A stretch of 64,000 nt of DNA from an uncultured Bdellovibrionales bacterium. Its GTDB lineage: Bacteria > Bdellovibrionota > FAC87 > UBA2466. The stretch is taken from contig CALCZU010000029.1 of assembly GCA_937903155.1 (NCBI GenBank), forward strand, positions 4,861 through 68,860. The letters are read 5' to 3'. Shown here piece after piece: positions 1 to 64,000 of the stretch. The notes under the pieces are model-generated. The model made no database searches and was not told the origin of the DNA. It worked only from the letters and a program-made list of their open reading frames with translations. Each line of letters starts with the position of its first letter. Within the stretch, counting starts at the first letter, position 1. The position numbers and the translations under genes were made by a program.

Positions 1-10144: not shown

Positions 10145-10919
10145 AGGCTTGGATCTCCTGTCTAGAAATTTGAGTTAAAGGAAAAAAAGAAATGAGCAGG
10201 TTATAGACTCGCTCGCGTTCACTGTCTCTTTCGAGGAAGGCTGTTAAATCCCTTCGAAAGGTATCGATCCGTGATTTTACTTCGCGAAGTCGCTTCGGAT
10301 GGATAGCGACCGTCATTGCAGATTGGTCCCGCATCGAAAATGGAAGGGTATTCACTGCTTCAATCGCTTTTTCAAGTAGTTGAGTCTGCAACTTGCGATG
10401 AGCGACCGATTTTTCAGGCGGTTCGGAGGTCGTGCTATCTCCCGCGATATCTTCAAAACTACCGTCCGAATGAATGACAAGCATTTTAAGACGCACCAAA
10501 CGCTCAATCGCTGACTGCGCGAGATTTGGAGTGATACCGAGTTCTTTACCTATCCACTTTGCGTTGGGGTTAAACGTTTTAGTTCGAGTGAGTTCAAGAA
10601 TTGCAAAATGGTACCAATCACTCACGACGCTAAAAGAGTCCAAAGAAAGCCGATTGTAAGCAATCGGAGCATCGGATTCAAAGCGGAGTTTCTCCTTGGG
10701 TCCCAGTCCTATTCTGTGAGAGATTTTTTCGAACATGGGGCGCGTAATAATCCGCTTACCCGTTAAAATTTTTGAAAGGGTCGAAGAATCGAGATTAAGT
10801 CTTCCGGCGTAAGCCCTCAGCGAATACTTCGAATTGCGACGGCACGAAGCTTCGTACTCTTCCAATAGATAGAGTCTGAACTCATCGCTCAAACGTAAGT
10901 GAGTCTCTCGTCGCGCCAT
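10134..10919 (-). CDS. HTH-containing hypothetical protein (TIGR02147-like family, tentative)
   Basis: The HTH-like segment is SKYSLRAYAGRLNLDSSTLSKILTGKR. It overlaps the downstream gene by 11 nt. I prefer the start MARRETHL; an alternative is 10970. Confidence 0.5.
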   Translation of the reverse strand: MARRETHLRLSDEFRLYLLEEYEASCRRNSKYSLRAYAGRLNLDSSTLSKILTGKRIITRPMFEKISHRIGLGPKEKLRFESDAPIAYNRLSLDSFSVVSDWYHFAILELTRTKTFNPNAKWIGKELGITPNLAQSAIERLVRLKMLVIHSDGSFEDIAGDSTTSEPPEKSVAHRKLQTQLLEKAIEAVNTLPFSMRDQSAMTVAIHPKRLREVKSRIDTFRRDLTAFLERDSERERVYNLLISFFPLTQISRQEIQAYEN

Positions 10920-11028
10920 GGCCGAGGTCTTAACAAAGTAACAAAATGTTCGCAATGGTTTTCGACGCAATGTGCGGCTCGAGGGAGCCGCAACTCATTG
11001 GTGGCAATTTTCAAAGTTCCATAGACGC

Positions 11029-11265
11029 TTACTTTTTTCGCTCGGCTTTAATAGCGTCGATCACATTTTGGATTTCGGGAAAGCTTCCATCCAGCGCACT
11101 CTTCGCCTTATAGGCTTCTCGAACACTCAACACTTGAGATGGGGTGAGGGTCTGAGTCTTGTCGAGTTCGATGATTTGCGAAGTGAGCCGATCCAGTGAT
11201 TTTGCTTCTGGTTCAAAGGCCGAAACTGAATGAGTGCTCAAAAGTGATGAATGATATCCCCCCAC
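11029..11265 (-). CDS. Small hypothetical protein
   Basis: A 78-aa ORF with no competing gene. Confidence 0.35.
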   Translation of the reverse strand: MGGYHSSLLSTHSVSAFEPEAKSLDRLTSQIIELDKTQTLTPSQVLSVREAYKAKSALDGSFPEIQNVIDAIKAERKK

Positions 11266-11362
11266 ACCTTCTCGCTAACTCCTCGATATGCTTTGCTTAA
11301 GGACTTTCCCGCAGAAGACGAGGATGAATTGTCAAAAATGTAGTCAGAATTTTATTGAGCAC

Positions 11363-11392
11363 CTGCGGCTCGCTCGAGCCGCAGGTGCTTTG
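11363..11392 (-). terminator. Hairpin downstream of the S41 peptidase gene
   Basis: GCACCTGCGGCTC-GCTC-GAGCCGCAGGTGC has a perfect 13-bp stem. The flanking sequence is A/T-rich rather than a clean U-tract. Confidence 0.4.
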
Positions 11393-11426
11393 TCCCGAAT
11401 CGGTCGGATATTGGAATCAAAGAACT

Positions 11427-13181
11427 TTAAAAAATCTCTTTTAAATTTTTAAAGATATTTTTTTCGATCGTTGAGCCACGAGGAGGCAAAGGAAGATCAT
11501 AACTCATTTCCATGGGTGCTTCTTCTTGAACCTCGTTCGGATTATTCGCTAAGCAAGTCGCTGCATCGACGGCAGAGAGGAGCTGGTAATCAGGAGGAAT
11601 CGCGTTGCTGAGATTTTTTTCATAGGTCTTAGCGGCGCGTCCTGAATCTCCCATACATTTTGTCAAAGCAGCAACGGCGTTAGGACGCGGTTGTTTCCAG
11701 GGTTTTCCTAAGGCGGGAAGTGCTTGGTATTCATCTTCTTCGCGATAGGCCACCTGATCATCTTTAGTCGGATTTGGGACTACAGGCACCGCAATATCGG
11801 GAATGACTCCTTCAATCTGATTCGTTCTGCCACTTGGTAAATGAAAGCGCGCGATTGTTTTTAGAATCGTAAACTTTCCCTTTCGGACGACGGTTTGCAC
11901 TGTTCCTTTGCCGAAAGAACGGTCGCCCATAATGTAACTGCGTTTGTAGTCTTGTAACGCTCCGGAGACTAACTCGGAAGCGCTTGCCGAATTTGAATTG
12001 ATTAAAGTGACCATCGGCAACTTTGTCAGGGCGTCTTTTTTCGTTTTGAGATCTTCATCCGGCAATCGAACGAGCGATTTTATCAACACGACCGTCTTAA
12101 GCTTTTCCAAAAAAAGATTTCCGATACAAACGGCTTGATCGAGAAGTCCTCCGCCATTTCCTCTCAAATCAAAAATGATTGCCTTAGCGCCCTTCTTTTC
12201 AACTTCGCTAATTTTTTTCCCGAGATCTTCACAACCAGTAGGTTTCATGAAACTGCGAAATTTAACGTACCCAAGCGTCGGATTCGATTCGGCAACGATT
12301 TCGCCCACAGAATTTTCGACGCGGATCTCGGCGCGCACGATAGAAAACTCTTTGCGCACCCCTTGACGAATGACGGTGATCTTGACCGTTGTTCCTTTTT
12401 CGCCGCGGATTTGATCCACAAGGTCGCCAAGTTCGATATCTTCTGCTTTCTTTCCGTCGACCGCGGTAATAATATCGCCCGCTTTGATTCCGGCTGTGAT
12501 GGCAGGCCCCCCTTCAATCGGAGAAGCCACCACAAAAATTTTCTTCCCCTCTTTTGAAACCGCTTTTAAGTTCGCTCCGATTCCAACAAAGTTGTCTTCC
12601 TTGCTATCTTCTTCGAGAAGTGCTGTGGGAGTGACTCGCGTGTGGGGATCGTTCGACATTGCAAGAATGGAATTCACTCCTGCTGCAGTCACTGCCGACT
12701 CGTTATCCGTGAAGAACTTTTGCTGTGTGACCCACTTAATGATGTCTTCGTACGGGACTCTAACGGCCTTTTTGTCGGCATAGAGATCCGACCAGCCTTT
12801 AAGGCTCAGTGCGCGTTCTTTTTTATTGAATTCGTAAATTTCGGACAGAGAGTCGGAAGCCAGTTTCTTAATACCGACCAAAGAGAGCGGGCCAAAGGTG
12901 AGTTCCGTTTTTCCAAATCCTTTTTCAGTCGTTACCCGCTCAGAAGGCACTAGGGTGATTCCCAGTTTTGACTGAGACAGCATGGCATTCATCGCGTAGT
13001 TACACTGGAGAAAATCTTTTTCGCTGTCGTAACACGCTTTTTCATTGAGAGCCGGTTCTAGCTGGTCGCTAAACTTCCAACCCACTTCTTTCCAGTATTC
13101 CTCCATCGTTTTTCGGCTATCCGCTTTTGCGACCGAGATGAAAGCCAACGATACGACACATGAAAAAACGAATTTTTTCAT
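11427..13181 (-). CDS. ctpA: C-terminal processing (tail-specific) peptidase, S41 family
   Basis: Signal peptide. PDZ segment GPAITAGIKAGDIITAVDG. S41 blocks IIFDLRGNGGG, the SASASE nucleophile, and GDRSFGKGTVQ. AAGGGGAG RBS. Confidence 0.85.
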   Translation of the reverse strand: MKKFVFSCVVSLAFISVAKADSRKTMEEYWKEVGWKFSDQLEPALNEKACYDSEKDFLQCNYAMNAMLSQSKLGITLVPSERVTTEKGFGKTELTFGPLSLVGIKKLASDSLSEIYEFNKKERALSLKGWSDLYADKKAVRVPYEDIIKWVTQQKFFTDNESAVTAAGVNSILAMSNDPHTRVTPTALLEEDSKEDNFVGIGANLKAVSKEGKKIFVVASPIEGGPAITAGIKAGDIITAVDGKKAEDIELGDLVDQIRGEKGTTVKITVIRQGVRKEFSIVRAEIRVENSVGEIVAESNPTLGYVKFRSFMKPTGCEDLGKKISEVEKKGAKAIIFDLRGNGGGLLDQAVCIGNLFLEKLKTVVLIKSLVRLPDEDLKTKKDALTKLPMVTLINSNSASASELVSGALQDYKRSYIMGDRSFGKGTVQTVVRKGKFTILKTIARFHLPSGRTNQIEGVIPDIAVPVVPNPTKDDQVAYREEDEYQALPALGKPWKQPRPNAVAALTKCMGDSGRAAKTYEKNLSNAIPPDYQLLSAVDAATCLANNPNEVQEEAPMEMSYDLPLPPRGSTIEKNIFKNLKEIF

Positions 13182-13316
13182 TCAACTCCCCTTCATTTAC
13201 AGGCACATTTTTATGCCATGAACTCTTTTTTGAACCGTAAAGAAGGGGTCAACGCATTGCAAAACATATCGTTGATACGTCTTAACAAATGTCCGCTCAG
13301 TTGTTGAAAATCTTTA

Positions 13317-14054
13317 TTAAAACCAATTAAAGTCGGACTCTATTCCTAAAACAGCATAATGAATCCACGCGAACGTATAGACGCGATCATTATCGGCGCC
13401 GCCCTCCAACGTGCGGTAACCGCCGTAGATCCTCCATTTTTCATTAAGGTTGTAGACTGCTTTTAAAAGAACATCCTCTGCCCTTCCCTGAGGTGCGGCC
13501 AATGCATCGGCAATCATTGAAAGAGTCAGTTTATCATCAATTTGCCAGTCCAACTCAAAATGAAGCAAAGGAACAAAACCTAAGTTGGGACTTTCTTTTA
13601 CTGTAATCCCATCCGAGATTCGGATCTGCGCATCCCTCACTTTAGCGGTAACTCCCAATGTGTAACGAAAACGACTTTCGGGATTGAAGGTATACAGATA
13701 GCTCAAACGATAGGAGTTAAACTTGTAGTTTGCGTTTAAAATCTGATTGCCAGAAAAGGTATGATCCAAAAATTTAAAATTTGAAACAGCATAAAACGAG
13801 GTTGTGGAAGAGTAAGGCGCGAACAAAAGTTTAAAGGCGTGGTGAGGAGTCGCTTGCCAGCGCCCTTCGAGTCTCACACTGTAGTTCGGCCCCTTCTCTG
13901 TTTGCGCGAGATCCACCCGAGTTCCGTCAGAGCCGGAAATATTAAACTCGTTTTTACCCTGCCACGCCGGCCCTTGCTCGAGGGTTATGTTCACGATGGC
14001 AAAAGAGAAAGAAGAAAAACAAACCCATATCATCAGGAGAGAGAGACGTTGCAT
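13317..14054 (-). CDS. Outer-membrane beta-barrel protein
   Basis: Signal peptide, alternating-hydrophobic strands, and a C-terminal aromatic ending ...SDFNWF. GAGGAGG upstream. Confidence 0.6.
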   Translation of the reverse strand: MQRLSLLMIWVCFSSFSFAIVNITLEQGPAWQGKNEFNISGSDGTRVDLAQTEKGPNYSVRLEGRWQATPHHAFKLLFAPYSSTTSFYAVSNFKFLDHTFSGNQILNANYKFNSYRLSYLYTFNPESRFRYTLGVTAKVRDAQIRISDGITVKESPNLGFVPLLHFELDWQIDDKLTLSMIADALAAPQGRAEDVLLKAVYNLNEKWRIYGGYRTLEGGADNDRVYTFAWIHYAVLGIESDFNWF

Positions 14055-14189
14055 GGGATAAAACTAACCTCCTCTGAAGACAAAGTGAATCAGTTTAATG
14101 TTTTTCTGTACCCTTTTTCGAGACTTAACGCGTCGTTTTTTTAACTGTTTGATATTGAGTTCCCGGGAGAATCGGCCGATAAGCATCAC

Positions 14190-14834
14190 ATGAAAATAAT
14201 CTCTTTTTTAATGGTGCTCTTATCTTTCGCAAAAGCCGAAGTGAAAAATCCTCTCCCTTGCGCTGATGAAAACTGCGTGACTTGTGAAACAACGCAGATT
14301 CCAGAACCAGCCATCTCAAAATGTACTCGATGCGCTTCAGGATTTGTCTATTCGAAATCGGAACAAATGTGCGTGCATTGCGCCAAAGGAACCGACGCTC
14401 AACAAACGAAGTGTTTAGAATGTAGCGCCGAATGCGCCATTTGCGATGAACGCGGATATTGCGCAGATTGCCTTTGGGACCAGGCCATCGATGGAAAATG
14501 TTCGCTCCCTCAGTGTAAGCTCGGAATCTATAGTCCTCTTGAAAGAAAATGTGTTGCCGTCCCGACGACGACGACCACAATCCCATCGACGAATCCCATT
14601 GAGTCTCCCTTACCGCGCACAAGTATTCCACTTGTACCGACTCCGATTTCTTCGCCAACGCCATGTAAGGCAGGAGATTCAAAATGTAATTTTAGTTCCC
14701 CCACTCCGATCCCACCCGTGCGCGGGGCCGTGGTACCGTCCGTAACCTCTAGCAGTGTTTGTAAGGTCGGAGACGAGAATTGTGCCTGGGATCGGAAAGT
14801 TCCAGCGAAAGCGAGTCCGAGAACGTCTAAATAA
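14190..14834 (+). CDS. Secreted CxxC-repeat cysteine-rich protein with Pro/Thr-rich tail
   Basis: Signal peptide. At least 8 CxxC pairs (CVTC, CTRC, CVHC, CLEC, CAIC, CADC...). Then PTTTTTIPSTNP...PTPISSPTP. Confidence 0.7.
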   Translation: MKIISFLMVLLSFAKAEVKNPLPCADENCVTCETTQIPEPAISKCTRCASGFVYSKSEQMCVHCAKGTDAQQTKCLECSAECAICDERGYCADCLWDQAIDGKCSLPQCKLGIYSPLERKCVAVPTTTTTIPSTNPIESPLPRTSIPLVPTPISSPTPCKAGDSKCNFSSPTPIPPVRGAVVPSVTSSSVCKVGDENCAWDRKVPAKASPRTSK

Positions 14835-14918
14835 ATTTTCGTCGTGCGCTCTTTTAGTCCTACTTTAGGGCTTGTGATTTTTATTTACCTCAGATAGCCA
14901 TCGCCTTGAGGTGTCACG

Positions 14919-15635
14919 ATGAAAATGTTTTTACTAGGTGCTTTTGTATGGGCAAACGTTGCCTCCGCGGGCTGTTTGGACAATCCTATTTTTCAAGGAT
15001 TGGCACGCGCGATTTGGCCGGCTAACCATTCTATCGGGAAATTAATTGATGCTCGATTCCGTGGGGCAATACCCGAGGCGATCATCTACACCCAATACCA
15101 CCGAGGATTTACGGTTTATCAGCTGAAAAATTCTGAAGAGTTAGCCAATGCAGTGGCCGATGGGTTATCTCAATTTAAAATCGAAGTGGGATTAGGTTTC
15201 TGGCAAAGCGTCGGAAAGCCCGCCGGTGCCCGATATGTGGATGTGGACGGGAAAACGACTGCTTTATCCTTACTAACCGACACTCAAGCTTTCATCGAAA
15301 CTATCGCGTTTGAAGGAAAAGGAAAAGTTCGACTCGATTTCGTTCCTAATCGGGAGAGGCATACCTCTTCCAGTACCTGGTACGCGCCGAGCGGCGACCA
15401 AATGTTGGAGACGGTTTTAAAACATTTAGTGGCTAAAGGAATCGATCGCGCGATCGTAGATAAAAACCTAAACGAGATCTTTAGAGACTTCAGCAAGGCC
15501 CTCCAAGTCTCAGTGACCTTAGACTGGAATCTCTTAGAAGGACGAAATAAAGACAAACTGAGAAGCCTCCTCGATTGCATTCACGAGACAGTTTCTCGCC
15601 CCTATGAACTCCATTATCCCTCGCGGGAAGGCTAA
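14919..15635 (+). CDS. Secreted hypothetical protein
   Basis: Signal peptide MKMFLLGAFVWANVASA. Confidence 0.6.
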   Translation: MKMFLLGAFVWANVASAGCLDNPIFQGLARAIWPANHSIGKLIDARFRGAIPEAIIYTQYHRGFTVYQLKNSEELANAVADGLSQFKIEVGLGFWQSVGKPAGARYVDVDGKTTALSLLTDTQAFIETIAFEGKGKVRLDFVPNRERHTSSSTWYAPSGDQMLETVLKHLVAKGIDRAIVDKNLNEIFRDFSKALQVSVTLDWNLLEGRNKDKLRSLLDCIHETVSRPYELHYPSREG

Positions 15636-15636
15636 C

Positions 15637-15912
15637 CTACCACTCCCAGGAAAACGTCCCCGTTGCGCTCGCGACTTTGTATTCGCACGCGTTTGTCCCA
15701 ATTTTTACTACGTTTTCATTCCATCCCAAGGGGGGATGAGGATGTTTCAAATATTCATTGGCTTGACGATAAGCATCTTGTCTCGCCAGTAGGACAAGCG
15801 TGTTATCGCTCACGTCGCACTCGCCCTTCGCTTGACCTTTGTACGTAGCTTTTTGCCAACTGGCCATCGTGGTTGCGGATAATAGTAAACACATAAAAAT
15901 AGTTTTCATCAC
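15637..15912 (-). CDS. Small secreted hypothetical protein
   Basis: AAGGAGAAGTG upstream. Signal peptide. Confidence 0.5.
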   Translation of the reverse strand: MMKTIFMCLLLSATTMASWQKATYKGQAKGECDVSDNTLVLLARQDAYRQANEYLKHPHPPLGWNENVVKIGTNACEYKVASATGTFSWEW

Positions 15913-15989
15913 TTCTCCTTTATTGAAATAAGATAATGCTTAAGAGTGAATGACAAAAATTAAAAAACGCTATCGATACGATTAGAAAA

Positions 15990-16397
15990 TCAAGGTTTCA
16001 CGGCGTGACAAGGGAGATTCTTAAATTCCACGTTCGGAGTGGTGGTTCCGAAACGGTAATCCATTAAAATTTCTTTTCCGTCGTCTTTAATCTCAACTTC
16101 CGCTTTAAAGACTAACGGCACAGGAGGGAATGTGACTACTGGCCCGTTCACTAAAAGAATTGCCTTAAATTTTGCACTCCAATTATCAGCATTTGGCTTC
16201 CAATTTATCGGTTCAATCGTCCAGCCTTCTTCTTTGTCCAAATCCTGATGCCAGACTTTTTGAGTCGATTTATTGAGAGCGATGAACAACGATTTTCCAC
16301 TGCAAACCAGTTCTGACTGACTGAGAACCTCTTCTGGAGAAATCGAAAACGCGGTGATAGACGAAAAGAAAACCAAAGCCGCAAAAACAACTTTCAT
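15990..16397 (-). CDS. Small secreted hypothetical protein
   Basis: Signal peptide MKVVFAALVFFSSITAFS. Confidence 0.55.
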   Translation of the reverse strand: MKVVFAALVFFSSITAFSISPEEVLSQSELVCSGKSLFIALNKSTQKVWHQDLDKEEGWTIEPINWKPNADNWSAKFKAILLVNGPVVTFPPVPLVFKAEVEIKDDGKEILMDYRFGTTTPNVEFKNLPCHAVKP

Positions 16398-16608
16398 ATA
16401 CCTTCCCTCACCCTTTCCAAAACGATGAACGCAAACCGTATCGCAATCGGAGTGGATGAAGGAAAATAAATTTTTCTCAGAATTACAAATTTATAACTTT
16501 TGTGCACGCATCGTTTGATAACAAAGGAATTCGTTATTTGATTTGAAGTTTGTGGCTTGAGTCCAGGTTTAGTATGACATTTAGAAATTCTCGTTTTTGG
16601 AGGTTCTT

Positions 16609-17058
16609 ATGAAACAAATATTCGTCGTTCTGTTCTTGGGAGTTGCAATTTCTTACGCGAGCTTCGCAGGTGAAGTTGAAAATCGGTGTGAATTTACACT
16701 TCGAAACGGAGTAAAAAACGCTGACGGAATTTTATCTATCAGCGAAAAGGACGGAAAACTTTCGGGATATTGGAATCTGACTCAAGACGGTCAAAAAAGT
16801 AAAGATGTCGAGCTGAAAAAACTTGAACTTCAAGTATGGCCTAATGGCGCAGATCCTGAGTCTGGAGAAATCGTTAAAGCACAGGCCCTGAAGCTGATTA
16901 AATATCTCACTATCAAACCTCGGGAAGTTGCCAAAGTAAAAATCTTCGTAAACATGGATTTTCCGATGCTCGCTGAGTTAGTTGTTTTCATTGGCGATGG
17001 AGGAAAGGTCCTCGGTAAAGTAGGGACTCTCGGCGAGACTTTCGCCTGCAAAAAATAA
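16609..17058 (+). CDS. Small secreted hypothetical protein
   Basis: An ATG at 16609 sits 5 nt after GGAGG. Signal peptide MKQIFVVLFLGVAISYASFA. Confidence 0.6.
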   Translation: MKQIFVVLFLGVAISYASFAGEVENRCEFTLRNGVKNADGILSISEKDGKLSGYWNLTQDGQKSKDVELKKLELQVWPNGADPESGEIVKAQALKLIKYLTIKPREVAKVKIFVNMDFPMLAELVVFIGDGGKVLGKVGTLGETFACKK

Positions 17059-17118
17059 ATCTCCGGTGCGGAAACTTTGGCGTTATTAGCTTTTTTCTTC
17101 ACATTTGAAAGAAGTCTA

Positions 17119-17664
17119 TCATGCGGAAGGTCGCTCCCGTTTTATGGCAAGATGCAAAGCGAAGGCAAAAGCAGTTCCCATCACCAATCCGGCAAAAACA
17201 TCCGTCGGATAATGAACCCCTAAGTAGATGCGCGAAAAACCAATTAGCAGGATTAGAAGCGTCGCAACGCCTAAAACGATTTTCCTTAAAGTCTTGATTC
17301 GACAACAGGCCATCAGCGCTACGGTGAACCAAAACGTTGCAGCATTTACAGAATGTCCACTGGGAAACGAAAATCCATCAACAGACATGAGTCGATAAAC
17401 CAAGTCAGGCCGGTCCCTAGCAAAAATAGATTTTAGAACGTTAAAAAAAATCCCGCCGCCGCAGACTGCGAGAGTCAGTTGCAAAACCAATCGATATTTT
17501 TTTGCTGCGAGCAACAAAAGACTCAAAACGACAGTTAAACTGAATGTTACGGCGCTCGATCCCAAGGAAGTGAAGTCTCGAAAAAATAGAGTCAGGTTTG
17601 GAGTTCTTAAACTGTAGATCGCGCTTGCTATCTGGTGATCCCATGAAACGATCATTTCCAGCAT
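17119..17664 (-). CDS. PAP2 family lipid phosphatase
   Basis: Motifs KSIFARDRP, PSGH and SRIYLGVHYPTD. The start overlaps the upstream stop. Confidence 0.75.
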   Translation of the reverse strand: MLEMIVSWDHQIASAIYSLRTPNLTLFFRDFTSLGSSAVTFSLTVVLSLLLLAAKKYRLVLQLTLAVCGGGIFFNVLKSIFARDRPDLVYRLMSVDGFSFPSGHSVNAATFWFTVALMACCRIKTLRKIVLGVATLLILLIGFSRIYLGVHYPTDVFAGLVMGTAFAFALHLAIKRERPSA

Positions 17665-18437
17665 CAGCGAGTCCTCGCGTATTTCTCGACCTGCATTTTC
17701 TCAAAATCCAAAGAGGCCGCCAATTCCAGAAGCCTGACTTCGACGAAATCAGAATCAATGACGATTTCGTTAATCGAATTCTTACCCACCTCGCCTTCCC
17801 GACCTCGTGAGGAACTGGAAGTCCCACACTGGGCGAGCAATAACGATCGGCCTTTCGAATCAGAGATTTTCTGGGTCAAACGAGAGTGCGCATGTCCTGA
17901 CAAAACAAGATCCACTTTAGAATCTAAAAAAATACTTAAGAGTTTAGAGTCTTGAACGAAAAGGAGCGGATGGTGAAGTGCAACGATACGGAAATTACCG
18001 ACGGGTGATTTTTCAAACATTTTCTTAATAAATTCGAGTTTGCGGGTCCCAAGGCGACCATTTGAAATCCGTAAAAGTGGATGAGTCGAATCGACACCTA
18101 CGACCGTCAGCCCTGGGATCTCCAAAACAGGGTTTCGTTCGGCGGAGATCAACGATTGATACAAATGATAGGGCTGAAAAATCCTCTCCCAAATTCGAAA
18201 GAGTGGCAAATCGTGATTTCCCGGAATCACGAGGAGTGGTCGCCCATTTTGGGACAACTGTTCCAGAAATCTCCGCGCCTGAACAAACTGTTTGCGGCGA
18301 GCCCTTTGAGTCAAGTCGCCCGTAATGATCACGGCTTCAAAAGCATGTTTTTTCAAATGTTCCAAAATCGCATCGCCCGCGGCTTCGACGTAAGGGGGGC
18401 CAAAATGCAAATCAGAAAGTTGAAGGAGTCGAATCAT
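17664..18437 (-). CDS. Calcineurin-like metallophosphoesterase
   Basis: Motifs DLHFG, GDL, GNHD and GHAH. A 4-nt ATGA overlap joins it to the upstream gene. Confidence 0.8.
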   Translation of the reverse strand: MIRLLQLSDLHFGPPYVEAAGDAILEHLKKHAFEAVIITGDLTQRARRKQFVQARRFLEQLSQNGRPLLVIPGNHDLPLFRIWERIFQPYHLYQSLISAERNPVLEIPGLTVVGVDSTHPLLRISNGRLGTRKLEFIKKMFEKSPVGNFRIVALHHPLLFVQDSKLLSIFLDSKVDLVLSGHAHSRLTQKISDSKGRSLLLAQCGTSSSSRGREGEVGKNSINEIVIDSDFVEVRLLELAASLDFEKMQVEKYARTR

Positions 18438-19330
18438 TTCTGTTTATCCAAGGGCTTTGGAGTAAAAATCGTGAGACGCTCATTTAGTACTTCGTATGTC
18501 GCAGGGGTTTGGGACGTCACTTCTCCATCCGTATCGAGATTTATCTGAGGCACTGTTGTAATCGTAAAACGGGGAGCGCGCAGTAAATGGAGACCCTTGT
18601 CGGGGCTGTGTTTTTTTAGAAGATAAAGTGGGATGAGTGAAAAAACTCTCCACCCACTTGTAAAATGAGCGCTGAAAAGATCGAGCAAACCATCGTTTGC
18701 CGAGGCATCAGGTGCGATTGAAATACCAGAACCATAAAATTTTCCGTTGCAGATAGTAATTTGGCGGGATTTAAAGGAGTGCGTTTCTCCATTGCATTCC
18801 ACTTTTGCTTTAAAATATTTCGTTCGGTGCAAGAAACTAAAACTGTACGCGACATATGCCCAGAGACCCCAACGTTTTTTGTGGTTTGCGGGGACAATTT
18901 TATTCACTTGAGTGCTAAGTCCCATTCCCGAAACATTTAAAAAAGGGTTGCCGTTGACTTGCGCCACATCCACTTTCTGGGAATGCCCGTGCCCGATAAC
19001 TTGCGCCGCGCCCTCAATCGTCAAAGGAATCTCGAGAGTGCGAGCTAAGTTATTCGCCGTTCCTAAGGGAATGACTCCCAATGGAATCGCTTTTCCCAGA
19101 AGCGCTTTAGCGGCACAAAGTGAAGTGCCATCCCCTCCCGCTGTAATAACCATATCAATTTTGTCGGCGAAGCGATTAATCAGTTCCGCAAAGTGCCCGG
19201 GGTTTGACTCGGACGTCTCAATCAAATCGAGCCCAACATTGCGTAATGCCGGAGCGATTTTTTCTCGTAATTCTTTCGTCTGCCGAGCTCCACCATTGAT
19301 TAATAAAAGCGCACGTTTCATACGTGCCAT
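18434..19330 (-). CDS. Lipid kinase, diacylglycerol-kinase catalytic domain (YegS/BmrU-like)
   Basis: The GGDGT motif lies in an N-terminal Rossmann-like half. Confidence 0.75.
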   Translation of the reverse strand: MARMKRALLLINGGARQTKELREKIAPALRNVGLDLIETSESNPGHFAELINRFADKIDMVITAGGDGTSLCAAKALLGKAIPLGVIPLGTANNLARTLEIPLTIEGAAQVIGHGHSQKVDVAQVNGNPFLNVSGMGLSTQVNKIVPANHKKRWGLWAYVAYSFSFLHRTKYFKAKVECNGETHSFKSRQITICNGKFYGSGISIAPDASANDGLLDLFSAHFTSGWRVFSLIPLYLLKKHSPDKGLHLLRAPRFTITTVPQINLDTDGEVTSQTPATYEVLNERLTIFTPKPLDKQK

Positions 19331-19398
19331 CTTCCGCTACTTCAAGGTTCACGGCAAGCCATGGAAATAGATAAGCCGGCATATCCTTTGCTTAGAAG

Positions 19399-19892
19399 TT
19401 GGATCAGATGAACGACATCCAAAAATTGTACCGACTTCGAAGGCTCACTCAACTGCTCGACTCGGAGTTTAGAGGACCCTTTGGATGGAGATTCGGTCTA
19501 GACGGGCTCTTAGGTTTAATCCCCGTCGTGGGAGATTTTTTTACTTCGGCAGCCTCCCTTTACATCATCGGTCAAAGCGCTTTGATGGGAACGCCTCCTG
19601 CCATTCTTTTAAGAATGTTCTTCTGGAGAATTTTGTGGATATTATTCCCGGCGTCGGAAATATTTTCGATTTTTTTTGGAAAGCGAATCAAAAAAATCTT
19701 TGGTTACTCGAGTCCCATTTAGTCAGTCCAAAAGAAGTTAATTTTCGTTCGAAGCTTTTGCTATGTGCGATTCTTATCTTAGTTCTGTGTTTGATTGGAG
19801 TTTCGGGCTATGTGAGCTTTCAGATTTTGCAGAGTCTCTATCATTGGTTTTTTCCCGTAGTCGCACCTGGGGGATGGTATGTCCTGCTTTAG
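19399..19892 (+). pseudogene. DUF4112 membrane protein gene with internal frameshift
   Basis: Frame 1 encodes the first half (...RFGLDGLLGLIPVVGDF...AILLRM). The conserved second half (LLENFVDIIPGVGNIFDFFWKANQKNLWLL...) is in another frame from about 19617, consistent with a single missing base. Confidence 0.45.
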
Positions 19893-20004
19893 TGAGAACC
19901 GGAAATTGATTCGGATCTGTCCCCGTCGGCTATCACTTCTTTGAGTCAGAAAGCAGCTGAGAAAAATAACGAAATCTCATCACTGTATATGCGGGGCAAC
20001 CTCT

Positions 20005-20910
20005 TTACTTGAGCCAACCTTTTTTTCGAAACCAAACAAAGAGAATGGCACAGGTAACAATCATTACCGCCCACACAGCGGCGTAACCCCACCGCCAATC
20101 CAGTTCTGGAATGAATTTAAAATTCATTCCATAGACGCCGACAATAAAAGTCAGGGGCATGAAAAATACCGAGAAGAGTGTGAGAACGCGGACGATGTCA
20201 TTCGTGCGGTTAGCAGAGAGAGATAAGTGTGTGTCTAAAAGGTGAGCGACATCTTCTTCGAGCTCACTGCTGAAAAAATACATGCGGTCGCCTTCTTCGC
20301 GAATCGAGCGCAACTCCATTTTGGGCGCATCTCGTAAGTGCATTTTAAAAATCACATCGAGAGTCATTCGGATCATGCGTTTGTAGATTGAGATTTTGCG
20401 TTTTAAAAAGTAAAGGTCTTTGATAATCCCCGGTTTTATGGACCCTTCAATAATCATGAGTTCAAACGCTTCGAAACTATTTTCGTTAAAACTCAAAGGA
20501 GCTTCGTAAGATTCAAGGACTGCCTGTAAAATGTCGGCTAATAGTCGGTACGGATGATTCATCACTCTTCGGGGAGCCGCTTCAAACAAGCTTGTGAGGA
20601 ACTTTGGCTCTTTGCGATGGACCGTTACCAAGAAATGTGGTCCCACAAAACACGCGATCTTGCGAGTCAGTTCCGTCATCGTATCGGCTTCGACAAGTTT
20701 GTACGTTTCTAAATCCGCGTACCGCACCAGAATAAAATGGGCCCCTTCTAAGGTCTCAAACATCGGAAGATGGGACGGTTCGAGACATGTTTTTACGAGA
20801 TCCGCTGGAAGAGCGAACTGGGCGATCACCTCTTCGAGTTCTTCAGCCGCCGGATCGATCAGATCAATCCATTGAAAAGTAGCAGTCTTGTCGGAAATGC
20901 GCTTGAGCAT
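20005..20910 (-). CDS. corA: CorA-family Mg2+/Co2+ transporter
   Basis: C-terminal two transmembrane helices carry the YGMNF motif. Confidence 0.8.
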   Translation of the reverse strand: MLKRISDKTATFQWIDLIDPAAEELEEVIAQFALPADLVKTCLEPSHLPMFETLEGAHFILVRYADLETYKLVEADTMTELTRKIACFVGPHFLVTVHRKEPKFLTSLFEAAPRRVMNHPYRLLADILQAVLESYEAPLSFNENSFEAFELMIIEGSIKPGIIKDLYFLKRKISIYKRMIRMTLDVIFKMHLRDAPKMELRSIREEGDRMYFFSSELEEDVAHLLDTHLSLSANRTNDIVRVLTLFSVFFMPLTFIVGVYGMNFKFIPELDWRWGYAAVWAVMIVTCAILFVWFRKKGWLK

Positions 20911-21044
20911 CTCTTAGATGTATCACATGATCACGGCCAATCTATCGAATAGTTAGAAAAATTCAGTGATTACGACTGGGTCCTTTTTGTTGTTGATCGA
21001 AAGTGTGGGAAAATGCTAAGTTCCGCCAACTTTGAGGTACCCCC

Positions 21045-21494
21045 ATGGCTAAATATTTTCTGGTAGTTCTATTATTTTTTGTTTCTGTTTGCCCGGTTCA
21101 AGCAGCGACGATGATATTTTTCAAAACCGAGACTGACCGTCTCGAGAGCATGTTGTTAATTGCAGCGGATGGTAAAATTTATCAACGCACAGTTGGAAAA
21201 AAGGATTTTAAACTCTTCCGCAGCCAACTTCCCAACGGGATCAAATCGATCGAAATCTTAGCCAGAAAAACAGTAAATCCCGAAACGAATATTTTTCAGA
21301 CGGTGCTCTTCGTGATTGGTTCCGATGGCCAAATCTATGTTCTGCAAGAAGCCTCAAAAGAATTCGAAATGCAGAATTATACGTTTCCGGAAGCAAAAGC
21401 CGAGCCGGAAATAAAATCAGTTCCGATGAAGATGGAAGCGCCAGACCCCCTTCCCTCGAAGCCAAAGCAGATTATCCCGGCCCCTGCCAAGTAG
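21045..21494 (+). CDS. Secreted hypothetical protein
   Basis: Signal peptide MAKYFLVVLLFFVSVCPVQA. Confidence 0.6.
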   Translation: MAKYFLVVLLFFVSVCPVQAATMIFFKTETDRLESMLLIAADGKIYQRTVGKKDFKLFRSQLPNGIKSIEILARKTVNPETNIFQTVLFVIGSDGQIYVLQEASKEFEMQNYTFPEAKAEPEIKSVPMKMEAPDPLPSKPKQIIPAPAK

Positions 21495-21577
21495 TCAGTT
21501 CGCTTCCAGTTTAGAGAAGACCGAAATAGGCTTCAAAATCCCATTGCCTATTTGTCAATTTCTGCCAAACTTTTAGA

Positions 21578-22492
21578 ATGTCGAACTCTAACGAAGTGGC
21601 AGTGTTTTGCGCGGCAACAGATAATTATTCGATGCCGATGGCCGCAATGATACGTTCTGCGGCGGAAAATCTAAACTCTGAATTTCGTCTAAAAGTTTAC
21701 GCGTGTAGTTGCGGTATAAGTTCCTCGAACCGCCTTCGAATCGAAAAATCGTTAATGAAAACCTGCGCGAGAATTGAATGGCTTGAAATGAAACAAGCAG
21801 ACCTGGACCAGTTGCCCGATCCAGGGAGATACTCCATCGCCAGTTTTCCGCGTCTTTTTTGTGAGGATTTGGTTCCTCCGTCGGTCCGTCGTCTGATTTA
21901 CTTAGATATCGACCTGATCGTTTTAGGGGACCTTGCTGAGCTGTGGAAGATGGATTTAAAAGGGGACATGGCAGGTGCCGTTCAGGGGCTTCTAGGAAGA
22001 AAAGTCTCAGGCGAGCATGGCATAGAAGGCTATGAGAAATACTCCCTTTCTCCTGAACAACCTTATTTTAATACCGGGGTGATGTTGTTCGATCTCGAGC
22101 AATGGCGACGGAACCAAATTGGAGCGAAGTTGCGATCGCTTTTACTGAAGGACGGTCAAATACTGCGTTATAAGGACCAAGATGTAATCAATATCGTTTT
22201 GGCAAATTCCATTTGCCCACTGCCACCTGAGTGGAACCAGACTCCATTCATTTATCATTTCCAGCAGAGCGAAAGCCCACTGGGCGAAACGGAGCACCAA
22301 CGCACCCTCAATAATCCCAAGATTATCCATTACGCTACAGCAATTAAACCCTGGCAGAAGGGATCTTACCACCCAAAAACTGGCCTGTTCGAACGTTGGA
22401 TTTATAAGACAGACTGGGCCACTGAATACGCTTTCACCCCTTTCACTCCGAGAAGCATCCTCCGCAAAATCTTAAATCGATTCCGCAGATAA
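21578..22492 (+). CDS. Glycosyltransferase family 8 (RfaJ/LgtC-like)
   Basis: DxD in YLDIDLIV, plus FNTGVMLFDL and DQDVIN. Confidence 0.75.
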   Translation: MSNSNEVAVFCAATDNYSMPMAAMIRSAAENLNSEFRLKVYACSCGISSSNRLRIEKSLMKTCARIEWLEMKQADLDQLPDPGRYSIASFPRLFCEDLVPPSVRRLIYLDIDLIVLGDLAELWKMDLKGDMAGAVQGLLGRKVSGEHGIEGYEKYSLSPEQPYFNTGVMLFDLEQWRRNQIGAKLRSLLLKDGQILRYKDQDVINIVLANSICPLPPEWNQTPFIYHFQQSESPLGETEHQRTLNNPKIIHYATAIKPWQKGSYHPKTGLFERWIYKTDWATEYAFTPFTPRSILRKILNRFRR

Positions 22493-22498
22493 CGCAGA

Positions 22499-23398
22499 TC
22501 AAACCTGCTCAATTCCGACGAGTTGCCACGAAGGATTGCGGTTGGATTTTGAAAAAATCCAATCTTCTTCAAATTTCACCGGCATCGTATCGCTGCCTTC
22601 AACCACTTTAAGAGTCTTCTCATCGACTGTGTAGTCTAGAAGATTTGCTGTAAAGCGAGCGGTCACAAAATCTGCATCGCCTTCATGCCACTGCTCGGTT
22701 ATTTGAGTTCCTCGGACCGTGATGTTTTCAAGGCGATTAATTTTTTGCTCGCGCTTCAGCGCATCGAGATCGTTATTTAACACCATTGGCATGTCGCCGC
22801 CCAAAAGTGGCTTTACTGAACTGAGATCTCTCCGAGTCCAGGCACCTTGGATTTTAAAAAAGATATCGGACGCCTCATCCGGATCCATCATTGGAGTTTC
22901 AGAAACTATTTTTGGTTGTGCAAAATTTCCCGAATAAACATTCGATTGCATTTCCGGCGCGACGTTTTGAGGACGCGTTTTTTGGTGGCGACTCTGCCAC
23001 CATCGAAATCCCATAAAAGCGAGTCCCGCCATTAATAGGATTTCTAAAAATCCAATTCCCCCACCACCGCCGCCCATTCCTGCCGCATGGCCGAGCGATC
23101 CGAAAAGCATGCTTCCCAAAAATCCACCTGCGATTCCTCCCGCAAGCCCCCTCATAAATCCGCCGCCCTGACTGGGCATCGGTCGGTTGTCAGGTCCCGG
23201 AGCACTTCGATAGGGTTGCTGCGAGGGAGGTGCAGAATAACGTCGACCTCCTCCTCCTCCAAAAGAAGAACGCCCGCTTGACCGTCCTCCTCCGGCTCTT
23301 CCTTCGGCGACGGGTGGCGTACTCATCTCTATCAAAAATAGAAATAGAAATAACGTAATCAACGTACGGACAATATTGGATTTTTTAGACTTCATCAT
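22499..23398 (-). CDS. Tim44-like domain membrane protein
   Basis: Gly-rich low-complexity N-terminus, one transmembrane helix, and a C-terminal NTF2/Tim44-like domain. Confidence 0.65.
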   Translation of the reverse strand: MMKSKKSNIVRTLITLFLFLFLIEMSTPPVAEGRAGGGRSSGRSSFGGGGGRRYSAPPSQQPYRSAPGPDNRPMPSQGGGFMRGLAGGIAGGFLGSMLFGSLGHAAGMGGGGGGIGFLEILLMAGLAFMGFRWWQSRHQKTRPQNVAPEMQSNVYSGNFAQPKIVSETPMMDPDEASDIFFKIQGAWTRRDLSSVKPLLGGDMPMVLNNDLDALKREQKINRLENITVRGTQITEQWHEGDADFVTARFTANLLDYTVDEKTLKVVEGSDTMPVKFEEDWIFSKSNRNPSWQLVGIEQV

Positions 23399-23433
23399 AG
23401 GACGACTCTTTCTTTTCGCCCCACCTTACCACT

Positions 23434-25878
23434 TTATCGATAAAAAATCTCGTAGCGTGAGAGATCAAACCGAGCCGCTTCAACAGGGTCCCTACGCTGC
23501 GCCTGATCGTAGAACCAGTCGGTTAACTTCCAAATTTCCTCATCGTCCCGCGAGACCGCCCAACGGGATCGAAGTTTAAGATAATCCGCTTCCGTTTTTA
23601 CTTTCTCAACTTCTTCGATAAATTGCGGGACTTGTCGCAACGTCATCTTAAAATAAAGATTGGGAAAACTGCCCGTGAGATTGTTCATCACCATGAATTT
23701 ATCTCGCTCCGGAACGAGGGTGATGTTTTCGGCGATGAAAAACTTCGTGTTCGTCCGAAAACGATTTACGAGGAGAGTAAGGGCGAGATCCTCATCTCTT
23801 CCATCACCCATACGGAGGAAGGAAACCTCCGGGAAATGCTGTGCCATCGGACCCGATTTTTTCATCTCTCGAAATAGTTTTTCAACCGTTTCAAACTCTT
23901 TGACGGATGCGATTTTATTTTCACCGCACTCAGGGCAATTCATCGGATCGGGACGACCGATGCCCAACGTTCGAAAATGCCGGGCTACTTTTCGCAATAC
24001 AGAATCGGACGAAGCCTCTCCGTTTTTGACGTCTACCCCTCGGTAGGCATCCAGATCTAAGGTCTCTCGAGATTCAGACGGGACAGGTACGAGAGAATGT
24101 TTGTCACGCATGAGTTTATGAATTGCCCCTCTTCCAAAAAGAGTATGAGCCGAATACCAATAATCGCGGATGGCGTATCGACTTTTTTCGGGCGCCAGTT
24201 TCAGGAAATTATCCTCGGCCTCAATTCGCAGAGAGTCTTTGTAGGCGCGAGTATTTAAGCCGTCAATCGTCGAGCCGTAAACATCAAACCCAGTCACTAG
24301 ATTGTAAAACGTGCGCTCCATAATGGGATAATCAAAAACTTCTGCGGTCTTTGGGAGATTGCCATGAAGGCCTGTCGTCACATCCGCACTATCGAAGTTT
24401 CGCACAATCGTTTGGACGGCACCCGGATACGCTGATTCTCCGTGCTGGAGATCGTGATGAGAATTTCCGTTTCCATCCCAAAGATCAGAAACTCCTAATT
24501 GTTTTTTGTAACGGAAATAAAAAGGATCTTTTTCAGCAATATACTGGGTTTGAAAATGAAGAAATGTTTTTTCAAAAAGAGCCATCGCCGCTTCGACAGT
24601 ACCGATCTGAGAGGCTGCCGGAAGACTTAGAAGTTCGGCCATTGTTTGATTGCCCACTTTGTGCGTGAAAAACTCAGGGACGTTGACCGCCGGATCCGAG
24701 GTCGGTTTTAAGTACATTCGCCAACCGAGATCCTGAATGACGTTGACCGCAAACTTTCCGCTGCAAACAGGCCCGCGAATATCGTTTCTCGTAAAAAACT
24801 CGGCATCATCTAATAGAAACTGATAGCGCGCCCACGCGGGAATTGCTGCATAGGTGGTAAAGGGATTGGCTGCCTCTGGCCCATATTTGGGCAGAACCTT
24901 CGGCTCCCACTGTGACTGGTAAAAAAGTTCTCGAATTCTCTCACGCTTTCGAGCATTGAGCGCGTAAGGAATGTGGGTTTTATGCACTAGAGTCGATTCC
25001 ACTTTTCGAAATCGATAATAAAATGTTTCTCCCAATCCAGAGTCATCGTAAGGATGGCGTGCTGTAGATTCTGAAATTACTTTACCGTCTTTTTGAGAGG
25101 AACGGACGAGGCGATAAAATTCGCCTTCAGCTCCTTTTGCAAATTTCCGTTGAGAGTCTGCAAAATAGAGGTGTGCCAGAAAAAGATGTTCGTAAAGATA
25201 ACGTGCGGTCAGTCTTTCTTTTAACGTTTTGCCGTTGAGAAGTGTTTCCCATTGTTTGATTTCTTCGGAGATCCAAGCTTCCGATGGGGAGGCTTCTGGT
25301 TTCGGCCCTTTTGCGCCTTCATCGAGCCATCTGCGAACATTGTTGATTTCTGTTTCATTTAATCCCGGAAAACCGTAGGGCATTCCATGACTCGGTTTAC
25401 TGCGCGTATAATAGCGTCTGAACTTCTTAAGCGCTCGGGCATTGGACTCAAGTTTTGGACACATTGAACTGTGTTCTAAAACGGCCTCTGGAAGTTCTTT
25501 GATGCGTTCTCTAGGATTTGCCGTTTTAACCTGAAGCATTTCCCAAAGCGTTGAGTTTTCTTTGGTCCCAATCACGCTCCAAAAACCTTTTTTGCGCCAA
25601 TCGTTTTCATTTTCAGCATCGACAAAAAGTCTTACCGGCTCGATCGCGAAAGGCCTTTTTTTGTAGGGATTAATTTGAGCCGCCCCTCTGAGGACTCCCT
25701 CGTATGCTGTGAGATTTAACTGACAGGGCGATTGGTTGCAGGCGTGGCAGGCGACGCATTTACTGTCGAAGAGAGGTTGAATCTGTGTTTTGTAATCAAT
25801 TGCAGGGAGAGCGGCTAAGTAGGCCCCATAAAAACTAAAAATCGTGCCCCAAAAAAAACTTGCCTGACTGACTCTCAT
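23434..25878 (-). CDS. Fatty-acid cis/trans isomerase (Cti)-like periplasmic heme protein
   Basis: ATG at 25878 with GGAGG 5 nt upstream. Signal peptide. CVACH (CxxCH) near the N-terminus within QPLFDSKCVACHACNQSPCQLNL, as in Pseudomonas Cti. About 800 aa. Confidence 0.55.
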   Translation of the reverse strand: MRVSQASFFWGTIFSFYGAYLAALPAIDYKTQIQPLFDSKCVACHACNQSPCQLNLTAYEGVLRGAAQINPYKKRPFAIEPVRLFVDAENENDWRKKGFWSVIGTKENSTLWEMLQVKTANPRERIKELPEAVLEHSSMCPKLESNARALKKFRRYYTRSKPSHGMPYGFPGLNETEINNVRRWLDEGAKGPKPEASPSEAWISEEIKQWETLLNGKTLKERLTARYLYEHLFLAHLYFADSQRKFAKGAEGEFYRLVRSSQKDGKVISESTARHPYDDSGLGETFYYRFRKVESTLVHKTHIPYALNARKRERIRELFYQSQWEPKVLPKYGPEAANPFTTYAAIPAWARYQFLLDDAEFFTRNDIRGPVCSGKFAVNVIQDLGWRMYLKPTSDPAVNVPEFFTHKVGNQTMAELLSLPAASQIGTVEAAMALFEKTFLHFQTQYIAEKDPFYFRYKKQLGVSDLWDGNGNSHHDLQHGESAYPGAVQTIVRNFDSADVTTGLHGNLPKTAEVFDYPIMERTFYNLVTGFDVYGSTIDGLNTRAYKDSLRIEAEDNFLKLAPEKSRYAIRDYWYSAHTLFGRGAIHKLMRDKHSLVPVPSESRETLDLDAYRGVDVKNGEASSDSVLRKVARHFRTLGIGRPDPMNCPECGENKIASVKEFETVEKLFREMKKSGPMAQHFPEVSFLRMGDGRDEDLALTLLVNRFRTNTKFFIAENITLVPERDKFMVMNNLTGSFPNLYFKMTLRQVPQFIEEVEKVKTEADYLKLRSRWAVSRDDEEIWKLTDWFYDQAQRRDPVEAARFDLSRYEIFYR

Positions 25879-26036
25879 CCTATGCCTCCGAATGTGATTT
25901 CGTAGGCATAGATCAAACACTTTCAAAAGAAAAGTTTTCGATTGGATTGCTGAGGTTAGTAAGGCGAGCCTTCTCATTTGCACCCACTAGGTGCCAGTAA
26001 TTCAATTTTGCGGTTTAGACAAAACTGATAGATACT

Positions 26037-26807
26037 TTGGAAGTCATGTCTAAAAGCAAATATGTTCTAGAAATCGAAAATAAATTAGGCAACGGTCCGA
26101 CGGCAAATGCAGCTCTTTTAGCTCGATATATCGGAGCCCAAAATCTGCCGAAAAGAAAACCCGATGAGCAAAGCAAATGGGTTTACTGGGGCATTCCCGT
26201 TCCGCTCTCGCGTCAGGCATCCCAAGCGTCGTATAGCTTTTCCCCTCTTCCCGAAGAAGAACAGTGGAAAATCTGGATTTCTATCTGGAACGAGTCTTCA
26301 GTCTATGACGTGAAAAGTGTCGCCCTGCAGTGGCTCTGTGAAAAAAAAAGAAAGGCATTGCGTTTAAAGCGCTCCCAAGACGTTATCAAACTCACCTCTC
26401 AAGTGGATAACTGGGCTCACAGCGACGGAATCTCCCAAGTTTTAGCTGAAATCCTGGAAGCAAAGCCGCAACTTTTTGAGGTTTATAAGAAGTGGAACCG
26501 TTCTAAAAATCCCTGGCTGCGGAGACAATCGATCGTAAGCATCTATTTCTACGCCAGATTGAGATCGAAGTATTACCCTTCACCAGAGGCGTTCCGTTTA
26601 GTGAAAAACTTACTAAACGATCCTCATGTGTATGTCCAAAAAGGGGTCGGCTGGACATTAAGAGAATTGGACCGCATTGATTCGAAAAAACAGCGGGTTT
26701 TTGTCGAAAAACATCTTAAACAAATCTCAGCCACAGCGTGGTACGCCACGAGCGAATTATACCCATTGTCCCTAAAAAAAGAACTTGTCTTAAGAAGACG
26801 GCGATGA
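26037..26807 (+). CDS. AlkD-like DNA alkylation repair (HEAT-like repeat) protein
   Basis: Motifs VDNWAHSD and KGVGWTLREL. Confidence 0.6.
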   Translation: MEVMSKSKYVLEIENKLGNGPTANAALLARYIGAQNLPKRKPDEQSKWVYWGIPVPLSRQASQASYSFSPLPEEEQWKIWISIWNESSVYDVKSVALQWLCEKKRKALRLKRSQDVIKLTSQVDNWAHSDGISQVLAEILEAKPQLFEVYKKWNRSKNPWLRRQSIVSIYFYARLRSKYYPSPEAFRLVKNLLNDPHVYVQKGVGWTLRELDRIDSKKQRVFVEKHLKQISATAWYATSELYPLSLKKELVLRRRR

Positions 26808-27199
26808 GCATAAAACGTGTTTTTTTAATAACTGTCGGATTTATCTCTCTCGCCCTTGGCATTGTGGGAATTTTTCTTCCCGTGATGCCGACGACTCCCT
26901 TTGTTCTTTTAGCAGGTTTTTGTTTCTCAAAGTCTTCTAAGACTTTCCACGCGCGACTTTTGGCAAACCCCTATTTCGGAAAACTCATCCGAGATTGGGA
27001 ACAACATCAGATTCTCTCGAAACGTACAAAAATAATTTCGACGGGAATGATCGCGATCAGCGGCGCTTCCATCGGATATTTTTTTTCGGATAAATTGTGG
27101 CTGCAGCTTCTCTGTCTACCGTTCCTCATTTTTGCCGCGATTTTTATTCTAACAAGGCCATCAACTCCTTCCCCAAACAGAAATGAAAAACGTTTATGA
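26804..27199 (+). CDS. YbaN/DUF454 inner-membrane protein
   Basis: GIVGIFLPVMPTTPFVLLAGFCFSKSS. ATGA overlap with the upstream gene. Confidence 0.7.
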   Translation: MSIKRVFLITVGFISLALGIVGIFLPVMPTTPFVLLAGFCFSKSSKTFHARLLANPYFGKLIRDWEQHQILSKRTKIISTGMIAISGASIGYFFSDKLWLQLLCLPFLIFAAIFILTRPSTPSPNRNEKRL

Positions 27200-27307
27200 A
27201 GCGCTTTAGGGCAAAGCTCCCCTTTCCCAGACTTCCATTTAATCTGGCTCCTTTGCACTTCCTAGGGAGAACCTGTATATTCGGGTTCTTTTGAAGGGAA
27301 ATGGTTA

Positions 27308-28636
27308 ATGCACCGGAAAGTTCTGATCGCTGTCGATTCTTTTAAGCGTGAATATTTAGGTATCTATTTGCTTAAGAAAGAACTTTTGAAAAACGGTTTT
27401 AAAGTCCGCATTTGCAGCCGCTATGTTTTAAAATACGCATTTAACCACTTTCGTCCGGAAGTAGTCGTAGTACACAGTTCCTATAAAATCGCGGAGCTAG
27501 AAGAGATTAGTCGCCAGGCAGTGTTAATCTTGTTGCAAGCGGAGTCCTGCACTGGCAACGAACTAGGCATTTTAAGTTATGCAGCAGAGATCAGTCCTCT
27601 CACACGCCCTGAGTTCATTGACTTCAGGTACTGCTGGGGAAAGTTCGACTATGATATTCTCAAGAAACATCCCGTTTTCCCAAATGCCGGATTAGCTGTA
27701 ACCGGTCACCCCATCACCGACCCGTGGTACAGAAAGCGTGCGCCAAGGAAATCGAAAGAGCTTACCATTGGAATTGCCACAAGTTTGAGGGCGATGACTC
27801 ATATTTCGGGAGCGATAGGCAACCCGATCAAGTTTATTCATGATATTGAAGAAGGTGGCCAGACCAGCTTATTTTTTGAAGCGCCTTACCACGCAGAAGC
27901 GTGGGTCGCTTTCGAAGCGGCATGGCTTCGGATACTTTTGGACCTTGTGAAGAACCTCAAAGGGTATAAAGTAAAAATAAGACCTCACCCCATCGAAAAA
28001 ATTGAATACTACCGTTTTCTTGAGAAAAAATTTGGAGTCGAGGTCTCGAATCACGAAGACCTTTCAGAATGGCTAGAGAGTGTGGATGTGATGATTAGTT
28101 ATCTATCCACAGCTCAATTGGCAGCCTACGTGCGTGGAGTAAACGTGATTTCCATTAAAAATTTATTTCCGGTTTATATCCATAATACTTTGCCTGCCGC
28201 AATTACGTTTGAGCTCGACCAGTACTTCCATGCTCCTTCTTCGATTGAGGAGTTAAAAAATTCGCTGAAGGAAAATAAATGTGATCGGGAAAAGTTAGAT
28301 CATTACGCCTCGCAGATGTTTAATTTTCCCTCAAAAGACAGACCCAGCGTCTTAATTGCAGAACATTTGGCAGGGTTTGTAGAGGAAAAACTCAAAACTA
28401 AAGCAAAATTTAAACGGATTCCAGAGGGAAGAATCACAAATCTCATCCCAGATTTTATTCCAAAAGATACCTTGTTAATGCTCTATAGAGATTGGTTTTA
28501 TCCGAAGGAACAAGTGTCACTGTCCTACTGTCGCCACCGATTCTTAAGAAATCGGAGGGTTCATCGCACTTTGCCAGATTTCGAGAATAAGGATTTAAAG
28601 CGAGATGAGCGAGCGATCCCGGTGGTTGCGCGTTAA
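27308..28636 (+). CDS. Hypothetical protein (Rossmann-like; possible surface-polysaccharide biosynthesis)
   Basis: A 442-aa ORF with no secure motif. Confidence 0.5.
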   Translation: MHRKVLIAVDSFKREYLGIYLLKKELLKNGFKVRICSRYVLKYAFNHFRPEVVVVHSSYKIAELEEISRQAVLILLQAESCTGNELGILSYAAEISPLTRPEFIDFRYCWGKFDYDILKKHPVFPNAGLAVTGHPITDPWYRKRAPRKSKELTIGIATSLRAMTHISGAIGNPIKFIHDIEEGGQTSLFFEAPYHAEAWVAFEAAWLRILLDLVKNLKGYKVKIRPHPIEKIEYYRFLEKKFGVEVSNHEDLSEWLESVDVMISYLSTAQLAAYVRGVNVISIKNLFPVYIHNTLPAAITFELDQYFHAPSSIEELKNSLKENKCDREKLDHYASQMFNFPSKDRPSVLIAEHLAGFVEEKLKTKAKFKRIPEGRITNLIPDFIPKDTLLMLYRDWFYPKEQVSLSYCRHRFLRNRRVHRTLPDFENKDLKRDERAIPVVAR

Positions 28637-29739
28637 TCCCATTTGATTGAGTAGCTCACCGACCGACCTCGTCCCTCGTTCTTCACGAAAATTCCTTTGT
28701 CTTCTAAATCTTTTAAATCTCGCTTGGCCGTTTCGGGACTGACTTTCGTTAGGCTGACATATTTTCGATTCGTCATTCCGCCTTCGAAGCCCTCTAATCC
28801 GGCTTCAATGAGGCGATTGACGGCTTTGAGTTGTCTTTCATTCATGACCGTCTTGCTATGCTCTTTCCAGAACTTTGCGATAGCGACTGCAGTATTGATC
28901 GCCTCTTTGGAACTCTCGACTGCTCGAACAAAAAGACCTAAATACCAAGTAAGCCATTCGGTGATATCGCAGCTTCCCTTTTGAGACTTCTCTAATATGT
29001 CGTAGTAATCTTTTCGCTCGCGATTAATTTGCGAAGACAAGCTATAAAGTCTTCTGCCCGTTTTCTCATCTTGAGCGAGCGCCATATCGGTAATCGCTCG
29101 CGCGAGTCTTCCGTTGCCATCTTCAAATGGATGAATCGTCACAAACCAAAAATGCGCGATGCCCGCTCGTAAAACTCCGTCGATATCCGAGGAATGATTC
29201 CACCAGTTTAAAAACTCTTTCATTTCGGTTTTGACTTGTTTAGAAGGAGGCGCTTCGAAGTGAACGGTCTTTTTACCTTCGGGCCCCGAAATGACTTGCA
29301 TCGGTTCTTTATCTTTTCTCCAATTTCCCACCTCGATTTTGTGAAATCCAGAATAGCCTGTGGGAAACAAAGCCGCGTGCCATCCGAAAAGACGTTTGTC
29401 GTCTAGCGGTTTGTCATACTTTGAAGTGGCATCGATTAATATCGAGACCAAACCGTCGACCGCTCTTTCGCTTTCCGGAAGTCCTGCTGTGGGAAGCCCT
29501 AACCGTTTTGCCACAGAGGAACGAATACTGTCGCGATCAAGCTTCTCTCCTTCGATCGCAGAAGTCGTAAAGGCTTCTTCCACAATGAGTTTGGCTTGCT
29601 GTTCCAGTCCTATCAGATCCGCCTGAGCAATGACTCTTCCCTGTGCTTTTCTCGCCTGTCCGACAAGACTTAAAAGCGTCGAAGCGTCCCATTTGAGGTT
29701 CGGCCAGTTGTCTCTTTGCCACACATAAAGTCGACCCAT
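28633..29739 (-). CDS. Fic family protein (N-terminal DUF4172, Fido core, C-terminal winged HTH)
   Basis: Active site HPFEDGNGRLAR. Inhibitory-helix-like TSAIEG. C-terminal wHTH. Confidence 0.85.
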   Translation of the reverse strand: MGRLYVWQRDNWPNLKWDASTLLSLVGQARKAQGRVIAQADLIGLEQQAKLIVEEAFTTSAIEGEKLDRDSIRSSVAKRLGLPTAGLPESERAVDGLVSILIDATSKYDKPLDDKRLFGWHAALFPTGYSGFHKIEVGNWRKDKEPMQVISGPEGKKTVHFEAPPSKQVKTEMKEFLNWWNHSSDIDGVLRAGIAHFWFVTIHPFEDGNGRLARAITDMALAQDEKTGRRLYSLSSQINRERKDYYDILEKSQKGSCDITEWLTWYLGLFVRAVESSKEAINTAVAIAKFWKEHSKTVMNERQLKAVNRLIEAGLEGFEGGMTNRKYVSLTKVSPETAKRDLKDLEDKGIFVKNEGRGRSVSYSIKWD

Positions 29740-29765
29740 TTAAGCCCCTTATTCCGGTCAGTCAG

Positions 29766-29836
29766 TGACCCGATTAAGCTGATTAATCGGGTCATACCAT
29801 GACCTGATTATACCCTCTAATCGGGTCAAACCGCAA
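29766..29836 (-). promoter_or_regulatory. fic promoter with three operator half-sites
   Basis: Minus strand: -35 TTGCGG (29836-29831), an 18-nt spacer containing TGACCCGATTA, a perfect -10 TATAAT (29812-29807), then the palindrome TGACCCGATTAA-GCTGA-TTAATCGGGTCA (29766-29794). Confidence 0.5.
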
Positions 29837-29899
29837 TAAAGTTTAGGAACGCGAGGAGCAAAACAAAGAAACCCCGCGTTACATGGACTTTCTAATGGC

Positions 29900-30475
29900 T
29901 TACTGAGGCGAGCAACATTCAAGCGAAACAGACTCTTGGTACGTCAGATTCTGATTCAGCGGGTGAGACAGCGTCACAGCCGCAACGAAATCACGAGGAC
30001 GATTACAAAGTGCATTCGTGACCAAGCCGCCCTTAGAATAATTTGCAGTTTGGTAGCAAGAAGTCGGTTTAAAACCGTGCGGACGCAATCTTCTTAAAAC
30101 AAGCGCGACACTTTCTTGATAAGTGTAGTTTTGATGGACCGGGTGCTCAAAAGCAATCCCGGCAATCATTGTTCCCTGCGCGGCGGCTTTACGAGTAACC
30201 AAGTTAGACTTCAATGCCATCGCATCGCTAAAATCGGTATTCGGAATCGTAGGAATTCGAGACGGACAACATCTTACTGAAAAACTTTCTTGCCACGTCA
30301 GGTTTTCGTTTACTGCGTGATAGAAGTTCACTCCGTTCACTTGGTAATTTGCAGGACAAACAGAAGCAATTGCACTGGCTCCCGCTTTCGAAGTCCAAGG
30401 ATTATCAAAACAATTTTCAGCAAACACGCTTGTACTTGCCGCAAGAATTAAAATTTGTATTAATTTGATTTTCAT
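29900..30475 (-). CDS. Secreted protein with three internal HxxNxNLTYQESV repeats
   Basis: ATG at 30475 after GGAGAG. Signal peptide MKIKLIQILILAASTSVFA. The three repeat cores are FYHAVNENLTWQESFS, FEHPVHQNYTYQESVA and LSHPLNQNLTYQESVS. Confidence 0.65.
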   Translation of the reverse strand: MKIKLIQILILAASTSVFAENCFDNPWTSKAGASAIASVCPANYQVNGVNFYHAVNENLTWQESFSVRCCPSRIPTIPNTDFSDAMALKSNLVTRKAAAQGTMIAGIAFEHPVHQNYTYQESVALVLRRLRPHGFKPTSCYQTANYSKGGLVTNALCNRPRDFVAAVTLSHPLNQNLTYQESVSLECCSPQ

Positions 30476-30638
30476 ATTTTTCTCTCCTCTAGATCTCTGG
30501 CCTCTCAAGCCACACGCAAATGTTTACATACGCAAAAAAGTTAAGCAAAAAGCATTTCAAGAATGTGTTAACGAATCGATCTCGCTCTAGCGAAAACAAC
30601 TGCAATTAGATGTAGCAACGACCACTGATTGCTACACC

Positions 30639-31085
30639 CTAAGTTCCTGAGAGCTCCAAAATTCTAGAGTAAGAAAATGGTTTTAGACTGGGGTGCTTCA
30701 TGACAGGCCATTTGCGAATAATTTCTGTAAGACATTGCCGAACCTCCGAACCCAGATCGGGTTTTAATTCTAAAGTCGTGAAGGCCCCACTGCCTTCCCA
30801 CTGCATCGACAATTGCATTCTCAACTCGTGATTTCCCGCGTTTAACAAAAAGCACTTCGACAGTTCCAGGCGACTCGATTCGAAGTGCGAATCGATGACA
30901 CTATAATCGTAAACCTCAGACGCATTATTTTTAAAATTTTTGGAATTTTTTTGCGATTCAATATTTGCAACAGGAGTTGCAGTTCTCTCGGGGACCCTGG
31001 AGACCGGCATAGGTAAAATTTCTTTCGCGATCGGAAAGGTGATCCAAATCACAAAGGCCAAAATAATAAAAACGACCCATCTCAT
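30639..31085 (-). CDS. Membrane-anchored hypothetical protein
   Basis: An N-terminal transmembrane helix. It is co-directional with and downstream of the MBOAT gene. Confidence 0.5.
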   Translation of the reverse strand: MRWVVFIILAFVIWITFPIAKEILPMPVSRVPERTATPVANIESQKNSKNFKNNASEVYDYSVIDSHFESSRLELSKCFLLNAGNHELRMQLSMQWEGSGAFTTLELKPDLGSEVRQCLTEIIRKWPVMKHPSLKPFSYSRILELSGT

Positions 31086-31151
31086 AGACTTCTCTTACAG
31101 ATAGGACAAACGGCGGCAATTAGCTACAAAATAAGGGATTCGAACCGTCTA

Positions 31152-32540
31152 TTAGAAGTCAAAATAGATAAATTCGGCACTCTTTCCGGCGCTTAACGTA
31201 ATACTTAACACCCAAAAAATAAAAATTGCGGCGAGAATCGCGGGCTTCGGAAGCTTTAAAACGAGTAGCCTAAGTCGGCTTTGAGAATCCCACGTATGCA
31301 TCAAGAAAAAGAGTCCGATTAAAGAGATCGCAAATATCTGGTGATTCAAAACATCTGCGAAATCCGACCAGGTTCCTGTAAAGGGAGCACAGAGTAATTG
31401 CAATGCAACCGTCAAATTTTTTGCTCTAAAAAAAACCCAGGCCAATGCGACAAAATGAAACGTAAAGAAAATGCCTAACGCTTTAGAAAGTTTAGACTTT
31501 GAATTTCCAAAAGAAATCGCGTGGCTTAAAGCAATTCCCACTCCGTGAATGATTCCCCAGATCACAAAGGTCCAATTCGCTCCATGCCAAAGCCCCCCAA
31601 GCGCCATCGTCACTAAAATATTTCGAATCTTCTTAAAAGACGATCCTCGGTTTCCTCCCAGAGGAATATAAAGATAATCCCTCAACCAAAATGAGAGCGT
31701 CATATGCCATTTGCGCCAGAACTCCGCGAGAGACTTAGAAAAATAAGGTCTGTCGAAATTAATGGGAAGACGAATCCCTAAAACTAAAGCAAGGCCCAAC
31801 GCCATATCGCTATACCCGCTAAAATCACAATAAATTTGGACCGCGTATCCATAAATCGCAAGAGCTGCATTCGTTCCGGTGACAGGAATGGTTTGACTAA
31901 ATATTGGATTCACAACGGCTGCGACCGTGTCAGCGAAAACCAATTTTTTCACAAGGCCCCAGGAGAAGATAAAAACCCCTCTTAAAAACTTCGCGTTCAT
32001 CGCCGGACGCGGATGACAGAGCTGAGGAATCAGCTGGCTCGGGCGTACGATGGGTCCCGCAATCAAATGAGGAAAAAACAGCACTGAACCCGCAAGCTCA
32101 TCCCATCTTCTTTCGACCTGAAACTTCTGCCTTCTAACATCGATAAGGTAGGCTACGAGCGTAAACGTAATAAACGAAATGCCTAGGGGTAGAGTCACAC
32201 TCATAAGAGGTTCCTCAGGCATAGACCAAGCTGATCGCCAAGCATTGTAGAAAAAATTTGTGTACTTAAAAAATATCAGAGGAAGAAACAAAACGATCAA
32301 AGTCGAAATGAACCGAGCTTTTTTCTGCGGCTCACTAACGGCCCTATGCATTCCCAACGCGCCCGCATAGGCAATGCAGATCAGAACGAGCGGCAACCAG
32401 AGATAAAACGGATTCCAGTAACCGTAGAAAATCAAACTTCCCGCGATAATGAGAAGGAGTCGAAATTTCGCGGGCAGAAAAAGATGGAAGAAAAAGTAAG
32501 GAAGAAAAAAGAGAATGAAAACAGGTGAACTAAAGAGCAT
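31152..32540 (-). CDS. MBOAT family membrane O-acyltransferase (AlgI/DltB/PatA-like)
   Basis: FWRKWHMTLSFWLRDYLYIPLGGNR carries the invariant His. Confidence 0.85.
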   Translation of the reverse strand: MLFSSPVFILFFLPYFFFHLFLPAKFRLLLIIAGSLIFYGYWNPFYLWLPLVLICIAYAGALGMHRAVSEPQKKARFISTLIVLFLPLIFFKYTNFFYNAWRSAWSMPEEPLMSVTLPLGISFITFTLVAYLIDVRRQKFQVERRWDELAGSVLFFPHLIAGPIVRPSQLIPQLCHPRPAMNAKFLRGVFIFSWGLVKKLVFADTVAAVVNPIFSQTIPVTGTNAALAIYGYAVQIYCDFSGYSDMALGLALVLGIRLPINFDRPYFSKSLAEFWRKWHMTLSFWLRDYLYIPLGGNRGSSFKKIRNILVTMALGGLWHGANWTFVIWGIIHGVGIALSHAISFGNSKSKLSKALGIFFTFHFVALAWVFFRAKNLTVALQLLCAPFTGTWSDFADVLNHQIFAISLIGLFFLMHTWDSQSRLRLLVLKLPKPAILAAIFIFWVLSITLSAGKSAEFIYFDF

Positions 32541-32546
32541 AGGCCG

Positions 32547-33539
32547 TTACTTGGAAGAAATCGCTCGATTTACAATCGGGTTATTGTGCATCACCGGAAA
32601 TAAAGCTTCGGCCATTTTACGATGTCCTAAAGCATTTGGATGCGGGTCATTGGGTAAAGACCAAATCTCGGAGCTCGGAATGCCTCGAAGTGCCGGAAGA
32701 AGGTCGACATACTCATACCCTTCTCGCTCAGCCACTTTTTTCATTTCTTCATGAATCGAAGCGAAGGGATAATTTATAAGGTCGTGAACATCTGGCGTCA
32801 TTGCCAGATAGAGTTTAATCTTTTTCTCCCGAGCATATCTTGCAAGTCTCGCGAGAGCTTTTTCCATCTCAACTCGTCCCGGTGCGTTTGGTTCATACAC
32901 TTTACGATAGTGTTCTTCCAAACCGCCGGTTTTTTGTTTCATTTGGTTGAGCGCCATCCACAAAGTAACCGCGACTTGGCTATTTTTTAAAAACCAGTTT
33001 CCTCCGCCGGCTTCGAGTGTCTCTGCATCTCTTAGAAAATAGTGCACCAAAATATCAGTGGGATGCAGATCTTCTAATCGAGTAAGAAAACGTTCGACAT
33101 AGCGGGCGCTGTTGTAATTCCCAATTCCTGCATTTAAAAATTCGACTTCTTCTCCTGCGGATTTTAATTTATTTTCGAGTAAAGACGTCATTGTCTCTTC
33201 CTCTTTCACCCCCCAACCGAAGGTAATCGAGCTTCCTAATGCCAGAATTCTCCGCGGTGCCGGGGTTTGCGAAACAGGTCCTCCCCTTAATCCCCACTCG
33301 TTCGTCCGGAGTAAAACAGATTGCAGCGTCGCTTGCTGATTTTTTAGGTGTTCATGCCCGAGTAAGGGATTCTCACTTGGAGTTTTCAGTTCTTTTGCAT
33401 AACGCCACATCTCAATATCGTAATTCTTCATCGACGCGTTCTTCATTCGAAGAACGAACTCGGGAAAAAGAAGTGCCACACCGACACACGCAAATGTCAA
33501 AAGAGTACTGAAAACTACTTTTTTAATATGGGTTGTCAT
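32547..33539 (-). CDS. SGNH/GDSL hydrolase (AlgJ/PatB-like)
   Basis: N-terminal transmembrane helix. Block I LALGSSITFGWG and block V DPHPNALGH. Confidence 0.7.
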   Translation of the reverse strand: MTTHIKKVVFSTLLTFACVGVALLFPEFVLRMKNASMKNYDIEMWRYAKELKTPSENPLLGHEHLKNQQATLQSVLLRTNEWGLRGGPVSQTPAPRRILALGSSITFGWGVKEEETMTSLLENKLKSAGEEVEFLNAGIGNYNSARYVERFLTRLEDLHPTDILVHYFLRDAETLEAGGGNWFLKNSQVAVTLWMALNQMKQKTGGLEEHYRKVYEPNAPGRVEMEKALARLARYAREKKIKLYLAMTPDVHDLINYPFASIHEEMKKVAEREGYEYVDLLPALRGIPSSEIWSLPNDPHPNALGHRKMAEALFPVMHNNPIVNRAISSK

Positions 33540-33609
33540 AATTTTTTGGGAGGTTAGAAAGCTAGCTTTATTTTAGCATGTCCGTACTCTCATTGCGAGA
33601 TTCGACGAT

Positions 33610-34716
33610 TCATTTTTTCGTGAGATACTGACGAATCTGCTCGGCGACAAATTCATTGCCGGCGGCTGTCATATTGCCATGGCCCACTTTTTCGCCAAAG
33701 TTTCGATAGCTAAAATAAAACGTGTCATAGACGAGAAGATCTTTGGATTTTAACTCTAGTAAAGAAGGCGTTAAATCGAGGACTTCCAACGAATTCTCTC
33801 GGGCACAACGATTGACCTTCTCTAGCGCATCGATATTCCCTGCCTCTAGTTCAAAAAAAGGCTGAGAAACGACAACCGTCCGGATATTTTTAGAGCGACT
33901 CAAATCCGAAAGTAGCTTCATGATGTGACAAGAAATATCCGCATCGTTTTCTTCGGTACTCGACGGTAAGCGGTCTGCGAGCTTTACACTCCACCAGTAA
34001 TCAGGAGCCATTTTAGAAAAGAGGAACGAAAGGAAAGTGCTTCGTCCCACCACCTTGTGAACAAGAGGAAGCTCAAGCTCGTGCACGCCGGGCGATTTGG
34101 CGATGGGGACCCCTTTTAACACAAATTCACCGTTTTCTTTTTCAAAATACGGCTTTTTATCGTCTGAAAAATATCCCGGATAGTTTTTTTGTACCGTTCG
34201 CGAGATATCGTACCCGGTGTAACCAAACAGCAACGTAGTGGGTTTATAAATCTCAACTAACTGTTTTGCCCGGAGAAAAGTTTGATCCATTCCATAAGCG
34301 CACACGGCCCCATTGATCACTCGCTCCCCTATTTTGCTCTCGAGCGCACTAGCCCAGGTTTCTTCGTTAGAAACTTGATCCCCGAATGCAAAAGAGTCAC
34401 CCACGACTAAGAACGGCGTCAGTCCTTCTTTCACGGGGTTTGTGGGGGAGTTTGCGCGAATTCCGTGATCAAGCGTAGAGACTCGAGTTCGGTAATCATT
34501 CCACCGCTCTTTTACATTGGGTTCGGATACCCAACCTAAGTTCTCATCAAACGTAAAAAGGCAGCTTGCAGTATTCGATTGATGATATTTAACAAAGTAA
34601 TTGTCGAAATTAGTCAGTTCGTGTCTTCTAAAACGCAGAAGGATTTCGCCCGAAATTACCACGGCGAAAACCGTGAAGCCTATCCATACAGACGTCACAA
34701 AAACTTTTCTTTTCAT
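33610..34716 (-). CDS. SGNH-like hydrolase, second copy
   Basis: N-terminal transmembrane helix. LVVGDSFAFGDQ and a C-terminal GHGNMTAAG. Confidence 0.6.
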   Translation of the reverse strand: MKRKVFVTSVWIGFTVFAVVISGEILLRFRRHELTNFDNYFVKYHQSNTASCLFTFDENLGWVSEPNVKERWNDYRTRVSTLDHGIRANSPTNPVKEGLTPFLVVGDSFAFGDQVSNEETWASALESKIGERVINGAVCAYGMDQTFLRAKQLVEIYKPTTLLFGYTGYDISRTVQKNYPGYFSDDKKPYFEKENGEFVLKGVPIAKSPGVHELELPLVHKVVGRSTFLSFLFSKMAPDYWWSVKLADRLPSSTEENDADISCHIMKLLSDLSRSKNIRTVVVSQPFFELEAGNIDALEKVNRCARENSLEVLDLTPSLLELKSKDLLVYDTFYFSYRNFGEKVGHGNMTAAGNEFVAEQIRQYLTKK

Positions 34717-34877
34717 TTCCGAAGTCTCTCCGATTGAGGTAGAAAAAATGATACTCCGCCTAATACTTATTATAGCCTGTTATTACAGATCTTTCTGTGT
34801 TCAGTCTGTCAGCTTTAGAAACAACGCGTTAAACCAACCCTCTTGAATCATAACGCGATCCAATTTATTTTTATCCC

Positions 34878-35081
34878 ATGAAAAAATTTCTGCTTTTAAA
34901 TCTCTGTTTCTTTTCTCTTCTTAATTTCGCCGCAATAGAAAAATCGGGGACCGCCGGAAATGAAATCAAAACCGGCTTCTTAAAAATGCTTCACGGCGCA
35001 TCGCGAGGAGTAAAAAAAGCCGCCGACAAAGTGGAAAGTAAGCTCGATCAAAAAGTAAAAAAACACGCGAAAAAAGGCTAA
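34878..35081 (+). CDS. Small Lys-rich secreted protein
   Basis: A 67-aa ORF with signal peptide MKKFLLLNLCFFSLLNFAA. Confidence 0.4.
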   Translation: MKKFLLLNLCFFSLLNFAAIEKSGTAGNEIKTGFLKMLHGASRGVKKAADKVESKLDQKVKKHAKKG

Positions 35082-35087
35082 AGACAC

Positions 35088-35849
35088 TTAACGGCTCTTC
35101 AAGATAAAATCCGCCATGATCGGCAAGTGATCCGAAAGACGCGTCCAAGGCTTCCCCTTTAAACAAGTCGCGGATTTAAATTCAATTTTCTTGAAATAAA
35201 TTCTGTCTAAATTCAAAATCGGAAATTTACTCGGAAATGTTTTCGCGTATTTTTCTTGCTGACTTAAAAAAACTTCTTCCAAATGCAATTTGCTCGAAAA
35301 CGTCTCCGTCACTTTTTTACGCCAGTCATTGAAATCGCCCGCGATGATTAGAGGAATTTTGTGCGAGACGGTTTCGTGGACGTAATTGCACAGACGATTG
35401 ACTTGGAGCTCGCGCTCAAACTGAAGTAAACCCAAATGCGCATTTAAAACATGAATTTCAATAAAACCATCTTCGTGAGGCACCGCGATTCGCCCGTGGA
35501 CGACTCCGCGAGTTTTTAGTTTTCCCACCGTAATATTTTCATTTTTGTATTCGACAAAAGGATACTTCGATAAAATCGCATTTCCGTGGTGGTGCTTCGA
35601 AAAAATAACATTTTTGAAGAACGCGGAATGCGGCCACATCTCATCTGCCAAAGCCTCGAGCTGCCCGCTGACTTCCTCTGGCCAAAGTTTAGATTTTTTT
35701 TGGTACTCTGAGCCTGCGACTTCCTGTAAAAAAACGACATCGGGTTGCAACGAGAGCAATGCCTTTTTCAAAAGACTGATCTCGTGGCCGTGTCTTTTAA
35801 CCGTAATGCCTTGATGAATATTGTAGGTGACTACTCGGAGCGATGTCAT
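35088..35849 (-). CDS. Endonuclease/exonuclease/phosphatase (EEP) family protein
   Basis: VVTYNIHQG...SDHLPIMADF. Confidence 0.8.
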   Translation of the reverse strand: MTSLRVVTYNIHQGITVKRHGHEISLLKKALLSLQPDVVFLQEVAGSEYQKKSKLWPEEVSGQLEALADEMWPHSAFFKNVIFSKHHHGNAILSKYPFVEYKNENITVGKLKTRGVVHGRIAVPHEDGFIEIHVLNAHLGLLQFERELQVNRLCNYVHETVSHKIPLIIAGDFNDWRKKVTETFSSKLHLEEVFLSQQEKYAKTFPSKFPILNLDRIYFKKIEFKSATCLKGKPWTRLSDHLPIMADFILKSR

Positions 35850-37039
35850 AGCGCCCTATTATACAACGCGGAATACTTTTGAACACCTTGTTCTATCGAA
35901 AAATACTTTCGAGCCGTCTCGATACACCGCTGGGCTAACAATGGATCGAGAGAGAGATCGAGCCAGAGTTTGACAGTCTCATCTATATCCTTCTCCGAAA
36001 ACGATGGGGACAGGACGCCCACTCGATTTTCGCCAATAAGAAGGTCAGAATCTCCCACGCCAAGGTTGGTCACAACGGAAACGCCACATCCCAAAACTTC
36101 GGCAAACTTCGTGGGACTACTCGCTTGCTTTGAAAAACTCGGACGAATGAAATAGACATTCACCTGCATTTGGTTAATCCAGTAGGGCATTTCATCCGAA
36201 TCCGCACTCACTAAAAGATAGTCTGACGGTTCAATACCGAAATCTTTAAGGTGATTTTTAATCTTTTCGTGTTCTCCCCGGTTTAAAATTAAAAAAAGAG
36301 GCGCCGGAGACGGTTTTAATTTTTGAAAAGCCAAAAACGCTCGGATACTTGCTGGAAAATCATACCAAAGTCCCACACTGCCCGAGTACCCGACGACAAA
36401 CCGATCCGAAAACTTCTTCTCAACTTCCAAAGGTTTAAATTTCCCAAGATCCGCACATGTGGGAATCACTTCGATCTCGTCTGCCGTTTTATTCGAGTTA
36501 CGGAAACTTAAAACCACGTCTTTTCCTTTTTGGGTCAATGAAACGATTGCCGTCGCGTCTTTTATAAAACGTTTTTCGAGCCATTTTGTGACACGATAAA
36601 TCTTCGATTTTTTTCGCCACAGCCCACCTTCAATTCTTTCGTCCGCCCAAAATCCGCGCATATCAAAAAGAAGTCGCGTTCTGAAAACCATTTTTACGAA
36701 CCATCCCATAAACATCGCCACATAGCTACGTGCGTGAATCAAACGAATCCCGTTAAAAAGAACGAGTAGAAATGAAACGACGACTCCTTGGAAAATATCG
36801 AAAGCGGTTGCGGGAATGGTCGGACTTTTATGATAGGTCAAAGGGATCCAAAAAATCCCGCAGTCTCGGGCCTGCTTCCTCAGAGATTGAAAATTCTCAG
36901 TTCCCTTCTGATCCTTTTTCTCAAAACTCACGAGAAAAATTTTGAATTCTCGTGAAAGCGACTTTAAATAGACGAACACCTGAGAGTAGCCCAAAGCATC
37001 GGTCATTCCGTCATAACTGAGGTAAAGCACTTTTTTCAT
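35846..37039 (-). CDS. Glycosyltransferase family 4 (group 1)
   Basis: GT-B C-terminal EX7E region KFAEVLGCGVSVV. ATGA overlap with the EEP gene. Confidence 0.75.
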   Translation of the reverse strand: MKKVLYLSYDGMTDALGYSQVFVYLKSLSREFKIFLVSFEKKDQKGTENFQSLRKQARDCGIFWIPLTYHKSPTIPATAFDIFQGVVVSFLLVLFNGIRLIHARSYVAMFMGWFVKMVFRTRLLFDMRGFWADERIEGGLWRKKSKIYRVTKWLEKRFIKDATAIVSLTQKGKDVVLSFRNSNKTADEIEVIPTCADLGKFKPLEVEKKFSDRFVVGYSGSVGLWYDFPASIRAFLAFQKLKPSPAPLFLILNRGEHEKIKNHLKDFGIEPSDYLLVSADSDEMPYWINQMQVNVYFIRPSFSKQASSPTKFAEVLGCGVSVVTNLGVGDSDLLIGENRVGVLSPSFSEKDIDETVKLWLDLSLDPLLAQRCIETARKYFSIEQGVQKYSALYNRAL

Positions 37040-37042
37040 CGG

Positions 37043-37768
37043 TTAATCTTCAAACCGAAAACGCAGAAGCGTCCATACTGCGGTAAAACCATCTGACATC
37101 TTAATTTTTTTTCCTTCTTCTTTCGAACGCGGAGAATACTGGATGGGCACTTCGCGAATTTCATATCCTTGTTTTAAAAGCTTTGCGGTCAATTCATGAT
37201 CCGTTTCAAATCCCGCCGTTTTCACTTTCAAACCTCTTAAAAATTCCATCGGATAAATCTTATAGGCTGTCAGCGTATCGGTCAGCCAATTTCCATAAAG
37301 CATAAAAGTCAAAGAAGAGAGCGCCACTCCCGCCCCGTAAGGGCCAAGACCTTGTTCCGGATGCTTCCCGGGTAAAATAAACGTCTTTTGCTTTTGGTAA
37401 CGGCCCAGCGTACGGCTTCCGTAGACCGCTAACTTTTTTTTGAAATCGAGAGATCTCAACATCGTAAGATAATCGTTGGGATCGTATTCGAGATCTGCAT
37501 CTTGGACCAAAACATAATCGCCCGTCGCTTCCTCAATTCCTCTTTGAACCGCACGGCCTTTTCCTTGATTCGGAACTTGCTGAAAAGTTCGGACGTCCTG
37601 AAACCGACTCGCCTCTCGAAAAGTCGCGTCTTTCGACCCGTCGTCGACGAGAATCACTTCTTTGCTAAAGCCTAAAGTCTCTGTCGGAACCGACAAAACC
37701 CTTTCAAGAAGTTTTGCGATGTACTTTTCTTCGTTATACGCAGGGATGACGATCGAAAGCTTCTTCAT
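37043..37768 (-). CDS. GT2 glycosyltransferase (Dpm1-like)
   Basis: Start MKKLSIVIPAYNEE at 37768. DDGSKD and QDADLEYD motifs. ATGA overlap with the upstream stop. Confidence 0.75.
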   Translation of the reverse strand: MKKLSIVIPAYNEEKYIAKLLERVLSVPTETLGFSKEVILVDDGSKDATFREASRFQDVRTFQQVPNQGKGRAVQRGIEEATGDYVLVQDADLEYDPNDYLTMLRSLDFKKKLAVYGSRTLGRYQKQKTFILPGKHPEQGLGPYGAGVALSSLTFMLYGNWLTDTLTAYKIYPMEFLRGLKVKTAGFETDHELTAKLLKQGYEIREVPIQYSPRSKEEGKKIKMSDGFTAVWTLLRFRFED

Positions 37769-39741
37769 GAATGGCTCCAGCGTGTGGAAACCAATGTCCA
37801 TAAAGATTGAATTCCATCCCAGAACGTCGACTTTTTACCCGCTTTTTTAGTTCTCGGGGCGTATTCCACCGGAAGTTCCAAAATAAACACTTTTTTCTTC
37901 GCAAGTTTGGCAATAATTTCGGTCTCGAGATTCATTCCGCTACTTTTTAAAGCCAGCGACGTTAAAAGCCGCCCTTCAAACGCTTTGATCCCTGTCAGTG
38001 GGTCCGAAACGAAACGATTGTAAAGGACTTGCGAAATCAGACTTAAAATCATCCCGCCGTATTTTCCTACGATAAACCCAAAATAATTATCTCGATAAAT
38101 CTCTTTAATCCGATCATTGAGGTCGATGCACTTGATGGCGCGACTTCCAAAGACGACCTTAAATTCATTCTGAACAATCGCCATCACGACTTTGGGAAGG
38201 TCCGAAACAGAGTACTCTCCATCGGCGTGAAAAAAGACGATGATATTGCCAAGCGCTTGTTCAATCCCGTAGCGAAGAACGTCACCCCTTCCCGAACCTC
38301 TCGGGAGTTCAAAGACACGAATATTGCTTTCGTTTTTCGCGTAGAGCAAAGTCAAGTCAGTCGAGCCCCCATCGACAAAGATAATTTCTTTTGCGAGGCC
38401 CAAAGTCTGAAAATTGAGAAGAACAAGATCATGTAAGACTCTTCTCACCGTTTTCTCTTCGTTGAGTGCCGGAACGATGATCGAGACCATGTAGGGCATG
38501 GCTTTTAGATTCGTCTGAACTTTTTGGTTGGCTATCGATAAAAGCTCATCGACGACTTTGCCACCCAAATGCACTCCCGGGTTTGACTCCCAATTGATTC
38601 CGACATTTTTCTCGTCTTTGAGTAAATCAGATGAGGCCGTGATATAGACTTGGTCCGAATCACCTTCAATTTTTTGAAAAAAACTTTTTGTGATGAGATC
38701 ATTTAATTTAAAAGCGGTTCTACCTTTGCGATTCACATAGTAGACAAGCTTTTGGGTTAATGACTCCACCGTTTCACCCTGAATTTCAAAATCTTTGCGG
38801 ATATTGGCGACAAAAACTTTTTCAGCTACCGTATTAGACGCAATCGATTCCGAGATTTTCTCAGTGAGATATGAAGGAAAAAGCGAAGAGTGTTGAGTCC
38901 CCGGTCCGTAGATAATGAGTTTCGCATCTTTTAAGGCCTGCTCAGCGCGAGGATTGATTTCGACCCGTTTCTCAAGCGTTCGCAACGCAACGGCTTTTTC
39001 TTCAATCGAGAGTTTTTTAATTTGCGAAAGCGTTTCCGTAGATAAGTAGTTTTCGAGCAGGAAAATCTCTTTCACTCGGCTATTGCCTTGTTCACCGACT
39101 AAAGCCGCTTCGTCTTCAAGAATACGGCCATCCTCTTTTAGACCGACCAGGACTCGATTACTGCCATCGGTAATATTTAAGACTTCCGTATCGATTCGAC
39201 AAAGTTTTGAGAAACGCTCGACCGCGCGATTAAAATCTCGATCTTTTAAATACGCTCCTGCGAACGCGAGATTTCCTAATGAGCAATCCGCGTAGTTCAA
39301 AACACCTCGCGAGCTTTTTTTGTACTCCAAGAAACTTTTCAATAGATCGCCGAGCTCCCCTGCACTTTCGACACTGAGATTTAAATAGTGTTCTCGTAGG
39401 AATTTAAGTTCGGGAATTTCACCGCGTTCAAGATTAAGAAGATCTTTCTCCGCCTTTTCGTTCGAAATATCTTTAGGGAAGCGAAACTCAACCAGTTCGT
39501 GAAGGCTTGAAAAAGCCTTTTCATTTTTGGCAATGAGGCGGGAACAATTTTTTCGAACATCGGAAGGCCCGAGCATGCCTGGGATAAAACGCCGTAACAT
39601 TCCCGTCGATAAGCCGTCATCATAAGTATTGACGAGCAAGGTCAGCTGAATCTGTGGATGCTTGGAGAGAACCTCGATAATCGTCCCGGCTCCCCGGCCT
39701 CCACAAAAAAGAACGACATTGAGTTTATTTTGCGTGTTCAT
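37765..39741 (-). CDS. YvcK/CofD-like (UPF0052) domain fused to GT2 glycosyltransferase
   Basis: N-terminal VVLFCGGRGAGT ... VNTYDDGLSTGMLRR matches YvcK ADDGGSSGRLR. C-terminal IIVPALNEE, FVDGGSTD and FFHADGE. Confidence 0.75.
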   Translation of the reverse strand: MNTQNKLNVVLFCGGRGAGTIIEVLSKHPQIQLTLLVNTYDDGLSTGMLRRFIPGMLGPSDVRKNCSRLIAKNEKAFSSLHELVEFRFPKDISNEKAEKDLLNLERGEIPELKFLREHYLNLSVESAGELGDLLKSFLEYKKSSRGVLNYADCSLGNLAFAGAYLKDRDFNRAVERFSKLCRIDTEVLNITDGSNRVLVGLKEDGRILEDEAALVGEQGNSRVKEIFLLENYLSTETLSQIKKLSIEEKAVALRTLEKRVEINPRAEQALKDAKLIIYGPGTQHSSLFPSYLTEKISESIASNTVAEKVFVANIRKDFEIQGETVESLTQKLVYYVNRKGRTAFKLNDLITKSFFQKIEGDSDQVYITASSDLLKDEKNVGINWESNPGVHLGGKVVDELLSIANQKVQTNLKAMPYMVSIIVPALNEEKTVRRVLHDLVLLNFQTLGLAKEIIFVDGGSTDLTLLYAKNESNIRVFELPRGSGRGDVLRYGIEQALGNIIVFFHADGEYSVSDLPKVVMAIVQNEFKVVFGSRAIKCIDLNDRIKEIYRDNYFGFIVGKYGGMILSLISQVLYNRFVSDPLTGIKAFEGRLLTSLALKSSGMNLETEIIAKLAKKKVFILELPVEYAPRTKKAGKKSTFWDGIQSLWTLVSTRWSHS

Positions 39742-40526
39742 CGTTCACTCAAAATTCTTTCGGCCTGTTTTGCATCCTCTAACGTATTGACGCCGAGAGT
39801 TTCTTCTTCTGAATCCAAACGAAGAGTCAGAACTTGATTCATTTTGTCATTAAACTTGGGAAGCAGCGGCAATAAATTATATTCTTCCGTATTCTTCCCA
39901 AGACTTTTTTCAGTTTTTAAGACGTTAAATAGAAATTCTGACTCAAAGCAGAACACGCCGCAATCATTTTCTCCAATTTCTTCGTGAATTTCGCCTTCGC
40001 GCTTTTGTCGAACTCGGATGAGTTTTCCGGCGTCGTCTCTGTCAAAACAGATATAGGGATTTTTTTTCAGATAAGAAGGGAGAGTCAATTTTGCTTTGTG
40101 TTTTTCCAAAAGGCTCTCGCAAAAAATCAAAGTGCTCGAACGGATGGTCACCTGATCTCCCCAAACGACCAAGGAATGAGGAGTATGGACCTTCGACTCG
40201 GCCGTCAAAACGGCGTCCGCCATCCCGCGCGGATAGGTTTGAACCACGTAGTCCACAAAATTTTGCTTTTTTAAACGCACGACTTCAGATTCGATTTCTT
40301 TCAGTCCATTCGGTGAAACGACCAGCACCGTTTTCGCGCAGCAATCTTCTAAAGTCGTCAACAGCCAATCTAAAATACTTCTGCCTAAGATGGGGTAAAG
40401 CGCTTTCGGTTTTGAATAATTTAAGCGCGTTCCCATTCCCGCCATTGGAACAATAGCCGTCCAATCCCGCTTTTGAATGGAATGTTTTTTCCCACGCAAT
40501 TCATTTAAGTTGAAAATTGGATTCAT
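39738..40526 (-). CDS. Sugar-phosphate nucleotidyltransferase
   Basis: AIVPMAGMGTRL. ATGA overlap. Confidence 0.7.
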   Translation of the reverse strand: MNPIFNLNELRGKKHSIQKRDWTAIVPMAGMGTRLNYSKPKALYPILGRSILDWLLTTLEDCCAKTVLVVSPNGLKEIESEVVRLKKQNFVDYVVQTYPRGMADAVLTAESKVHTPHSLVVWGDQVTIRSSTLIFCESLLEKHKAKLTLPSYLKKNPYICFDRDDAGKLIRVRQKREGEIHEEIGENDCGVFCFESEFLFNVLKTEKSLGKNTEEYNLLPLLPKFNDKMNQVLTLRLDSEEETLGVNTLEDAKQAERILSER

Positions 40527-41164
40527 AAAATCTGAAGCAGTTCCGAAAGTTGATAAAACCCTTTTCGAACTTTAGGTTCTCCTTGAGGCAATTGACTGAG
40601 AGTTCCGAGTCTCACAAATACGTCCATGCCCGCGGCTAAGGCAGATTGAATTCCCGATAAAGCGTCTTCGATCACCACACAATTTTGCGGGGTCATCGCC
40701 AGTTTTTCAGCTGCTTTTAAATAGATTTCAGGCGCGGGTTTCGCCTGCTTCACATCTTCTCCGCTTAAAATCGTTTTCCAAAGACCTCGAGTCTTTGAGT
40801 TTTCGACAAACCATTGTACCAGTCTCGAGCTCGCAGAACTTGCAAGCGCGAGTGGGTAGCGCTGGGAGAGAGCAGATAGAACCTCGAAAATTTCTTTTCC
40901 GATGACGGTAAAGTTTGAGAGTTCTTCAAATGCGAGTTTTCGTTTTTTAAAAATACAGGCTTTGAGTTCTTCTTCGGAAATTTCGTATTTGGCTTCTTTG
41001 AAAAGTTTTCTCATTGCGGTTTCGGTATGCATTCCCGCGATTTCGGGATAATCCCAGTTTTTGACGCCATAAGGACCCATTACTTTTCGAAACGCAGACT
41101 CGTGCGCCGGGGTGGAATCTAAAAGCACTCCGTCCATATCAAAAATAACTGCATCGTACTTCAT
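40523..41164 (-). CDS. HAD-IA hydrolase (beta-phosphoglucomutase-like)
   Basis: AVIFDMDGVLLDS. Confidence 0.8.
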   Translation of the reverse strand: MKYDAVIFDMDGVLLDSTPAHESAFRKVMGPYGVKNWDYPEIAGMHTETAMRKLFKEAKYEISEEELKACIFKKRKLAFEELSNFTVIGKEIFEVLSALSQRYPLALASSASSRLVQWFVENSKTRGLWKTILSGEDVKQAKPAPEIYLKAAEKLAMTPQNCVVIEDALSGIQSALAAGMDVFVRLGTLSQLPQGEPKVRKGFYQLSELLQIL

Positions 41165-42153
41165 GAAATCCGTCTGGCCAGGGCTAAAGATTGCCCCATC
41201 TGATAATTCAATGGGAGACGGCTCAAACGCACTTTTTCGCTGACTTTTTTGATTCCATTAAAGAAAGGAAGATACTGCCCCGCTCTCTCGCAGACATAAC
41301 CAAAAGACAAGGTCTGCCAGTAGGGAGAGGTTTCCACTAATTCAAATCCACATTTTGCGAGAAGCTTCTTTAAACTTTTATTGGTGAAGTAAAGTAAGTG
41401 GACATTAAGAAAAAATGGCCACTTTTCGCTTAAAATTTTGCGAGCATAACTTCCATAGTCGGGATAATTCACTACCAGTACGCCATCTTTTTTCAAAAGC
41501 TTCGCGCAACGTTTCAGTTCGTCTTCAGGATGATAAAGGTGTTCGAGAACATCCCAAAGGGTAATGACGTCGAAAGAGCCTTCTTCAAAATTTTGATCCG
41601 ATAAGGTCCCCGGACGCAAATCAACGCCGTAATGTTTTTTCCCCCACTCACACATCCAACGACTGGGTTCAACGCCCACGGCGTCACAGCCAAGATCTTT
41701 TGCCGCTTTTAAAAATGCGCCGGCAGCGGATCCGATATCCAAAACTCTCAGACCCTTCGCCTCTTTGCCCGAATGCGAAAGCACCTTTTTAAGACTTTTT
41801 TTGAAAGTGGCAATCCGGTATTCGTTTTGCGCCGCAAATCGGTCGTCTTCGGCATTCGAGTACGATTCGTAAGCGAGTGATTCTTTGATTCTCGGGTTTA
41901 AATAGGTCAGCTCGCAATCTTTGCAAGTCACTAACTGGTCCCAGAGCGAACTATCGCTTGAGCTGTGGTAAATCTTCAGAAGCTTGTCTTTATTCAAATC
42001 GGACGGATAACGAGCTTTTCGGACGACACGATAGTCGGTCGAGCTGCAAACGGGACACCTCACCGTCTCGGTGAGCGAATCGATTTGAGAGGGAGAACTT
42101 TGAAACAAGGTTTTGTCTTCAGGTTTATTCTGCTTATCGAGCTGCGATTTCAT
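41161..42153 (-). CDS. Class I SAM-dependent methyltransferase with N-terminal Zn-ribbon
   Basis: CPVC...CKDC. Motif I VLDIGSAAGAF. Confidence 0.75.
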   Translation of the reverse strand: MKSQLDKQNKPEDKTLFQSSPSQIDSLTETVRCPVCSSTDYRVVRKARYPSDLNKDKLLKIYHSSSDSSLWDQLVTCKDCELTYLNPRIKESLAYESYSNAEDDRFAAQNEYRIATFKKSLKKVLSHSGKEAKGLRVLDIGSAAGAFLKAAKDLGCDAVGVEPSRWMCEWGKKHYGVDLRPGTLSDQNFEEGSFDVITLWDVLEHLYHPEDELKRCAKLLKKDGVLVVNYPDYGSYARKILSEKWPFFLNVHLLYFTNKSLKKLLAKCGFELVETSPYWQTLSFGYVCERAGQYLPFFNGIKKVSEKVRLSRLPLNYQMGQSLALARRIS

Positions 42154-42215
42154 TGACTTGCCTTATTCTTTTCAATAGTTTTTACCTAATATTTTACCAG
42201 AAGGACACTTAGAAA

Positions 42216-43235
42216 ATGCGTAAAAAGGCTCTGATTACTGGAATTACTGGACAAGACGGATCTTACCTTGCGGAACTTCTCTTGAGCAAAGGCTATGAAG
42301 TGCACGGAATCATCCGCAGATCTTCTTCCATTAATACTGCGCGTCTAGAAAACTGCTACCAAGATCCTCACGAAGAAGAAGTTCGTTTTTTTCTTCACTA
42401 TGGCGATTTAGTAGATGGAAGCTCCCTTGAAAAAATCATTCACACGATTATGCCCGACGAAGTTTACAACCTCGGTGCCCAGAGCCACGTCCGGGTGAGC
42501 TTCGATATGCCGTTGTACACGCTCGATACCGTTGCCATGTCGACGGCGCGAATTTTAGAGGCGTTGCGCCATTTTCGAAATGAAAAACAAATCCGGTTTT
42601 ATCAAGCCAGTTCCTCCGAAATGTATGGAGGCGTAAATCCAACGGCATTGTCTGAAACGTCTAGTTTTGTGCCTCGTTCACCGTATGCTTGCGGAAAACT
42701 TTTGGGTTACTACCTCACAATCAATTACCGCGAAGCTTACGGACTTCATGCTTCGAATGGAATCTTGTTTAATCACGAATCTCCAAGACGCGGCGAGACT
42801 TTCGTCACTCACAAGATTACTCGCGGGCTTTCAAAAATCATCGCGAAGAAACAAAAGAAACTTTACTTAGGGAATTTAGATTCCAAACGCGATTGGGGAT
42901 ATGCGAAGGATTATGTCGAAGCCATGTGGCTCATGCTTCAGCAACCCAAAGGAGATGATTATGTCGTCGCTACGGGAGAAACTCACTCCGTCAAAGAATT
43001 CTTAGACGAAGCGTTTGGTTCGGTTTCTTTGGACTGGAAAAAATATGTCGAGATTGATCCACGTTACTACCGTCCGACTGAAGTCGATGTGCTTCTTGGC
43101 GACTATTCTAAAGCTAAAAAAGTCTTAAATTGGGAACCCAAAACCAAGTTTAAAGAACTGGTACGAATCATGGTCGAGGAAGATTTAAGAAAAGAAGGAC
43201 TCGATCCCGAAAAGTACATGAAATCGCAAAGCTAA
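42216..43235 (+). CDS. gmd: GDP-mannose 4,6-dehydratase
   Basis: [33 protein letters not shown] and the catalytic YxxxK. Confidence 0.9.
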
Positions 43236-43328
43236 AATTTTCGCCTATTCTTTCTGCCGGTCGCAAGCTATAGAAAAAGAGTCACAAATGGGAGTGACAT
43301 TTTCATTCCGTTTTAAAAGGAGATAGCA

Positions 43329-44687
43329 ATGGCAGAAGAAACTTTGGGCGCCGGTCTCACAGTCCCTTCTTTTAAGACGAAGACTTTTTCAAAAAATATT
43401 GAACACTCGCCGCAGTTCCGCAAACGACGCGCGATTAACTGGCTCACCCTCGGCTTTACTTACTCCGCGATGTACATGGGGCGGTACAATCTCTCCTTCG
43501 CAAATAAAGCCTTGTCCCAAGCATACGGCTGGGACAAAACGCAAATCGGTGCGCTCATTACGGCTGCCCTTTCCATTTACGGATTTTCGGCGATCTTCAA
43601 CGGTCCCATCACCGATAAAATCGGGGGTCGAAAGGCGATGCTCATCGGGGCGACGGGCACGGTGGTTTTCAATCTCCTGTTTGGTTTGGGAGCCTACATG
43701 GGCTTTCTGGGGACGGGGACTTTGCTCTTAACTTATTTTGCGAGCGTCTGGGCTTTAAATTCTTATTTCCAGTCGTTTAGCGCCTTGTCTTTAATTAAAG
43801 TAAATGCCTCATGGTTTCATATTCGGGAGCGAGGCGTCTTTTCGGCCATCTTCGGATCGATGATTCAGAGCGGGCGAGCACTTATCTTTTTTGTGGGAGG
43901 AATTCTCGTCACAATTCTCCCCTGGCAGTGGGTTTTCTTCGTACCTGCGATCATCGTCGCGTTCATGAGTTATTTGACGTTTCTCTTCGTCAAAAATAAT
44001 CCTGAGGATTGTCAGTTGCCGGCGCTCGATGTGGAAGACGCTTCGAGTGGAGACACCGAAAAAGTCACTGTCGGATACGTGCTTAAAAAAGTTCTCACCA
44101 ATCCTATCACTCTCACCATTGCGGTGGCGGAATTTTGCACCGGTCTGGTTCGTCACGGTTTTGAACAATGGTTTCCTCGTTACATGCTCGAAGCCCAGCA
44201 CATGACCCTCGAATCTTCCATCTTTCAAAAAGGCGCATTGTCCGTTGTTTGCGCGGGAATTTTAGGAGCCTTTTTTGCCGGAACGATTTCGGACTGGGTT
44301 TTTAAAGGACGCCGTACTCCGGTAGCGTTTCTCGGATATTTTGTTCAAATCATCTGTCTTGCGGTCGTTTGGAAAGCCCCTTCCATTGAGTGGATTATCG
44401 GCGCTTTTATTTTGAATTCGTTTGCAATCAGTGTCGTTCATTCGATGCTGTCCGGTACGGCTTCAATGGATTTTGGTGGAAAGAAAGCTGCGGCGACAGC
44501 GGTGGGAATTTTTGATGGAATGCAATATTTAGGCGGATCTGTTGTGGGAATCGGGATGGGTTATCTTTTAGATAACTATGGATGGTCCGCGTGGGGCCCG
44601 AGCATGATTTCATTCTCATTCATTGGAGCCGTGCTCATGCTATTTATTTGGAACGCGCGTCCAAAAACAAAAGCCGCGGCACACTAA
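43329..44687 (+). CDS. MFS transporter, organophosphate:Pi antiporter (GlpT/UhpC-like) family
   Basis: Twelve transmembrane helices. The patterns R.N..FA... and WF.IRERG resemble GlpT. Confidence 0.7.
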   Translation: MAEETLGAGLTVPSFKTKTFSKNIEHSPQFRKRRAINWLTLGFTYSAMYMGRYNLSFANKALSQAYGWDKTQIGALITAALSIYGFSAIFNGPITDKIGGRKAMLIGATGTVVFNLLFGLGAYMGFLGTGTLLLTYFASVWALNSYFQSFSALSLIKVNASWFHIRERGVFSAIFGSMIQSGRALIFFVGGILVTILPWQWVFFVPAIIVAFMSYLTFLFVKNNPEDCQLPALDVEDASSGDTEKVTVGYVLKKVLTNPITLTIAVAEFCTGLVRHGFEQWFPRYMLEAQHMTLESSIFQKGALSVVCAGILGAFFAGTISDWVFKGRRTPVAFLGYFVQIICLAVVWKAPSIEWIIGAFILNSFAISVVHSMLSGTASMDFGGKKAAATAVGIFDGMQYLGGSVVGIGMGYLLDNYGWSAWGPSMISFSFIGAVLMLFIWNARPKTKAAAH

Positions 44688-44741
44688 AATCAACACGCTA
44701 TCCCTTTTGTAAGTTCTGTAAAATCTGTAAGAGTAGTAAAG

Positions 44742-46388
44742 ATGGTTCTCGCCGATTCGCATTTTCTTTTTATTGACTGCCAAACAACGGGTTTGACTGC
44801 CGAAAAAGCCGAAATCATCGAGCTGGGCTGGAGCTTTTCGTTTGATCAGGAAGAAATTCAAACAAGATTAATCCGTCCCGTCCGCCTGGAAAGCATTCCC
44901 AAAAAAGTGCTGACCATGACAGGAATCAACGAAAAAGAACTTGAGTCGGCTGAGAGTGCGGAGATAATTTGGAAACAGTTTCGCGACGCCGTCGAGGCGG
45001 CTCCCGTCCCTCTCACAGCGATCGTCATTCATTACGCTGCCTTCGAGACGCGTTTTTTAAATCATCTTCGAAAAGAATTCGGAGACTCTCCCGTTTTTGC
45101 ACTTCCTACTTTTTGCACCTATCAAATTGCTAAAAAACTTTACCCCGAGCTTCCTGCGCAGACTTTAAGAGCGCTGGGCGGGCATTTTGATTTTTCTCTA
45201 TCTGAGAAAACGCGCGCTTTCGATCATACTCTCGCCACTCAAAAAATCTGGTCAAAACTCTTAAACGAATTAAAAGAACAATCGATTCACACCGTGGAGG
45301 ATCTTCTTTCTTGGAAAAGTCGAAAGGCAAAAAAGCGCAAAATTTCTCGAAAGTATCTAGTCGAACGAGAGACCCGTCTCGGTTTTCCAGAGGGACCTGG
45401 AATTTACGAAATGCATTCCCGCAGTGGAAAAATTCTTTATATCGGAAAAGCTACCTGTCTCAATTCAAGGGTGAATAGTTATTTCCGGCAGAAACATTCA
45501 AAGAGGTCGCGAATCAATGAGCTTATGGCCCAAGTCGTCGAGGTTAAAGTCCGACAAACGCAGACTCCGCTCGAGGCAGCACTTCTCGAGAGCGATCGGA
45601 TTAAGGAAATCGAACCCCCTTACAACCATTCGCTCAAATCGAATTCTCGTAAGATCCTTTTTTTATCTCCTCAATTGGAGGACATTTCCCCGGTGTATGA
45701 ATTTAAACATCCCGTGGGTCCTTTTACCCACGACCAACCTTTTAATGGATTAGAGCGTCTTCTCCACGCGCAAAAAGGAGAATGGGAAGAACTCGACCCA
45801 TTTACAATGAAACATACGCCTGAAGAATTGAAAGATGCCGTCGAAACTCGTCTTTCAGCTTTAGGCTACGATCTCTCAAACTTAAATCTCCTAAAACTCT
45901 TGAGAGCGGGTAAAAAAATTCAACTGACGCCTAGATTCTCGAACGAAGTGACAGATGAAATTACAGAAGAAGTGGAAGAATCCTCCGAAGAATCGGTCGA
46001 AAGAAAATTATCAAACGCAGTTCGAAGTGTTCATGAAAAGCAATGGATCTGCTGGTTGATGGAATCGCGAGTCTTATGGAAACTTGATACGGGAGATTTC
46101 CGTTTTCTCTTACTCCAAAATGGAAAAATTACGGAGTCGGGATTTATAAAATCCCCCGAGCTGTTGGAACCGCTCAAACGCAAACGCTCGCCTCTTCAAA
46201 ACCGGAAGCTCAGAATCGATTTAAAAACTTACGATCGAATGCGTATTTTAATGAGTGAACTTTCAATGTTCGCAAGGCGAGGGATCGAAATCCAAGTTCA
46301 GTTTTCGCCGACGAGAACGTACGCGACAACGCCCAACGGTTCGCCCTCTTGGTGCACGCGCACTTTAAACAGGGAGAGAAATCATTGA
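44742..46388 (+). CDS. DnaQ-like exonuclease domain + GIY-YIG (UvrC/Cho-like) nuclease protein
   Basis: N-terminal FLFIDCQTTGL is a DEDD fold with Q in place of E. The GIY-YIG motif GIYEMHSRSGKILYIGKATCLNSRVNSYF...PYNHSLK follows. The C-terminal 250 aa are unknown. Confidence 0.75.
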   Translation: MVLADSHFLFIDCQTTGLTAEKAEIIELGWSFSFDQEEIQTRLIRPVRLESIPKKVLTMTGINEKELESAESAEIIWKQFRDAVEAAPVPLTAIVIHYAAFETRFLNHLRKEFGDSPVFALPTFCTYQIAKKLYPELPAQTLRALGGHFDFSLSEKTRAFDHTLATQKIWSKLLNELKEQSIHTVEDLLSWKSRKAKKRKISRKYLVERETRLGFPEGPGIYEMHSRSGKILYIGKATCLNSRVNSYFRQKHSKRSRINELMAQVVEVKVRQTQTPLEAALLESDRIKEIEPPYNHSLKSNSRKILFLSPQLEDISPVYEFKHPVGPFTHDQPFNGLERLLHAQKGEWEELDPFTMKHTPEELKDAVETRLSALGYDLSNLNLLKLLRAGKKIQLTPRFSNEVTDEITEEVEESSEESVERKLSNAVRSVHEKQWICWLMESRVLWKLDTGDFRFLLLQNGKITESGFIKSPELLEPLKRKRSPLQNRKLRIDLKTYDRMRILMSELSMFARRGIEIQVQFSPTRTYATTPNGSPSWCTRTLNRERNH

Positions 46389-48784
46389 AAACGAAGGTCT
46401 CTCTGTCAGTCCGTGATTTTGCACTGCCAGTTCCGCGAACGGGAAGTATCGAAACGCATTCCGGCTACGGACGGATGCCCGTAGAGGGGCAAGAAGTTCA
46501 TTTACGAATCCAAGAAAAGCGCTCAAAACAAAATTCGGAATACCAAGCTGAAGTCAAAATTGAGGCTGAGTTCGAACGCGAAGAATACCTCTTTCAAATC
46601 GGAGGGAGAATCGACGGCCTTTTCGCAAGTGATCCTCCCCATATCGAAGAAATCAAATCGGCTTTTAGCATCCAAGAGCTAACGAAAAAACTTATCTATC
46701 AATGGGATCATCCCTATTCACTCCAGCTACAAACCTATGGCTATTTTTATTTCTTAAAACACGGAATTGAACCAAAGCTGACATTTCATTTAGTTTCACT
46801 TCGCAACTTTCAGTCGGAAGACCTAAAAATTGCTTTTAATCGCGCTCAGTACGAGACCTATTTGAACCAGCGTTTAGAGGAACTCGTCAAAGAAACTCGC
46901 GAGAATGAAGCTCGAGCGCTCAAACGAAAAAAAATGGCATCCAAACTCACATTCCCTTTTGAAAACCCGCGAACCGGTCAAACGGATCTGATCGAGAGTA
47001 TCGAAAAGGGATTTCAAACGCACTCACGGATGCTCATTCAAGCCCCGACAGGCCTTGGGAAGACGATCGGTGTACTTTATCCGAGTTTAAAGGAATCGCT
47101 CGAGCGAGGGCAAAAAACGATTTACGTTACTCCCAAAAATAGCCAGCATTCCGTCGCTGAAGACGCGGTTGAGAGAATCCAGCAGGCGGGCGCAAAAATC
47201 AAATCGCTGACCATTACTGCAAAAAGTAAAATTTGTTTTAAGAACGAACCGCTTTGCAATCCCGACTATTGTGAGTACGCAAAAGATCATTACACAAAGC
47301 TTCATGAAAACAATGTCGTGGCTCTTCTTTCAAAAAAGAAAAAACTCACCCATCGGGTTTTCAGAGCCTTGGGCGAAGAGTTTCAAGTCTGCCCTTTCGA
47401 ATTGCAATTTGAAGCCGCTCAGGATGCGGACGCCGTGATTTGCGATTACAACTATGTTTTCTCCCCGCGAGCAAGTCTGGGTAGAATGGGCGTACCCACC
47501 CTAGGACAAACGGGAAAACCCAATTTAGTCATTGATGAAGCGCACAATCTTTTATCGCGAGCCATGGGATATTACTCGCCCGAACTTTCGACTTACGTTT
47601 TAGAAAAAATGCGTTTCTCCGTTCGCGAATTACCCTTACGATTTCGTTCGGATGCTGAAACGCTTTTAAATGACTGTCTACAGACGGTTAGCTCTTGCCG
47701 TCCTGAAGGTTCTACCCAGAGTGTTTTAATCGATCCTCCGAGGGCTATCTTCTTAGAACAAGAGGAGGATTTACGGAATTTTCTGTCTCGATATCTAGAG
47801 TCGGATGTCGAGATTCAACCACGCGATGTGGTCCTGCGACTCGTTTACTATTGGTCTCAGTTTACGGCCGCACTGGATTTTGTGGCAGAACCGAAAAGAC
47901 CTGAGTTTTTCACTTTTTTTCAACCGGAAAGAGTCGGCAATGGCGGCACCATTAAAATTGCTTGCTGTGATGCTTCGGAGATGCTCAAAGCCTGTTACGA
48001 CGAGTACGATCAGGTCGTGGGCTTTTCAGCAACTTTAAAACCTTTTCATTATTATGCAAAACTCTCTGGACTCGAGCTTGAAAAAATCAAGGTGGCCGAG
48101 TTTCAATCGCCGTTTCCTAAGACCAATCGCAAGGTTTTGATCATTCCTGAGATCTCCACAAAATATTCCAACCGAGAAAAAAATTACAAAAAAATTTCGG
48201 AAGTGATTCACAAAATTTCTCAAGTGAAACCTGGGAACTACTTTGCTTTTTTCCCCAGTTTTGAATTCCTTGAAAAAGTTGCCGCAGAATTTCGGGCACC
48301 CGAAGGTATCGAAGTGATCCGCCAACAAAAAGACATGAAAGCAAGCGAGATTGAGGGCGTCGTAGACCACTTGAAATCTCGGGTGCGTCCCACGATTGTG
48401 TTTGCGGTTCAGGGAGGCGTGTTTTCAGAGGGCGTCGATTACCCCGGAGAGACAATTATCGGAGCCTTTGTGATTGGTCCCCCTCTTCCGAAGTTTGATC
48501 TCGAGCGCGAAAAAATGCGCGAGTTCTATGACAAAACTTATCAATCTGGATTTGAATACGCCTACAGCTATCCCGCAATGGCGAAAGCCGTCCAATCCGC
48601 GGGACGGGTCATCCGGTCCGAGACAGATAGAGGGCTGATTGTTCTCATGGACAGTCGTTTTATCGAAATGGGCTATGCCTCTTCCATGCCGACCGATTGG
48701 TTTGAAACGAGCCCCCGCGAGCTTGTTTCCCAGGCTATCTTAAAAGAAGTAAAGGATTTCTGGACCGATCCGTTGACACCGTAA
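46385..48784 (+). CDS. RecB-like PD-(D/E)xK nuclease domain fused to XPD/DinG-family Fe-S helicase
   Basis: N-terminal GGRIDGLFASDPPHIEEIKS and QTYGY. Walker A QAPTGLGKT. A Fe-S cluster with four Cys (CFKN, LCNP, YCEY, VCPF). DEAH box VIDEAHNL and motif VI QSAGRVIR. TTG at 46385 after GGAGAG, overlapping the upstream stop; alternative starts are 46349 and 46475. Confidence 0.75.
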   Translation: MKTKVSLSVRDFALPVPRTGSIETHSGYGRMPVEGQEVHLRIQEKRSKQNSEYQAEVKIEAEFEREEYLFQIGGRIDGLFASDPPHIEEIKSAFSIQELTKKLIYQWDHPYSLQLQTYGYFYFLKHGIEPKLTFHLVSLRNFQSEDLKIAFNRAQYETYLNQRLEELVKETRENEARALKRKKMASKLTFPFENPRTGQTDLIESIEKGFQTHSRMLIQAPTGLGKTIGVLYPSLKESLERGQKTIYVTPKNSQHSVAEDAVERIQQAGAKIKSLTITAKSKICFKNEPLCNPDYCEYAKDHYTKLHENNVVALLSKKKKLTHRVFRALGEEFQVCPFELQFEAAQDADAVICDYNYVFSPRASLGRMGVPTLGQTGKPNLVIDEAHNLLSRAMGYYSPELSTYVLEKMRFSVRELPLRFRSDAETLLNDCLQTVSSCRPEGSTQSVLIDPPRAIFLEQEEDLRNFLSRYLESDVEIQPRDVVLRLVYYWSQFTAALDFVAEPKRPEFFTFFQPERVGNGGTIKIACCDASEMLKACYDEYDQVVGFSATLKPFHYYAKLSGLELEKIKVAEFQSPFPKTNRKVLIIPEISTKYSNREKNYKKISEVIHKISQVKPGNYFAFFPSFEFLEKVAAEFRAPEGIEVIRQQKDMKASEIEGVVDHLKSRVRPTIVFAVQGGVFSEGVDYPGETIIGAFVIGPPLPKFDLEREKMREFYDKTYQSGFEYAYSYPAMAKAVQSAGRVIRSETDRGLIVLMDSRFIEMGYASSMPTDWFETSPRELVSQAILKEVKDFWTDPLTP

Positions 48785-48836
48785 TGCGCTGCAATTAAGC
48801 CCAACTCAACAACTTGAACGAACGGAAGGAAGTTAT

Positions 48837-49202
48837 ATGATTCGTTTACTTTTCACTCTCTCTTTACTGGCATCGGCTCCACTTCTCGCGACCGCGAAAG
48901 AGCCCATTCAGTGTGGCAACGTCAATGGAATCAATGAATGGCGTCTGACGATTGATTTGAAAAATAAAACCGCAAGTTTTTTTGACAATGACAGTACGGT
49001 CACGATCCCTTTTAAGACGAATCAATACTTAAAAAGTAATCCTCCCCAGACGCTTCATCTTTTTGAAGGAAAAGATGGTGTCGGCGAAAATGTTCCGAAG
49101 ATGGGCATCACATTCAATGAAACGAAAATGACCGCTTTCGTGACGGTTAATTTGGGAACGAAAAAAGAAAAGACTTACGAAGCACTCGACGGTTGCAAAT
49201 AA
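48837..49202 (+). CDS. Small secreted hypothetical protein
   Basis: GGAAG upstream. Signal peptide. Confidence 0.6.
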   Translation: MIRLLFTLSLLASAPLLATAKEPIQCGNVNGINEWRLTIDLKNKTASFFDNDSTVTIPFKTNQYLKSNPPQTLHLFEGKDGVGENVPKMGITFNETKMTAFVTVNLGTKKEKTYEALDGCK

Positions 49203-49231
49203 GCTTATTTGGAAAAAACTTTGGATGAGTC

Positions 49232-49266
49232 GTCAATGCGAAGGTGCGTAGCACCCTCGCATTGAC
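49232..49266. terminator. Bidirectional hairpin terminator between convergent genes
   Basis: GTCAATGCGA-a-GGTGC-gta-GCACC-c-TCGCATTGAC forms 15 bp. A T6 run sits on the minus-strand side. Confidence 0.5.
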
Positions 49267-49300
49267 CGATTTCTAATACCTTTTAAAGAGCCTTTAAAAC

Positions 49301-49549
49301 TTACTTTGCTTTTTTATCCGCTTTAGCGGTAATTTTCGAAGCGGTCATCGTGTACTCAATGGTCGCCTTTGAACCAACTTTAAGCTCGCCGTCGACTTTA
49401 GTCGCGGCACTTTTTTCGACTTCCCACTTTTCTTTTCCTTTTTGAACGACGATTTTCGAATCTGTCACTTCAAGAATGGGACCCGTGACCTGATACGCAA
49501 ACGAAGCACTCGCCGCCAAAACACCTAACAAAATACACTGATATTTCAT
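49301..49549 (-). CDS. Small secreted hypothetical protein
   Basis: TAGGAGAGAATTC upstream. Signal peptide. Confidence 0.6.
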   Translation of the reverse strand: MKYQCILLGVLAASASFAYQVTGPILEVTDSKIVVQKGKEKWEVEKSAATKVDGELKVGSKATIEYTMTASKITAKADKKAK

Positions 49550-49615
49550 GAATTCTCTCCTATGATTAAAACGCTAAATTTAGGCCCGAGAAGAATCCCT
49601 CGGCAAGCGCAAAGA

Positions 49616-50134
49616 TTATTTTTTCTTTACGGGAGAAACGACAAAGCCTAATTGCGGTAAGCTACCTTGCTTCGCTGAGACGAGTTTCTTACTTTCGATT
49701 TTAACTTCAAGCTCAGACGTAATCCCCTTAGAAAAATTCGCGTCGTTCAGGTTTTCGGACAAAAATTCGTAAGAGTCTTTCTTCTTCGAAATGGGGGACT
49801 CTGAGGAAGGCGCGGAAACTTCTCTCACCATCACAATCCGTTGGTATTCGACAGGAGATCCTTTTTTGTAAAACTCTCGATGAGTTTCCCCTGCAGCCAG
49901 TTTTATTACAGAAGTTTTGGAGTTGGGCTTATTCGTGCCTCTTAAAAGAAGGATTTTCTCTTTCGTTGTGTTTTTGATAGCCACCCAATAACCGTCGTCT
50001 TGTGGCAAAGGAGGTCGAAGCGCTTCTTCTTCCTCATCCTCATGCGTCGCAGACGGCGTCGGAGTTGGAGAATGCTTCACCTCGGCATTAAGACTTTGCA
50101 AACAGAACAAGCTAAGTAGGAAAAGGAGTCTCAT
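49616..50134 (-). CDS. Secreted hypothetical protein
   Basis: ATG at 50134 gives MRLLFLLSLFCLQSLNA. No clear RBS. Confidence 0.5.
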   Translation of the reverse strand: MRLLFLLSLFCLQSLNAEVKHSPTPTPSATHEDEEEEALRPPLPQDDGYWVAIKNTTKEKILLLRGTNKPNSKTSVIKLAAGETHREFYKKGSPVEYQRIVMVREVSAPSSESPISKKKDSYEFLSENLNDANFSKGITSELEVKIESKKLVSAKQGSLPQLGFVVSPVKKK

Positions 50135-50254
50135 TGGAAAATTGTAGCATACAAAACTTACGCATGAGAAGAGCGACAACCCAGCGTTGACTTCTAGTCA
50201 CATCAATTCACCAAATGTGATGTGATTTGACGGGATATTTGATAGCGTTTTCCA

Positions 50255-52018
50255 ATGCAAGCGGCGGCTCTCACAACGGTTTTCCACCAAGGCAAACATC
50301 AGGAAGTGGTGAATGAACTTTTGGGAAATACGACTCACGATGCGGAGACACTACCGCTTCTAATTGGCTCACTGTGTTTTTTAGGAAGACCTGAAGAAGC
50401 CGAAAGTTTCTTCGCAAAACGAGCCGATAGGAAAACACTCGCGGCGTGTCGATTCTATCTCGGCGTGGGGTTTTATCGAGTTTCCGCTTACGAAAAAGGA
50501 AAACGCTACTTCCACTCAAACCTCAAAGAGTTTAAGAATTCCACGAATCCGCTCACTCAATTTTACGTTGCCCAAGGAATGGGGTTTTCCCGCTATCTAG
50601 AGTGTCATTATGGGATCGCTTCAAGATGGGCGTTCAAGGCTCTTCTCTCTTCAAACGAAGCTCACTTTCTCTATGGCAGATACCTGGCATCCGATCTTTT
50701 AGGCTACACGAAAACGCTGTCCGGTAAGATTTCTGAAGGGTTGAAGTTTTTGAAAGAGTCCCGCGTTCTTGCTGAAAAACTAGGATCAGGCGCTTGGCTC
50801 GATGCCGCAACCGCCGCCATCCTGTGCTACGAAGCGCAGTTCGGATTAAAACCAAAGACGATCTTAAAAGAACTCGATAGATGTTACTCCAAACTCAACG
50901 AAGACCTGACTTACTTAAAATCAGGAGTGTTACTTGAAAAGGCAAGGCAGTTAACCCTACGAGGAAGAATCGAAGATTCAAATGAAGTGCTCAATAACGC
51001 TTTTCGTTTGATTTATTCTTCCAAACACAAGCGCCAAGGGGTTCTTTTAAATTTAAGACTTTCTGAAAACCGGTTTCTTCGAGGAGAGCACTACGAAGCG
51101 CTCAATCTTATTCGCAGCACACACGGGGAACTCGATCCAAAAGTGGATCAGCAGCTTTTCCTATCGACAAAAGGAATGGAGAAAAAGCTTTGCAACGCAC
51201 TCTCTCTTCCGTTTTTTTGTAAGGAGTATGATTCCCTGACTCTTTTAAGGGGGAACAGCGTCGCGCAAAGAATTTTTAATCGGGAGAATGGAAAATTTTC
51301 CCGCGGGCCTTCAGAAGATAAAATCGCAGAACTTTTGGATCAAGTCGCTAGGTCAAAAGGCGCTTCAATTGATGAAATCATCCAATCCGACTACTTAGGC
51401 TTTTTATTTCCGCTTCTTCCAAAAAGTAACGCGAAGATCAGAATTTTTCCGGACTTGTCTCGAAATTTTATCTTGGTTCTAGAAAATGGAAATTTGAAAC
51501 TCATCAAGAAAAACCACTCGCTTCAAATCAATCAACTTTTAAAAGTTCTATCCAAAGGAAGCGCTTCAAAAGCAGTTATGGTCAAACAACTTTGGGGTTA
51601 CGATTACCATCCCTTAAGACATGATCCTTTGCTATACCGGTTGATAGGAAGAACCAAAAAACACCTTGAAATCGAAAGCACTTGGTTAGAGACCACTCCT
51701 CGAGGCTATCAATTGTCTCAAGATATTTCGATTTTGTTTGTTAACGCCGAATCCACGCCGTCTCTTCCGGAACCCAATGAAATCGATTGGGTACCAGAGC
51801 CGCTGACGGAGTTAAATCACCGACAGCTGAAAATCCTTCAAATACTTAAGAAAAAGGATTTCTTAGACGTCCAGGAGATTCAAAAGTCTTTCAAAGTCTC
51901 GCCCATCACCGCCTCACGCGACTTGTCAGACCTTTTTAAAAAGGGAAAACTCTTCCGCTGCGGCAAAGCGAGGGCGACAAAATACGGACTTCCCAATTCA
52001 AACCAAATGGAGCAATAA
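50255..52018 (+). CDS. Helical-repeat protein with C-terminal DeoR-like winged HTH
   Basis: C-terminal LNHRQLKILQILKKKDFLDVQEIQKSFKVSPITASRDLSDL. Confidence 0.55.
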   Translation: MQAAALTTVFHQGKHQEVVNELLGNTTHDAETLPLLIGSLCFLGRPEEAESFFAKRADRKTLAACRFYLGVGFYRVSAYEKGKRYFHSNLKEFKNSTNPLTQFYVAQGMGFSRYLECHYGIASRWAFKALLSSNEAHFLYGRYLASDLLGYTKTLSGKISEGLKFLKESRVLAEKLGSGAWLDAATAAILCYEAQFGLKPKTILKELDRCYSKLNEDLTYLKSGVLLEKARQLTLRGRIEDSNEVLNNAFRLIYSSKHKRQGVLLNLRLSENRFLRGEHYEALNLIRSTHGELDPKVDQQLFLSTKGMEKKLCNALSLPFFCKEYDSLTLLRGNSVAQRIFNRENGKFSRGPSEDKIAELLDQVARSKGASIDEIIQSDYLGFLFPLLPKSNAKIRIFPDLSRNFILVLENGNLKLIKKNHSLQINQLLKVLSKGSASKAVMVKQLWGYDYHPLRHDPLLYRLIGRTKKHLEIESTWLETTPRGYQLSQDISILFVNAESTPSLPEPNEIDWVPEPLTELNHRQLKILQILKKKDFLDVQEIQKSFKVSPITASRDLSDLFKKGKLFRCGKARATKYGLPNSNQMEQ

Positions 52019-52025
52019 TCAACCT

Positions 52026-52535
52026 ATGAGAGCAATCTTATTTTTCATCGTTTCCTTTTCAATCGTTTCACAAGCCGCTAAGACGACCGCCACCTATCAG
52101 GTTCCTGTTCCGGCAAAACTAGTGCCGTACGCGACGTTCGTTCTTGAAAACACCTCACTCGAGATAAAAAATGAAACAGCGGATCTGACCTATTATCTTC
52201 CGCTAGAAATCGTGCACTCCCAAATTCACGACACACCCATTCACTTAAAAGGAAAAGTAAAATCTTTTCCACAGCAATTTCAGATGACCGACGGAGAGCA
52301 TGCCCAAGCCTCTTGTTCGCTGCGAAAAAAAGATCTGACTTGTATCGTTTCATACGGTTTCGCGCCCAACCTAGAGTCCGTCGCAGCCTACCTCAAAAAG
52401 ACTTACCCGGCGCGAGAGTTCGAAATGCGCTTTCAAGTCGCACGAGCCTTCGTGGGGGAAGACCTTTCAGACTCTTCCGCGAACGCAACAGATGGCACTG
52501 AATCCGGCGGTGTCGTGAGCGTGACTCTTCCCTAA
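52026..52535 (+). CDS. Secreted hypothetical protein
   Basis: Signal peptide MRAILFFIVSFSIVSQA. Confidence 0.6.
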   Translation: MRAILFFIVSFSIVSQAAKTTATYQVPVPAKLVPYATFVLENTSLEIKNETADLTYYLPLEIVHSQIHDTPIHLKGKVKSFPQQFQMTDGEHAQASCSLRKKDLTCIVSYGFAPNLESVAAYLKKTYPAREFEMRFQVARAFVGEDLSDSSANATDGTESGGVVSVTLP

Positions 52536-52616
52536 ACAGAATCCGTGGTAGAGAACAGCGCATTCCAGTCGCGTATGATTGGTATTCGTTGTACAAAAGC
52601 ATCCGGAGTGAAAGTG

Positions 52617-53426
52617 ATGCTTAAACCTTACCCAGTTTTGATCCTGCTTCTTCTATCGCAAGCAAATACGGCGAAATCTCAAAATCAACCTTTTGCCGTT
52701 TTCCCATCGGCTATTTTCAAAGAAACTTTTCAAGCCAATGTCTTTGGAAGAGATAACCGAAAAAAGATTACCAAATTGGATTATCCCTGGAGCACGATTG
52801 GATACTTAGAAAGCCGTTTAGGATGTACCGCGACGCTCGTGGGTAAAAACTTAATCTTAACTGCAGCTCATTGCCTGTACGGAGAAGCCCGAACGGCTCC
52901 TCGAAAAAGGCCACAGGTCCCGAACGAAAGTTTTTTTCACTTAAATATCTCCGATCCCAAAACGGCAACGAAATCTCGTATCCGCAATCAAAAAATCGTT
53001 GCGGGAACTCAACAACCTTTTCAAGAAAGAACTCACGACTGGGCACTCCTCGAGTTAGAAGATAATCTCGGAGAAACCTTTGGCTGGATGAAAATGGGAG
53101 ATGACACTCAAGGCGTTTTGAATATTGCTGGATATCCTTACGAACGGTGGGATGGAAAGACTCTTGCCACCGATCAATGTTCCATTCAAGAAATAGTGGA
53201 TGGGTTTCTTTTACACGATTGTGATTCCAGCATGGGAATGTCGGGAGGCCCTTTATTTAAAATCATTTCCTCAAAAGAAGCCAAGATAGTTGCGCTTCAC
53301 ATTGCGGAATACCGACATGGAGCCCTAGACACTCCGAGCTTTCGCAAATACACCGCCGAAAATGCAAACGTAGCTATTCCGCTAGTAGAGGCGCTAAAAG
53401 CGAAAGAGCGATCTTTCGATAAATGA
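52617..53426 (+). CDS. Secreted trypsin-like (S1) serine protease
   Basis: TAAHC, DWALLEL and DSSMGMSGGPLF. ATG at 52617 after GGAG. Confidence 0.8.
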   Translation: MLKPYPVLILLLLSQANTAKSQNQPFAVFPSAIFKETFQANVFGRDNRKKITKLDYPWSTIGYLESRLGCTATLVGKNLILTAAHCLYGEARTAPRKRPQVPNESFFHLNISDPKTATKSRIRNQKIVAGTQQPFQERTHDWALLELEDNLGETFGWMKMGDDTQGVLNIAGYPYERWDGKTLATDQCSIQEIVDGFLLHDCDSSMGMSGGPLFKIISSKEAKIVALHIAEYRHGALDTPSFRKYTAENANVAIPLVEALKAKERSFDK

Positions 53427-53501
53427 AACGCTTCTAATCGGGAATATAGTATTGACAACACTGTCAAAAAATTAGTATCTGGGCGGAAGGGGGAACATTC
53501 C

Positions 53502-53957
53502 ATGAGAAGAAATCATTTTCTTATATTGATCGGACTATTCACGCTTCTCTCGGTTCCGAATGCTTTTTCGAGCAATGAGGAGTCTTTTTTTCGGGGAAAT
53601 TTCTATCGCAGGGGCGGAGCAAAGTGTTTTCATCCTCATTGGAGTGGGACCGAGTTCGGCCAACTTTCTATCTCTGAGGATCTTTCGTCCGCTACCGTGA
53701 CGATTGAAAAGAAAGCCTACACGTTGACGAACGGTCAAATCGTACAGCGCAAGATAACGGATCAAGATGCGTGTACACCCTATCAAGGAAAGGTCATCGA
53801 ATTTAAAGGAACGATTAAAGGCGAGACTGTCTTGCTCCAAAAACTCCTTCACCCTAAGTATAACGACTGGTTTATTTTCGAGGTGGGTTTCAAACATTGG
53901 GGAACCTACCCAGCGGAAGAAATAGGGATTGGATGTTGCTGGGTCAGTCCGATTTAA
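53502..53957 (+). CDS. Secreted hypothetical protein
   Basis: AAGGGGGAAC upstream. Signal peptide. Confidence 0.65.
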   Translation: MRRNHFLILIGLFTLLSVPNAFSSNEESFFRGNFYRRGGAKCFHPHWSGTEFGQLSISEDLSSATVTIEKKAYTLTNGQIVQRKITDQDACTPYQGKVIEFKGTIKGETVLLQKLLHPKYNDWFIFEVGFKHWGTYPAEEIGIGCCWVSPI

Positions 53958-53970
53958 CCGGTTATCTCAA

Positions 53971-55539
53971 TCATTCATTTAATCGGAGCGCTTTAAGATG
54001 ATTGCTCACTCTGATGAGATTTCTATCCGGCAAAAGGACGTTGATAATCTTTGGGAGAAATTCCTTACTGGGTGAATCAAAATCGATAAGGCTCATCAAA
54101 AAATTGATTCTGATAGGAGAGAGACCTGCCCTTTTCAGAAAAAATTCACGTTCACCTTTCGATTCTCCGAAAAACGGCTGAAGCACTTGCGACAAATCTT
54201 GATATTGCATAAACGTCGGCGTTCCGCCCCAGTTAGTCACATAAAGAAATTCATCGATTGCTTTCACATCGGATGCGCTTAAGACGCTATTTGGCGGCAA
54301 CTCGGGTGTGCCTTCGTCCCGGACCGAGGGAGTCGTCGGCGGCTTGATTCCGCTCACATTTACTCGAAGTTCTTTTGGCGCTACCGCTGGTTCGACGAGA
54401 TCTGGAAGAGAGGGTTTCACGCGAATGTCGATTTTTCGCACCCACTCCGTTTGTTCATTCTCGGAAAGAGTGCGATTGAGCCGAGGTTTACTCACTTCGA
54501 TGGACGCCGGAGAATCAGATTCGACCCAAAAGTACGTCTTCGCCCGATTGATGCCGTAGTCACTCGGAAGAAGCGCTTGTTCTGTCGTTTCCGTAAAAAG
54601 GTGTCGCAACCCATTTCCTCTCACAATTGGGATATCAAATTTATATCGATAGCGGTCTTCGGTTTCACTCGGTCGCAAGGTCTCGATGACGATAATATCT
54701 CCTTTAGAAACGGTGAGCCGTTGTGGCCGTTCATCGTATCGCAGCTGATGAATATGATTCACTTCTACATTTTCACGTTTTCCGGCAGTCTGAAGGGAAA
54801 AAGGTAAAATATTCCCTGAGACGGTAAAACCGCTATAAATTGGACTCGCGGTGTATGCTTTTCGCCACTTTTCGATTCGCTCATCTGCCAACGCCAATCG
54901 CTCTTCCCATGATTTTCCCCTTTCTTCATCCTCCAACCTTCGCAAATGATTTTTTGCATTCAGAGAGGGCGCGGTTAGGCGTGCGCCTAGAAGTTCGCTG
55001 AGAAGAGGAGTACTATTTCCTTCCTTAAAAAGAATTTTTCTGTACTCACGGTAAACCCGCAGAACCTCTAGTTCATCCACTCCAATTTCTCTTTGCCCTG
55101 TAACAACCTGATAATAACGGTTGGTTGTAAACTCCGTTTTTCCGGAAGCATCTGCTTTAGCGAAAAAGAGGTACTCCAGCTTGTCGTTGTTTGTTCCATG
55201 AATGCGTGAGCGTTCAGACAGAACCTTCATTTCTGGCGACGAAAACGCGGCTGCTTTAAAATAGTGATTTGGATCGCCAACTCGTTCAAGGAGGCGGCGT
55301 TTGGCATCAAGATCGAGGTTTCCCTTCTCGAGAAGATGGCTCATATCCACTCGGAGAATGACGACGTCTCCCCTATTGACCGCAGGTTTAGCTATTTTAC
55401 CCAGAGATACCGTGCAGACTTTAGCGCCTGAGCCAAAAGGGACTTCGCTCGGCACTCTTTTCTCCAGAGGCCGAGGCCACGTTTCCGACATTGAAAATGA
55501 GGAGAAGAAAATCAAACAAAGAATTGCGAGAAATTTCAC
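53971..55539 (-). CDS. Secreted hypothetical protein
   Basis: GTG at 55539 gives a signal peptide (M)KFLAILCLIFFSSFS. The ORF in the track extends to 55629. Confidence 0.5.
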   Translation of the reverse strand: MKFLAILCLIFFSSFSMSETWPRPLEKRVPSEVPFGSGAKVCTVSLGKIAKPAVNRGDVVILRVDMSHLLEKGNLDLDAKRRLLERVGDPNHYFKAAAFSSPEMKVLSERSRIHGTNNDKLEYLFFAKADASGKTEFTTNRYYQVVTGQREIGVDELEVLRVYREYRKILFKEGNSTPLLSELLGARLTAPSLNAKNHLRRLEDEERGKSWEERLALADERIEKWRKAYTASPIYSGFTVSGNILPFSLQTAGKRENVEVNHIHQLRYDERPQRLTVSKGDIIVIETLRPSETEDRYRYKFDIPIVRGNGLRHLFTETTEQALLPSDYGINRAKTYFWVESDSPASIEVSKPRLNRTLSENEQTEWVRKIDIRVKPSLPDLVEPAVAPKELRVNVSGIKPPTTPSVRDEGTPELPPNSVLSASDVKAIDEFLYVTNWGGTPTFMQYQDLSQVLQPFFGESKGEREFFLKRAGLSPIRINFLMSLIDFDSPSKEFLPKIINVLLPDRNLIRVSNHLKALRLNE

Positions 55540-55647
55540 GCAGCTTAAATAACACCTCGCGCAATCAAACTCAATACCGAGAACGCCACCGCTTAAGACA
55601 TCAAGATCACTGAAATAAACCAGTATCACATCGGCGGAACTCTCGAC

Positions 55648-56700
55648 CTACGAACCCAAATTCAAACGCTGAGCTGCAATGTAGATGATGATGTCTTCCA
55701 CCTTCGCACGGTGGTCGATGCTGATGAAAAAGTTTTCCGTGAAACTTTTCGAAAATTTATCAGAAATATGAATTCCTAAAAATTTGACTCCCTTTTTTTC
55801 CATTAACTGCGGACGGTCCTTTTGAATCGTCATCAGCGTTTGCATCGCGGCCTGAACATTTTCTTTCGACATCAATGGGTCACTCGTATACTCAAAGCCC
55901 GTCAAATCAGAAAACGCATGAACTTTTTCACCAAATTCCCTATCGAACCTTCGTAAGAACGCTTCCATTTCTTGAGCTGTGCCTTTGGCATCGATCATCG
56001 GAAGATGGTCTTCGAAAAAACCAAACGTAATGAGAATTGCTGGCAGATGATTGGATTTAAAAAGTTCCAGCTGATTTAACCCGATGAGTTTGTTCAGTGC
56101 CGCATTACAGTCCGAAGTGCTCACGGAAAGACAAACGACGGGTTTTCCGACGACATCGCTAAACGTTTTTAATTTCTCTTTCATCTTCTCCGAGCTCATT
56201 TGGGAAGCACCATTGACGACGATTGGAGTTTTTGACTTTGGAGATTCGACGACCGACCAAACGCCGTCCGCATCCCTGTTAAATTTCCAAATATACGCTT
56301 CCGAACTTTTACGGCTGAAATCGACGATATATTCGTTCACATTTTCCGTCACAGGGATCGAAAGGGTATGAGAATACGTCTTTGGCCACGAAGGAATCGT
56401 GCAAATCACATTCGGGGGCGGCGGCGTTACACTCGCGTACAAGTAAAAACGGGTCGTTTGAGAAGCCTCACTCACCGCGTTTTGTTCGAACACATAAGGA
56501 AAAGTCGCCGTCCCACAGAATTTCGTTTCGACGGTGACATCCATTTTCAAGCTAATCGCAGAGGACTTTTCGTCGACTGGAAAACTCACCTCTTGTGAAT
56601 CGACGCTGTAGACTGTCATCTTCTCCGTTCGCGCGAACGTTTGAGATGTTGCGAAAAGTGACAAAGCCACAAAGAAAAAACGTGTGATTGATAAATTCAT
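55648..56700 (-). CDS. Secreted hypothetical protein
   Basis: ATG at 56700 gives MNLSITRFFFVALSLFATSQTFA. Confidence 0.6.
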   Translation of the reverse strand: MNLSITRFFFVALSLFATSQTFARTEKMTVYSVDSQEVSFPVDEKSSAISLKMDVTVETKFCGTATFPYVFEQNAVSEASQTTRFYLYASVTPPPPNVICTIPSWPKTYSHTLSIPVTENVNEYIVDFSRKSSEAYIWKFNRDADGVWSVVESPKSKTPIVVNGASQMSSEKMKEKLKTFSDVVGKPVVCLSVSTSDCNAALNKLIGLNQLELFKSNHLPAILITFGFFEDHLPMIDAKGTAQEMEAFLRRFDREFGEKVHAFSDLTGFEYTSDPLMSKENVQAAMQTLMTIQKDRPQLMEKKGVKFLGIHISDKFSKSFTENFFISIDHRAKVEDIIIYIAAQRLNLGS

Positions 56701-56792
56701 CTTAAAACCCCCATCTAATTTCAATCTCTGTATCTCACCGGGGGTATCGTGACAACCCCCTAAAAATGACCCACCTCATTAAGCGGTGTTCT

Positions 56793-57806
56793 CTACCATT
56801 CGCTCACAACGATTTTGCCTCGGCCTTTTCCCGACTCAAGCAGCGCATGGGCTTTTCGTAAGTTAGCAGCTGTTAGCGGTTTTAAAATTTGGCTCACGGT
56901 ATGGCGTAGCTTACCTTGTTCAATCCACTCTGCGACTTCGTCTAGAATTTCTCCTTGGTGAGACATATCCGGAGTTTGAAACATCGAACGCGTGAACATG
57001 AGCTCCCAACTAAACGTCGCGCTTTTCATCATCAATAAAGTGAGATCGATGGGCTCTGGCGATTCCACAATCGAAGAAATCTTACCGAAAGGTTTGATGA
57101 GATCGGCCATCTGTTTCCAGTACGCAGTCGTGTTGGCGGTGTTAAAGATCACATCGACTTCGCGAATTCCGTATCCTTCCAACTGAGGCTTCAGATCTTG
57201 CCTATGATCGAGCACGATATCCGCGCCAAACTCTTTCACCCAACTGACTGTCTCGGGACGTGAAGCCGTTGTGATGACCTTAAGTCCTGCGAGCTTTGCC
57301 ATCTGAATGGCCATTGTTCCCACTCCCCCTGCTCCACCAATAATTAAAATCGTTTTTTCGTTGGACGTGCCCGAGAATGAAATCCCCAGATGTTCAAGCG
57401 CTTCATAGGCGGTCAATGCCGTGAGCGGAAGTCCCGCACTTTCGGCGAGTTTCAAACTTCGAGGCGCGTGCCCGACAATTCTTGCATCGACGGCGTGAAA
57501 CTGACTGTTAGTTCCCGCACGAGTAATATCGCCCGCGTAGTACACTTCATCGCCGACTTTAAAACCAGAAACTTCACTTCCTACTTCAACGACGGTTCCT
57601 GCGGCGTCATATCCTAGAATGACCGGCTCTCCGTGGACGGAGGCTTTTCGTTTTCTCTGTTTCGTATCCACAGGATTGACCGAAACGGAATGAACTTTGA
57701 CAAGCAAGTCTTTGGGACGGGGTTCAGGTTTAGCGATTTGTAAGTCCATCAAAGATTCAGGGTTTTCGATGGGAAGATTTTTTGTGTAACCGATAGCATT
57801 CATCAT
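56793..57806 (-). CDS. Zn-dependent alcohol dehydrogenase / quinone oxidoreductase family (MDR)
   Basis: GGAG 8 nt upstream of ATGATG. LIIGGAGGVGTMAIQMAKLAG. Confidence 0.8.
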   Translation of the reverse strand: MMNAIGYTKNLPIENPESLMDLQIAKPEPRPKDLLVKVHSVSVNPVDTKQRKRKASVHGEPVILGYDAAGTVVEVGSEVSGFKVGDEVYYAGDITRAGTNSQFHAVDARIVGHAPRSLKLAESAGLPLTALTAYEALEHLGISFSGTSNEKTILIIGGAGGVGTMAIQMAKLAGLKVITTASRPETVSWVKEFGADIVLDHRQDLKPQLEGYGIREVDVIFNTANTTAYWKQMADLIKPFGKISSIVESPEPIDLTLLMMKSATFSWELMFTRSMFQTPDMSHQGEILDEVAEWIEQGKLRHTVSQILKPLTAANLRKAHALLESGKGRGKIVVSEW

Positions 57807-57983
57807 TGTGATCTCCTTAAATGAATTTAAACAGCCTGCCCTGGCCTGAGCATTTGAAATAGAACAGCTCAAGACACCGGGAAGCAAGAGGTTTAAGTTT
57901 TTATTTCGTCTCTTCATGCACCCTTTGTAGCTCTTTTTTCGATAGATAATAATACGGTATTTTGGTAAGAGATTCTTTCCAAT

Positions 57984-58877
57984 ATGGAACAAATAAAAAT
58001 ACGTGATTTAAGTCTCTGGGAAGCCTTTTACTGGGTTTGTAAGAAAAGTAGCTTCACTTCCGCGGCAGAACAGTTGCGGATGAATGTCCCTTTCTTAAGT
58101 AAGAAAATCGGAAAACTCGAAGAGAGTTTAGGAGTTCGACTTTTTAATCGAACCACACGGCGAGTGAGTATGACCCAAGAAGCGCAAAACCTTCTCCCAA
58201 GAGTCGAGACTTTACTCGAGGAAGCCGGGGGACTGGAAAGAGCTCACCCGTCCTTAGACGAAGCCGGTTTGATTCGCCTGACCTGCGTTCCGTCTTTTGC
58301 TTACAGCTGCCTTTCTCGAATGCTTGTGAAATTTCGAGAAAAGCATCCTGCAGTTTTTTTTGACCTCCACGTTTCAGAACAACTCATCGACCTGGTCGAT
58401 TCACAAATGGATGTCGCAATTCGGGTACAAACTCCTAAAGGCGCCCAATTTGTATTTCGAAAGCTTTTAGTGAATGAGCTTATCTGGTGCGCTTCCCCCA
58501 AATATTTAAAAGCCCATCCGCCGTTAAAAAAAGCAGAAGACTTAAAACAACACGATCTTTTAGTGCTTCCCGTTTACGAAGATTGCGGGATGCCGAAGGG
58601 GCGAGTTCGAGACTATTTAAAAAACCAACCTTTGCGATGTGGAAGTGGTGCAGTTCTGACAGAGCTCACATTACAAGGCGGTGGAATTGCACTTCGATCG
58701 AGATGGGATGTGATGCCGCTCATTCGCGCGGGCAAGTTGGAAGAAGTTTTAGAGAAGGAAACCGTAGAACCTTTCGGAGAATTATTTGCGGTCACGCCCC
58801 ACAATCGCCTTCTCACTCGCAGGGTTCGTCTTTTCCTAGACTTCTTATCGCAAGAGTGCCGTAGCCTCGAAGGTTGA
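57984..58877 (+). CDS. LysR-family transcriptional regulator
   Basis: N-terminal HTH and a periplasmic-binding-protein-like effector domain. It is divergent from the oxidoreductase. Confidence 0.85.
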   Translation: MEQIKIRDLSLWEAFYWVCKKSSFTSAAEQLRMNVPFLSKKIGKLEESLGVRLFNRTTRRVSMTQEAQNLLPRVETLLEEAGGLERAHPSLDEAGLIRLTCVPSFAYSCLSRMLVKFREKHPAVFFDLHVSEQLIDLVDSQMDVAIRVQTPKGAQFVFRKLLVNELIWCASPKYLKAHPPLKKAEDLKQHDLLVLPVYEDCGMPKGRVRDYLKNQPLRCGSGAVLTELTLQGGGIALRSRWDVMPLIRAGKLEEVLEKETVEPFGELFAVTPHNRLLTRRVRLFLDFLSQECRSLEG

Positions 58878-58938
58878 GGCCGACGTTTACAGATTGTACT
58901 AGTGTAGGTTAAACTTAATTCTCTCTCTTTCTAGCACT

Positions 58939-60057
58939 ATGACCTCTTCCACTCCCAAAATTCTCTTTCTTACTTTGTACGACGAGAGCGGTGCCAGCAC
59001 TCGCTATTCGGTTTACGAGTACTTGCCTTTCATCGAAGCAGCGGGAATCAAATATGAGATTCGGCCGCTTTTAAAAAAAGAATTTAGCAAACTCGCAAAC
59101 TCGGTAGCCCAACCGAAAGGTATTGTTGACCTCTTTAAAACTTTGATATTTCTCATCCTCAAGTTTCTTTCTCGTTACAAAGATGTTTGGAGAAGTTCAG
59201 AGTACCCACTGACGGTCGTTCAAAAAGATGTGCTGCCCTTCGGAGTGCAGTGGATTTTAAAACTGAGAGCGCAACGGATTATCTTTATGGTGGATGATCC
59301 CATTTGGCTAAAACATCCCGGTGCGTTTGGAAAAATATTTCTATTAGGCAGCTTCGTCGCTTGCTACCGTAAGCATCTTTTCAAAGAAATTTGCAAAGCT
59401 TCAGACCTTGTCATCGTCGATAATCCTTACATGAAAAAAACCGCAGATCAATGGGCGAAGAAAGTGATTGTCATTCCCACGACCATTAATGTCCAGAACT
59501 ACGGAAAGATTACGGTTCAGCAAGATCCTGTTGCGTTTGGCTGGATCGGCAGTCCCAGTTCGGTCCATCTTTTACAGGCGCTTCTGCCTTTGCTGGAAAA
59601 ACTGGCTGAGACCCATCCCATTCGTCTCATCAACGTCTCAAGCACGACGCTCACGAGCTCTAAGATAGAAATTACCAATTTGGTTTGGACACCAGAAAAC
59701 GAAATTAGAGCAATGGAAAATTTCTGTATTGGGCTGATGCCGATGGATCAAACAGAGTTTAGTTCGTTTCGAACCAGTCGCAAATGGCACATCTATTCGC
59801 TCGCAAACATTGTCACTCTCGCCCAATGGACCCAATTGAATGCAATGTTACTGAAAGACGAACAAGATGTTGTCTTCTACCGAACGAGTGACGAGTTTAT
59901 TGAAAATGCGAAAGAGTTAATTCTTGATGAAAAAAAACGCATCCGGATTGCAAGTGAAGCGAACCGCGTCGTCCAGAATGAATACTCTCTTCAAGCAGGT
60001 GGAAAGATGTATCTCGATGCTTTTCGAAGCGTTTTAGATCACCCGCCCGTCCAGTAA
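58939..60057 (+). CDS. Putative GT-B fold glycosyltransferase
   Basis: The C-terminal Rossmann half is GT1/4-like. This call is weak. Confidence 0.45.
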   Translation: MTSSTPKILFLTLYDESGASTRYSVYEYLPFIEAAGIKYEIRPLLKKEFSKLANSVAQPKGIVDLFKTLIFLILKFLSRYKDVWRSSEYPLTVVQKDVLPFGVQWILKLRAQRIIFMVDDPIWLKHPGAFGKIFLLGSFVACYRKHLFKEICKASDLVIVDNPYMKKTADQWAKKVIVIPTTINVQNYGKITVQQDPVAFGWIGSPSSVHLLQALLPLLEKLAETHPIRLINVSSTTLTSSKIEITNLVWTPENEIRAMENFCIGLMPMDQTEFSSFRTSRKWHIYSLANIVTLAQWTQLNAMLLKDEQDVVFYRTSDEFIENAKELILDEKKRIRIASEANRVVQNEYSLQAGGKMYLDAFRSVLDHPPVQ

Positions 60058-60104
60058 AAAATATTGGAACAGCCGTCTAGATTGGCGTAAAATAAGTTTA
60101 CACC

Positions 60105-61202
60105 ATGAATCGCTACCCATTGTTCCTTATCATTTTTATGATAACGGTTCCTCTTCTCGGCGGAGAATTTTCCTCTATTGTGGATCTGTGGGAAGGTAAA
60201 GCCCAGTTGAAATTTCAGCGAGAACTGAAAATAGACCCCAACACTTCTTCGATGCCTGGCGCGGGCTGGGGCCTCGTCGATCAAGGGATCTGGTATTGGT
60301 TTTACCGCGACATTCCCGAAGCTCCCAAGCCTTCTCGTTGCGCGGCCGACTACAACCGGACTGTGATGGTCAAAAGTGAAGACCAGGGAAGAACCTGGTC
60401 GAATAAAGTCATTGTTGCAGATCCCGATCTCAGTCCAAAAGGAAGTGGGTGCACGGTTTTAGATGGATCGACTTTTCAAGATCCTAAGACGGGAGACTGG
60501 CATCTTTTAGCACAATGTTTGAGCACTTCTGACTCTCCAACAGGGCAAGTGTGGAATCTTTGTCATTACTCTCGAAAAGCAAAAGACGGAGTCTTCGGAA
60601 AATTTACAGACGATCCCAAAAATCCCGTCATCCGCTCGGGAGCCGTCTTCTCAGAAATTTGCAAAATGGCAGACAGTCACTGCCCCATCGGCATCGCCGA
60701 TGAAGGAACTCCAAATATCTTCAAAAAAGAAGGAGACTACTTCTGGGTCAGTTTTCACGGCGCTATTATAAAAAACAACCAAGTGCTGGGATATCGAGGA
60801 GTCGCAAAAACCAAAGACTTCCACACTTGGATTCCCGTGGGAAGTGTTTACGGTCCCGACGATTTTCAAAAAGCGATCCCCGGAACGATTGGAACGGGCG
60901 CGTCTTCAGATCTTCATGGAGAAGATGGAAACCTCTACTCCCTCGTTGAAACGCCCACGCTGAGTCTCATGTGTTTAGTCGGACAAGATTGGCCGCTCGT
61001 TTTAGTGCGCGCCCCGCAAAAAAATTTCGGTCCGGGAAAATGGCAATTTCCCACACAGCAGGCGGTACCTCTTTTACAATCCGAGATGATAGGAACTCCG
61101 TGCGCTTTGTCGTACGCCCGCTGGATGCTAGATCCTATTCACGGCCTTTTCCTGATTTATTGGGACGCCGTTAAAGGACACAGACTCGTCAAAGTAGAAT
61201 GA
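60105..61202 (+). CDS. Secreted hypothetical protein (possibly beta-propeller glycosidase-like)
   Basis: An N-terminal hydrophobic segment. Confidence 0.5.
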   Translation: MNRYPLFLIIFMITVPLLGGEFSSIVDLWEGKAQLKFQRELKIDPNTSSMPGAGWGLVDQGIWYWFYRDIPEAPKPSRCAADYNRTVMVKSEDQGRTWSNKVIVADPDLSPKGSGCTVLDGSTFQDPKTGDWHLLAQCLSTSDSPTGQVWNLCHYSRKAKDGVFGKFTDDPKNPVIRSGAVFSEICKMADSHCPIGIADEGTPNIFKKEGDYFWVSFHGAIIKNNQVLGYRGVAKTKDFHTWIPVGSVYGPDDFQKAIPGTIGTGASSDLHGEDGNLYSLVETPTLSLMCLVGQDWPLVLVRAPQKNFGPGKWQFPTQQAVPLLQSEMIGTPCALSYARWMLDPIHGLFLIYWDAVKGHRLVKVE

Positions 61203-61244
61203 TGGCGTCTCTCTTCTTTAACGCAATCGGATATCGGAATTACT

Positions 61245-61272
61245 TTGTAAAAACTATTTTTTCTGCTATCAA
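61245..61272 (+). promoter_or_regulatory. Putative sigma70-like promoter upstream of the 24-aa peptide gene
   Basis: TTGTAA, a 16-nt spacer, then TATCAA, about 30 nt upstream of the ATG. Confidence 0.2.
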
Positions 61273-61301
61273 AATAGGACTACATTTATTAGGGGGTAAT
61301 T

Positions 61302-61376
61302 ATGTCAGAAATCAAAATCGAAGAAATCATCCAAGATATTATTGAAACGATAAAAGGCGGCACAGGCTGCTACTAA
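61302..61376 (+). CDS. 24-aa peptide MSEIKIEEIIQDIIETIKGGTGCY
   Basis: ATG 6 nt after GGGGGT. Acidic, Ile-rich leader-like part, then GG-TGCY. Confidence 0.4.
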   Translation: MSEIKIEEIIQDIIETIKGGTGCY

Positions 61377-61386
61377 AAGTGGTGCA

Positions 61387-61863
61387 ATGAAGCCGCCTGA
61401 TTTGAACGGTTTCCTAAAGTACCGGCAACCACTGCTTACGGAGCGTTTCCACCTGCAATACGGTGTCTCTCGGAGTGACGCGGAAGAAATTTTTTGCGAA
61501 ACCCTGAAGATGCTTTGGCTGATCGAAAAACGATCCTCTGAAGTGAATTTACAAGGGGTTAAGGGCAGCTTTGGGATGTTCCAAGTTTATCGACAACTCG
61601 CCGTTCTCGATGAAATGTGGCACACCTTCATTCTCTTCACGCGAGACTACACAGATTTTTGTCAGAATCACTTCGGCGCGTATCTGCATCACCATCCGAT
61701 CTCCGATGAGTTCCAGGAAAATGCGAGCGGTGTATTCCAGAAAAATCTCGAAGCGCAGTGCCGTTATATCATCGAACACCTTGGCGCTGAAACTGCCGTG
61801 AAATGGTTTAAAGAATTTCCAGCAAGGTTTCCCAGTTTTACCGATGCATCAAGAGTCTCGTAA
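61387..61863 (+). CDS. Hypothetical protein
   Basis: A 158-aa ORF 10 nt after the peptide stop. Confidence 0.55.
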   Translation: MKPPDLNGFLKYRQPLLTERFHLQYGVSRSDAEEIFCETLKMLWLIEKRSSEVNLQGVKGSFGMFQVYRQLAVLDEMWHTFILFTRDYTDFCQNHFGAYLHHHPISDEFQENASGVFQKNLEAQCRYIIEHLGAETAVKWFKEFPARFPSFTDASRVS

Positions 61864-61889
61864 TCGGTTCGGTTTGCTGAGGAAAAAAT

Positions 61890-62729
61890 ATGGTATTTTC
61901 GAACACGATTTTTATCGTTTGGCTTTTCGTCCTCGTCGATTTGATCGCAGTCCCTCTCGCAACCGGTCAACTCCGACGCAAAGATTGGCACCGGATAACG
62001 AACAATCTGGGAATGATGATTGTTTCTGTGGCAGCGCTTGCGATTGTCATCCAAACGCCGCTATTTGCCTGGTCGCGCGAAAATCTCTGGACGCGCCCTC
62101 TCTGGATGCAGGGTCTCATTTTTGTAGCACTGGATTTGCTATTCCTCGATTTTTGCAACTATGGATTTCACTGGTTGAGTCATCATGTGCCCTTTCTTTG
62201 GCGCCTCCATGCAGTCCATCATCTGGATCGAGAAGTAGATTTCAGCACAGCGCTTCGAACTCACTGGCTGGCGAAGATACTGGGTAACGCGTACATCGGT
62301 GCAATCGTGTTGTTCAGCGGAGTTTCGTTGTCGACGTTCGCAGCAGTAAAAGTGGTGAGTTTGGCGTTTTCGCTTTATACACACCAGTCGAAGATTAGGA
62401 TGCCACTTTGGTTTGAAGAAACCTTTGGGAAAGTTTTTGTCACGCCTTGCTTTCATTCGGTCCACCACACCCCGTCTCTCCCTTTCACGAATACTAACTA
62501 TGGTTTCATTTTTACGATATGGGACAAGCTTTTCCGGACTTCCCTCATCCGCAAACCGCGCGCACCCGTGCGATTCGGATTGGATCATCACGCCGATCCC
62601 AATTTTTTTACGCTTTTAATTGCACCACTAAGTCCGACATTTTTGTCGAAGCCTGAGCAAGTAAAACTGAATAGGAAAGGACCAAGATTAATGAGCGTTG
62701 ACGATGCAGCGCTCGGAAAAATCCGTTGA
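61890..62729 (+). CDS. Fatty-acid hydroxylase / sterol desaturase superfamily membrane protein
   Basis: His boxes HWLSHH, HAVHHLD and HSVHH. GAGG RBS. Confidence 0.75.
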   Translation: MVFSNTIFIVWLFVLVDLIAVPLATGQLRRKDWHRITNNLGMMIVSVAALAIVIQTPLFAWSRENLWTRPLWMQGLIFVALDLLFLDFCNYGFHWLSHHVPFLWRLHAVHHLDREVDFSTALRTHWLAKILGNAYIGAIVLFSGVSLSTFAAVKVVSLAFSLYTHQSKIRMPLWFEETFGKVFVTPCFHSVHHTPSLPFTNTNYGFIFTIWDKLFRTSLIRKPRAPVRFGLDHHADPNFFTLLIAPLSPTFLSKPEQVKLNRKGPRLMSVDDAALGKIR

Positions 62730-62773
62730 ACTGACTTTCAAAATGATTTATCACTCACTCATTGGGGGTCTAG

Positions 62774-63859
62774 ATGTTTCGTTTTCTATTTATCTTCGCA
62801 CTCGTTCATTCCGCTTTCCTTTTTGCTGATACCGAAATCATCAATAAAGATATTTCAAAAAGTATCGGTGAGCTTGAAATCAACCGAATGAATCGCGTCA
62901 GCGTTTCGAAAGTAGGAGATTCTTGGGTTTTAGATTTAGAAGCGAGGGTCGTTACCAACGGCAGCGACGGTCATCACCTCGCAAAAAATTTTGATGAAGT
63001 GATCCTAGTCGCAGATTTCGGCTATGCTAATTTGGATATCGCAACTCCGATCACGCTCAGTCTTGTCAATCCAATCGAGCACAAAGATGGAATCTTAAGA
63101 ACTAAAAGTCGGCTTGTGATGACCTCCGCCGTGAGCTTTTTGGTGACAATGAAGATCTTGCTTCCGACGATTCAAAAAGACGGAACGCAGATCCTTCGAT
63201 TTATCACAAAGCCAAGCTATGCCGCTCCTTCTTTAGTCGTTGAGCTGCAATGGAATCCTAAAGATCAGACTTGGGAAGTGATTTACGGCCCTATCAAACC
63301 GGCACCGAGCGTCCATTTGATCACTCCGCAACCCGTTAAAAGTTTCGCAGTGGAAAATCTAGGTTTTACAATGAGCTCGCTTTCACTCGAAAAAATAACA
63401 GTTCAACCCGATGCTTTAAGTCTGCCAGGTAAAAAACCTTACGACTTGAATTATTTCGCAGTAAAAGGTTCGTTAGTGAATCAAACTTGTCCCGATGCCG
63501 TTGCATTTACTAAAGTAGGAACGAATAAGGCGTTTCAGTTTCAAGAAAACAACTCAAAGTTTGCAGCCCTCTGGACAAACCAAAAGTCAGACGTTCTAAA
63601 TCCGTTTGGTGTCGGCTGCCAGTCCGAAGGAAATCCGACAGAGGTTCAGTTGAACTACGCTTATCCCTTTGAGCAAAGCCTCAACTCCGATTTAAAAATG
63701 GCCTCCAGTACTCTCTTTGCTTTTCCAACAAACGCAAAAACCGAAGGCACTTATTCGCTGACCGCGAGCACCGATAAAGCAGGTGTCTGGTCTATCTGGC
63801 CTGGAAGCGATCAACTTCGCCCGTATGTGCGACCGCTTCCCTGGAGACAGACGAAGTAA
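62774..63859 (+). CDS. Secreted hypothetical protein
   Basis: Signal peptide MFRFLFIFALVHSAFLFA. Confidence 0.65.
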   Translation: MFRFLFIFALVHSAFLFADTEIINKDISKSIGELEINRMNRVSVSKVGDSWVLDLEARVVTNGSDGHHLAKNFDEVILVADFGYANLDIATPITLSLVNPIEHKDGILRTKSRLVMTSAVSFLVTMKILLPTIQKDGTQILRFITKPSYAAPSLVVELQWNPKDQTWEVIYGPIKPAPSVHLITPQPVKSFAVENLGFTMSSLSLEKITVQPDALSLPGKKPYDLNYFAVKGSLVNQTCPDAVAFTKVGTNKAFQFQENNSKFAALWTNQKSDVLNPFGVGCQSEGNPTEVQLNYAYPFEQSLNSDLKMASSTLFAFPTNAKTEGTYSLTASTDKAGVWSIWPGSDQLRPYVRPLPWRQTK

Positions 63860-64000
63860 AGTCAAAAGGTACTTCAAAAGGTACTTACTTCCCCTGGAAA
63901 CCAGGCGCGTCAATTCCCGGCATCGATTTTGCTCTAGTTCGAGAGGTGCCGAGAAAAAAATTACACTATGTAGCGACCGGGATTTATCATGTGCGTGCTC

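What the first reader, a model, noticed from the sequence alone, without database searches (positions are those of the whole stretch)
35088..44687. Coupled glycan operon centred on a YvcK/CofD-like::GT2 fusion, with nucleotidyltransferase, HAD, methyltransferase, gmd and an organophosphate transporter
Seven genes (41161 down to 35088, minus strand) are joined by 4-nt ATGA-type overlaps, with GT4 a 3-nt gap downstream of GT2. In order they are SAM-MTase, HAD (beta-PGM-like), sugar-phosphate NTase, YvcK/CofD-like + GT2 fusion, GT2, GT4 and EEP. They run divergently from gmd and a GlpT/UhpC-like OPA transporter. YvcK/UPF0052 proteins bind UDP-sugars, and CofD transfers a phospho-moiety from a nucleotide-activated donor. 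Fusing such a domain to a GT2 next to a nucleotidyltransferase and a phosphatase/mutase suggests synthesis of an unusual phosphodiester-linked or methylated 6-deoxyhexose glycoconjugate.
Basis: partly seen in the sequence, partly recalled or inferred. Interest (0 to 1): 0.6.

Follow-up and report, generated by a model that had tools for sequence, protein, structure and literature searches.

The report
YvcK-like::GT2 fusion glycan cassette
A real seven-gene operon in a Bdellovibrio-like bacterium is built around a widespread but unstudied enzyme set: a phosphatase-type enzyme, a sugar-activating enzyme, a YvcK-like domain fused to a sugar transferase, and a second sugar transferase, which probably makes a carrier-lipid-linked sugar decoration and could clarify what YvcK-family proteins do.

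Summary
Seven minus-strand genes (42153 to 35088) are joined by five ATGA overlaps and one 3-nt gap, and they face gmd and an OPA-type MFS gene. All domain calls are confirmed, including CofD/UPF0052 (PF01933) plus GT2 in one 658-aa protein.

Comparison with relatives changes the picture:
- The conserved unit is HAD, GlmU-like NTase, CofD-family::GT2 and a paralogous GT2. It occurs in 356 of 185,579 species genomes across at least 10 phyla.
- It also occurs as NTase-CofD-GT2, HAD-NTase and HAD-NTase-CofD-GT2 single proteins, and unfused in other gene orders.
- MTase is present in about half of 80 related loci. GT4, EEP, gmd and OPA are shared only with the sister genome.
- The N-domain is YvcK-type, not CofD proper.
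- Both GT2s are DPMS/ArnC/GtrB-type.
- Relatives often carry GtrA and GT-C genes next door. The window carries neither.

Best reading: a cassette that makes a polyprenyl-phosphate-linked sugar donor or decoration, in which the YvcK-like domain processes the NDP-sugar made by the NTase. This may be CofD-style phosphodiester formation. The chemistry is inferred, not shown. I found no publication on this fusion. It is a new variant of a known kind, of moderately high interest.

The parts
41161..42153 (-). SAM-dependent methyltransferase (330 aa) with an N-terminal CxxC...CxxC segment. It is the first gene of the operon and an optional accessory of the cassette.
   Evidence: PF13489, 97.6 bits. 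Weak similarity to the TcaB9 sugar 3-C-methyltransferases, including the N-terminal region (E about 1e-6). Present about 2.4 kb upstream of the fusion in roughly half of 80 related loci and absent from the sister locus L006.
40523..41164 (-). HAD-IA hydrolase of the beta-PGM/YqaB type (213 aa). A core cassette member. It could be a sugar-phosphate phosphatase, a mutase or a pyrophosphatase.
   Evidence: PF13419, 104.5 bits. TIGR02009 123 bits (cut-off 153) and bPGM equivalog 95 bits (cut-off 189). Best PDB match is the TM_1254 sugar phosphatase at 80.8 bits, against about 57 bits for beta-PGM. Conserved about 1.45 kb upstream in most loci. Fused to the NTase in about 10 loci and in P0139.
39738..40526 (-). 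Sugar-1-phosphate nucleotidyltransferase resembling the GlmU N-terminal domain (262 aa). A core cassette member.
   Evidence: PF12804, 52.8 bits. GlmU models score up to 86 bits over residues 24-262. PDB GlmU structures match at E 4e-13. Found immediately upstream of the fusion in nearly all loci and fused to it in about 14 of 80 loci.
38527..39741 (-). N-terminal YvcK/UPF0052-like (CofD-superfamily) domain of the fusion protein, residues 1 to about 405. It carries helical insertions of about 80 and 30 residues relative to YvcK.
   Evidence: PF01933, 103.6 bits. AF2 model pLDDT 87.9, pTM 0.81. Foldseek TM 0.82-0.86 to YvcK structures 2ppv, 2hzb and 2o2z. Profile search gives 58-85 bits to YvcK structures and 13 bits to CofD 3c3d. 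Invariant residues include G14, G15, G17, D41, D42, S45, T46, R50, D61, R63, K64, R87, Q283, S285, S286, K308, D317 and H391.
37765..38526 (-). C-terminal GT2 (GT-A) domain of the fusion protein, residues about 410-658, of the DPMS/ArnC/GtrB type. No transmembrane segment; amphipathic C-terminal helix.
   Evidence: PF00535, 83.8 bits. Best NCBIfam match is AglJ at 86 bits. Aligns with Pyrococcus DPMS over residues 17-246, including the DPxTG motif and the R...GKK motif. Foldseek hits include ArnC, DPMS, GpgS and GtrB. D457, D462, D507 and E509 are invariant.
37043..37768 (-). Stand-alone GT2 (241 aa), a paralogue of the fusion's GT2 domain with a canonical DAD motif. A core cassette member.
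   Evidence: PF00535, 100.7 bits. 33% identity to the fusion's GT2 domain over its whole length, E 7e-43. PDB matches are DPMS, ArnC and GtrB. A relative lies about 2 kb after the fusion's start, on the same strand, in roughly 65 of the 85 loci compared by tblastn. By ORF clustering 55 of 79 loci have one starting within -250 to +400 nt of the fusion's stop.
35846..37039 (-). GT-B/GT4-like glycosyltransferase (397 aa). A lineage-specific addition.
   Evidence: Sub-threshold PF13579, PF13439 and PF00534 hits in the N-to-C order expected of a GT4. TIGR04063 at E 3e-12. No PDB sequence match. Orthologue found only in L006, at 62% identity.
35088..35849 (-). Endonuclease/exonuclease/phosphatase-family protein (253 aa). 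Last gene of the operon and a lineage-specific addition.
   Evidence: PF03372, 54.6 bits. Orthologue found only in L006, at 85% identity. No informative PDB relative.
42216..43235 (+). GDP-mannose 4,6-dehydratase. It is a divergent neighbour and is not part of the conserved cassette.
   Evidence: TIGR01472, 530.9 bits, above the 415 cut-off. Hits of 50% identity or more occur only in L006 (93%), L001/L010 (71%) and L025 (50%).
43329..44687 (+). OPA-like MFS transporter. It is a neighbour and is not part of the conserved cassette.
   Evidence: MFS_1, 138.8 bits. PgtP, GlpT and UhpC models all score below their cut-offs. An orthologue is seen only in L006, at 84% identity.

Best explanation
**What it is.** The operon is a local elaboration of a widespread, uncharacterised cassette. 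The cassette consists of a HAD hydrolase, a GlmU-like nucleotidyltransferase, a YvcK-like domain fused to a DPMS-type GT2, and a second paralogous GT2.

**Proposed working (inferred).**
1. The NTase makes a UDP- or dTDP-sugar from a sugar-1-phosphate. The HAD either supplies that sugar phosphate, removes a phosphate later, or hydrolyses pyrophosphate.
2. The two membrane-peripheral GT2 catalytic domains transfer sugar from the NDP-sugar onto a phosphate-bearing acceptor at the inner face of the membrane. That acceptor is most likely polyprenyl phosphate, as with DPMS, ArnC and GtrB.
3. The YvcK-like domain sits in the same polypeptide between the NTase and the GT2. It binds the NDP-sugar and carries out a substitution at its diphosphate. 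My preferred version is CofD-style transfer of the sugar-1-phosphate (or another phospho-group) onto a hydroxyl of the lipid-linked sugar, releasing NMP and leaving a phosphodiester-linked substituent.
4. In this window, the MTase methylates the sugar, the GT4-like enzyme adds a further sugar, and the EEP protein acts as a phosphoesterase on the product.
5. In many relatives a GtrA flippase and a GT-C enzyme then deliver the unit to an extracytoplasmic glycan. In this window that delivery step is not encoded nearby.

**Shown versus inferred.** Shown: gene and domain identities, fusions, synteny, fold and conserved motifs. Inferred: every substrate, the lipid acceptor and the chemistry of the YvcK-like domain.
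For: **Functional unity of the four parts**
- The conserved order and spacing of HAD, NTase, fusion and GT2b hold in nearly all of 85 loci.
- Triple, double and quadruple fusions exist.
- The same four functions recur unfused and reordered in L093. NTase, CofD-like and HAD stay together in L090 even without a GT2.

**NDP-sugar theme**
- The NTase is closest to GlmU.
- YvcK proteins bind UDP-Glc and UDP-GlcNAc (PMC5482804). GlmR makes UDP-GlcNAc and needs its D40/D41 pair (PMC10128056). D41 and D42 are invariant here.

**Catalytic rather than scaffold role**
- About 40 invariant residues in the N-domain persist across more than 10 phyla. They include family-specific R63, K64, R87, K308 and H391.

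**Polyprenyl-phosphate GT2 type**
- The domain aligns along its full length with DPMS, including the DPxTG and R..GKK motifs and a C-terminal amphipathic helix.
- Foldseek hits include ArnC, DPMS and GtrB. The best NCBIfam match is AglJ.

**Delivery machinery in relatives**
- GtrA (PF04138) is present in 13 loci. PMT_2 and YfhO GT-C proteins are also found.
- Large proteins with 7 or more transmembrane segments start within 3 kb after GT2b in 26 of 47 loci. Their density is 0.205 per kb against 0.069 per kb elsewhere (Poisson P about 2e-7).

**Precedent**
- Three-component extracytoplasmic glycosylation is established, as are HAD domains that dephosphorylate after a phospho-sugar transfer (PMC11127046).
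Against: - No substrate is known.
- The window itself has no GtrA, GT-C, flippase or initiating transferase anywhere in its 64 kb.
- The GT2 domains have no transmembrane helices. They match soluble GpgS and MpgS about as well structurally.
- The N-domain is YvcK-like, and no phosphodiester-forming activity has been shown in that branch. CofD proper is only a remote relative.
- The residue aligned with GlmR N198 appears to be Ser here (alignment).
- A second NTase-like activity, or a purely regulatory UDP-sugar sensor, would fit the fusion equally well.
- The transmembrane counting is a crude hydropathy rule.
Confidence: 0.4

Rival explanations
1. GlmR-like reading. The YvcK-like domain is a second uridylyltransferase or a UDP-sugar-binding hand-off or sensor domain. 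It feeds or gates the fused GT2, and no phosphodiester is formed. The cassette simply makes one or two polyprenyl-phosphate sugars, using two NDP-sugar sources and two GT2s.
For: The N-domain is nearest to YvcK by sequence and fold. The only demonstrated properties of that branch are UDP-sugar binding and UDP-GlcNAc synthesis (PMC5482804, PMC10128056). The DD motif is invariant. Two NTase-like modules and two GT2 modules would pair symmetrically.
Against: A dedicated GlmU-like NTase is always adjacent or fused, so a second one looks redundant. NTase, CofD-like and HAD persist together without any GT2 in L090. Many invariant basic residues are specific to this subfamily. The residue aligned with GlmR N198 is not conserved.
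Confidence: 0.28
2. Soluble-product reading. The GT2 domains act like GpgS or MpgS on a small phosphorylated acceptor such as 3-phosphoglycerate or glycerol phosphate. The HAD removes the phosphate, following the synthase/phosphatase logic of compatible solutes or the primer of methylated cytoplasmic polysaccharides. GT4 and MTase extend and methylate the product, and the OPA transporter supplies the acceptor.
For: GpgS and MpgS are among the top structural and sequence hits. The GT2s lack transmembrane segments. The pairing of a HAD with a GT is classical for such pathways (established knowledge of GpgS/GpgP, MpgS/MpgP and OtsA/OtsB). The window has no flippase or GT-C. An OPA gene is adjacent.
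Against: GpgS model NF010496 scores 47 bits against a cut-off of 262. Only DPMS aligns along the full length, including its acceptor-loop and R..K motifs. The cassette sits in polysaccharide loci with Wzx, Wzt, GtrA and GT-C in relatives. OPA is not conserved with the module.
Confidence: 0.15
3. NTase plus a CofD-like domain make a phosphodiester-linked, methylated 6-deoxyhexose glycoconjugate. gmd supplies the deoxysugar and the OPA transporter imports an organophosphate precursor.
For: Divergent adjacency with a 62-nt spacer. The same gmd-OPA arrangement occurs in sister locus L006. The MTase has weak similarity to C-methyltransferases that act on NDP-4-keto sugars.
Against: gmd and OPA are absent from nearly all other loci, and the MTase occurs mostly without any gmd-like gene. 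L006 has gmd but no MTase. The NTase is GlmU-like, not a mannose-1-phosphate guanylyltransferase. No enzyme that would process the gmd product lies in the operon.
Confidence: 0.1

Closest known systems
YvcK/GlmR/CuvA (UPF0052, TIGR01826)
   Same: Same fold (Foldseek TM 0.82-0.86). Shares the GGxG loop, the DDG(G/L)S(S/T)G motif and the GPG(S/T)xxxS motif. Linked to UDP-sugar metabolism.
   Different: Scores 89 bits against a cut-off of 196. Carries large helical insertions. Fused to a GT2 and often to an NTase and a HAD. Lacks the yvcJ-glmR-whiA context. Has many extra invariant basic residues.
CofC/CofD (FbiD/FbiA) of F420 biosynthesis
   Same: The pairing and order of a nucleotidyltransferase followed by a PF01933-family domain. 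The chemistry proposed here (attack of a hydroxyl on an NDP-activated phospho-donor, releasing NMP) is the CofD reaction.
   Different: CofD proper is only a remote match (13 bits, E 0.29). The NTase is GlmU-like, not CofC. No F420 genes are present, and the context is glycan synthesis.
Polyprenyl-phosphate glycosyltransferases (DPMS, ArnC, GtrB, AglJ, PpgS) and three-component Gtr/Arn/YfhO-type glycosylation systems
   Same: GT-A domain aligning along its full length with DPMS, with shared acceptor-side motifs. GtrA and GT-C neighbours occur in many relatives.
   Different: No transmembrane helices. Two paralogous GT2 modules. Additional YvcK-like, NTase and HAD modules in the cytoplasmic half. 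The window lacks the flippase and the GT-C enzyme.
Cobalamin nucleotide-loop assembly (CobU/CobY, CobS, CobC) and gPRT-PRP ribofuranosyltransferases
   Same: The triad of a nucleotidyltransferase, a phospho-group transferase and a phosphatase. HAD phosphatase domains that tidy up after a phospho-sugar transfer are also known (PMC11127046).
   Different: The protein families are unrelated apart from the MobA-like NTase fold and the HAD fold. This is an analogy of logic only.
GpgS/GpgP and MpgS/MpgP compatible-solute synthases
   Same: A GT-A synthase resembling the GT2 domains, paired with a HAD-type phosphatase.
   Different: Below family cut-offs. The DPMS-type motifs and the polysaccharide-locus context argue against membership.

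Membership tests
CofD (LPPG:FO 2-phospho-L-lactate transferase) | Match to Pfam PF01933 above the gathering score | tested here: met
   103.6 bits against a cut-off of 30. PF01933 covers both the CofD and YvcK branches, so this does not separate them.
CofD (LPPG:FO 2-phospho-L-lactate transferase) | Specific similarity to CofD/FbiA proteins | tested here: not met
   No CofD equivalog appears among the NCBIfam hits. The profile of the N-domain scores 13.4 bits (E 0.29) against M. mazei CofD 3c3d, and only over the N-terminal glycine loop.
CofD (LPPG:FO 2-phospho-L-lactate transferase) | F420 pathway context (CofC, CofE, FO synthase) | tested here: not met
   None is seen in the operon or in the flanking genes that were annotated. 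The NTase is GlmU-like.
YvcK/GlmR (TIGR01826) | Score above the curated cut-off | tested here: not met
   88.9 bits against 196.
YvcK/GlmR (TIGR01826) | YvcK fold | tested here: met
   Foldseek TM (target-normalised) 0.76-0.86 to 2ppv, 2hzb, 2o2z and 2q7x (0.82-0.86 for the first three), at E down to 5e-16. Model pLDDT is 87.9.
YvcK/GlmR (TIGR01826) | Residues required for GlmR uridylyltransferase activity (D40, D41, N198 in L. monocytogenes; PMC10128056) | tested here: inconclusive
   D41 and D42 are invariant. The position aligned with the Asn of the YvcK 'LPN' segment is Ser290 (alignment). The mapping goes through B. halodurans YvcK, not the Listeria protein.
YvcK/GlmR (TIGR01826) | UDP-sugar binding or uridylyltransferase activity | not testable with these tools
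   Needs biochemistry.
GAK-system CofD-like protein (TIGR04357) | Score above the curated cut-off | tested here: not met
   98.4 bits against 340. A true GAK member on a plasmid has an unrelated context.
Polyprenyl-phosphate GT2 (DPMS/ArnC/GtrB type) | GT-A domain with a DxD-type metal motif | tested here: met
   PF00535 at 83.8 and 100.7 bits. D507-x-E509 is invariant in the fusion, and GT2b has DAD.
Polyprenyl-phosphate GT2 (DPMS/ArnC/GtrB type) | Acceptor-side motifs shared with DPMS (DPxS/TG loop, R..K motif before the interface helix) | tested here: met
   The alignment to 5mlz covers residues 17-246, including both motifs. D580, K586, F588, R630, G635, K636 and K637 are invariant. That these motifs define the class is from my own knowledge.
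Polyprenyl-phosphate GT2 (DPMS/ArnC/GtrB type) | Membrane anchoring (transmembrane helices or a partner) and a polyprenyl-phosphate acceptor | tested here: inconclusive
   No transmembrane helix is present, only an amphipathic C-terminal helix (H640-654). Acceptor use is not testable here.
Polyprenyl-phosphate GT2 (DPMS/ArnC/GtrB type) | Equivalog-level match to a characterised member (AglJ, PpgS, ArnC) | tested here: not met
   AglJ 86-88 bits against 325. PpgS 42-50 bits against 370. ArnC 27-51 bits against 529.
Three-component extracytoplasmic glycosylation system | Flippase (GtrA or MATE type) and a GT-C transferase encoded with the synthase | tested here: not met
   Neither is present in the 64-kb window. 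Both occur in many relatives.
GpgS (GT81) with GpgP | Score above the curated cut-off for glucosyl-3-phosphoglycerate synthase | tested here: not met
   NF010496 at 47-48 bits against 262.
GDP-mannose 4,6-dehydratase (neighbouring gene) | Equivalog score | tested here: met
   TIGR01472 at 530.9 bits against 415.

The most novel reading that the evidence does not exclude
The YvcK-like domain is a previously unrecognised class of NDP-sugar-dependent phosphotransferase. It would be a CofD-type enzyme working on UDP-sugars, installing a sugar-1-phosphate or other phosphodiester substituent on a lipid-linked sugar. That would give the first clear catalytic paradigm for the UPF0052/YvcK branch and define a new way to make phosphodiester-decorated glycans. 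It would be analogous to Stealth or LicD enzymes but evolutionarily unrelated to them.
Probability: 0.25. Interest if true: 0.8.

Novelty: new variant of a known kind. Interest (0 to 1): 0.6.

Why it matters
The function of YvcK/GlmR/CuvA proteins is still debated. They are important for envelope integrity and virulence in Bacillus, Listeria and mycobacteria, and proposals include a UDP-sugar sensor, a GlmS activator and an accessory uridylyltransferase.

This subfamily has its YvcK-like domain covalently placed between a GlmU-like nucleotidyltransferase and a DPMS-type glycosyltransferase, and sometimes also joined to a HAD. It comprises 322 clusters at 50% identity with E of 1e-30 or better, and occurs in 356 species genomes across at least 10 phyla.

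That arrangement gives a directly testable biochemical setting. One purified protein, UDP-sugars and undecaprenyl phosphate would be enough to ask whether NMP or NDP is released and what product forms.

The cassette also marks an unrecognised glycan-decoration route in poorly studied phyla, including Bdellovibrionota, Acidobacteriota, Elusimicrobiota, Patescibacteria and Magnetococcales. It is sometimes plasmid-borne.

Tried and rejected
- **Exact-sequence look-up.** Looking up the window's own fusion protein (P0001) found no contig.
- **Literature.** Searches for CofD or UPF0052 with glycosyltransferase, fusion or polysaccharide terms found nothing on this architecture.
- **Plasmid collection.** Only relatives at about 25% identity turned up, in unrelated contexts.
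- **Promoter and terminator scan.** The scan of 34.5-45 kb was not above shuffled background for promoter-like sites and only about 1.4 sd above it for terminator-like sites, so it says nothing about operon boundaries.
- **Radical SAM gene.** A B12-type radical SAM gene accompanies the MTase in about a quarter of loci. I searched for it in the window and it is absent. Its best NCBIfam matches (P-methyltransferase at 130 bits, HpnJ at 123 bits) are far below their cut-offs, so I did not assign it a reaction.
- **gmd and OPA as parts of the system.** Rejected on synteny grounds.
- **HAD as a true beta-phosphoglucomutase.** It falls below the equivalog cut-off and is closer to sugar phosphatases. 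This remains unresolved.
- **MBOAT/SGNH genes as part of the operon.** They are separated by a convergent 67-aa ORF and are not conserved with the cassette.

Full report
**1. Observation**

The ORF list and junction sequences confirm seven co-directional minus-strand genes running from 42153 down to 35088.

| Gene | Coordinates |
|---|---|
| MTase | 41161-42153 |
| HAD | 40523-41164 |
| NTase | 39738-40526 |
| 658-aa fusion | 37765-39741 |
| GT2b | 37043-37768 |
| GT4-like | 35846-37039 |
| EEP | 35088-35849 |

- Five junctions are ATGA overlaps. The fusion/GT2b junction counts only if GT2b starts at its second ATG (37768).
- GT2b and GT4 are separated by 3 nt.
- gmd (42216-43235) and an OPA-like MFS gene (43329-44687) diverge from the MTase across a 62-nt spacer.
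The operon actually begins at 42153.
- A convergent 67-aa ORF with a signal-peptide-like N-terminus (34878-35081, plus strand) lies just past the EEP stop. The MBOAT/SGNH genes further on are therefore a separate unit.

**2. Domain identities**

- Pfam and NCBIfam confirm every label.
- The fusion carries PF01933 (CofD family, 103.6 bits, residues 9-339) and PF00535 (GT2, 83.8 bits, residues 420-546).
- gmd passes its equivalog cut-off (531 against 415 bits).
- The OPA protein is MFS/OPA-like but scores below every equivalog cut-off.
- The GT4 label rests on sub-threshold GT-B hits in the right order and on TIGR04063 at E 3e-12. It has no PDB sequence match.

**3. What the fusion's two halves are**

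- An AlphaFold model built from 34 homologues is confident, with pLDDT 87.9 and pTM 0.81.
- Foldseek places the N-domain on YvcK/UPF0052 structures, with TM 0.76-0.86 to 2ppv, 2hzb, 2o2z and 2q7x (0.82-0.86 for the first three).
- It places the C-domain on ArnC, DPMS, GpgS, MpgS and GtrB.
- A profile of the N-domain scores 58-85 bits on YvcK structures. It scores only 13 bits (E 0.29) on M. mazei CofD.
- The domain is therefore YvcK-type, with helical insertions, and is not CofD proper.
- It fails the curated cut-offs of YvcK (89 against 196) and of the GAK-system CofD-like family (98 against 340). It represents its own clade.
- The GT2 domain aligns with Pyrococcus dolichyl-phosphate mannose synthase over the whole catalytic domain. 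This includes a DPxTG loop and an R..GKK motif followed by an amphipathic C-terminal helix.
- GT2b is a paralogue with the same motifs (33% identity, E 7e-43).
- Neither GT2 has a transmembrane helix.

**4. Distribution and the true conserved unit**

- The fusion has more than 120 full-length homologues at 43-68% identity.
- The N-domain alone finds 322 cluster representatives at E of 1e-30 or better among 1.84 billion proteins. Most are 640-700 aa.
- About ten of the top hits are 925-963 aa with the architecture NTase-CofD-GT2. One of 1148 aa is HAD-NTase-CofD-GT2.
- A genome scan found relatives in 356 of 185,579 species genomes. The listed hits span Bdellovibrionota, Acidobacteriota, Magnetococcales, Elusimicrobiota, Patescibacteria, Myxococcota, Margulisiibacteriota, Dependentiae and Alpha- and Gammaproteobacteria.
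- Planctomycetota and Verrucomicrobiota carriers appeared in the protein search.
- The nearest relative is a Pseudobdellovibrionaceae MAG. The window therefore probably comes from that family.
- A tblastn matrix over 85 loci shows HAD at about -1.45 kb, NTase at about -0.78 kb and GT2b at about +2.0 kb from the fusion start. They are on the same strand in nearly all loci.
- The MTase is present in about half of the loci.
- A B12-type radical SAM gene lies upstream of the MTase in about a quarter of the loci. It is absent from the window.
- GT4, EEP and the OPA gene have orthologues only in the sister locus L006, which itself lacks the MTase. gmd has close matches only in L006 (93%), L001/L010 (71%) and L025 (50%).
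- Unfused members keep the same partners. L093 has GT2, CofD-like, HAD, NTase and GT4. L090 has NTase, CofD-like, DUF6734 and HAD. L091 has CofD-like followed by HAD.
- HAD-NTase fusions occur in about ten Acidobacteria loci.
- Taken together, this is strong Rosetta-stone and synteny evidence that HAD, NTase, the YvcK-like domain and GT2 act in one pathway.

**5. Context in relatives**

- The cassette usually sits in polysaccharide loci with Wzx-type flippases, Wzt ABC transporters, sugar-modifying enzymes and further GTs.
- Directly after GT2b, many loci encode a GtrA-family protein (PF04138, 13 loci). Many also encode large polytopic proteins that match PMT_2 or YfhO (GT-C), or have no Pfam match.
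- Such proteins, with 7 or more predicted transmembrane segments, start within 3 kb downstream in 26 of 47 loci that have enough sequence.
- Their density there is three times that in the remaining flanks (0.205 against 0.069 per kb, Poisson P about 2e-7). The hydropathy rule used is crude.
- This is the signature of three-component extracytoplasmic glycosylation: a polyprenyl-phosphate sugar synthase, a flippase and a GT-C (PMC11127046).
- The window has none of these partners within its 64 kb.
- Its flanks instead hold unrelated genes: Fic, a fatty-acid cis/trans isomerase, DNA-repair genes, a GT8, and an MBOAT with two SGNH genes.

**6. Mechanism**

*Shown:*
- gene and domain identities, fusions, synteny, fold and invariant residues.

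*Inferred:*
- The GlmU-like NTase makes a UDP- or dTDP-sugar.
- The two DPMS-type GT2 modules load sugar onto a phosphate-bearing acceptor, most likely polyprenyl phosphate.
- The YvcK-like domain acts on the NDP-sugar.

*Known activities in the superfamily:*
- YvcK binds UDP-Glc and UDP-GlcNAc (PMC5482804).
- GlmR synthesises UDP-GlcNAc and needs its DD motif (PMC10128056). D41 and D42 are invariant here.
- CofD transfers a phospho-group from a GDP-activated donor to a hydroxyl, releasing GMP (established knowledge).

*Why I favour a CofD-style phosphotransfer (about 0.35 of the probability for this step):*
- A dedicated NTase is always fused or adjacent, as CofC is to CofD.
- The NTase, CofD-like and HAD triad survives without a GT2. 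This resembles the CobU/CobS/CobC logic, and HAD domains that dephosphorylate after phospho-sugar transfer are known (PMC11127046).
- The subfamily has added invariant basic residues (R63, K64, R87, K308, H391) that would suit a second phosphorylated ligand.

*Alternatives for this step:*
- A GlmR-like uridylyltransferase or hand-off role (about 0.3).
- A purely regulatory role (about 0.15).

*Other roles:*
- The HAD could be a phosphatase, a mutase or a pyrophosphatase. It is closer to sugar phosphatases than to beta-PGM.
- In this window, the MTase, the GT4-like enzyme and the EEP protein would methylate, extend and trim the product.

**7. Rivals**

- A soluble GpgS/GpgP-type product remains possible. 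The GT2s lack transmembrane helices, GpgS is a good structural match and this window lacks delivery genes.
- Against it are the DPMS-type motifs, the sub-threshold GpgS score (47 against 262) and the polysaccharide, GtrA and GT-C context of relatives.
They are not supported as parts of the system.

**8. Novelty and verdict**

- Sources annotate these proteins only as 'CofD family' or 'YvcK family'. I found no paper on this architecture.
- It is best described as a new variant of a known kind. It is a polyprenyl-phosphate-GT-based glycan decoration cassette with an unprecedented YvcK-like catalytic or ligand module and a built-in NDP-sugar supply.
- Its main value is as a tractable entry point to the unresolved biochemistry of the YvcK family.
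- Interest is 0.6. Confidence in the overall model is 0.4.

Noticed in passing
window 31152-34716 (minus strand): An MBOAT protein (DltB/AlgI-like, TIGR04091 at 166 bits, below cut-off) is followed by two membrane-anchored SGNH/GDSL-like proteins. This is the gene set typical of extracytoplasmic O-acylation of a glycan. It lies next to the operon but is separated from it by a convergent small ORF, and it is not conserved with the cassette.
   Followed up: partly
window 34878-35081 (plus strand): A 67-aa ORF with a signal-peptide-like N-terminus and a lysine-rich tail. It is convergent with the end of the operon.
   Followed up: no
L004 6073-7587; also L001, L002, L088: A B12-type radical SAM protein of about 505 aa is paired with the Zn-ribbon MTase directly upstream of the cassette in about a quarter of loci. 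Its best matches are the Sden_1168 P-methyltransferase family and HpnJ, both far below cut-off. This suggests an extra C- or P-methylation or a rearrangement in those lineages. It is absent from the window.
   Followed up: partly
L072 (Bryobacterales bacterium F-183 plasmid pF-183-2); L031, L049, L051, L066 (Patescibacteria) compared with L017, L019, L067, L069 (Bdellovibrionales): The cassette occurs on a 40.9-kb plasmid. Patescibacteria and Bdellovibrionales loci share the same extended order (Wzx-like, MTase, HAD, NTase/fusion, GT2b, GtrA, 560-aa membrane protein). This suggests horizontal transfer.
   Followed up: no
L090 and L091: Stand-alone members of the same CofD-like clade sit with HAD (with or without NTase and a DUF6734 protein). 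One lies next to extracellular contractile injection system genes and the other inside a conjugative or primase-bearing element. The clade is therefore not restricted to polysaccharide loci.
   Followed up: no
window 44742-46388 and 46349-48784 (plus strand): An RNase_T exonuclease fused to a GIY-YIG domain. It is followed, with overlapping ORFs, by a DinG/XPD-like helicase (DEAD_2, Helicase_C_2).
   Followed up: partly
window 23434-25983 (minus strand): A fatty-acid cis/trans isomerase (PF06934, 592 bits). Nearby are a GT8 glycosyltransferase (21578-22492) and a Fic/DUF4172 protein (28633-29739).
   Followed up: no

Follow-up and report, generated by a model that had tools for sequence, protein, structure and literature searches.

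Layout of the locus

Two overlapping genes lie on the forward (+) strand of the window, the whole 64,000-nucleotide stretch from an uncultured Bdellovibrionales bacterium that was analysed here; all features given below are on the same strand. Both open reading frames (ORFs) were confirmed as they had been drawn in the preliminary description. Gene 1 (44742..46388) encodes a protein of 548 aa in which a DEDD-like and a GIY-YIG domain precede a new C-terminal one, according to the ORF, its homologues, their alignment and an AlphaFold2 model (pLDDT 92.7, pTM 0.90). Gene 2 (46385..48784) encodes 799 aa from a TTG start and is assigned to EndoDinG from its ORF and its alignment with PDB chain 9kqh_A.

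The TTG of gene 2 (46385-46387) shares the letters TTGA with the TGA stop of gene 1 (46386-46388). A Shine-Dalgarno-like sequence, GGGAGAG (46372..46378; first described as GGAGAG), is found within the end of gene 1, 6 nt 5' of the TTG. These features uphold the proposed translational coupling, which would hold the two proteins at matched levels. An identical 4-nt overlap is present in L001 and L003, the loci of the closest relatives. An upstream TTG at 46349 would allow a longer gene 2 ORF, but in the homologues and in PDB 9KQH the first residue corresponds to the one encoded at 46385 (MKxxxLSVRD). Promoter and terminator scans within the window gave matches at chance level only, and a search of the regions upstream of the pairs for LexA-box-like motifs (TTACN3GTAA or CTGTN8ACAG) gave none.

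The upstream neighbour of gene 1, earlier described as an OPA transporter gene, matches MFS_1. Genes within about 5 kb encode the MFS transporter, sugar-nucleotide enzymes and small secreted proteins. No mobile-element gene was seen among the ORFs of 40-53 kb and G+C is uniform (0.42-0.47), in agreement with the earlier view that the pair is not flanked by mobile-element genes.

Gene 2 encodes an EndoDinG

By its sequence, gene 2 is an EndoDinG: a PD-(D/E)xK nuclease fused to an XPD/DinG helicase with a four-cysteine Fe-S cluster. The EndoDinG subgroup was defined in 2025 (PMC11981726), and its first member, Finegoldia magna FmaDinG (PDB 9KQH), was characterised in July 2026 (PMC13650095). The architecture, which had not been recognised as any named system, already has both a name and a characterised member. 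Gene 2 aligns end to end with FmaDinG (9kqh_A, E 1.6e-92; query 1-772, chain 1-747), which is only a distant relative (314 bits). Gene 2 is 60-69% identical to more than 100 clusters.

The N-terminal RecB-like PD-(D/E)xK domain (aa 1-180; 46385..46924) has no Pfam match and was recognised from the alignment with FmaDinG. Its residues H39, E56, D77 (in GRIDG) and E89-x-K91 (in IEEIK, which also contains E88) align with H40, E54, D75 and E88-x-K90 of FmaDinG, and R10 aligns with R10. Roles for these six FmaDinG residues are given in the available text of PMC13650095. The catalytic residues are invariant in alignment A4. The domain had been called RecB/Cas4-like; the RecB likeness stands, but the domain contains no cysteine and is thus not Cas4-like in the Fe-S sense.

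The XPD/DinG SF2 helicase core (aa 190-772; 46952..48700) is supported by Pfam, by structures and by alignment A4. Pfam matches begin at about aa 190 (DEAD, DEAD_2, HBB and Helicase_C_2), archaeal XPD structures match at 1e-42, and the residues of the Walker A motif (APTGLGKT) and the DEAH box are invariant in A4. The Fe-S cluster region (47234..47392) contains C284, C291, C296 and C336, all of which are invariant in the same alignment. It aligns with the FmaDinG stretch bearing C289 and C294, the two cysteines that were mutated to disrupt the Fe-S cluster of that protein (PMC13650095). The Fe-S domain is thus of the canonical four-cysteine type, not the pseudo-FeS type of CasDinG or ExoDinG. 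The FmaDinG alignment and the Pfam core together bear out the description of an N-terminal PD-(D/E)xK nuclease joined to a complete Fe-S helicase.

FmaDinG is reported as an ATP-dependent 5'-3' helicase and a Mn2+-preferring endonuclease (PMC13650095, available text). By analogy with this homologue, the gene 2 product may act as a 5'-3' helicase whose PD-(D/E)xK domain cuts the single strand fed to it by the motor.

Gene 1 encodes a Cho-like protein with an altered DEDD site

The uncharacterised, Cho-like family to which gene 1 belongs is large and comprises about 1000 clusters at 50% identity; about 80 full-length homologues were retrieved, and the family was aligned (alignment A1). Pfam assigns aa 9-159 to RNase_T (E 1e-12) and aa 220-292 to GIY-YIG (E 8e-6), and neither Pfam nor NCBIfam assigns anything past about aa 320. 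The match to NCBIfam NF005906 covers aa 1-320. NCBIfam matches also include DinG models; the best NCBIfam score is 174 bits, against a curated cut-off of 495.

The first domain (aa 9-195; 44766..45326) has a DnaQ/PolC-exonuclease-like fold, as indicated by Pfam, HMMER (which aligns it to the PolC exonuclease 2p1j), alignment A1 and Foldseek. The DnaQ-like fold that had been proposed is therefore present, but the DEDDh catalytic set is not. The site is non-canonical (D12, Q14, E102 and H162) and reads D-Q-E-x-H systematically across the family. D12, Q14 and H162 occur in at least 90% of members; H97, F101 and E102 are invariant; the position of the general-base His is variable. Gene 1 family motifs are DxQ, HYAxFE and xRxxxH, whereas canonical Exo+GIY-YIG proteins have DxE, HNxxFD and HRAxxD. 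With a family-wide change of E to Q and of the fourth Asp to His, and with the general-base His lost, the earlier count of three nuclease folds overstates the catalytic content of the pair. As the domain lacks a two-metal exonuclease site, we infer that it may serve as a DNA-end or protein-binding module.

The GIY-YIG nuclease domain (aa 214-305; 45381..45656) is of the UvrC/Cho type, as first described. It is identified by Pfam, by a match of the family profile to the UvrC N-terminal domain (1yd6, 2.5e-27), which is its closest relative, and by alignment A1, in which Y222, Y233, G235, R243, E278, E283 and N295 are invariant. The catalytic residues are thus intact, and the protein is predicted to be a Cho-like nicking endonuclease.

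The C-terminal domain (aa 306-548, about 250 aa; 45657..46385) is confidently modelled and contains the motifs GPF, RARWL and TYDRMRVL and an invariant D498. No related domain was found among solved structures; the region proved as hard to assign as had been reported. From aa 296 to aa 530 the only cysteine is C440, which rules out a C4 cluster, and no UVR motif was found in gene 1, though protein P0083 has one. In the model, the GIY-YIG, DnaQ-like and family-specific C-terminal domains form one rigid body.

Comparison with known systems

Like FmaDinG and the DinG of Bdellovibrio bacteriovorus HD100, gene 2 combines a PD-(D/E)xK domain, an MD1 with a four-cysteine Fe-S domain and Arch, and an MD2; Bdellovibrionales are among the lineages listed for EndoDinG (PMC11981726 and the available text of PMC13650095). 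It differs in its translational coupling to a Cho-like nuclease, whereas EndoDinG is a stand-alone protein in the literature available.

Gene 1 most resembles the Exo+Cho or Cho-like+Exo proteins (Mycobacterium Rv2191 type; PRK07883, 'DEDD exonuclease domain-containing protein'), which also have an N-terminal epsilon/PolC-like fold followed by a UvrC/Cho-type GIY-YIG domain. Described members retain DEDDh, in contrast to the D-Q-E-x-H of gene 1, and some have a UVR (UvrB-binding) motif, which gene 1 does not. In these proteins the nuclease domains are followed by a Cys-rich region and then by a Cho C-terminal or UvrB-binding domain (Dunin-Horkawicz et al. 2006, PMC1564403). Matches of gene 1 to Cho, UvrC and PRK07883 end at about aa 305-320, and a different domain of about 250 aa follows. 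Without Cys-rich, UvrB-binding and Cho C-terminal regions, and with scores far below the NCBIfam cut-offs, gene 1 does not form an ordinary Cho and DinG pair with gene 2.

In ExoDinG (Staphylococcus aureus DinG, PDB 8ZEF) a DEDD-type domain also works with a DinG helicase, and the exonuclease domain of this protein (8zef) is the top Foldseek match for the DEDD-like domain of gene 1. This match, together with the DinG models among the NCBIfam matches of gene 1, is a hint, of the Rosetta-stone type, that the products of genes 1 and 2 may act together. The altered site of gene 1 also recalls pExoDinG, which carries a pseudo-exonuclease domain (PMC11981726). In ExoDinG and pExoDinG, however, the domain is fused to the helicase; in the present pair it is found on a separate protein with a GIY-YIG domain, and the helicase has a PD-(D/E)xK nuclease of its own.

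Two candidate identities were rejected. Gene 2 is not the CasDinG of type IV CRISPR, as it has four Fe-S cysteines rather than a degenerate Fe-S domain, and there are no csf or cas neighbours within about 5 kb. Nor is the pair a named system of PADLOC-DB 2.0, since the two proteins do not both match the models of any one system.

Linkage of the two genes

In Bdellovibrionota, Melainabacteria and Legionellaceae, and thus in three phyla, the two genes lie side by side, in one order or the other and often with an overlap; the possibility that the genes never co-occur outside the source genome can be discarded. Among the 80 genome loci at which a gene 1 homologue was found, 30 have a DinG gene on the same strand and at most 190 nt away. 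Several of these pairs overlap by 4 or 8 nt, and both orders occur. Pairing is concentrated in the window-like, Legionellaceae, Melainabacteria and Bdellovibrio/Bacteriovorax clades (31 of 37 loci), and homologues from Myxococcota and Acidobacteriota are mostly unpaired. Seen from the helicase, linkage is infrequent: gene 1 is present at only 3 of 80 metagenome loci with EndoDinG or DinG-like genes, and, when only loci with 1.7 kb or more on each side and an identity of 44% or higher are counted, at 2 of 15.

The two products could be independent repair enzymes which share an operon in some lineages, EndoDinG acting alone and gene 1 being a stand-alone or UvrB-independent Cho-like nuclease, with no coupling between them. 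Gene 1 is absent from most EndoDinG loci, about half of the gene 1 loci have no DinG neighbour and adjoin a dinB or metallophosphoesterase gene instead, and paired EndoDinGs show no partner-specific residues or other sequence signature. However, adjacency in both orders, with overlaps of 4-8 nt or gaps below 100 nt, in three phyla and on plasmids, exceeds what operon drift usually preserves, and in Firmicutes DinG carries, as part of the same polypeptide, a DEDD domain of the structural subtype seen in gene 1. Independent action is thus unlikely. Pairing is optional in any case: the majority of EndoDinGs, like an entire clade of the gene 1 family, do without the other gene.

Repair or defence

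The preliminary description left the role of the pair between chromosomal repair and anti-phage defence. Repair is now favoured. On plasmids of Legionella lytica and L. longbeachae, genes for UdgX and Ku are followed by EndoDinG with gene 1, and then by dinB, a Y-family polymerase, umuD, an SOS-response-associated peptidase (SRAP) and an endonuclease, so that Ku/UdgX genes flank the pair on one side and dinB/umuDC/SRAP genes on the other. Gene 1 homologues of Acidobacteriota have the gene of a Y-family DinB polymerase immediately downstream. At locus L130, an EndoDinG has a FAN1-like crosslink-repair nuclease as its translationally coupled partner. Because the pair travels together in three phyla beside DNA-damage genes, its role is most likely in DNA repair and not in phage defence.

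In a defence role, the helicase would track along phage or plasmid DNA and two or three nuclease domains would destroy the target, as happens with other defence pairs of this type. Nuclease-helicase pairs are common in defence systems, the distribution across phyla is patchy, the pair occurs on Legionella plasmids, and full-length EndoDinG-like genes of about 30% identity are found in phage-labelled records. DinG-family helicases are also used by type IV CRISPR, and the PADLOC typeIV_DinG model matches gene 2 at 373 bits. This match, however, is generic and covers the helicase core only; the others in PADLOC-DB 2.0 are a DEDDh accessory match and a weak PDC-S48 match on the DEDD region, and neither protein is matched by a model specific to one defence system. 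In the window and at L001, L003 and L005, none of the genes seen beside the pair is a cas, restriction-modification, toxin or integrase gene. The plasmid neighbours (Ku, UdgX, dinB, umuDC and SRAP) are not defence genes, the flanks are housekeeping genes, and G+C is uniform. Defence genes are rarely as conserved as this helicase, with its 60-69% identity to more than 100 clusters. A defence function is therefore quite unlikely.

A substrate of RNA or RNA-DNA hybrids (R-loops or unprocessed rRNA) instead of damaged DNA is very improbable: Listeria ExoDinG is reported to clear unprocessed rRNA (PMC12774634, available text), CasDinG unwinds RNA-DNA hybrids (reviewed in PMC11981726) and DEDD folds, including the RNase T that gene 1 matches, often act on RNA, but the nearest relative of the GIY-YIG domain is the DNA-incision domain of UvrC, the genes conserved nearby are those of DNA damage, and key catalytic residues have been lost from the DEDD-like site.

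Proposed role

The locus probably encodes a DNA-damage processing module, in which a helicase-nuclease works with a nicking partner. The helicase would track 5'-3' until it meets a replication-blocking lesion, a crosslink, or a stalled-fork or gap structure. At that point the partner would nick the DNA with its GIY-YIG domain, in the manner of UvrC-N and Cho, which cut 3' of a lesion. The nicked strand would then be unwound and degraded by the helicase and its PD-(D/E)xK domain, leaving a gap for a repair or translesion polymerase to fill. Here we infer both the type of lesion and the order of nicking, unwinding and degradation.

In archaea and eukaryotes, XPD pairs with incision nucleases, as in XPD-Bax1 and in TFIIH with XPG and XPF. 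The present pair is similar in that an Fe-S XPD-family 5'-3' helicase is predicted to be paired with structure-specific nucleases; it differs in that the nucleases come from unrelated families. A further, speculative and rather unlikely reading is that the pair forms the core of a UvrABC-independent, XPD-centred bacterial excision pathway, in which the helicase verifies damage, two nucleases cut and the whole spreads horizontally. If so, stalling of the Fe-S helicase at a bulky lesion or crosslink would constitute verification, as with XPD in archaea and eukaryotes; the damaged strand would be cut by the GIY-YIG partner in trans and by PD-(D/E)xK in cis; the DEDD-like domain, now repurposed, and the C-terminal domain would attach the partner to the stalled helicase or to the 3' end; and the module would move horizontally as a unit, plasmids included.

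The linkage of EndoDinG with gene 1 appears to be unreported. The terms 'GIY-YIG' and 'neighbor' do not occur in the review that defines the subgroup, which treats EndoDinG as stand-alone (PMC11981726), and the available text of the FmaDinG paper names no partner (PMC13650095). The linkage is a lead to the role of EndoDinG in vivo.

Organisation of the gene pair

Gene 1 (44742-46388, plus strand, 548 aa) and gene 2 (46385-48784, plus strand, 799 aa counted from the TTG at 46385) overlap in the window: the TGA stop codon of the first is shared with the TTG start codon of the second, giving TTGA. The sequence GGGAGAG lies 6 nt 5' of this TTG. An alternative TTG at 46349 would lengthen gene 2 by 12 residues; the residue encoded at 46385 is the first residue both in gene 2 homologues and in the crystal-structure protein 9KQH. 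The same 4-nt overlap is found in the closest relatives (L001 and L003). The two overlapping genes that the preliminary description placed at 44742-48784 are confirmed by the ORFs, TTGA, GGGAGAG, the homologue starts and the overlap in these relatives.

Genes for sugar-nucleotide enzymes, a methyltransferase and an MFS transporter lie upstream of the pair; small secreted proteins, a DeoR-HTH protein and a trypsin-like protease are encoded downstream, and G+C content is uniform around the pair. An ORF of 587 aa at 50255-52018 has a DeoR-type HTH only at its C-terminus (aa 523-568); the 520 residues before it have no Pfam match.

Gene 2 encodes an EndoDinG

Pfam domains DEAD, DEAD_2, HBB and Helicase_C_2 are found in gene 2 from about aa 190, and a Pfam search of the first 180 residues gave no match. 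In a search of PDB sequences, residues 1-772 align with residues 1-747 of 9kqh_A (E 1.6e-92). This is Finegoldia magna FmaDinG, which the available text of its description (July 2026; PMC13650095) gives as the first EndoDinG to be characterised. The subgroup owes its name to a 2025 review, where the example in the available text is the DinG of Bdellovibrio bacteriovorus HD100 (PMC11981726). Gene 2, half of a pair initially not recognised as any named system, is by this end-to-end alignment a member of a known, very recently characterised subgroup.

The nuclease residues of FmaDinG in the available text are R10, H40, E54, D75, E88 and K90 (PMC13650095); in the alignment with 9kqh_A their gene 2 counterparts are R10, H39, E56, D77 (in GRIDG) and E89-x-K91 (in IEEIK). 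These residues are invariant across 19 relatives, as are the Fe-S cysteines (C284, C291, C296, C336) and the Walker A and DEAH residues. The PD-(D/E)xK nuclease had been called RecB/Cas4-like. The domain is real by the 9kqh_A alignment and is RecB-like rather than Cas4-like, because it contains no cysteine. More than 100 clusters (90% identity level), including Oligoflexia, Bdellovibrionales and Geobacteraceae, share 60-69% identity with gene 2 along its full length; the EndoDinG family is strikingly conservative. FmaDinG is a Mn2+-preferring endonuclease and 5'-3' helicase, and its digestion into duplex DNA requires ATP, according to the available text (PMC13650095).

Full-length EndoDinG-like ORFs with about 30% identity, N-terminal region included, also occur in ten phage-labelled records (H16-H25), for example MT835862.1 (2653-4980) and OR846743.1 (11841-14162). 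The records are unannotated; their labels are Listeria or Enterococcus phages and gut 'Bacteriophage sp.'.

Gene 1 as a variant Exo+Cho protein

Gene 1 matches Pfam RNase_T (aa 9-159) and GIY-YIG (aa 220-292). Among 60 aligned family members the GIY-YIG residues Y222, Y233, G235, R243, E278, E283 and N295 do not vary, and the family profile matches the UvrC N-terminal domain 1yd6 (2.5e-27), bearing out the earlier assignment to the UvrC/Cho type.

The DnaQ-like DEDD domain that had been described in gene 1 stands as a fold but not as a DEDDh active site. The best Foldseek match is the exonuclease domain of Staphylococcus aureus ExoDinG (8zef), followed by the PolC exonuclease. Across the family, DxE is changed to DxQ (Q14 in 90% or more of the proteins) and HNAxFD to H(Y/F)AxFE, with E102 invariant. 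In HRAxxD the position of the general-base His varies, and a near-invariant His (H162) takes the place of the Asp. Canonical Exo+GIY-YIG proteins recovered in the same search differ in retaining DxE, HNxxFD and HRAxxD; they match RNase_T at 1e-32 to 1e-35, and one bears a UVR motif. Because the motifs are altered family-wide whereas canonical proteins keep theirs, the gene 1 site is conserved but not of the two-metal DEDDh kind. The domain may serve in binding or have a changed catalytic function.

Full-length gene 1 is modelled as a single rigid body (pLDDT 92.7, pTM 0.90); in this model the C-terminal domain (about aa 306-548) is predicted confidently, and it has no solved relatives. The gene 1 family is large and unannotated, with about 1000 clusters (1005 in the search with the C-terminal domain). 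Among the best 150 of these 1005 clusters no natural fusion of the C-terminal domain to a helicase was found, and the longest protein has 637 aa. About a quarter of the best C-terminal domain matches are proteins of 285-390 aa whose C-terminal domain begins around residue 30-100 (P0225, P0235, P0246, P0247, P0251, P0261, P0271 and similar); they represent either a GIY-YIG plus C-terminal form without a DEDD-like part or fragments encoded on short contigs.

Known families cover only part of gene 1. The NCBIfam models for actinobacterial 'DEDD exonuclease domain-containing protein' (PRK07883, Rv2191 type) match aa 1-320 only, at 174 bits against a cut-off of 495, and the UvrC and Cho models cover only the GIY-YIG domain. 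A 2006 survey of GIY-YIG proteins described 'Cho+Exo' and 'Cho-like+Exo' architectures, in which a Cys-rich region precedes either a Cho C-terminal domain or one for UvrB binding (PMC1564403); gene 1 differs in having neither the Cys-rich region nor either of these domains. It is a variant of the Exo+Cho theme which fails three of its defining features. The pair could have been an ordinary Cho plus DinG, with no PD-(D/E)xK domain; this is ruled out because that domain is real in gene 2 and gene 1 fails these three features.

Linkage of gene 1 and EndoDinG

A survey with one genome per species yielded 80 gene 1 loci. In 30 of these a same-strand DinG gene lies within 190 nt of the gene 1 homologue, usually upstream of it, opposite to the gene order seen in the window; four further loci have a DinG gene within 2 kb. 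When gene 1 proteins were grouped by average-linkage clustering, 31 of 37 loci were paired in four clades: the window-like clade, Legionellaceae, Melainabacteria/Obscuribacterales, and Bdellovibrio/Bacteriovorax. The last includes B. bacteriovorus, where the gene 1 homologue of strains Bd5 and Bd16 adjoins the EndoDinG gene. Pairing is found at 4 of 41 loci in Myxococcota, Acidobacteriota and other clades, where DinG is distant or loosely placed. Searching from the other side, gene 1 is present in only three of 80 metagenome loci found via EndoDinG (L116, L121, L138), and in two of the 15 EndoDinG loci that reach 44% identity and have 1.7 kb or more on each side.

The linkage is genuine, occurring in three phyla, in both gene orders and with overlapping frames, and co-occurrence beyond this genome is thus established. 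It is obligatory for neither gene. Comparison of paired and unpaired EndoDinGs gave no partner-specific residues or tails, only three weak columns from which the window sequence deviates. Stand-alone EndoDinG genes in the metagenome loci have no other universal neighbour.

Genomic context and regulation

The preliminary description proposed a role in repair or anti-phage defence. PADLOC matches were confined to a generic model of the DinG helicase and an accessory DEDDh model, and the defence reading is unlikely; genomic context points to DNA damage, and the repair reading is favoured. Relatives of the pair are located among metabolic genes. On plasmids of Legionella lytica (pLlyPCM2298_2, L168, 4720-13442) and L. 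longbeachae (pB1445CHC_73K, L169, 5579-14442) the two genes overlap by 8 nt inside a DNA-damage island. Both plasmids carry dinB, a Y-family polymerase, umuD and an endonuclease; UdgX and Ku are encoded upstream of the pair on the L. lytica plasmid only, and an SOS-response-associated peptidase (SRAP) on the L. longbeachae plasmid only.

Unpaired gene 1 homologues have no universal neighbour, only lineage-specific ones. A Y-family DinB polymerase gene adjoins the DinG-less homologue, usually directly 3', at seven loci (mostly Acidobacteriota), and a gene for a calcineurin-like metallophosphoesterase of about 340 aa, usually 3', at six (Myxococcota, Acidobacteriota and others). Loci listed for one or other neighbour are L047 (7711-8955), L059 (7750-8994), L039, L058, L070, L009, L038 (7695-8699), L053 (7745-8788) and L054 (2988-4052). 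The large upstream ORFs of L038 and L053 were rejected as a common neighbour; they are unrelated, one being adhesin-like and the other having no Pfam match.

At the metagenome locus L130 the start codon of a FAN1-like nuclease gene (6337-8061; FAN1_HTH and VRR_NUC) overlaps the EndoDinG stop codon (ATGA). In 12 further metagenome loci (L149, L151, L153, L154, L156-L158, L161-L163, L165, L166) a more distant DinG-like helicase, 28-31% identical to gene 2, has a FAN1-like gene ending about 100 nt before it. FAN1-like nucleases and XPD-family helicases may form a second conserved repair pairing.

SOS regulation of the pair is rejected: neither the window nor the upstream regions of 26 pairs contain a box of the form TTACN3GTAA or CTGTN8ACAG. 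A promoter and terminator scan of the window gave results at chance level. At 44708-44730, 12-34 nt 5' of the gene 1 ATG, TGTAA occurs three times as a direct repeat with a period of 9 nt (TGTAAgttcTGTAAaatcTGTAAgag); the copies are absent upstream of L001 and L003 and are possibly due to chance. A palindromic motif, TACCATAC(A/G)TAnnTATG(T/G), is common to loci of Melainabacteria and Obscuribacterales; in L075 it reads TACATAGCTATGTA. It occurs once per 13-kb locus, 20-90 nt 5' of the EndoDinG start (L010 3512, L017 3451, L020 3455, L046 3556, L074 3078, L075 3463, L085 3354; a variant in L028). The palindrome, which we take to be unlike cyanobacterial LexA boxes, looks like a candidate operator for some regulator.

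Proposed role and significance

On balance the pair is probably a DNA-damage processing module whose two proteins cooperate functionally; any specific order of steps is considerably less certain. The GIY-YIG domains of UvrC-N and Cho nick DNA 3' of lesions. The gene 1 protein might likewise nick at a lesion or structure engaged by the helicase; the nicked strand would then be removed by the helicase-nuclease and the gap filled by a polymerase. The DEDD-like and C-terminal domains of gene 1 could provide contacts to DNA ends or proteins. Coupling of a 5'-3' helicase to endonucleolytic degradation by PD-(D/E)xK is known from the homologue FmaDinG, in the available text on that protein (PMC13650095).

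The available text of two EndoDinG papers (PMC11981726, PMC13650095) makes no mention of GIY-YIG, UvrC or a neighbouring gene, and no description of the pair was found in the literature searched. As that coverage is incomplete, the linkage is only provisionally regarded as unreported.

In the available text, the authors of the FmaDinG study describe the in vivo role and partners of EndoDinG as unknown (PMC13650095). A conserved, translationally coupled Cho-like neighbour is a concrete candidate partner, and it is present in B. bacteriovorus, the species of the review's HD100 reference protein; the Legionella plasmid islands allow a concrete hypothesis on the pathway. The locus further brings to light a sizeable nuclease family that has no annotation. 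Its rewired DnaQ-like site and its C-terminal domain without solved relatives lend themselves readily to biochemistry and structure determination. The pair is of moderate interest because, besides defining this family, it offers a testable lead to the physiological role of EndoDinG.

Follow-up and report, generated by a model that had tools for sequence, protein, structure and literature searches.

The window (the whole 64-kb stretch of DNA analysed) carries two genes that overlap by their stop and start codons, the second of which encodes a single-chain protein with a nuclease domain in front of a helicase. Both lie on the forward strand:

44742–46388, + strand: upstream partner gene, 548 aa, encoding a DEDD (RNase_T-like) domain that is degenerate, a GIY-YIG domain that is intact, and a further C-terminal region (Pfam, NCBIfam).
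46372–46378, + strand: Shine-Dalgarno-like GGGAGAG, six bases 5′ of the TTG start, read directly from the sequence.
46385–48784, + strand: EndoDinG gene, 799 aa, TTG start, stop codon counted in (open reading frame, 100%-identical public protein P0001, match to 9KQH_A).

The neighbours examined, between ∼37.8 and 55.6 kb, encode functions in the biosynthesis of sugars and polysaccharides, together with a protease, a regulator and an MFS transporter.

The first-pass annotation was unable to place this architecture. It is that of EndoDinG, a subgroup of DinG-like helicases named in 2025 (Cheng 2025, PMC11981726): the review lists Bdellovibrionales among its lineages, takes the Bdellovibrio bacteriovorus HD100 protein as representative and cites that protein's activities as unpublished data. 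The Finegoldia magna enzyme (FmaDinG) has since been characterised by crystallography (PDB 9KQH) and enzymology, and is a Mn2+-preferring ssDNA endonuclease coupled to an ATP-dependent 5′-3′ helicase (Li et al. 2026, PMC13650095). The nuclease–helicase fusion is correct, but already known and not new.

Over its full length the window protein matches the FmaDinG chain 9KQH_A at E=1.6e-92, aligned from residue 1 (query 1–772, chain 1–747). Translation from the TTG at 46385 is supported, because GGGAGAG stands upstream of it, because P0001 is a protein of 799 aa with 100% identity and because ∼120 homologs give query coverage of 97–100%, nearly all of at least 99%. An in-frame ATG does exist at 46934 (M184, ‘MASKLTF’), and were translation to begin there, rather than at the weaker TTG codon, the product would be a plain XPD/DinG helicase shorn of the nuclease region, in keeping with a Pfam search that returned no match in residues 1–204 of the window protein. 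However, M184 is not conserved among relatives, leucine being the commonest residue at that position, whereas residues 1–183 are conserved and their catalytic residues are invariant or nearly so in 70 relatives. Differences from three related loci (L001, L002 and L012) fall mainly at third codon positions: across codons 1–184, comparison with the closest locus gives 52, 40 and 119 differences at positions 1, 2 and 3, respectively. Homologs begin at the same place with ATG, GTG or TTG, public gene calls are of 799 aa, the nuclease domain is present in all homologs, and it is the TTG that the Shine-Dalgarno-like element precedes. We consider the internal start extremely improbable; the later ATG, raised as a caveat by the first-pass annotation, is rejected and the nuclease head belongs to the protein.

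Details of the N-terminal domain are given below, with conservation counted among 70 diverse full-length family representatives taken from 50%-identity clusters:

46385–46939, + strand: PD-(D/E)xK (RecB/Cas4-like) nuclease domain, residues 1–185 (AlphaFold2 model, Foldseek and profile matches).
46445–46465, + strand: probable flexible gate loop, residues 21–27, the sole segment of the model with pLDDT <50.
46499–46501, + strand: H39, putative metal-site histidine (FmaDinG H40), 70/70, aligned with 9KQH.
46550–46552, + strand: E56, putative metal ligand (FmaDinG E54), 69/70, with one gap.
46604–46618, + strand: G74-R75-I-D77-G78, ‘D’ motif and predicted substrate-binding Arg (FmaDinG R73 and D75); G74 and D77 70/70, R75 69/70.
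46646–46657, + strand: E88-E89-I90-K91, ‘(D/E)xK’ motif (FmaDinG E88 and K90); E89 and K91 70/70, E88 66/70.
46724–46738, + strand: Q114-L-Q-T-Y118, RecB-family QxxxY motif; Q114 and Y118 70/70, Q116 only 10/70.

Because Pfam is silent on residues 1–204 of the window protein, the nuclease domain is assigned from profile matches, the predicted structure and homologs. A profile of the N-terminal domain alone reaches the nuclease domain of FmaDinG (9KQH) at E=1.6e-22 and Cas4 SSO0001 (PDB 4IC1) at E=2.5e-5, bearing out the first-pass prediction of a PD-(D/E)xK or Cas4 match for the first ∼200 residues; among family members, 9 of 23 match Pfam PDDEXK_1 and 3 of 23 match Cas_Cas4. The AlphaFold2 model of the domain (pLDDT 93) finds in Foldseek 9KQH, Cas4 4IC1, RecE, AddAB, EXO5, ACE1, AdnAB, lambda exonuclease and MGME1. 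Within the domain a long linker helix (residues 153–185) joins the nuclease to the helicase motor. The low-confidence loop at residues 21–27 is probably the counterpart of FmaDinG loop 18–28, which has been proposed as a gate for DNA entry (PMC13650095). The domain is almost confined to the N-terminus of proteins of ∼800 aa.

Two of the motifs, G74-R75-I-D77-G78 and E88-E89-I-K91 (numbering of the 799-aa protein), are contained in the peptide GGRIDGLFASDPPHIEEIKS, encoded at 46601–46660 (+ strand) in an open frame that reaches its stop at 48784. Conservation of its motif positions among the 70 representatives goes far beyond chance, and the RecB-type hhhD...(E)hK signature recognised by the first-pass annotation stands. 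The QTYGY that it took for the QxxxY motif (residues 116–120) does not: the true motif lies two residues upstream, where QLQTY (114–118) aligns with QVKCY of FmaDinG. Not every candidate position is so constant; R10 is found in 36 of 70 representatives.

Among DinG-like proteins the nuclease domain has often degenerated, as in the pseudo-exonuclease head of pExoDinG (PMC11981726), and the DEDD domain of the neighbouring gene itself appears degenerate. The head could by analogy be catalytically inactive, a DNA-binding or regulatory module only, but H39, E56, D77, E89 and K91 are all present and invariant or nearly so in the family. The homologous domain of FmaDinG is an active endonuclease whose nuclease activity is abolished by mutating H40, E54, R73, D75, E88 or K90 (PMC13650095); the window counterparts of these residues (H39, E56, R75, D77, E89 and K91) are all present. 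We therefore judge an inactive head to be very unlikely. As there is no cysteine in residues 1–283, the first being C284, the nuclease domain is without an Fe-S cluster of its own.

The remainder of the protein comprises the helicase:

47042–47065, + strand: Walker A motif APTGLGKT with K226 (70/70; Pfam DEAD and ResIII).
47234–47392, + strand: Fe-S domain with C284, C291, C296 and C336 (each 70/70; Pfam DEAD_2).
47534–47545, + strand: DEAH box (Walker B), D384-E385-A-H (D384 and E385 70/70).
48206–48700, + strand: motor domain 2 (Pfam Helicase_C_2, PF13307, E=1.1e-38).

Judged by these motifs it is an XPD-type SF2 motor, with two RecA-like motor domains and with four-Cys [4Fe-4S] and Arch insertions; the four-Cys Fe-S region is as the first-pass annotation described it. 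The Arch domain is present (Pfam HBB, E=4.4e-07, scoring 30.2 bits where the cut-off is 30) and the alignment with 9KQH is unbroken there. The rad3 and DinG models of NCBIfam match the helicase region, and the core matches archaeal XPD at E ∼1e-42, far better than E. coli DinG (E=5.5e-5). C284, C291 and C296 align with C282, C289 and C294 of FmaDinG, and the FmaDinG DNA-binding residues K249, K278 and K280 with K251, K280 and K282. D384 aligns with FmaDinG D378, the residue altered in an ATPase-dead mutant (PMC13650095).

It was also considered that the protein might be an anti-phage or CRISPR component, either a type IV effector resembling CasDinG or an adaptation nuclease of the Cas4 kind joined to a helicase. 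PADLOC reports ‘typeIV_DinG; CAS-IV-A associated’ (E=6.7e-112), but the match (residues 181–779) is confined to the generic helicase core. The nuclease fold is nearest Cas4 among stand-alone proteins, but Cas4 has its own four-Cys cluster (PMC11981726), and the Fe-S module of CasDinG is degenerate (PMC13650095, Introduction), whereas here four cysteines are invariant. The upstream DEDD domain matches a Cas-associated DEDDh model; however, the neighbours examined include no Cas family, and there are zero CRISPR-like direct repeats in the whole window. Flanking genes in relatives vary between loci and carry no defence-island signature. CasDinG was rejected, and a CRISPR or defence role as a whole is highly unlikely.

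We conclude with high confidence that the gene product belongs to the EndoDinG subgroup of bacterial DinG/XPD-like helicases: a single-chain nuclease–helicase with a coupled mechanism inferred by homology. Its closest relatives are found in Pseudobdellovibrionaceae, Bacteriovoracaceae and Oligoflexia, and it falls within a Bdellovibrionota/Geobacter/Nitrospirota branch whose members share 55–69% identity. Because identity to the Firmicute branch, that of the characterised enzyme, is only ∼30% (judged from Clostridiaceae and Bacillota loci), the metal and base preferences of the window protein may differ from those of FmaDinG.

FmaDinG is the model for the enzymatic activities, the preferred metal and the link between cleavage and unwinding proposed here. 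The metal site of the nuclease would consist of H39, E56, D77 and E89, with K91 positioned to contact the scissile phosphate and R10 and R75 to bind substrate. The motor would load on a 5′ single-stranded tail and move 5′-3′ with ATP. As the duplex is unwound, the displaced 3′-ended strand would pass the gated loop (around residues 18–28) into the nuclease site, where it would be cut endonucleolytically, Mn2+ being the probably preferred metal. Even the FmaDinG study assigns its enzyme no physiological function (PMC13650095, Discussion); for the window protein, a part in processing branched or damaged DNA is probable.

Gene neighbourhood provides one modest new point. In the six closest loci (the window, L001, L047, L048, L049 and L050) a DEDD/GIY-YIG gene precedes EndoDinG, and at four of these six junctions the stop codon of the first gene overlaps the start codon of the second, as the TGA (46386–46388) does the TTG in the window. 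The Exo I Glu and Exo III Asp of the upstream DEDD-like domain are apparently lost, as judged from the alignment, and the C-terminal region of the 548-aa protein has no family match in Pfam or NCBIfam. In this Pseudobdellovibrionaceae-like clade EndoDinG would be co-produced with the GIY-YIG (Cho/UvrC-like) nuclease, whose gene lies upstream and is translationally coupled to it. In another clade of Bdellovibrionota the partner of EndoDinG is an MBL/beta-CASP ‘ligase-associated DNA damage response exonuclease’. The recurrent tight coupling to repair nucleases (GIY-YIG in one clade, the ligase-associated MBL exonuclease in the other) provides a lead toward a role in DNA-damage processing.

A bolder and tentative reading, which we think rather doubtful, is that EndoDinG and the upstream DEDD/GIY-YIG protein form a two-protein repair module in the Pseudobdellovibrionaceae-like clade and, together with the MBL clade, define an XPD-plus-nuclease pathway of excision or fork processing in bacteria. 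Archaeal XPD partners with a separate nuclease, Bax1; if true, the pathway would parallel archaeal XPD–Bax1, or eukaryotic XPD with XPG/XPF. Neither the pairing with the DEDD-like/GIY-YIG gene nor such a pathway is mentioned in either EndoDinG paper (PMC11981726, PMC13650095).

With the fusion named in 2025 and its structure and biochemistry described in 2026, the residual value of the finding lies in this neighbourhood. The locus also illustrates that a real nuclease–helicase fusion is recognisable from sequence alone. Many EndoDinG relatives carry the labels ‘ATP-dependent DNA helicase’ or ‘ERCC-2’; the window gene, and relatives so labelled, should be annotated as EndoDinG-type nuclease–helicases.

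Comparison with known systems places the protein as follows. Cas4 shares the RecB-like PD-(D/E)xK fold and the D, ExK and QxxxY motifs (D77, E89-x-K91, Q114-xxx-Y118), and 4IC1 is the best stand-alone match in Foldseek (1.7e-7) as well as by profile; in contrast to Cas4, the window domain has no four-Cys cluster and no CRISPR/cas context, and is fused to a helicase. AddAB, AdnAB, RecBCD and Dna2 likewise combine a RecB-family nuclease with an ATP-driven motor that feeds unwound ssDNA into it; AddA and AdnA are among the Foldseek matches, and the functional parallel has been drawn in print (PMC13650095). However, all of these have an SF1 motor (UvrD-like or SF1B), with the nuclease at the C-terminus or, in Dna2, N-terminal to the helicase; the window protein has an SF2 XPD-type Fe-S motor, with the cluster in the helicase and not in the nuclease. 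Membership of the AddAB/RecBCD type was rejected, only the nuclease fold being common.

ExoDinG (DinG of S. aureus and B. subtilis) also carries a nuclease N-terminal to a DinG-like helicase and couples DNA degradation to 5′-3′ translocation (PMC13650095, Introduction), but its head is a DEDD 3′-5′ exonuclease, whereas that of the window protein is a predicted PD-(D/E)xK endonuclease; membership was rejected, the DEDD-like domain being encoded here by a gene of its own, upstream. Archaeal XPD (Thermoplasma acidophilum Ta0057, PDB 4A15 / 2VSF) resembles the window protein in helicase core, HBB (Arch) and DEAD_2, but has no fused nuclease. EndoDinG, as represented by FmaDinG and the B. bacteriovorus HD100 protein, has the same order throughout: PD-(D/E)xK nuclease, motor domain 1 with Fe-S and Arch insertions, motor domain 2. 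Both have the catalytic H/E/D/E/K, the substrate Arg, QxxxY, Walker A, DEAH and the Fe-S cysteines, three of which were seen in the alignment; what sets the window protein apart is its distance from the Firmicute branch and the DEDD-like/GIY-YIG gene with which its clade pairs it.

Residues 1–772 of the window protein align with chain 9KQH_A, the structure of the Finegoldia magna DinG (FmaDinG), at E=1.6e-92. That structure comes from the study of Li et al. (2026, PMC13650095), which uses the name EndoDinG for DinG-like helicases that carry a PD-(D/E)xK endonuclease at the N-terminus and possess a canonical Fe-S domain. Two adjacent genes are of concern here:

44742–46388, + strand: upstream partner gene, 548 aa, with RNase_T/DEDD and GIY-YIG domains and a C-terminal region of ~230 aa
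46385–48784, + strand: EndoDinG gene, 799 aa, with an N-terminal nuclease domain and an XPD-type helicase

Taken alone, residues 1–204 of the window protein gave no match in Pfam; the domain could be placed only by way of its relatives and a profile. A profile built from the alignment of 23 diverse N-terminal domains matched the nuclease domain of 9KQH (E=1.6e-22) and the Cas4 protein SSO0001 (4IC1; E=2.5e-5). The PD-(D/E)xK or Cas4 match sought for the first ~200 aa is thus present. Pfam PDDEXK_1 was matched by nine of the 23 domains and Cas_Cas4 by three. The AlphaFold2 model of residues 1–190 has a mean pLDDT of 93, and its Foldseek matches in the PDB include 9KQH, Cas4 SSO0001, RecE, AddAB and EXO5, together with ACE1 (Argonaute-associated, Cas4-like), AdnAB, lambda exonuclease and MGME1. 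The matches of this predicted fold are those of the RecB/Cas4/lambda-exonuclease branch of the PD-(D/E)xK superfamily. Profile matches, Pfam matches in relatives and the model all bear out the RecB/Cas4-type head proposed in the first-pass annotation.

The peptide on which that proposal was based, GGRIDGLFASDPPHIEEIKS, does occupy residues 73–92 (encoded at 46601–46660). Its D and ExK assignments were right, while the QxxxY motif had been set two residues too far downstream, at QTYGY (116–120); it is QLQTY (114–118) that is conserved. In a MAFFT alignment (faster settings) of 70 full-length representatives, H39, G74, D77, E89, K91, Q114 and Y118 are invariant, and E56 and R75 are each present in 69. 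The nuclease activity of FmaDinG is abolished by H40A, E54A, R73A, D75A, E88A and K90A, and D378A loses the ATP-dependent digestion into duplex DNA (PMC13650095); in the 9KQH alignment the mutated residues correspond to H39, E56, R75, D77, E89, K91 and D384 of the window protein. With every catalytic residue present and conserved, an inactive nuclease head is unlikely. The model has a single low-confidence stretch, residues 21–27, which coincides with the FmaDinG loop (18–28) proposed as a gate for DNA entry (PMC13650095). The first cysteine of the protein is C284, and because none precedes it the nuclease domain has no Fe-S cluster, in contrast to Cas4, AddB, EXO5 and Dna2, in which such a cluster is typical of the nuclease domain.

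The remainder of the protein matches Pfam DEAD, ResIII, DEAD_2, HBB (the XPD Arch) and Helicase_C_2, and the best NCBIfam models (rad3, YoaA and DinG) all score under their equivalog cut-offs. The reading of this part as a four-cysteine Fe-S helicase holds: C284, C291, C296 and C336 are invariant (70/70), as are the Walker A lysine K226 and D384/E385 of the DEAH motif. Among solved structures, archaeal XPDs (Thermoplasma Ta0057; E about 1e-42) come second only to 9KQH and far ahead of E. coli DinG (E=5.5e-5), and the core is therefore XPD-like, as had been supposed. The family is filed under ‘DinG-like’ despite a helicase core (residues about 190–780) that is nearer to archaeal XPD.

A role in CRISPR or other defence was considered on account of a PADLOC match to ‘typeIV_DinG’ (E=6.7e-112), but this match is limited to the helicase core and reflects generic helicase homology. 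Moreover, no CRISPR-like repeats were found in the window, the Fe-S cysteines are intact, unlike those of CasDinG, and no Cas family was matched by the neighbours examined (sugar-nucleotide and polysaccharide genes, an MFS transporter, a DeoR-type regulator and a protease).

The nuclease head is part of the protein only if translation begins ahead of it. The region lies in a long plus-strand ORF whose mechanical start is TTG 46349. The likely start of the EndoDinG gene is TTG 46385, which overlaps the TGA stop (46386–46388) of the upstream gene and stands behind an SD-like GGGAGAG at 46372–46378. We favour 46385 over 46349 on the strength of this site and of homolog lengths: the public protein P0001 matches at 100% identity and has exactly 799 aa, and, among the matches listed, 119 other homologs with 60–69% identity cover 97–100% of the 799-aa product. 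The 12 extra codons up to the alternative TTG (46349–46384) fall inside the preceding gene, and either TTG could be picked by automated gene callers. A start at the later ATG (M184), which would remove the head and had been raised as a possible refutation, was rejected. Differences across codons 1–184 fall mainly at third positions in all three loci compared (L001, L002 and L012); against L001 they number 52, 40 and 119 at positions 1, 2 and 3, 72 of the codon changes being synonymous and 69 non-synonymous. M184 is not conserved, leucine being the commonest residue there. When residues 1–195 were searched against 1.84 billion cluster representatives, 424 families were found at E≤1e-3; their full-length members are about 760–900 aa and match at the N-terminus; shorter matches are probably fragments. 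From the codon-position pattern, the unconserved M184 and these N-terminal matches it follows that the N-terminal region is translated.

FmaDinG is a 5′–3′ helicase and a Mn2+-preferring ssDNA endonuclease that cuts end-blocked substrates and prefers DNA over RNA (PMC13650095). By homology, the XPD-type motor of the window protein would bind a 5′ ssDNA tail and translocate 5′–3′ on ATP, with the duplex being split at the wedge formed by the Fe-S and Arch domains. The 3′-ended strand that is displaced would then be threaded through the gated loop and cut endonucleolytically at the H39/E56/D77/E89/K91 site.

Each of the five other loci examined from the closest clade (66–69% identity) has an ortholog of the upstream gene immediately before EndoDinG:

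L001, 4303–5859: upstream-gene ortholog
L047, 2824–4380: upstream-gene ortholog
L048, 3406–5004: upstream-gene ortholog
L049, 3385–5004: upstream-gene ortholog
L050, 1328–3004: upstream-gene ortholog

The outer flanks vary among these five loci and the window, and four of the six junctions have an NTGA start/stop overlap. EndoDinG homologs at 63–64% identity are without the DEDD/GIY-YIG neighbour. In the upstream protein the DEDD domain appears degenerate: Exo I reads D12-C-Q14 (44775–44783) in place of D-x-E, Exo II reads F101-E102 (about 45042–45047) in place of F-D, and Exo III (H162...T166-Q167, about 45225–45242), judged by eye, has no Asp after the His. Exo I and II were compared with the E. 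coli DnaQ sequence. All three changes are invariant in the six orthologs, which suggests a pseudo-exonuclease domain beside a GIY-YIG domain whose motifs (GIY, YIGKA, R243, E283 and N295) look intact. The C-terminal ~230 aa gave no family match.

Three copies of TGTAA and one of AGTAA, with exact 9-bp spacing (44708, 44717, 44726 and 44735; span 44708–44739), stop just short of the upstream gene's ATG (44742); this arrangement is not conserved ahead of the orthologs in L001 and L047–L050. Regulation of the gene pair by the SOS response was rejected: taking the Bdellovibrio-type LexA box to be TTACNNNGTAA, we found no site near the pair's promoter and 26 window-wide against 17.7±4.4 by chance, which is not clearly above chance. 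Promoter and terminator scans were not above shuffled expectation. Just upstream of the MFS transporter is a sugar-nucleotide/polysaccharide cluster (about 37765–43235; GDP-mannose 4,6-dehydratase, methyltransferase, HAD hydrolase, nucleotidyltransferase and a CofD-like/glycosyltransferase fusion) that appears unrelated to the EndoDinG finding.

When ORFs from 46 genome loci and the window were clustered, no neighbour was common to all EndoDinG loci, and the Geobacter-group, Nitrospirota and Firmicute loci shared none. Shadow ORFs within the helicase gene made up most of the recurrent clusters. Only two of the clusters were real: an ORF that by eye looks like an acetyltransferase, seen in a few Firmicute loci, and a TIGR04122 exonuclease (MBL/beta-CASP ‘ligase-associated DNA damage response exonuclease’; E about 1e-115, above cut-off). 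The gene for the latter lies immediately upstream of EndoDinG, and ends at its start or overlaps it, in 13 of the 46 loci (L002, L012, L017, L018, L020, L023–L029 and L034), 12 from other Bdellovibrionota and one from Elusimicrobia, so that a different nuclease gene takes the position held in the window by the DEDD/GIY-YIG gene. A ligase-associated operon was rejected: in L025, where the exonuclease gene (4847–5998) overlaps EndoDinG, there is no ligase or Lhr helicase nearby, and the window has no homolog of the exonuclease.

The architecture, which the first-pass annotation could not place, is already in the literature: the EndoDinG subgroup was named in 2025 (Cheng 2025, PMC11981726, section 3.7), with the Bdellovibrio bacteriovorus HD100 protein as its representative, and was characterised a year later in a paper that lists Bdellovibrionales among its lineages (PMC13650095). 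The window protein is closest (55–69% identity) to proteins from Pseudobdellovibrionaceae, Bacteriovoracaceae, Oligoflexia, the Geobacter group and Nitrospirota MAGs; members from Bacillota and Clostridia are about 30% identical. Neither EndoDinG paper (PMC13650095, PMC11981726) mentions neighbours or GIY-YIG, and the gene neighbourhood is the sole part without precedent in them; the conserved association of EndoDinG with another nuclease gene offers a modest lead on its cellular role. The protein itself has every defining feature of EndoDinG that sequence can reveal and lacks those of Cas4, CasDinG and ExoDinG: it is a member of an already named and characterised family, in a lineage already listed.
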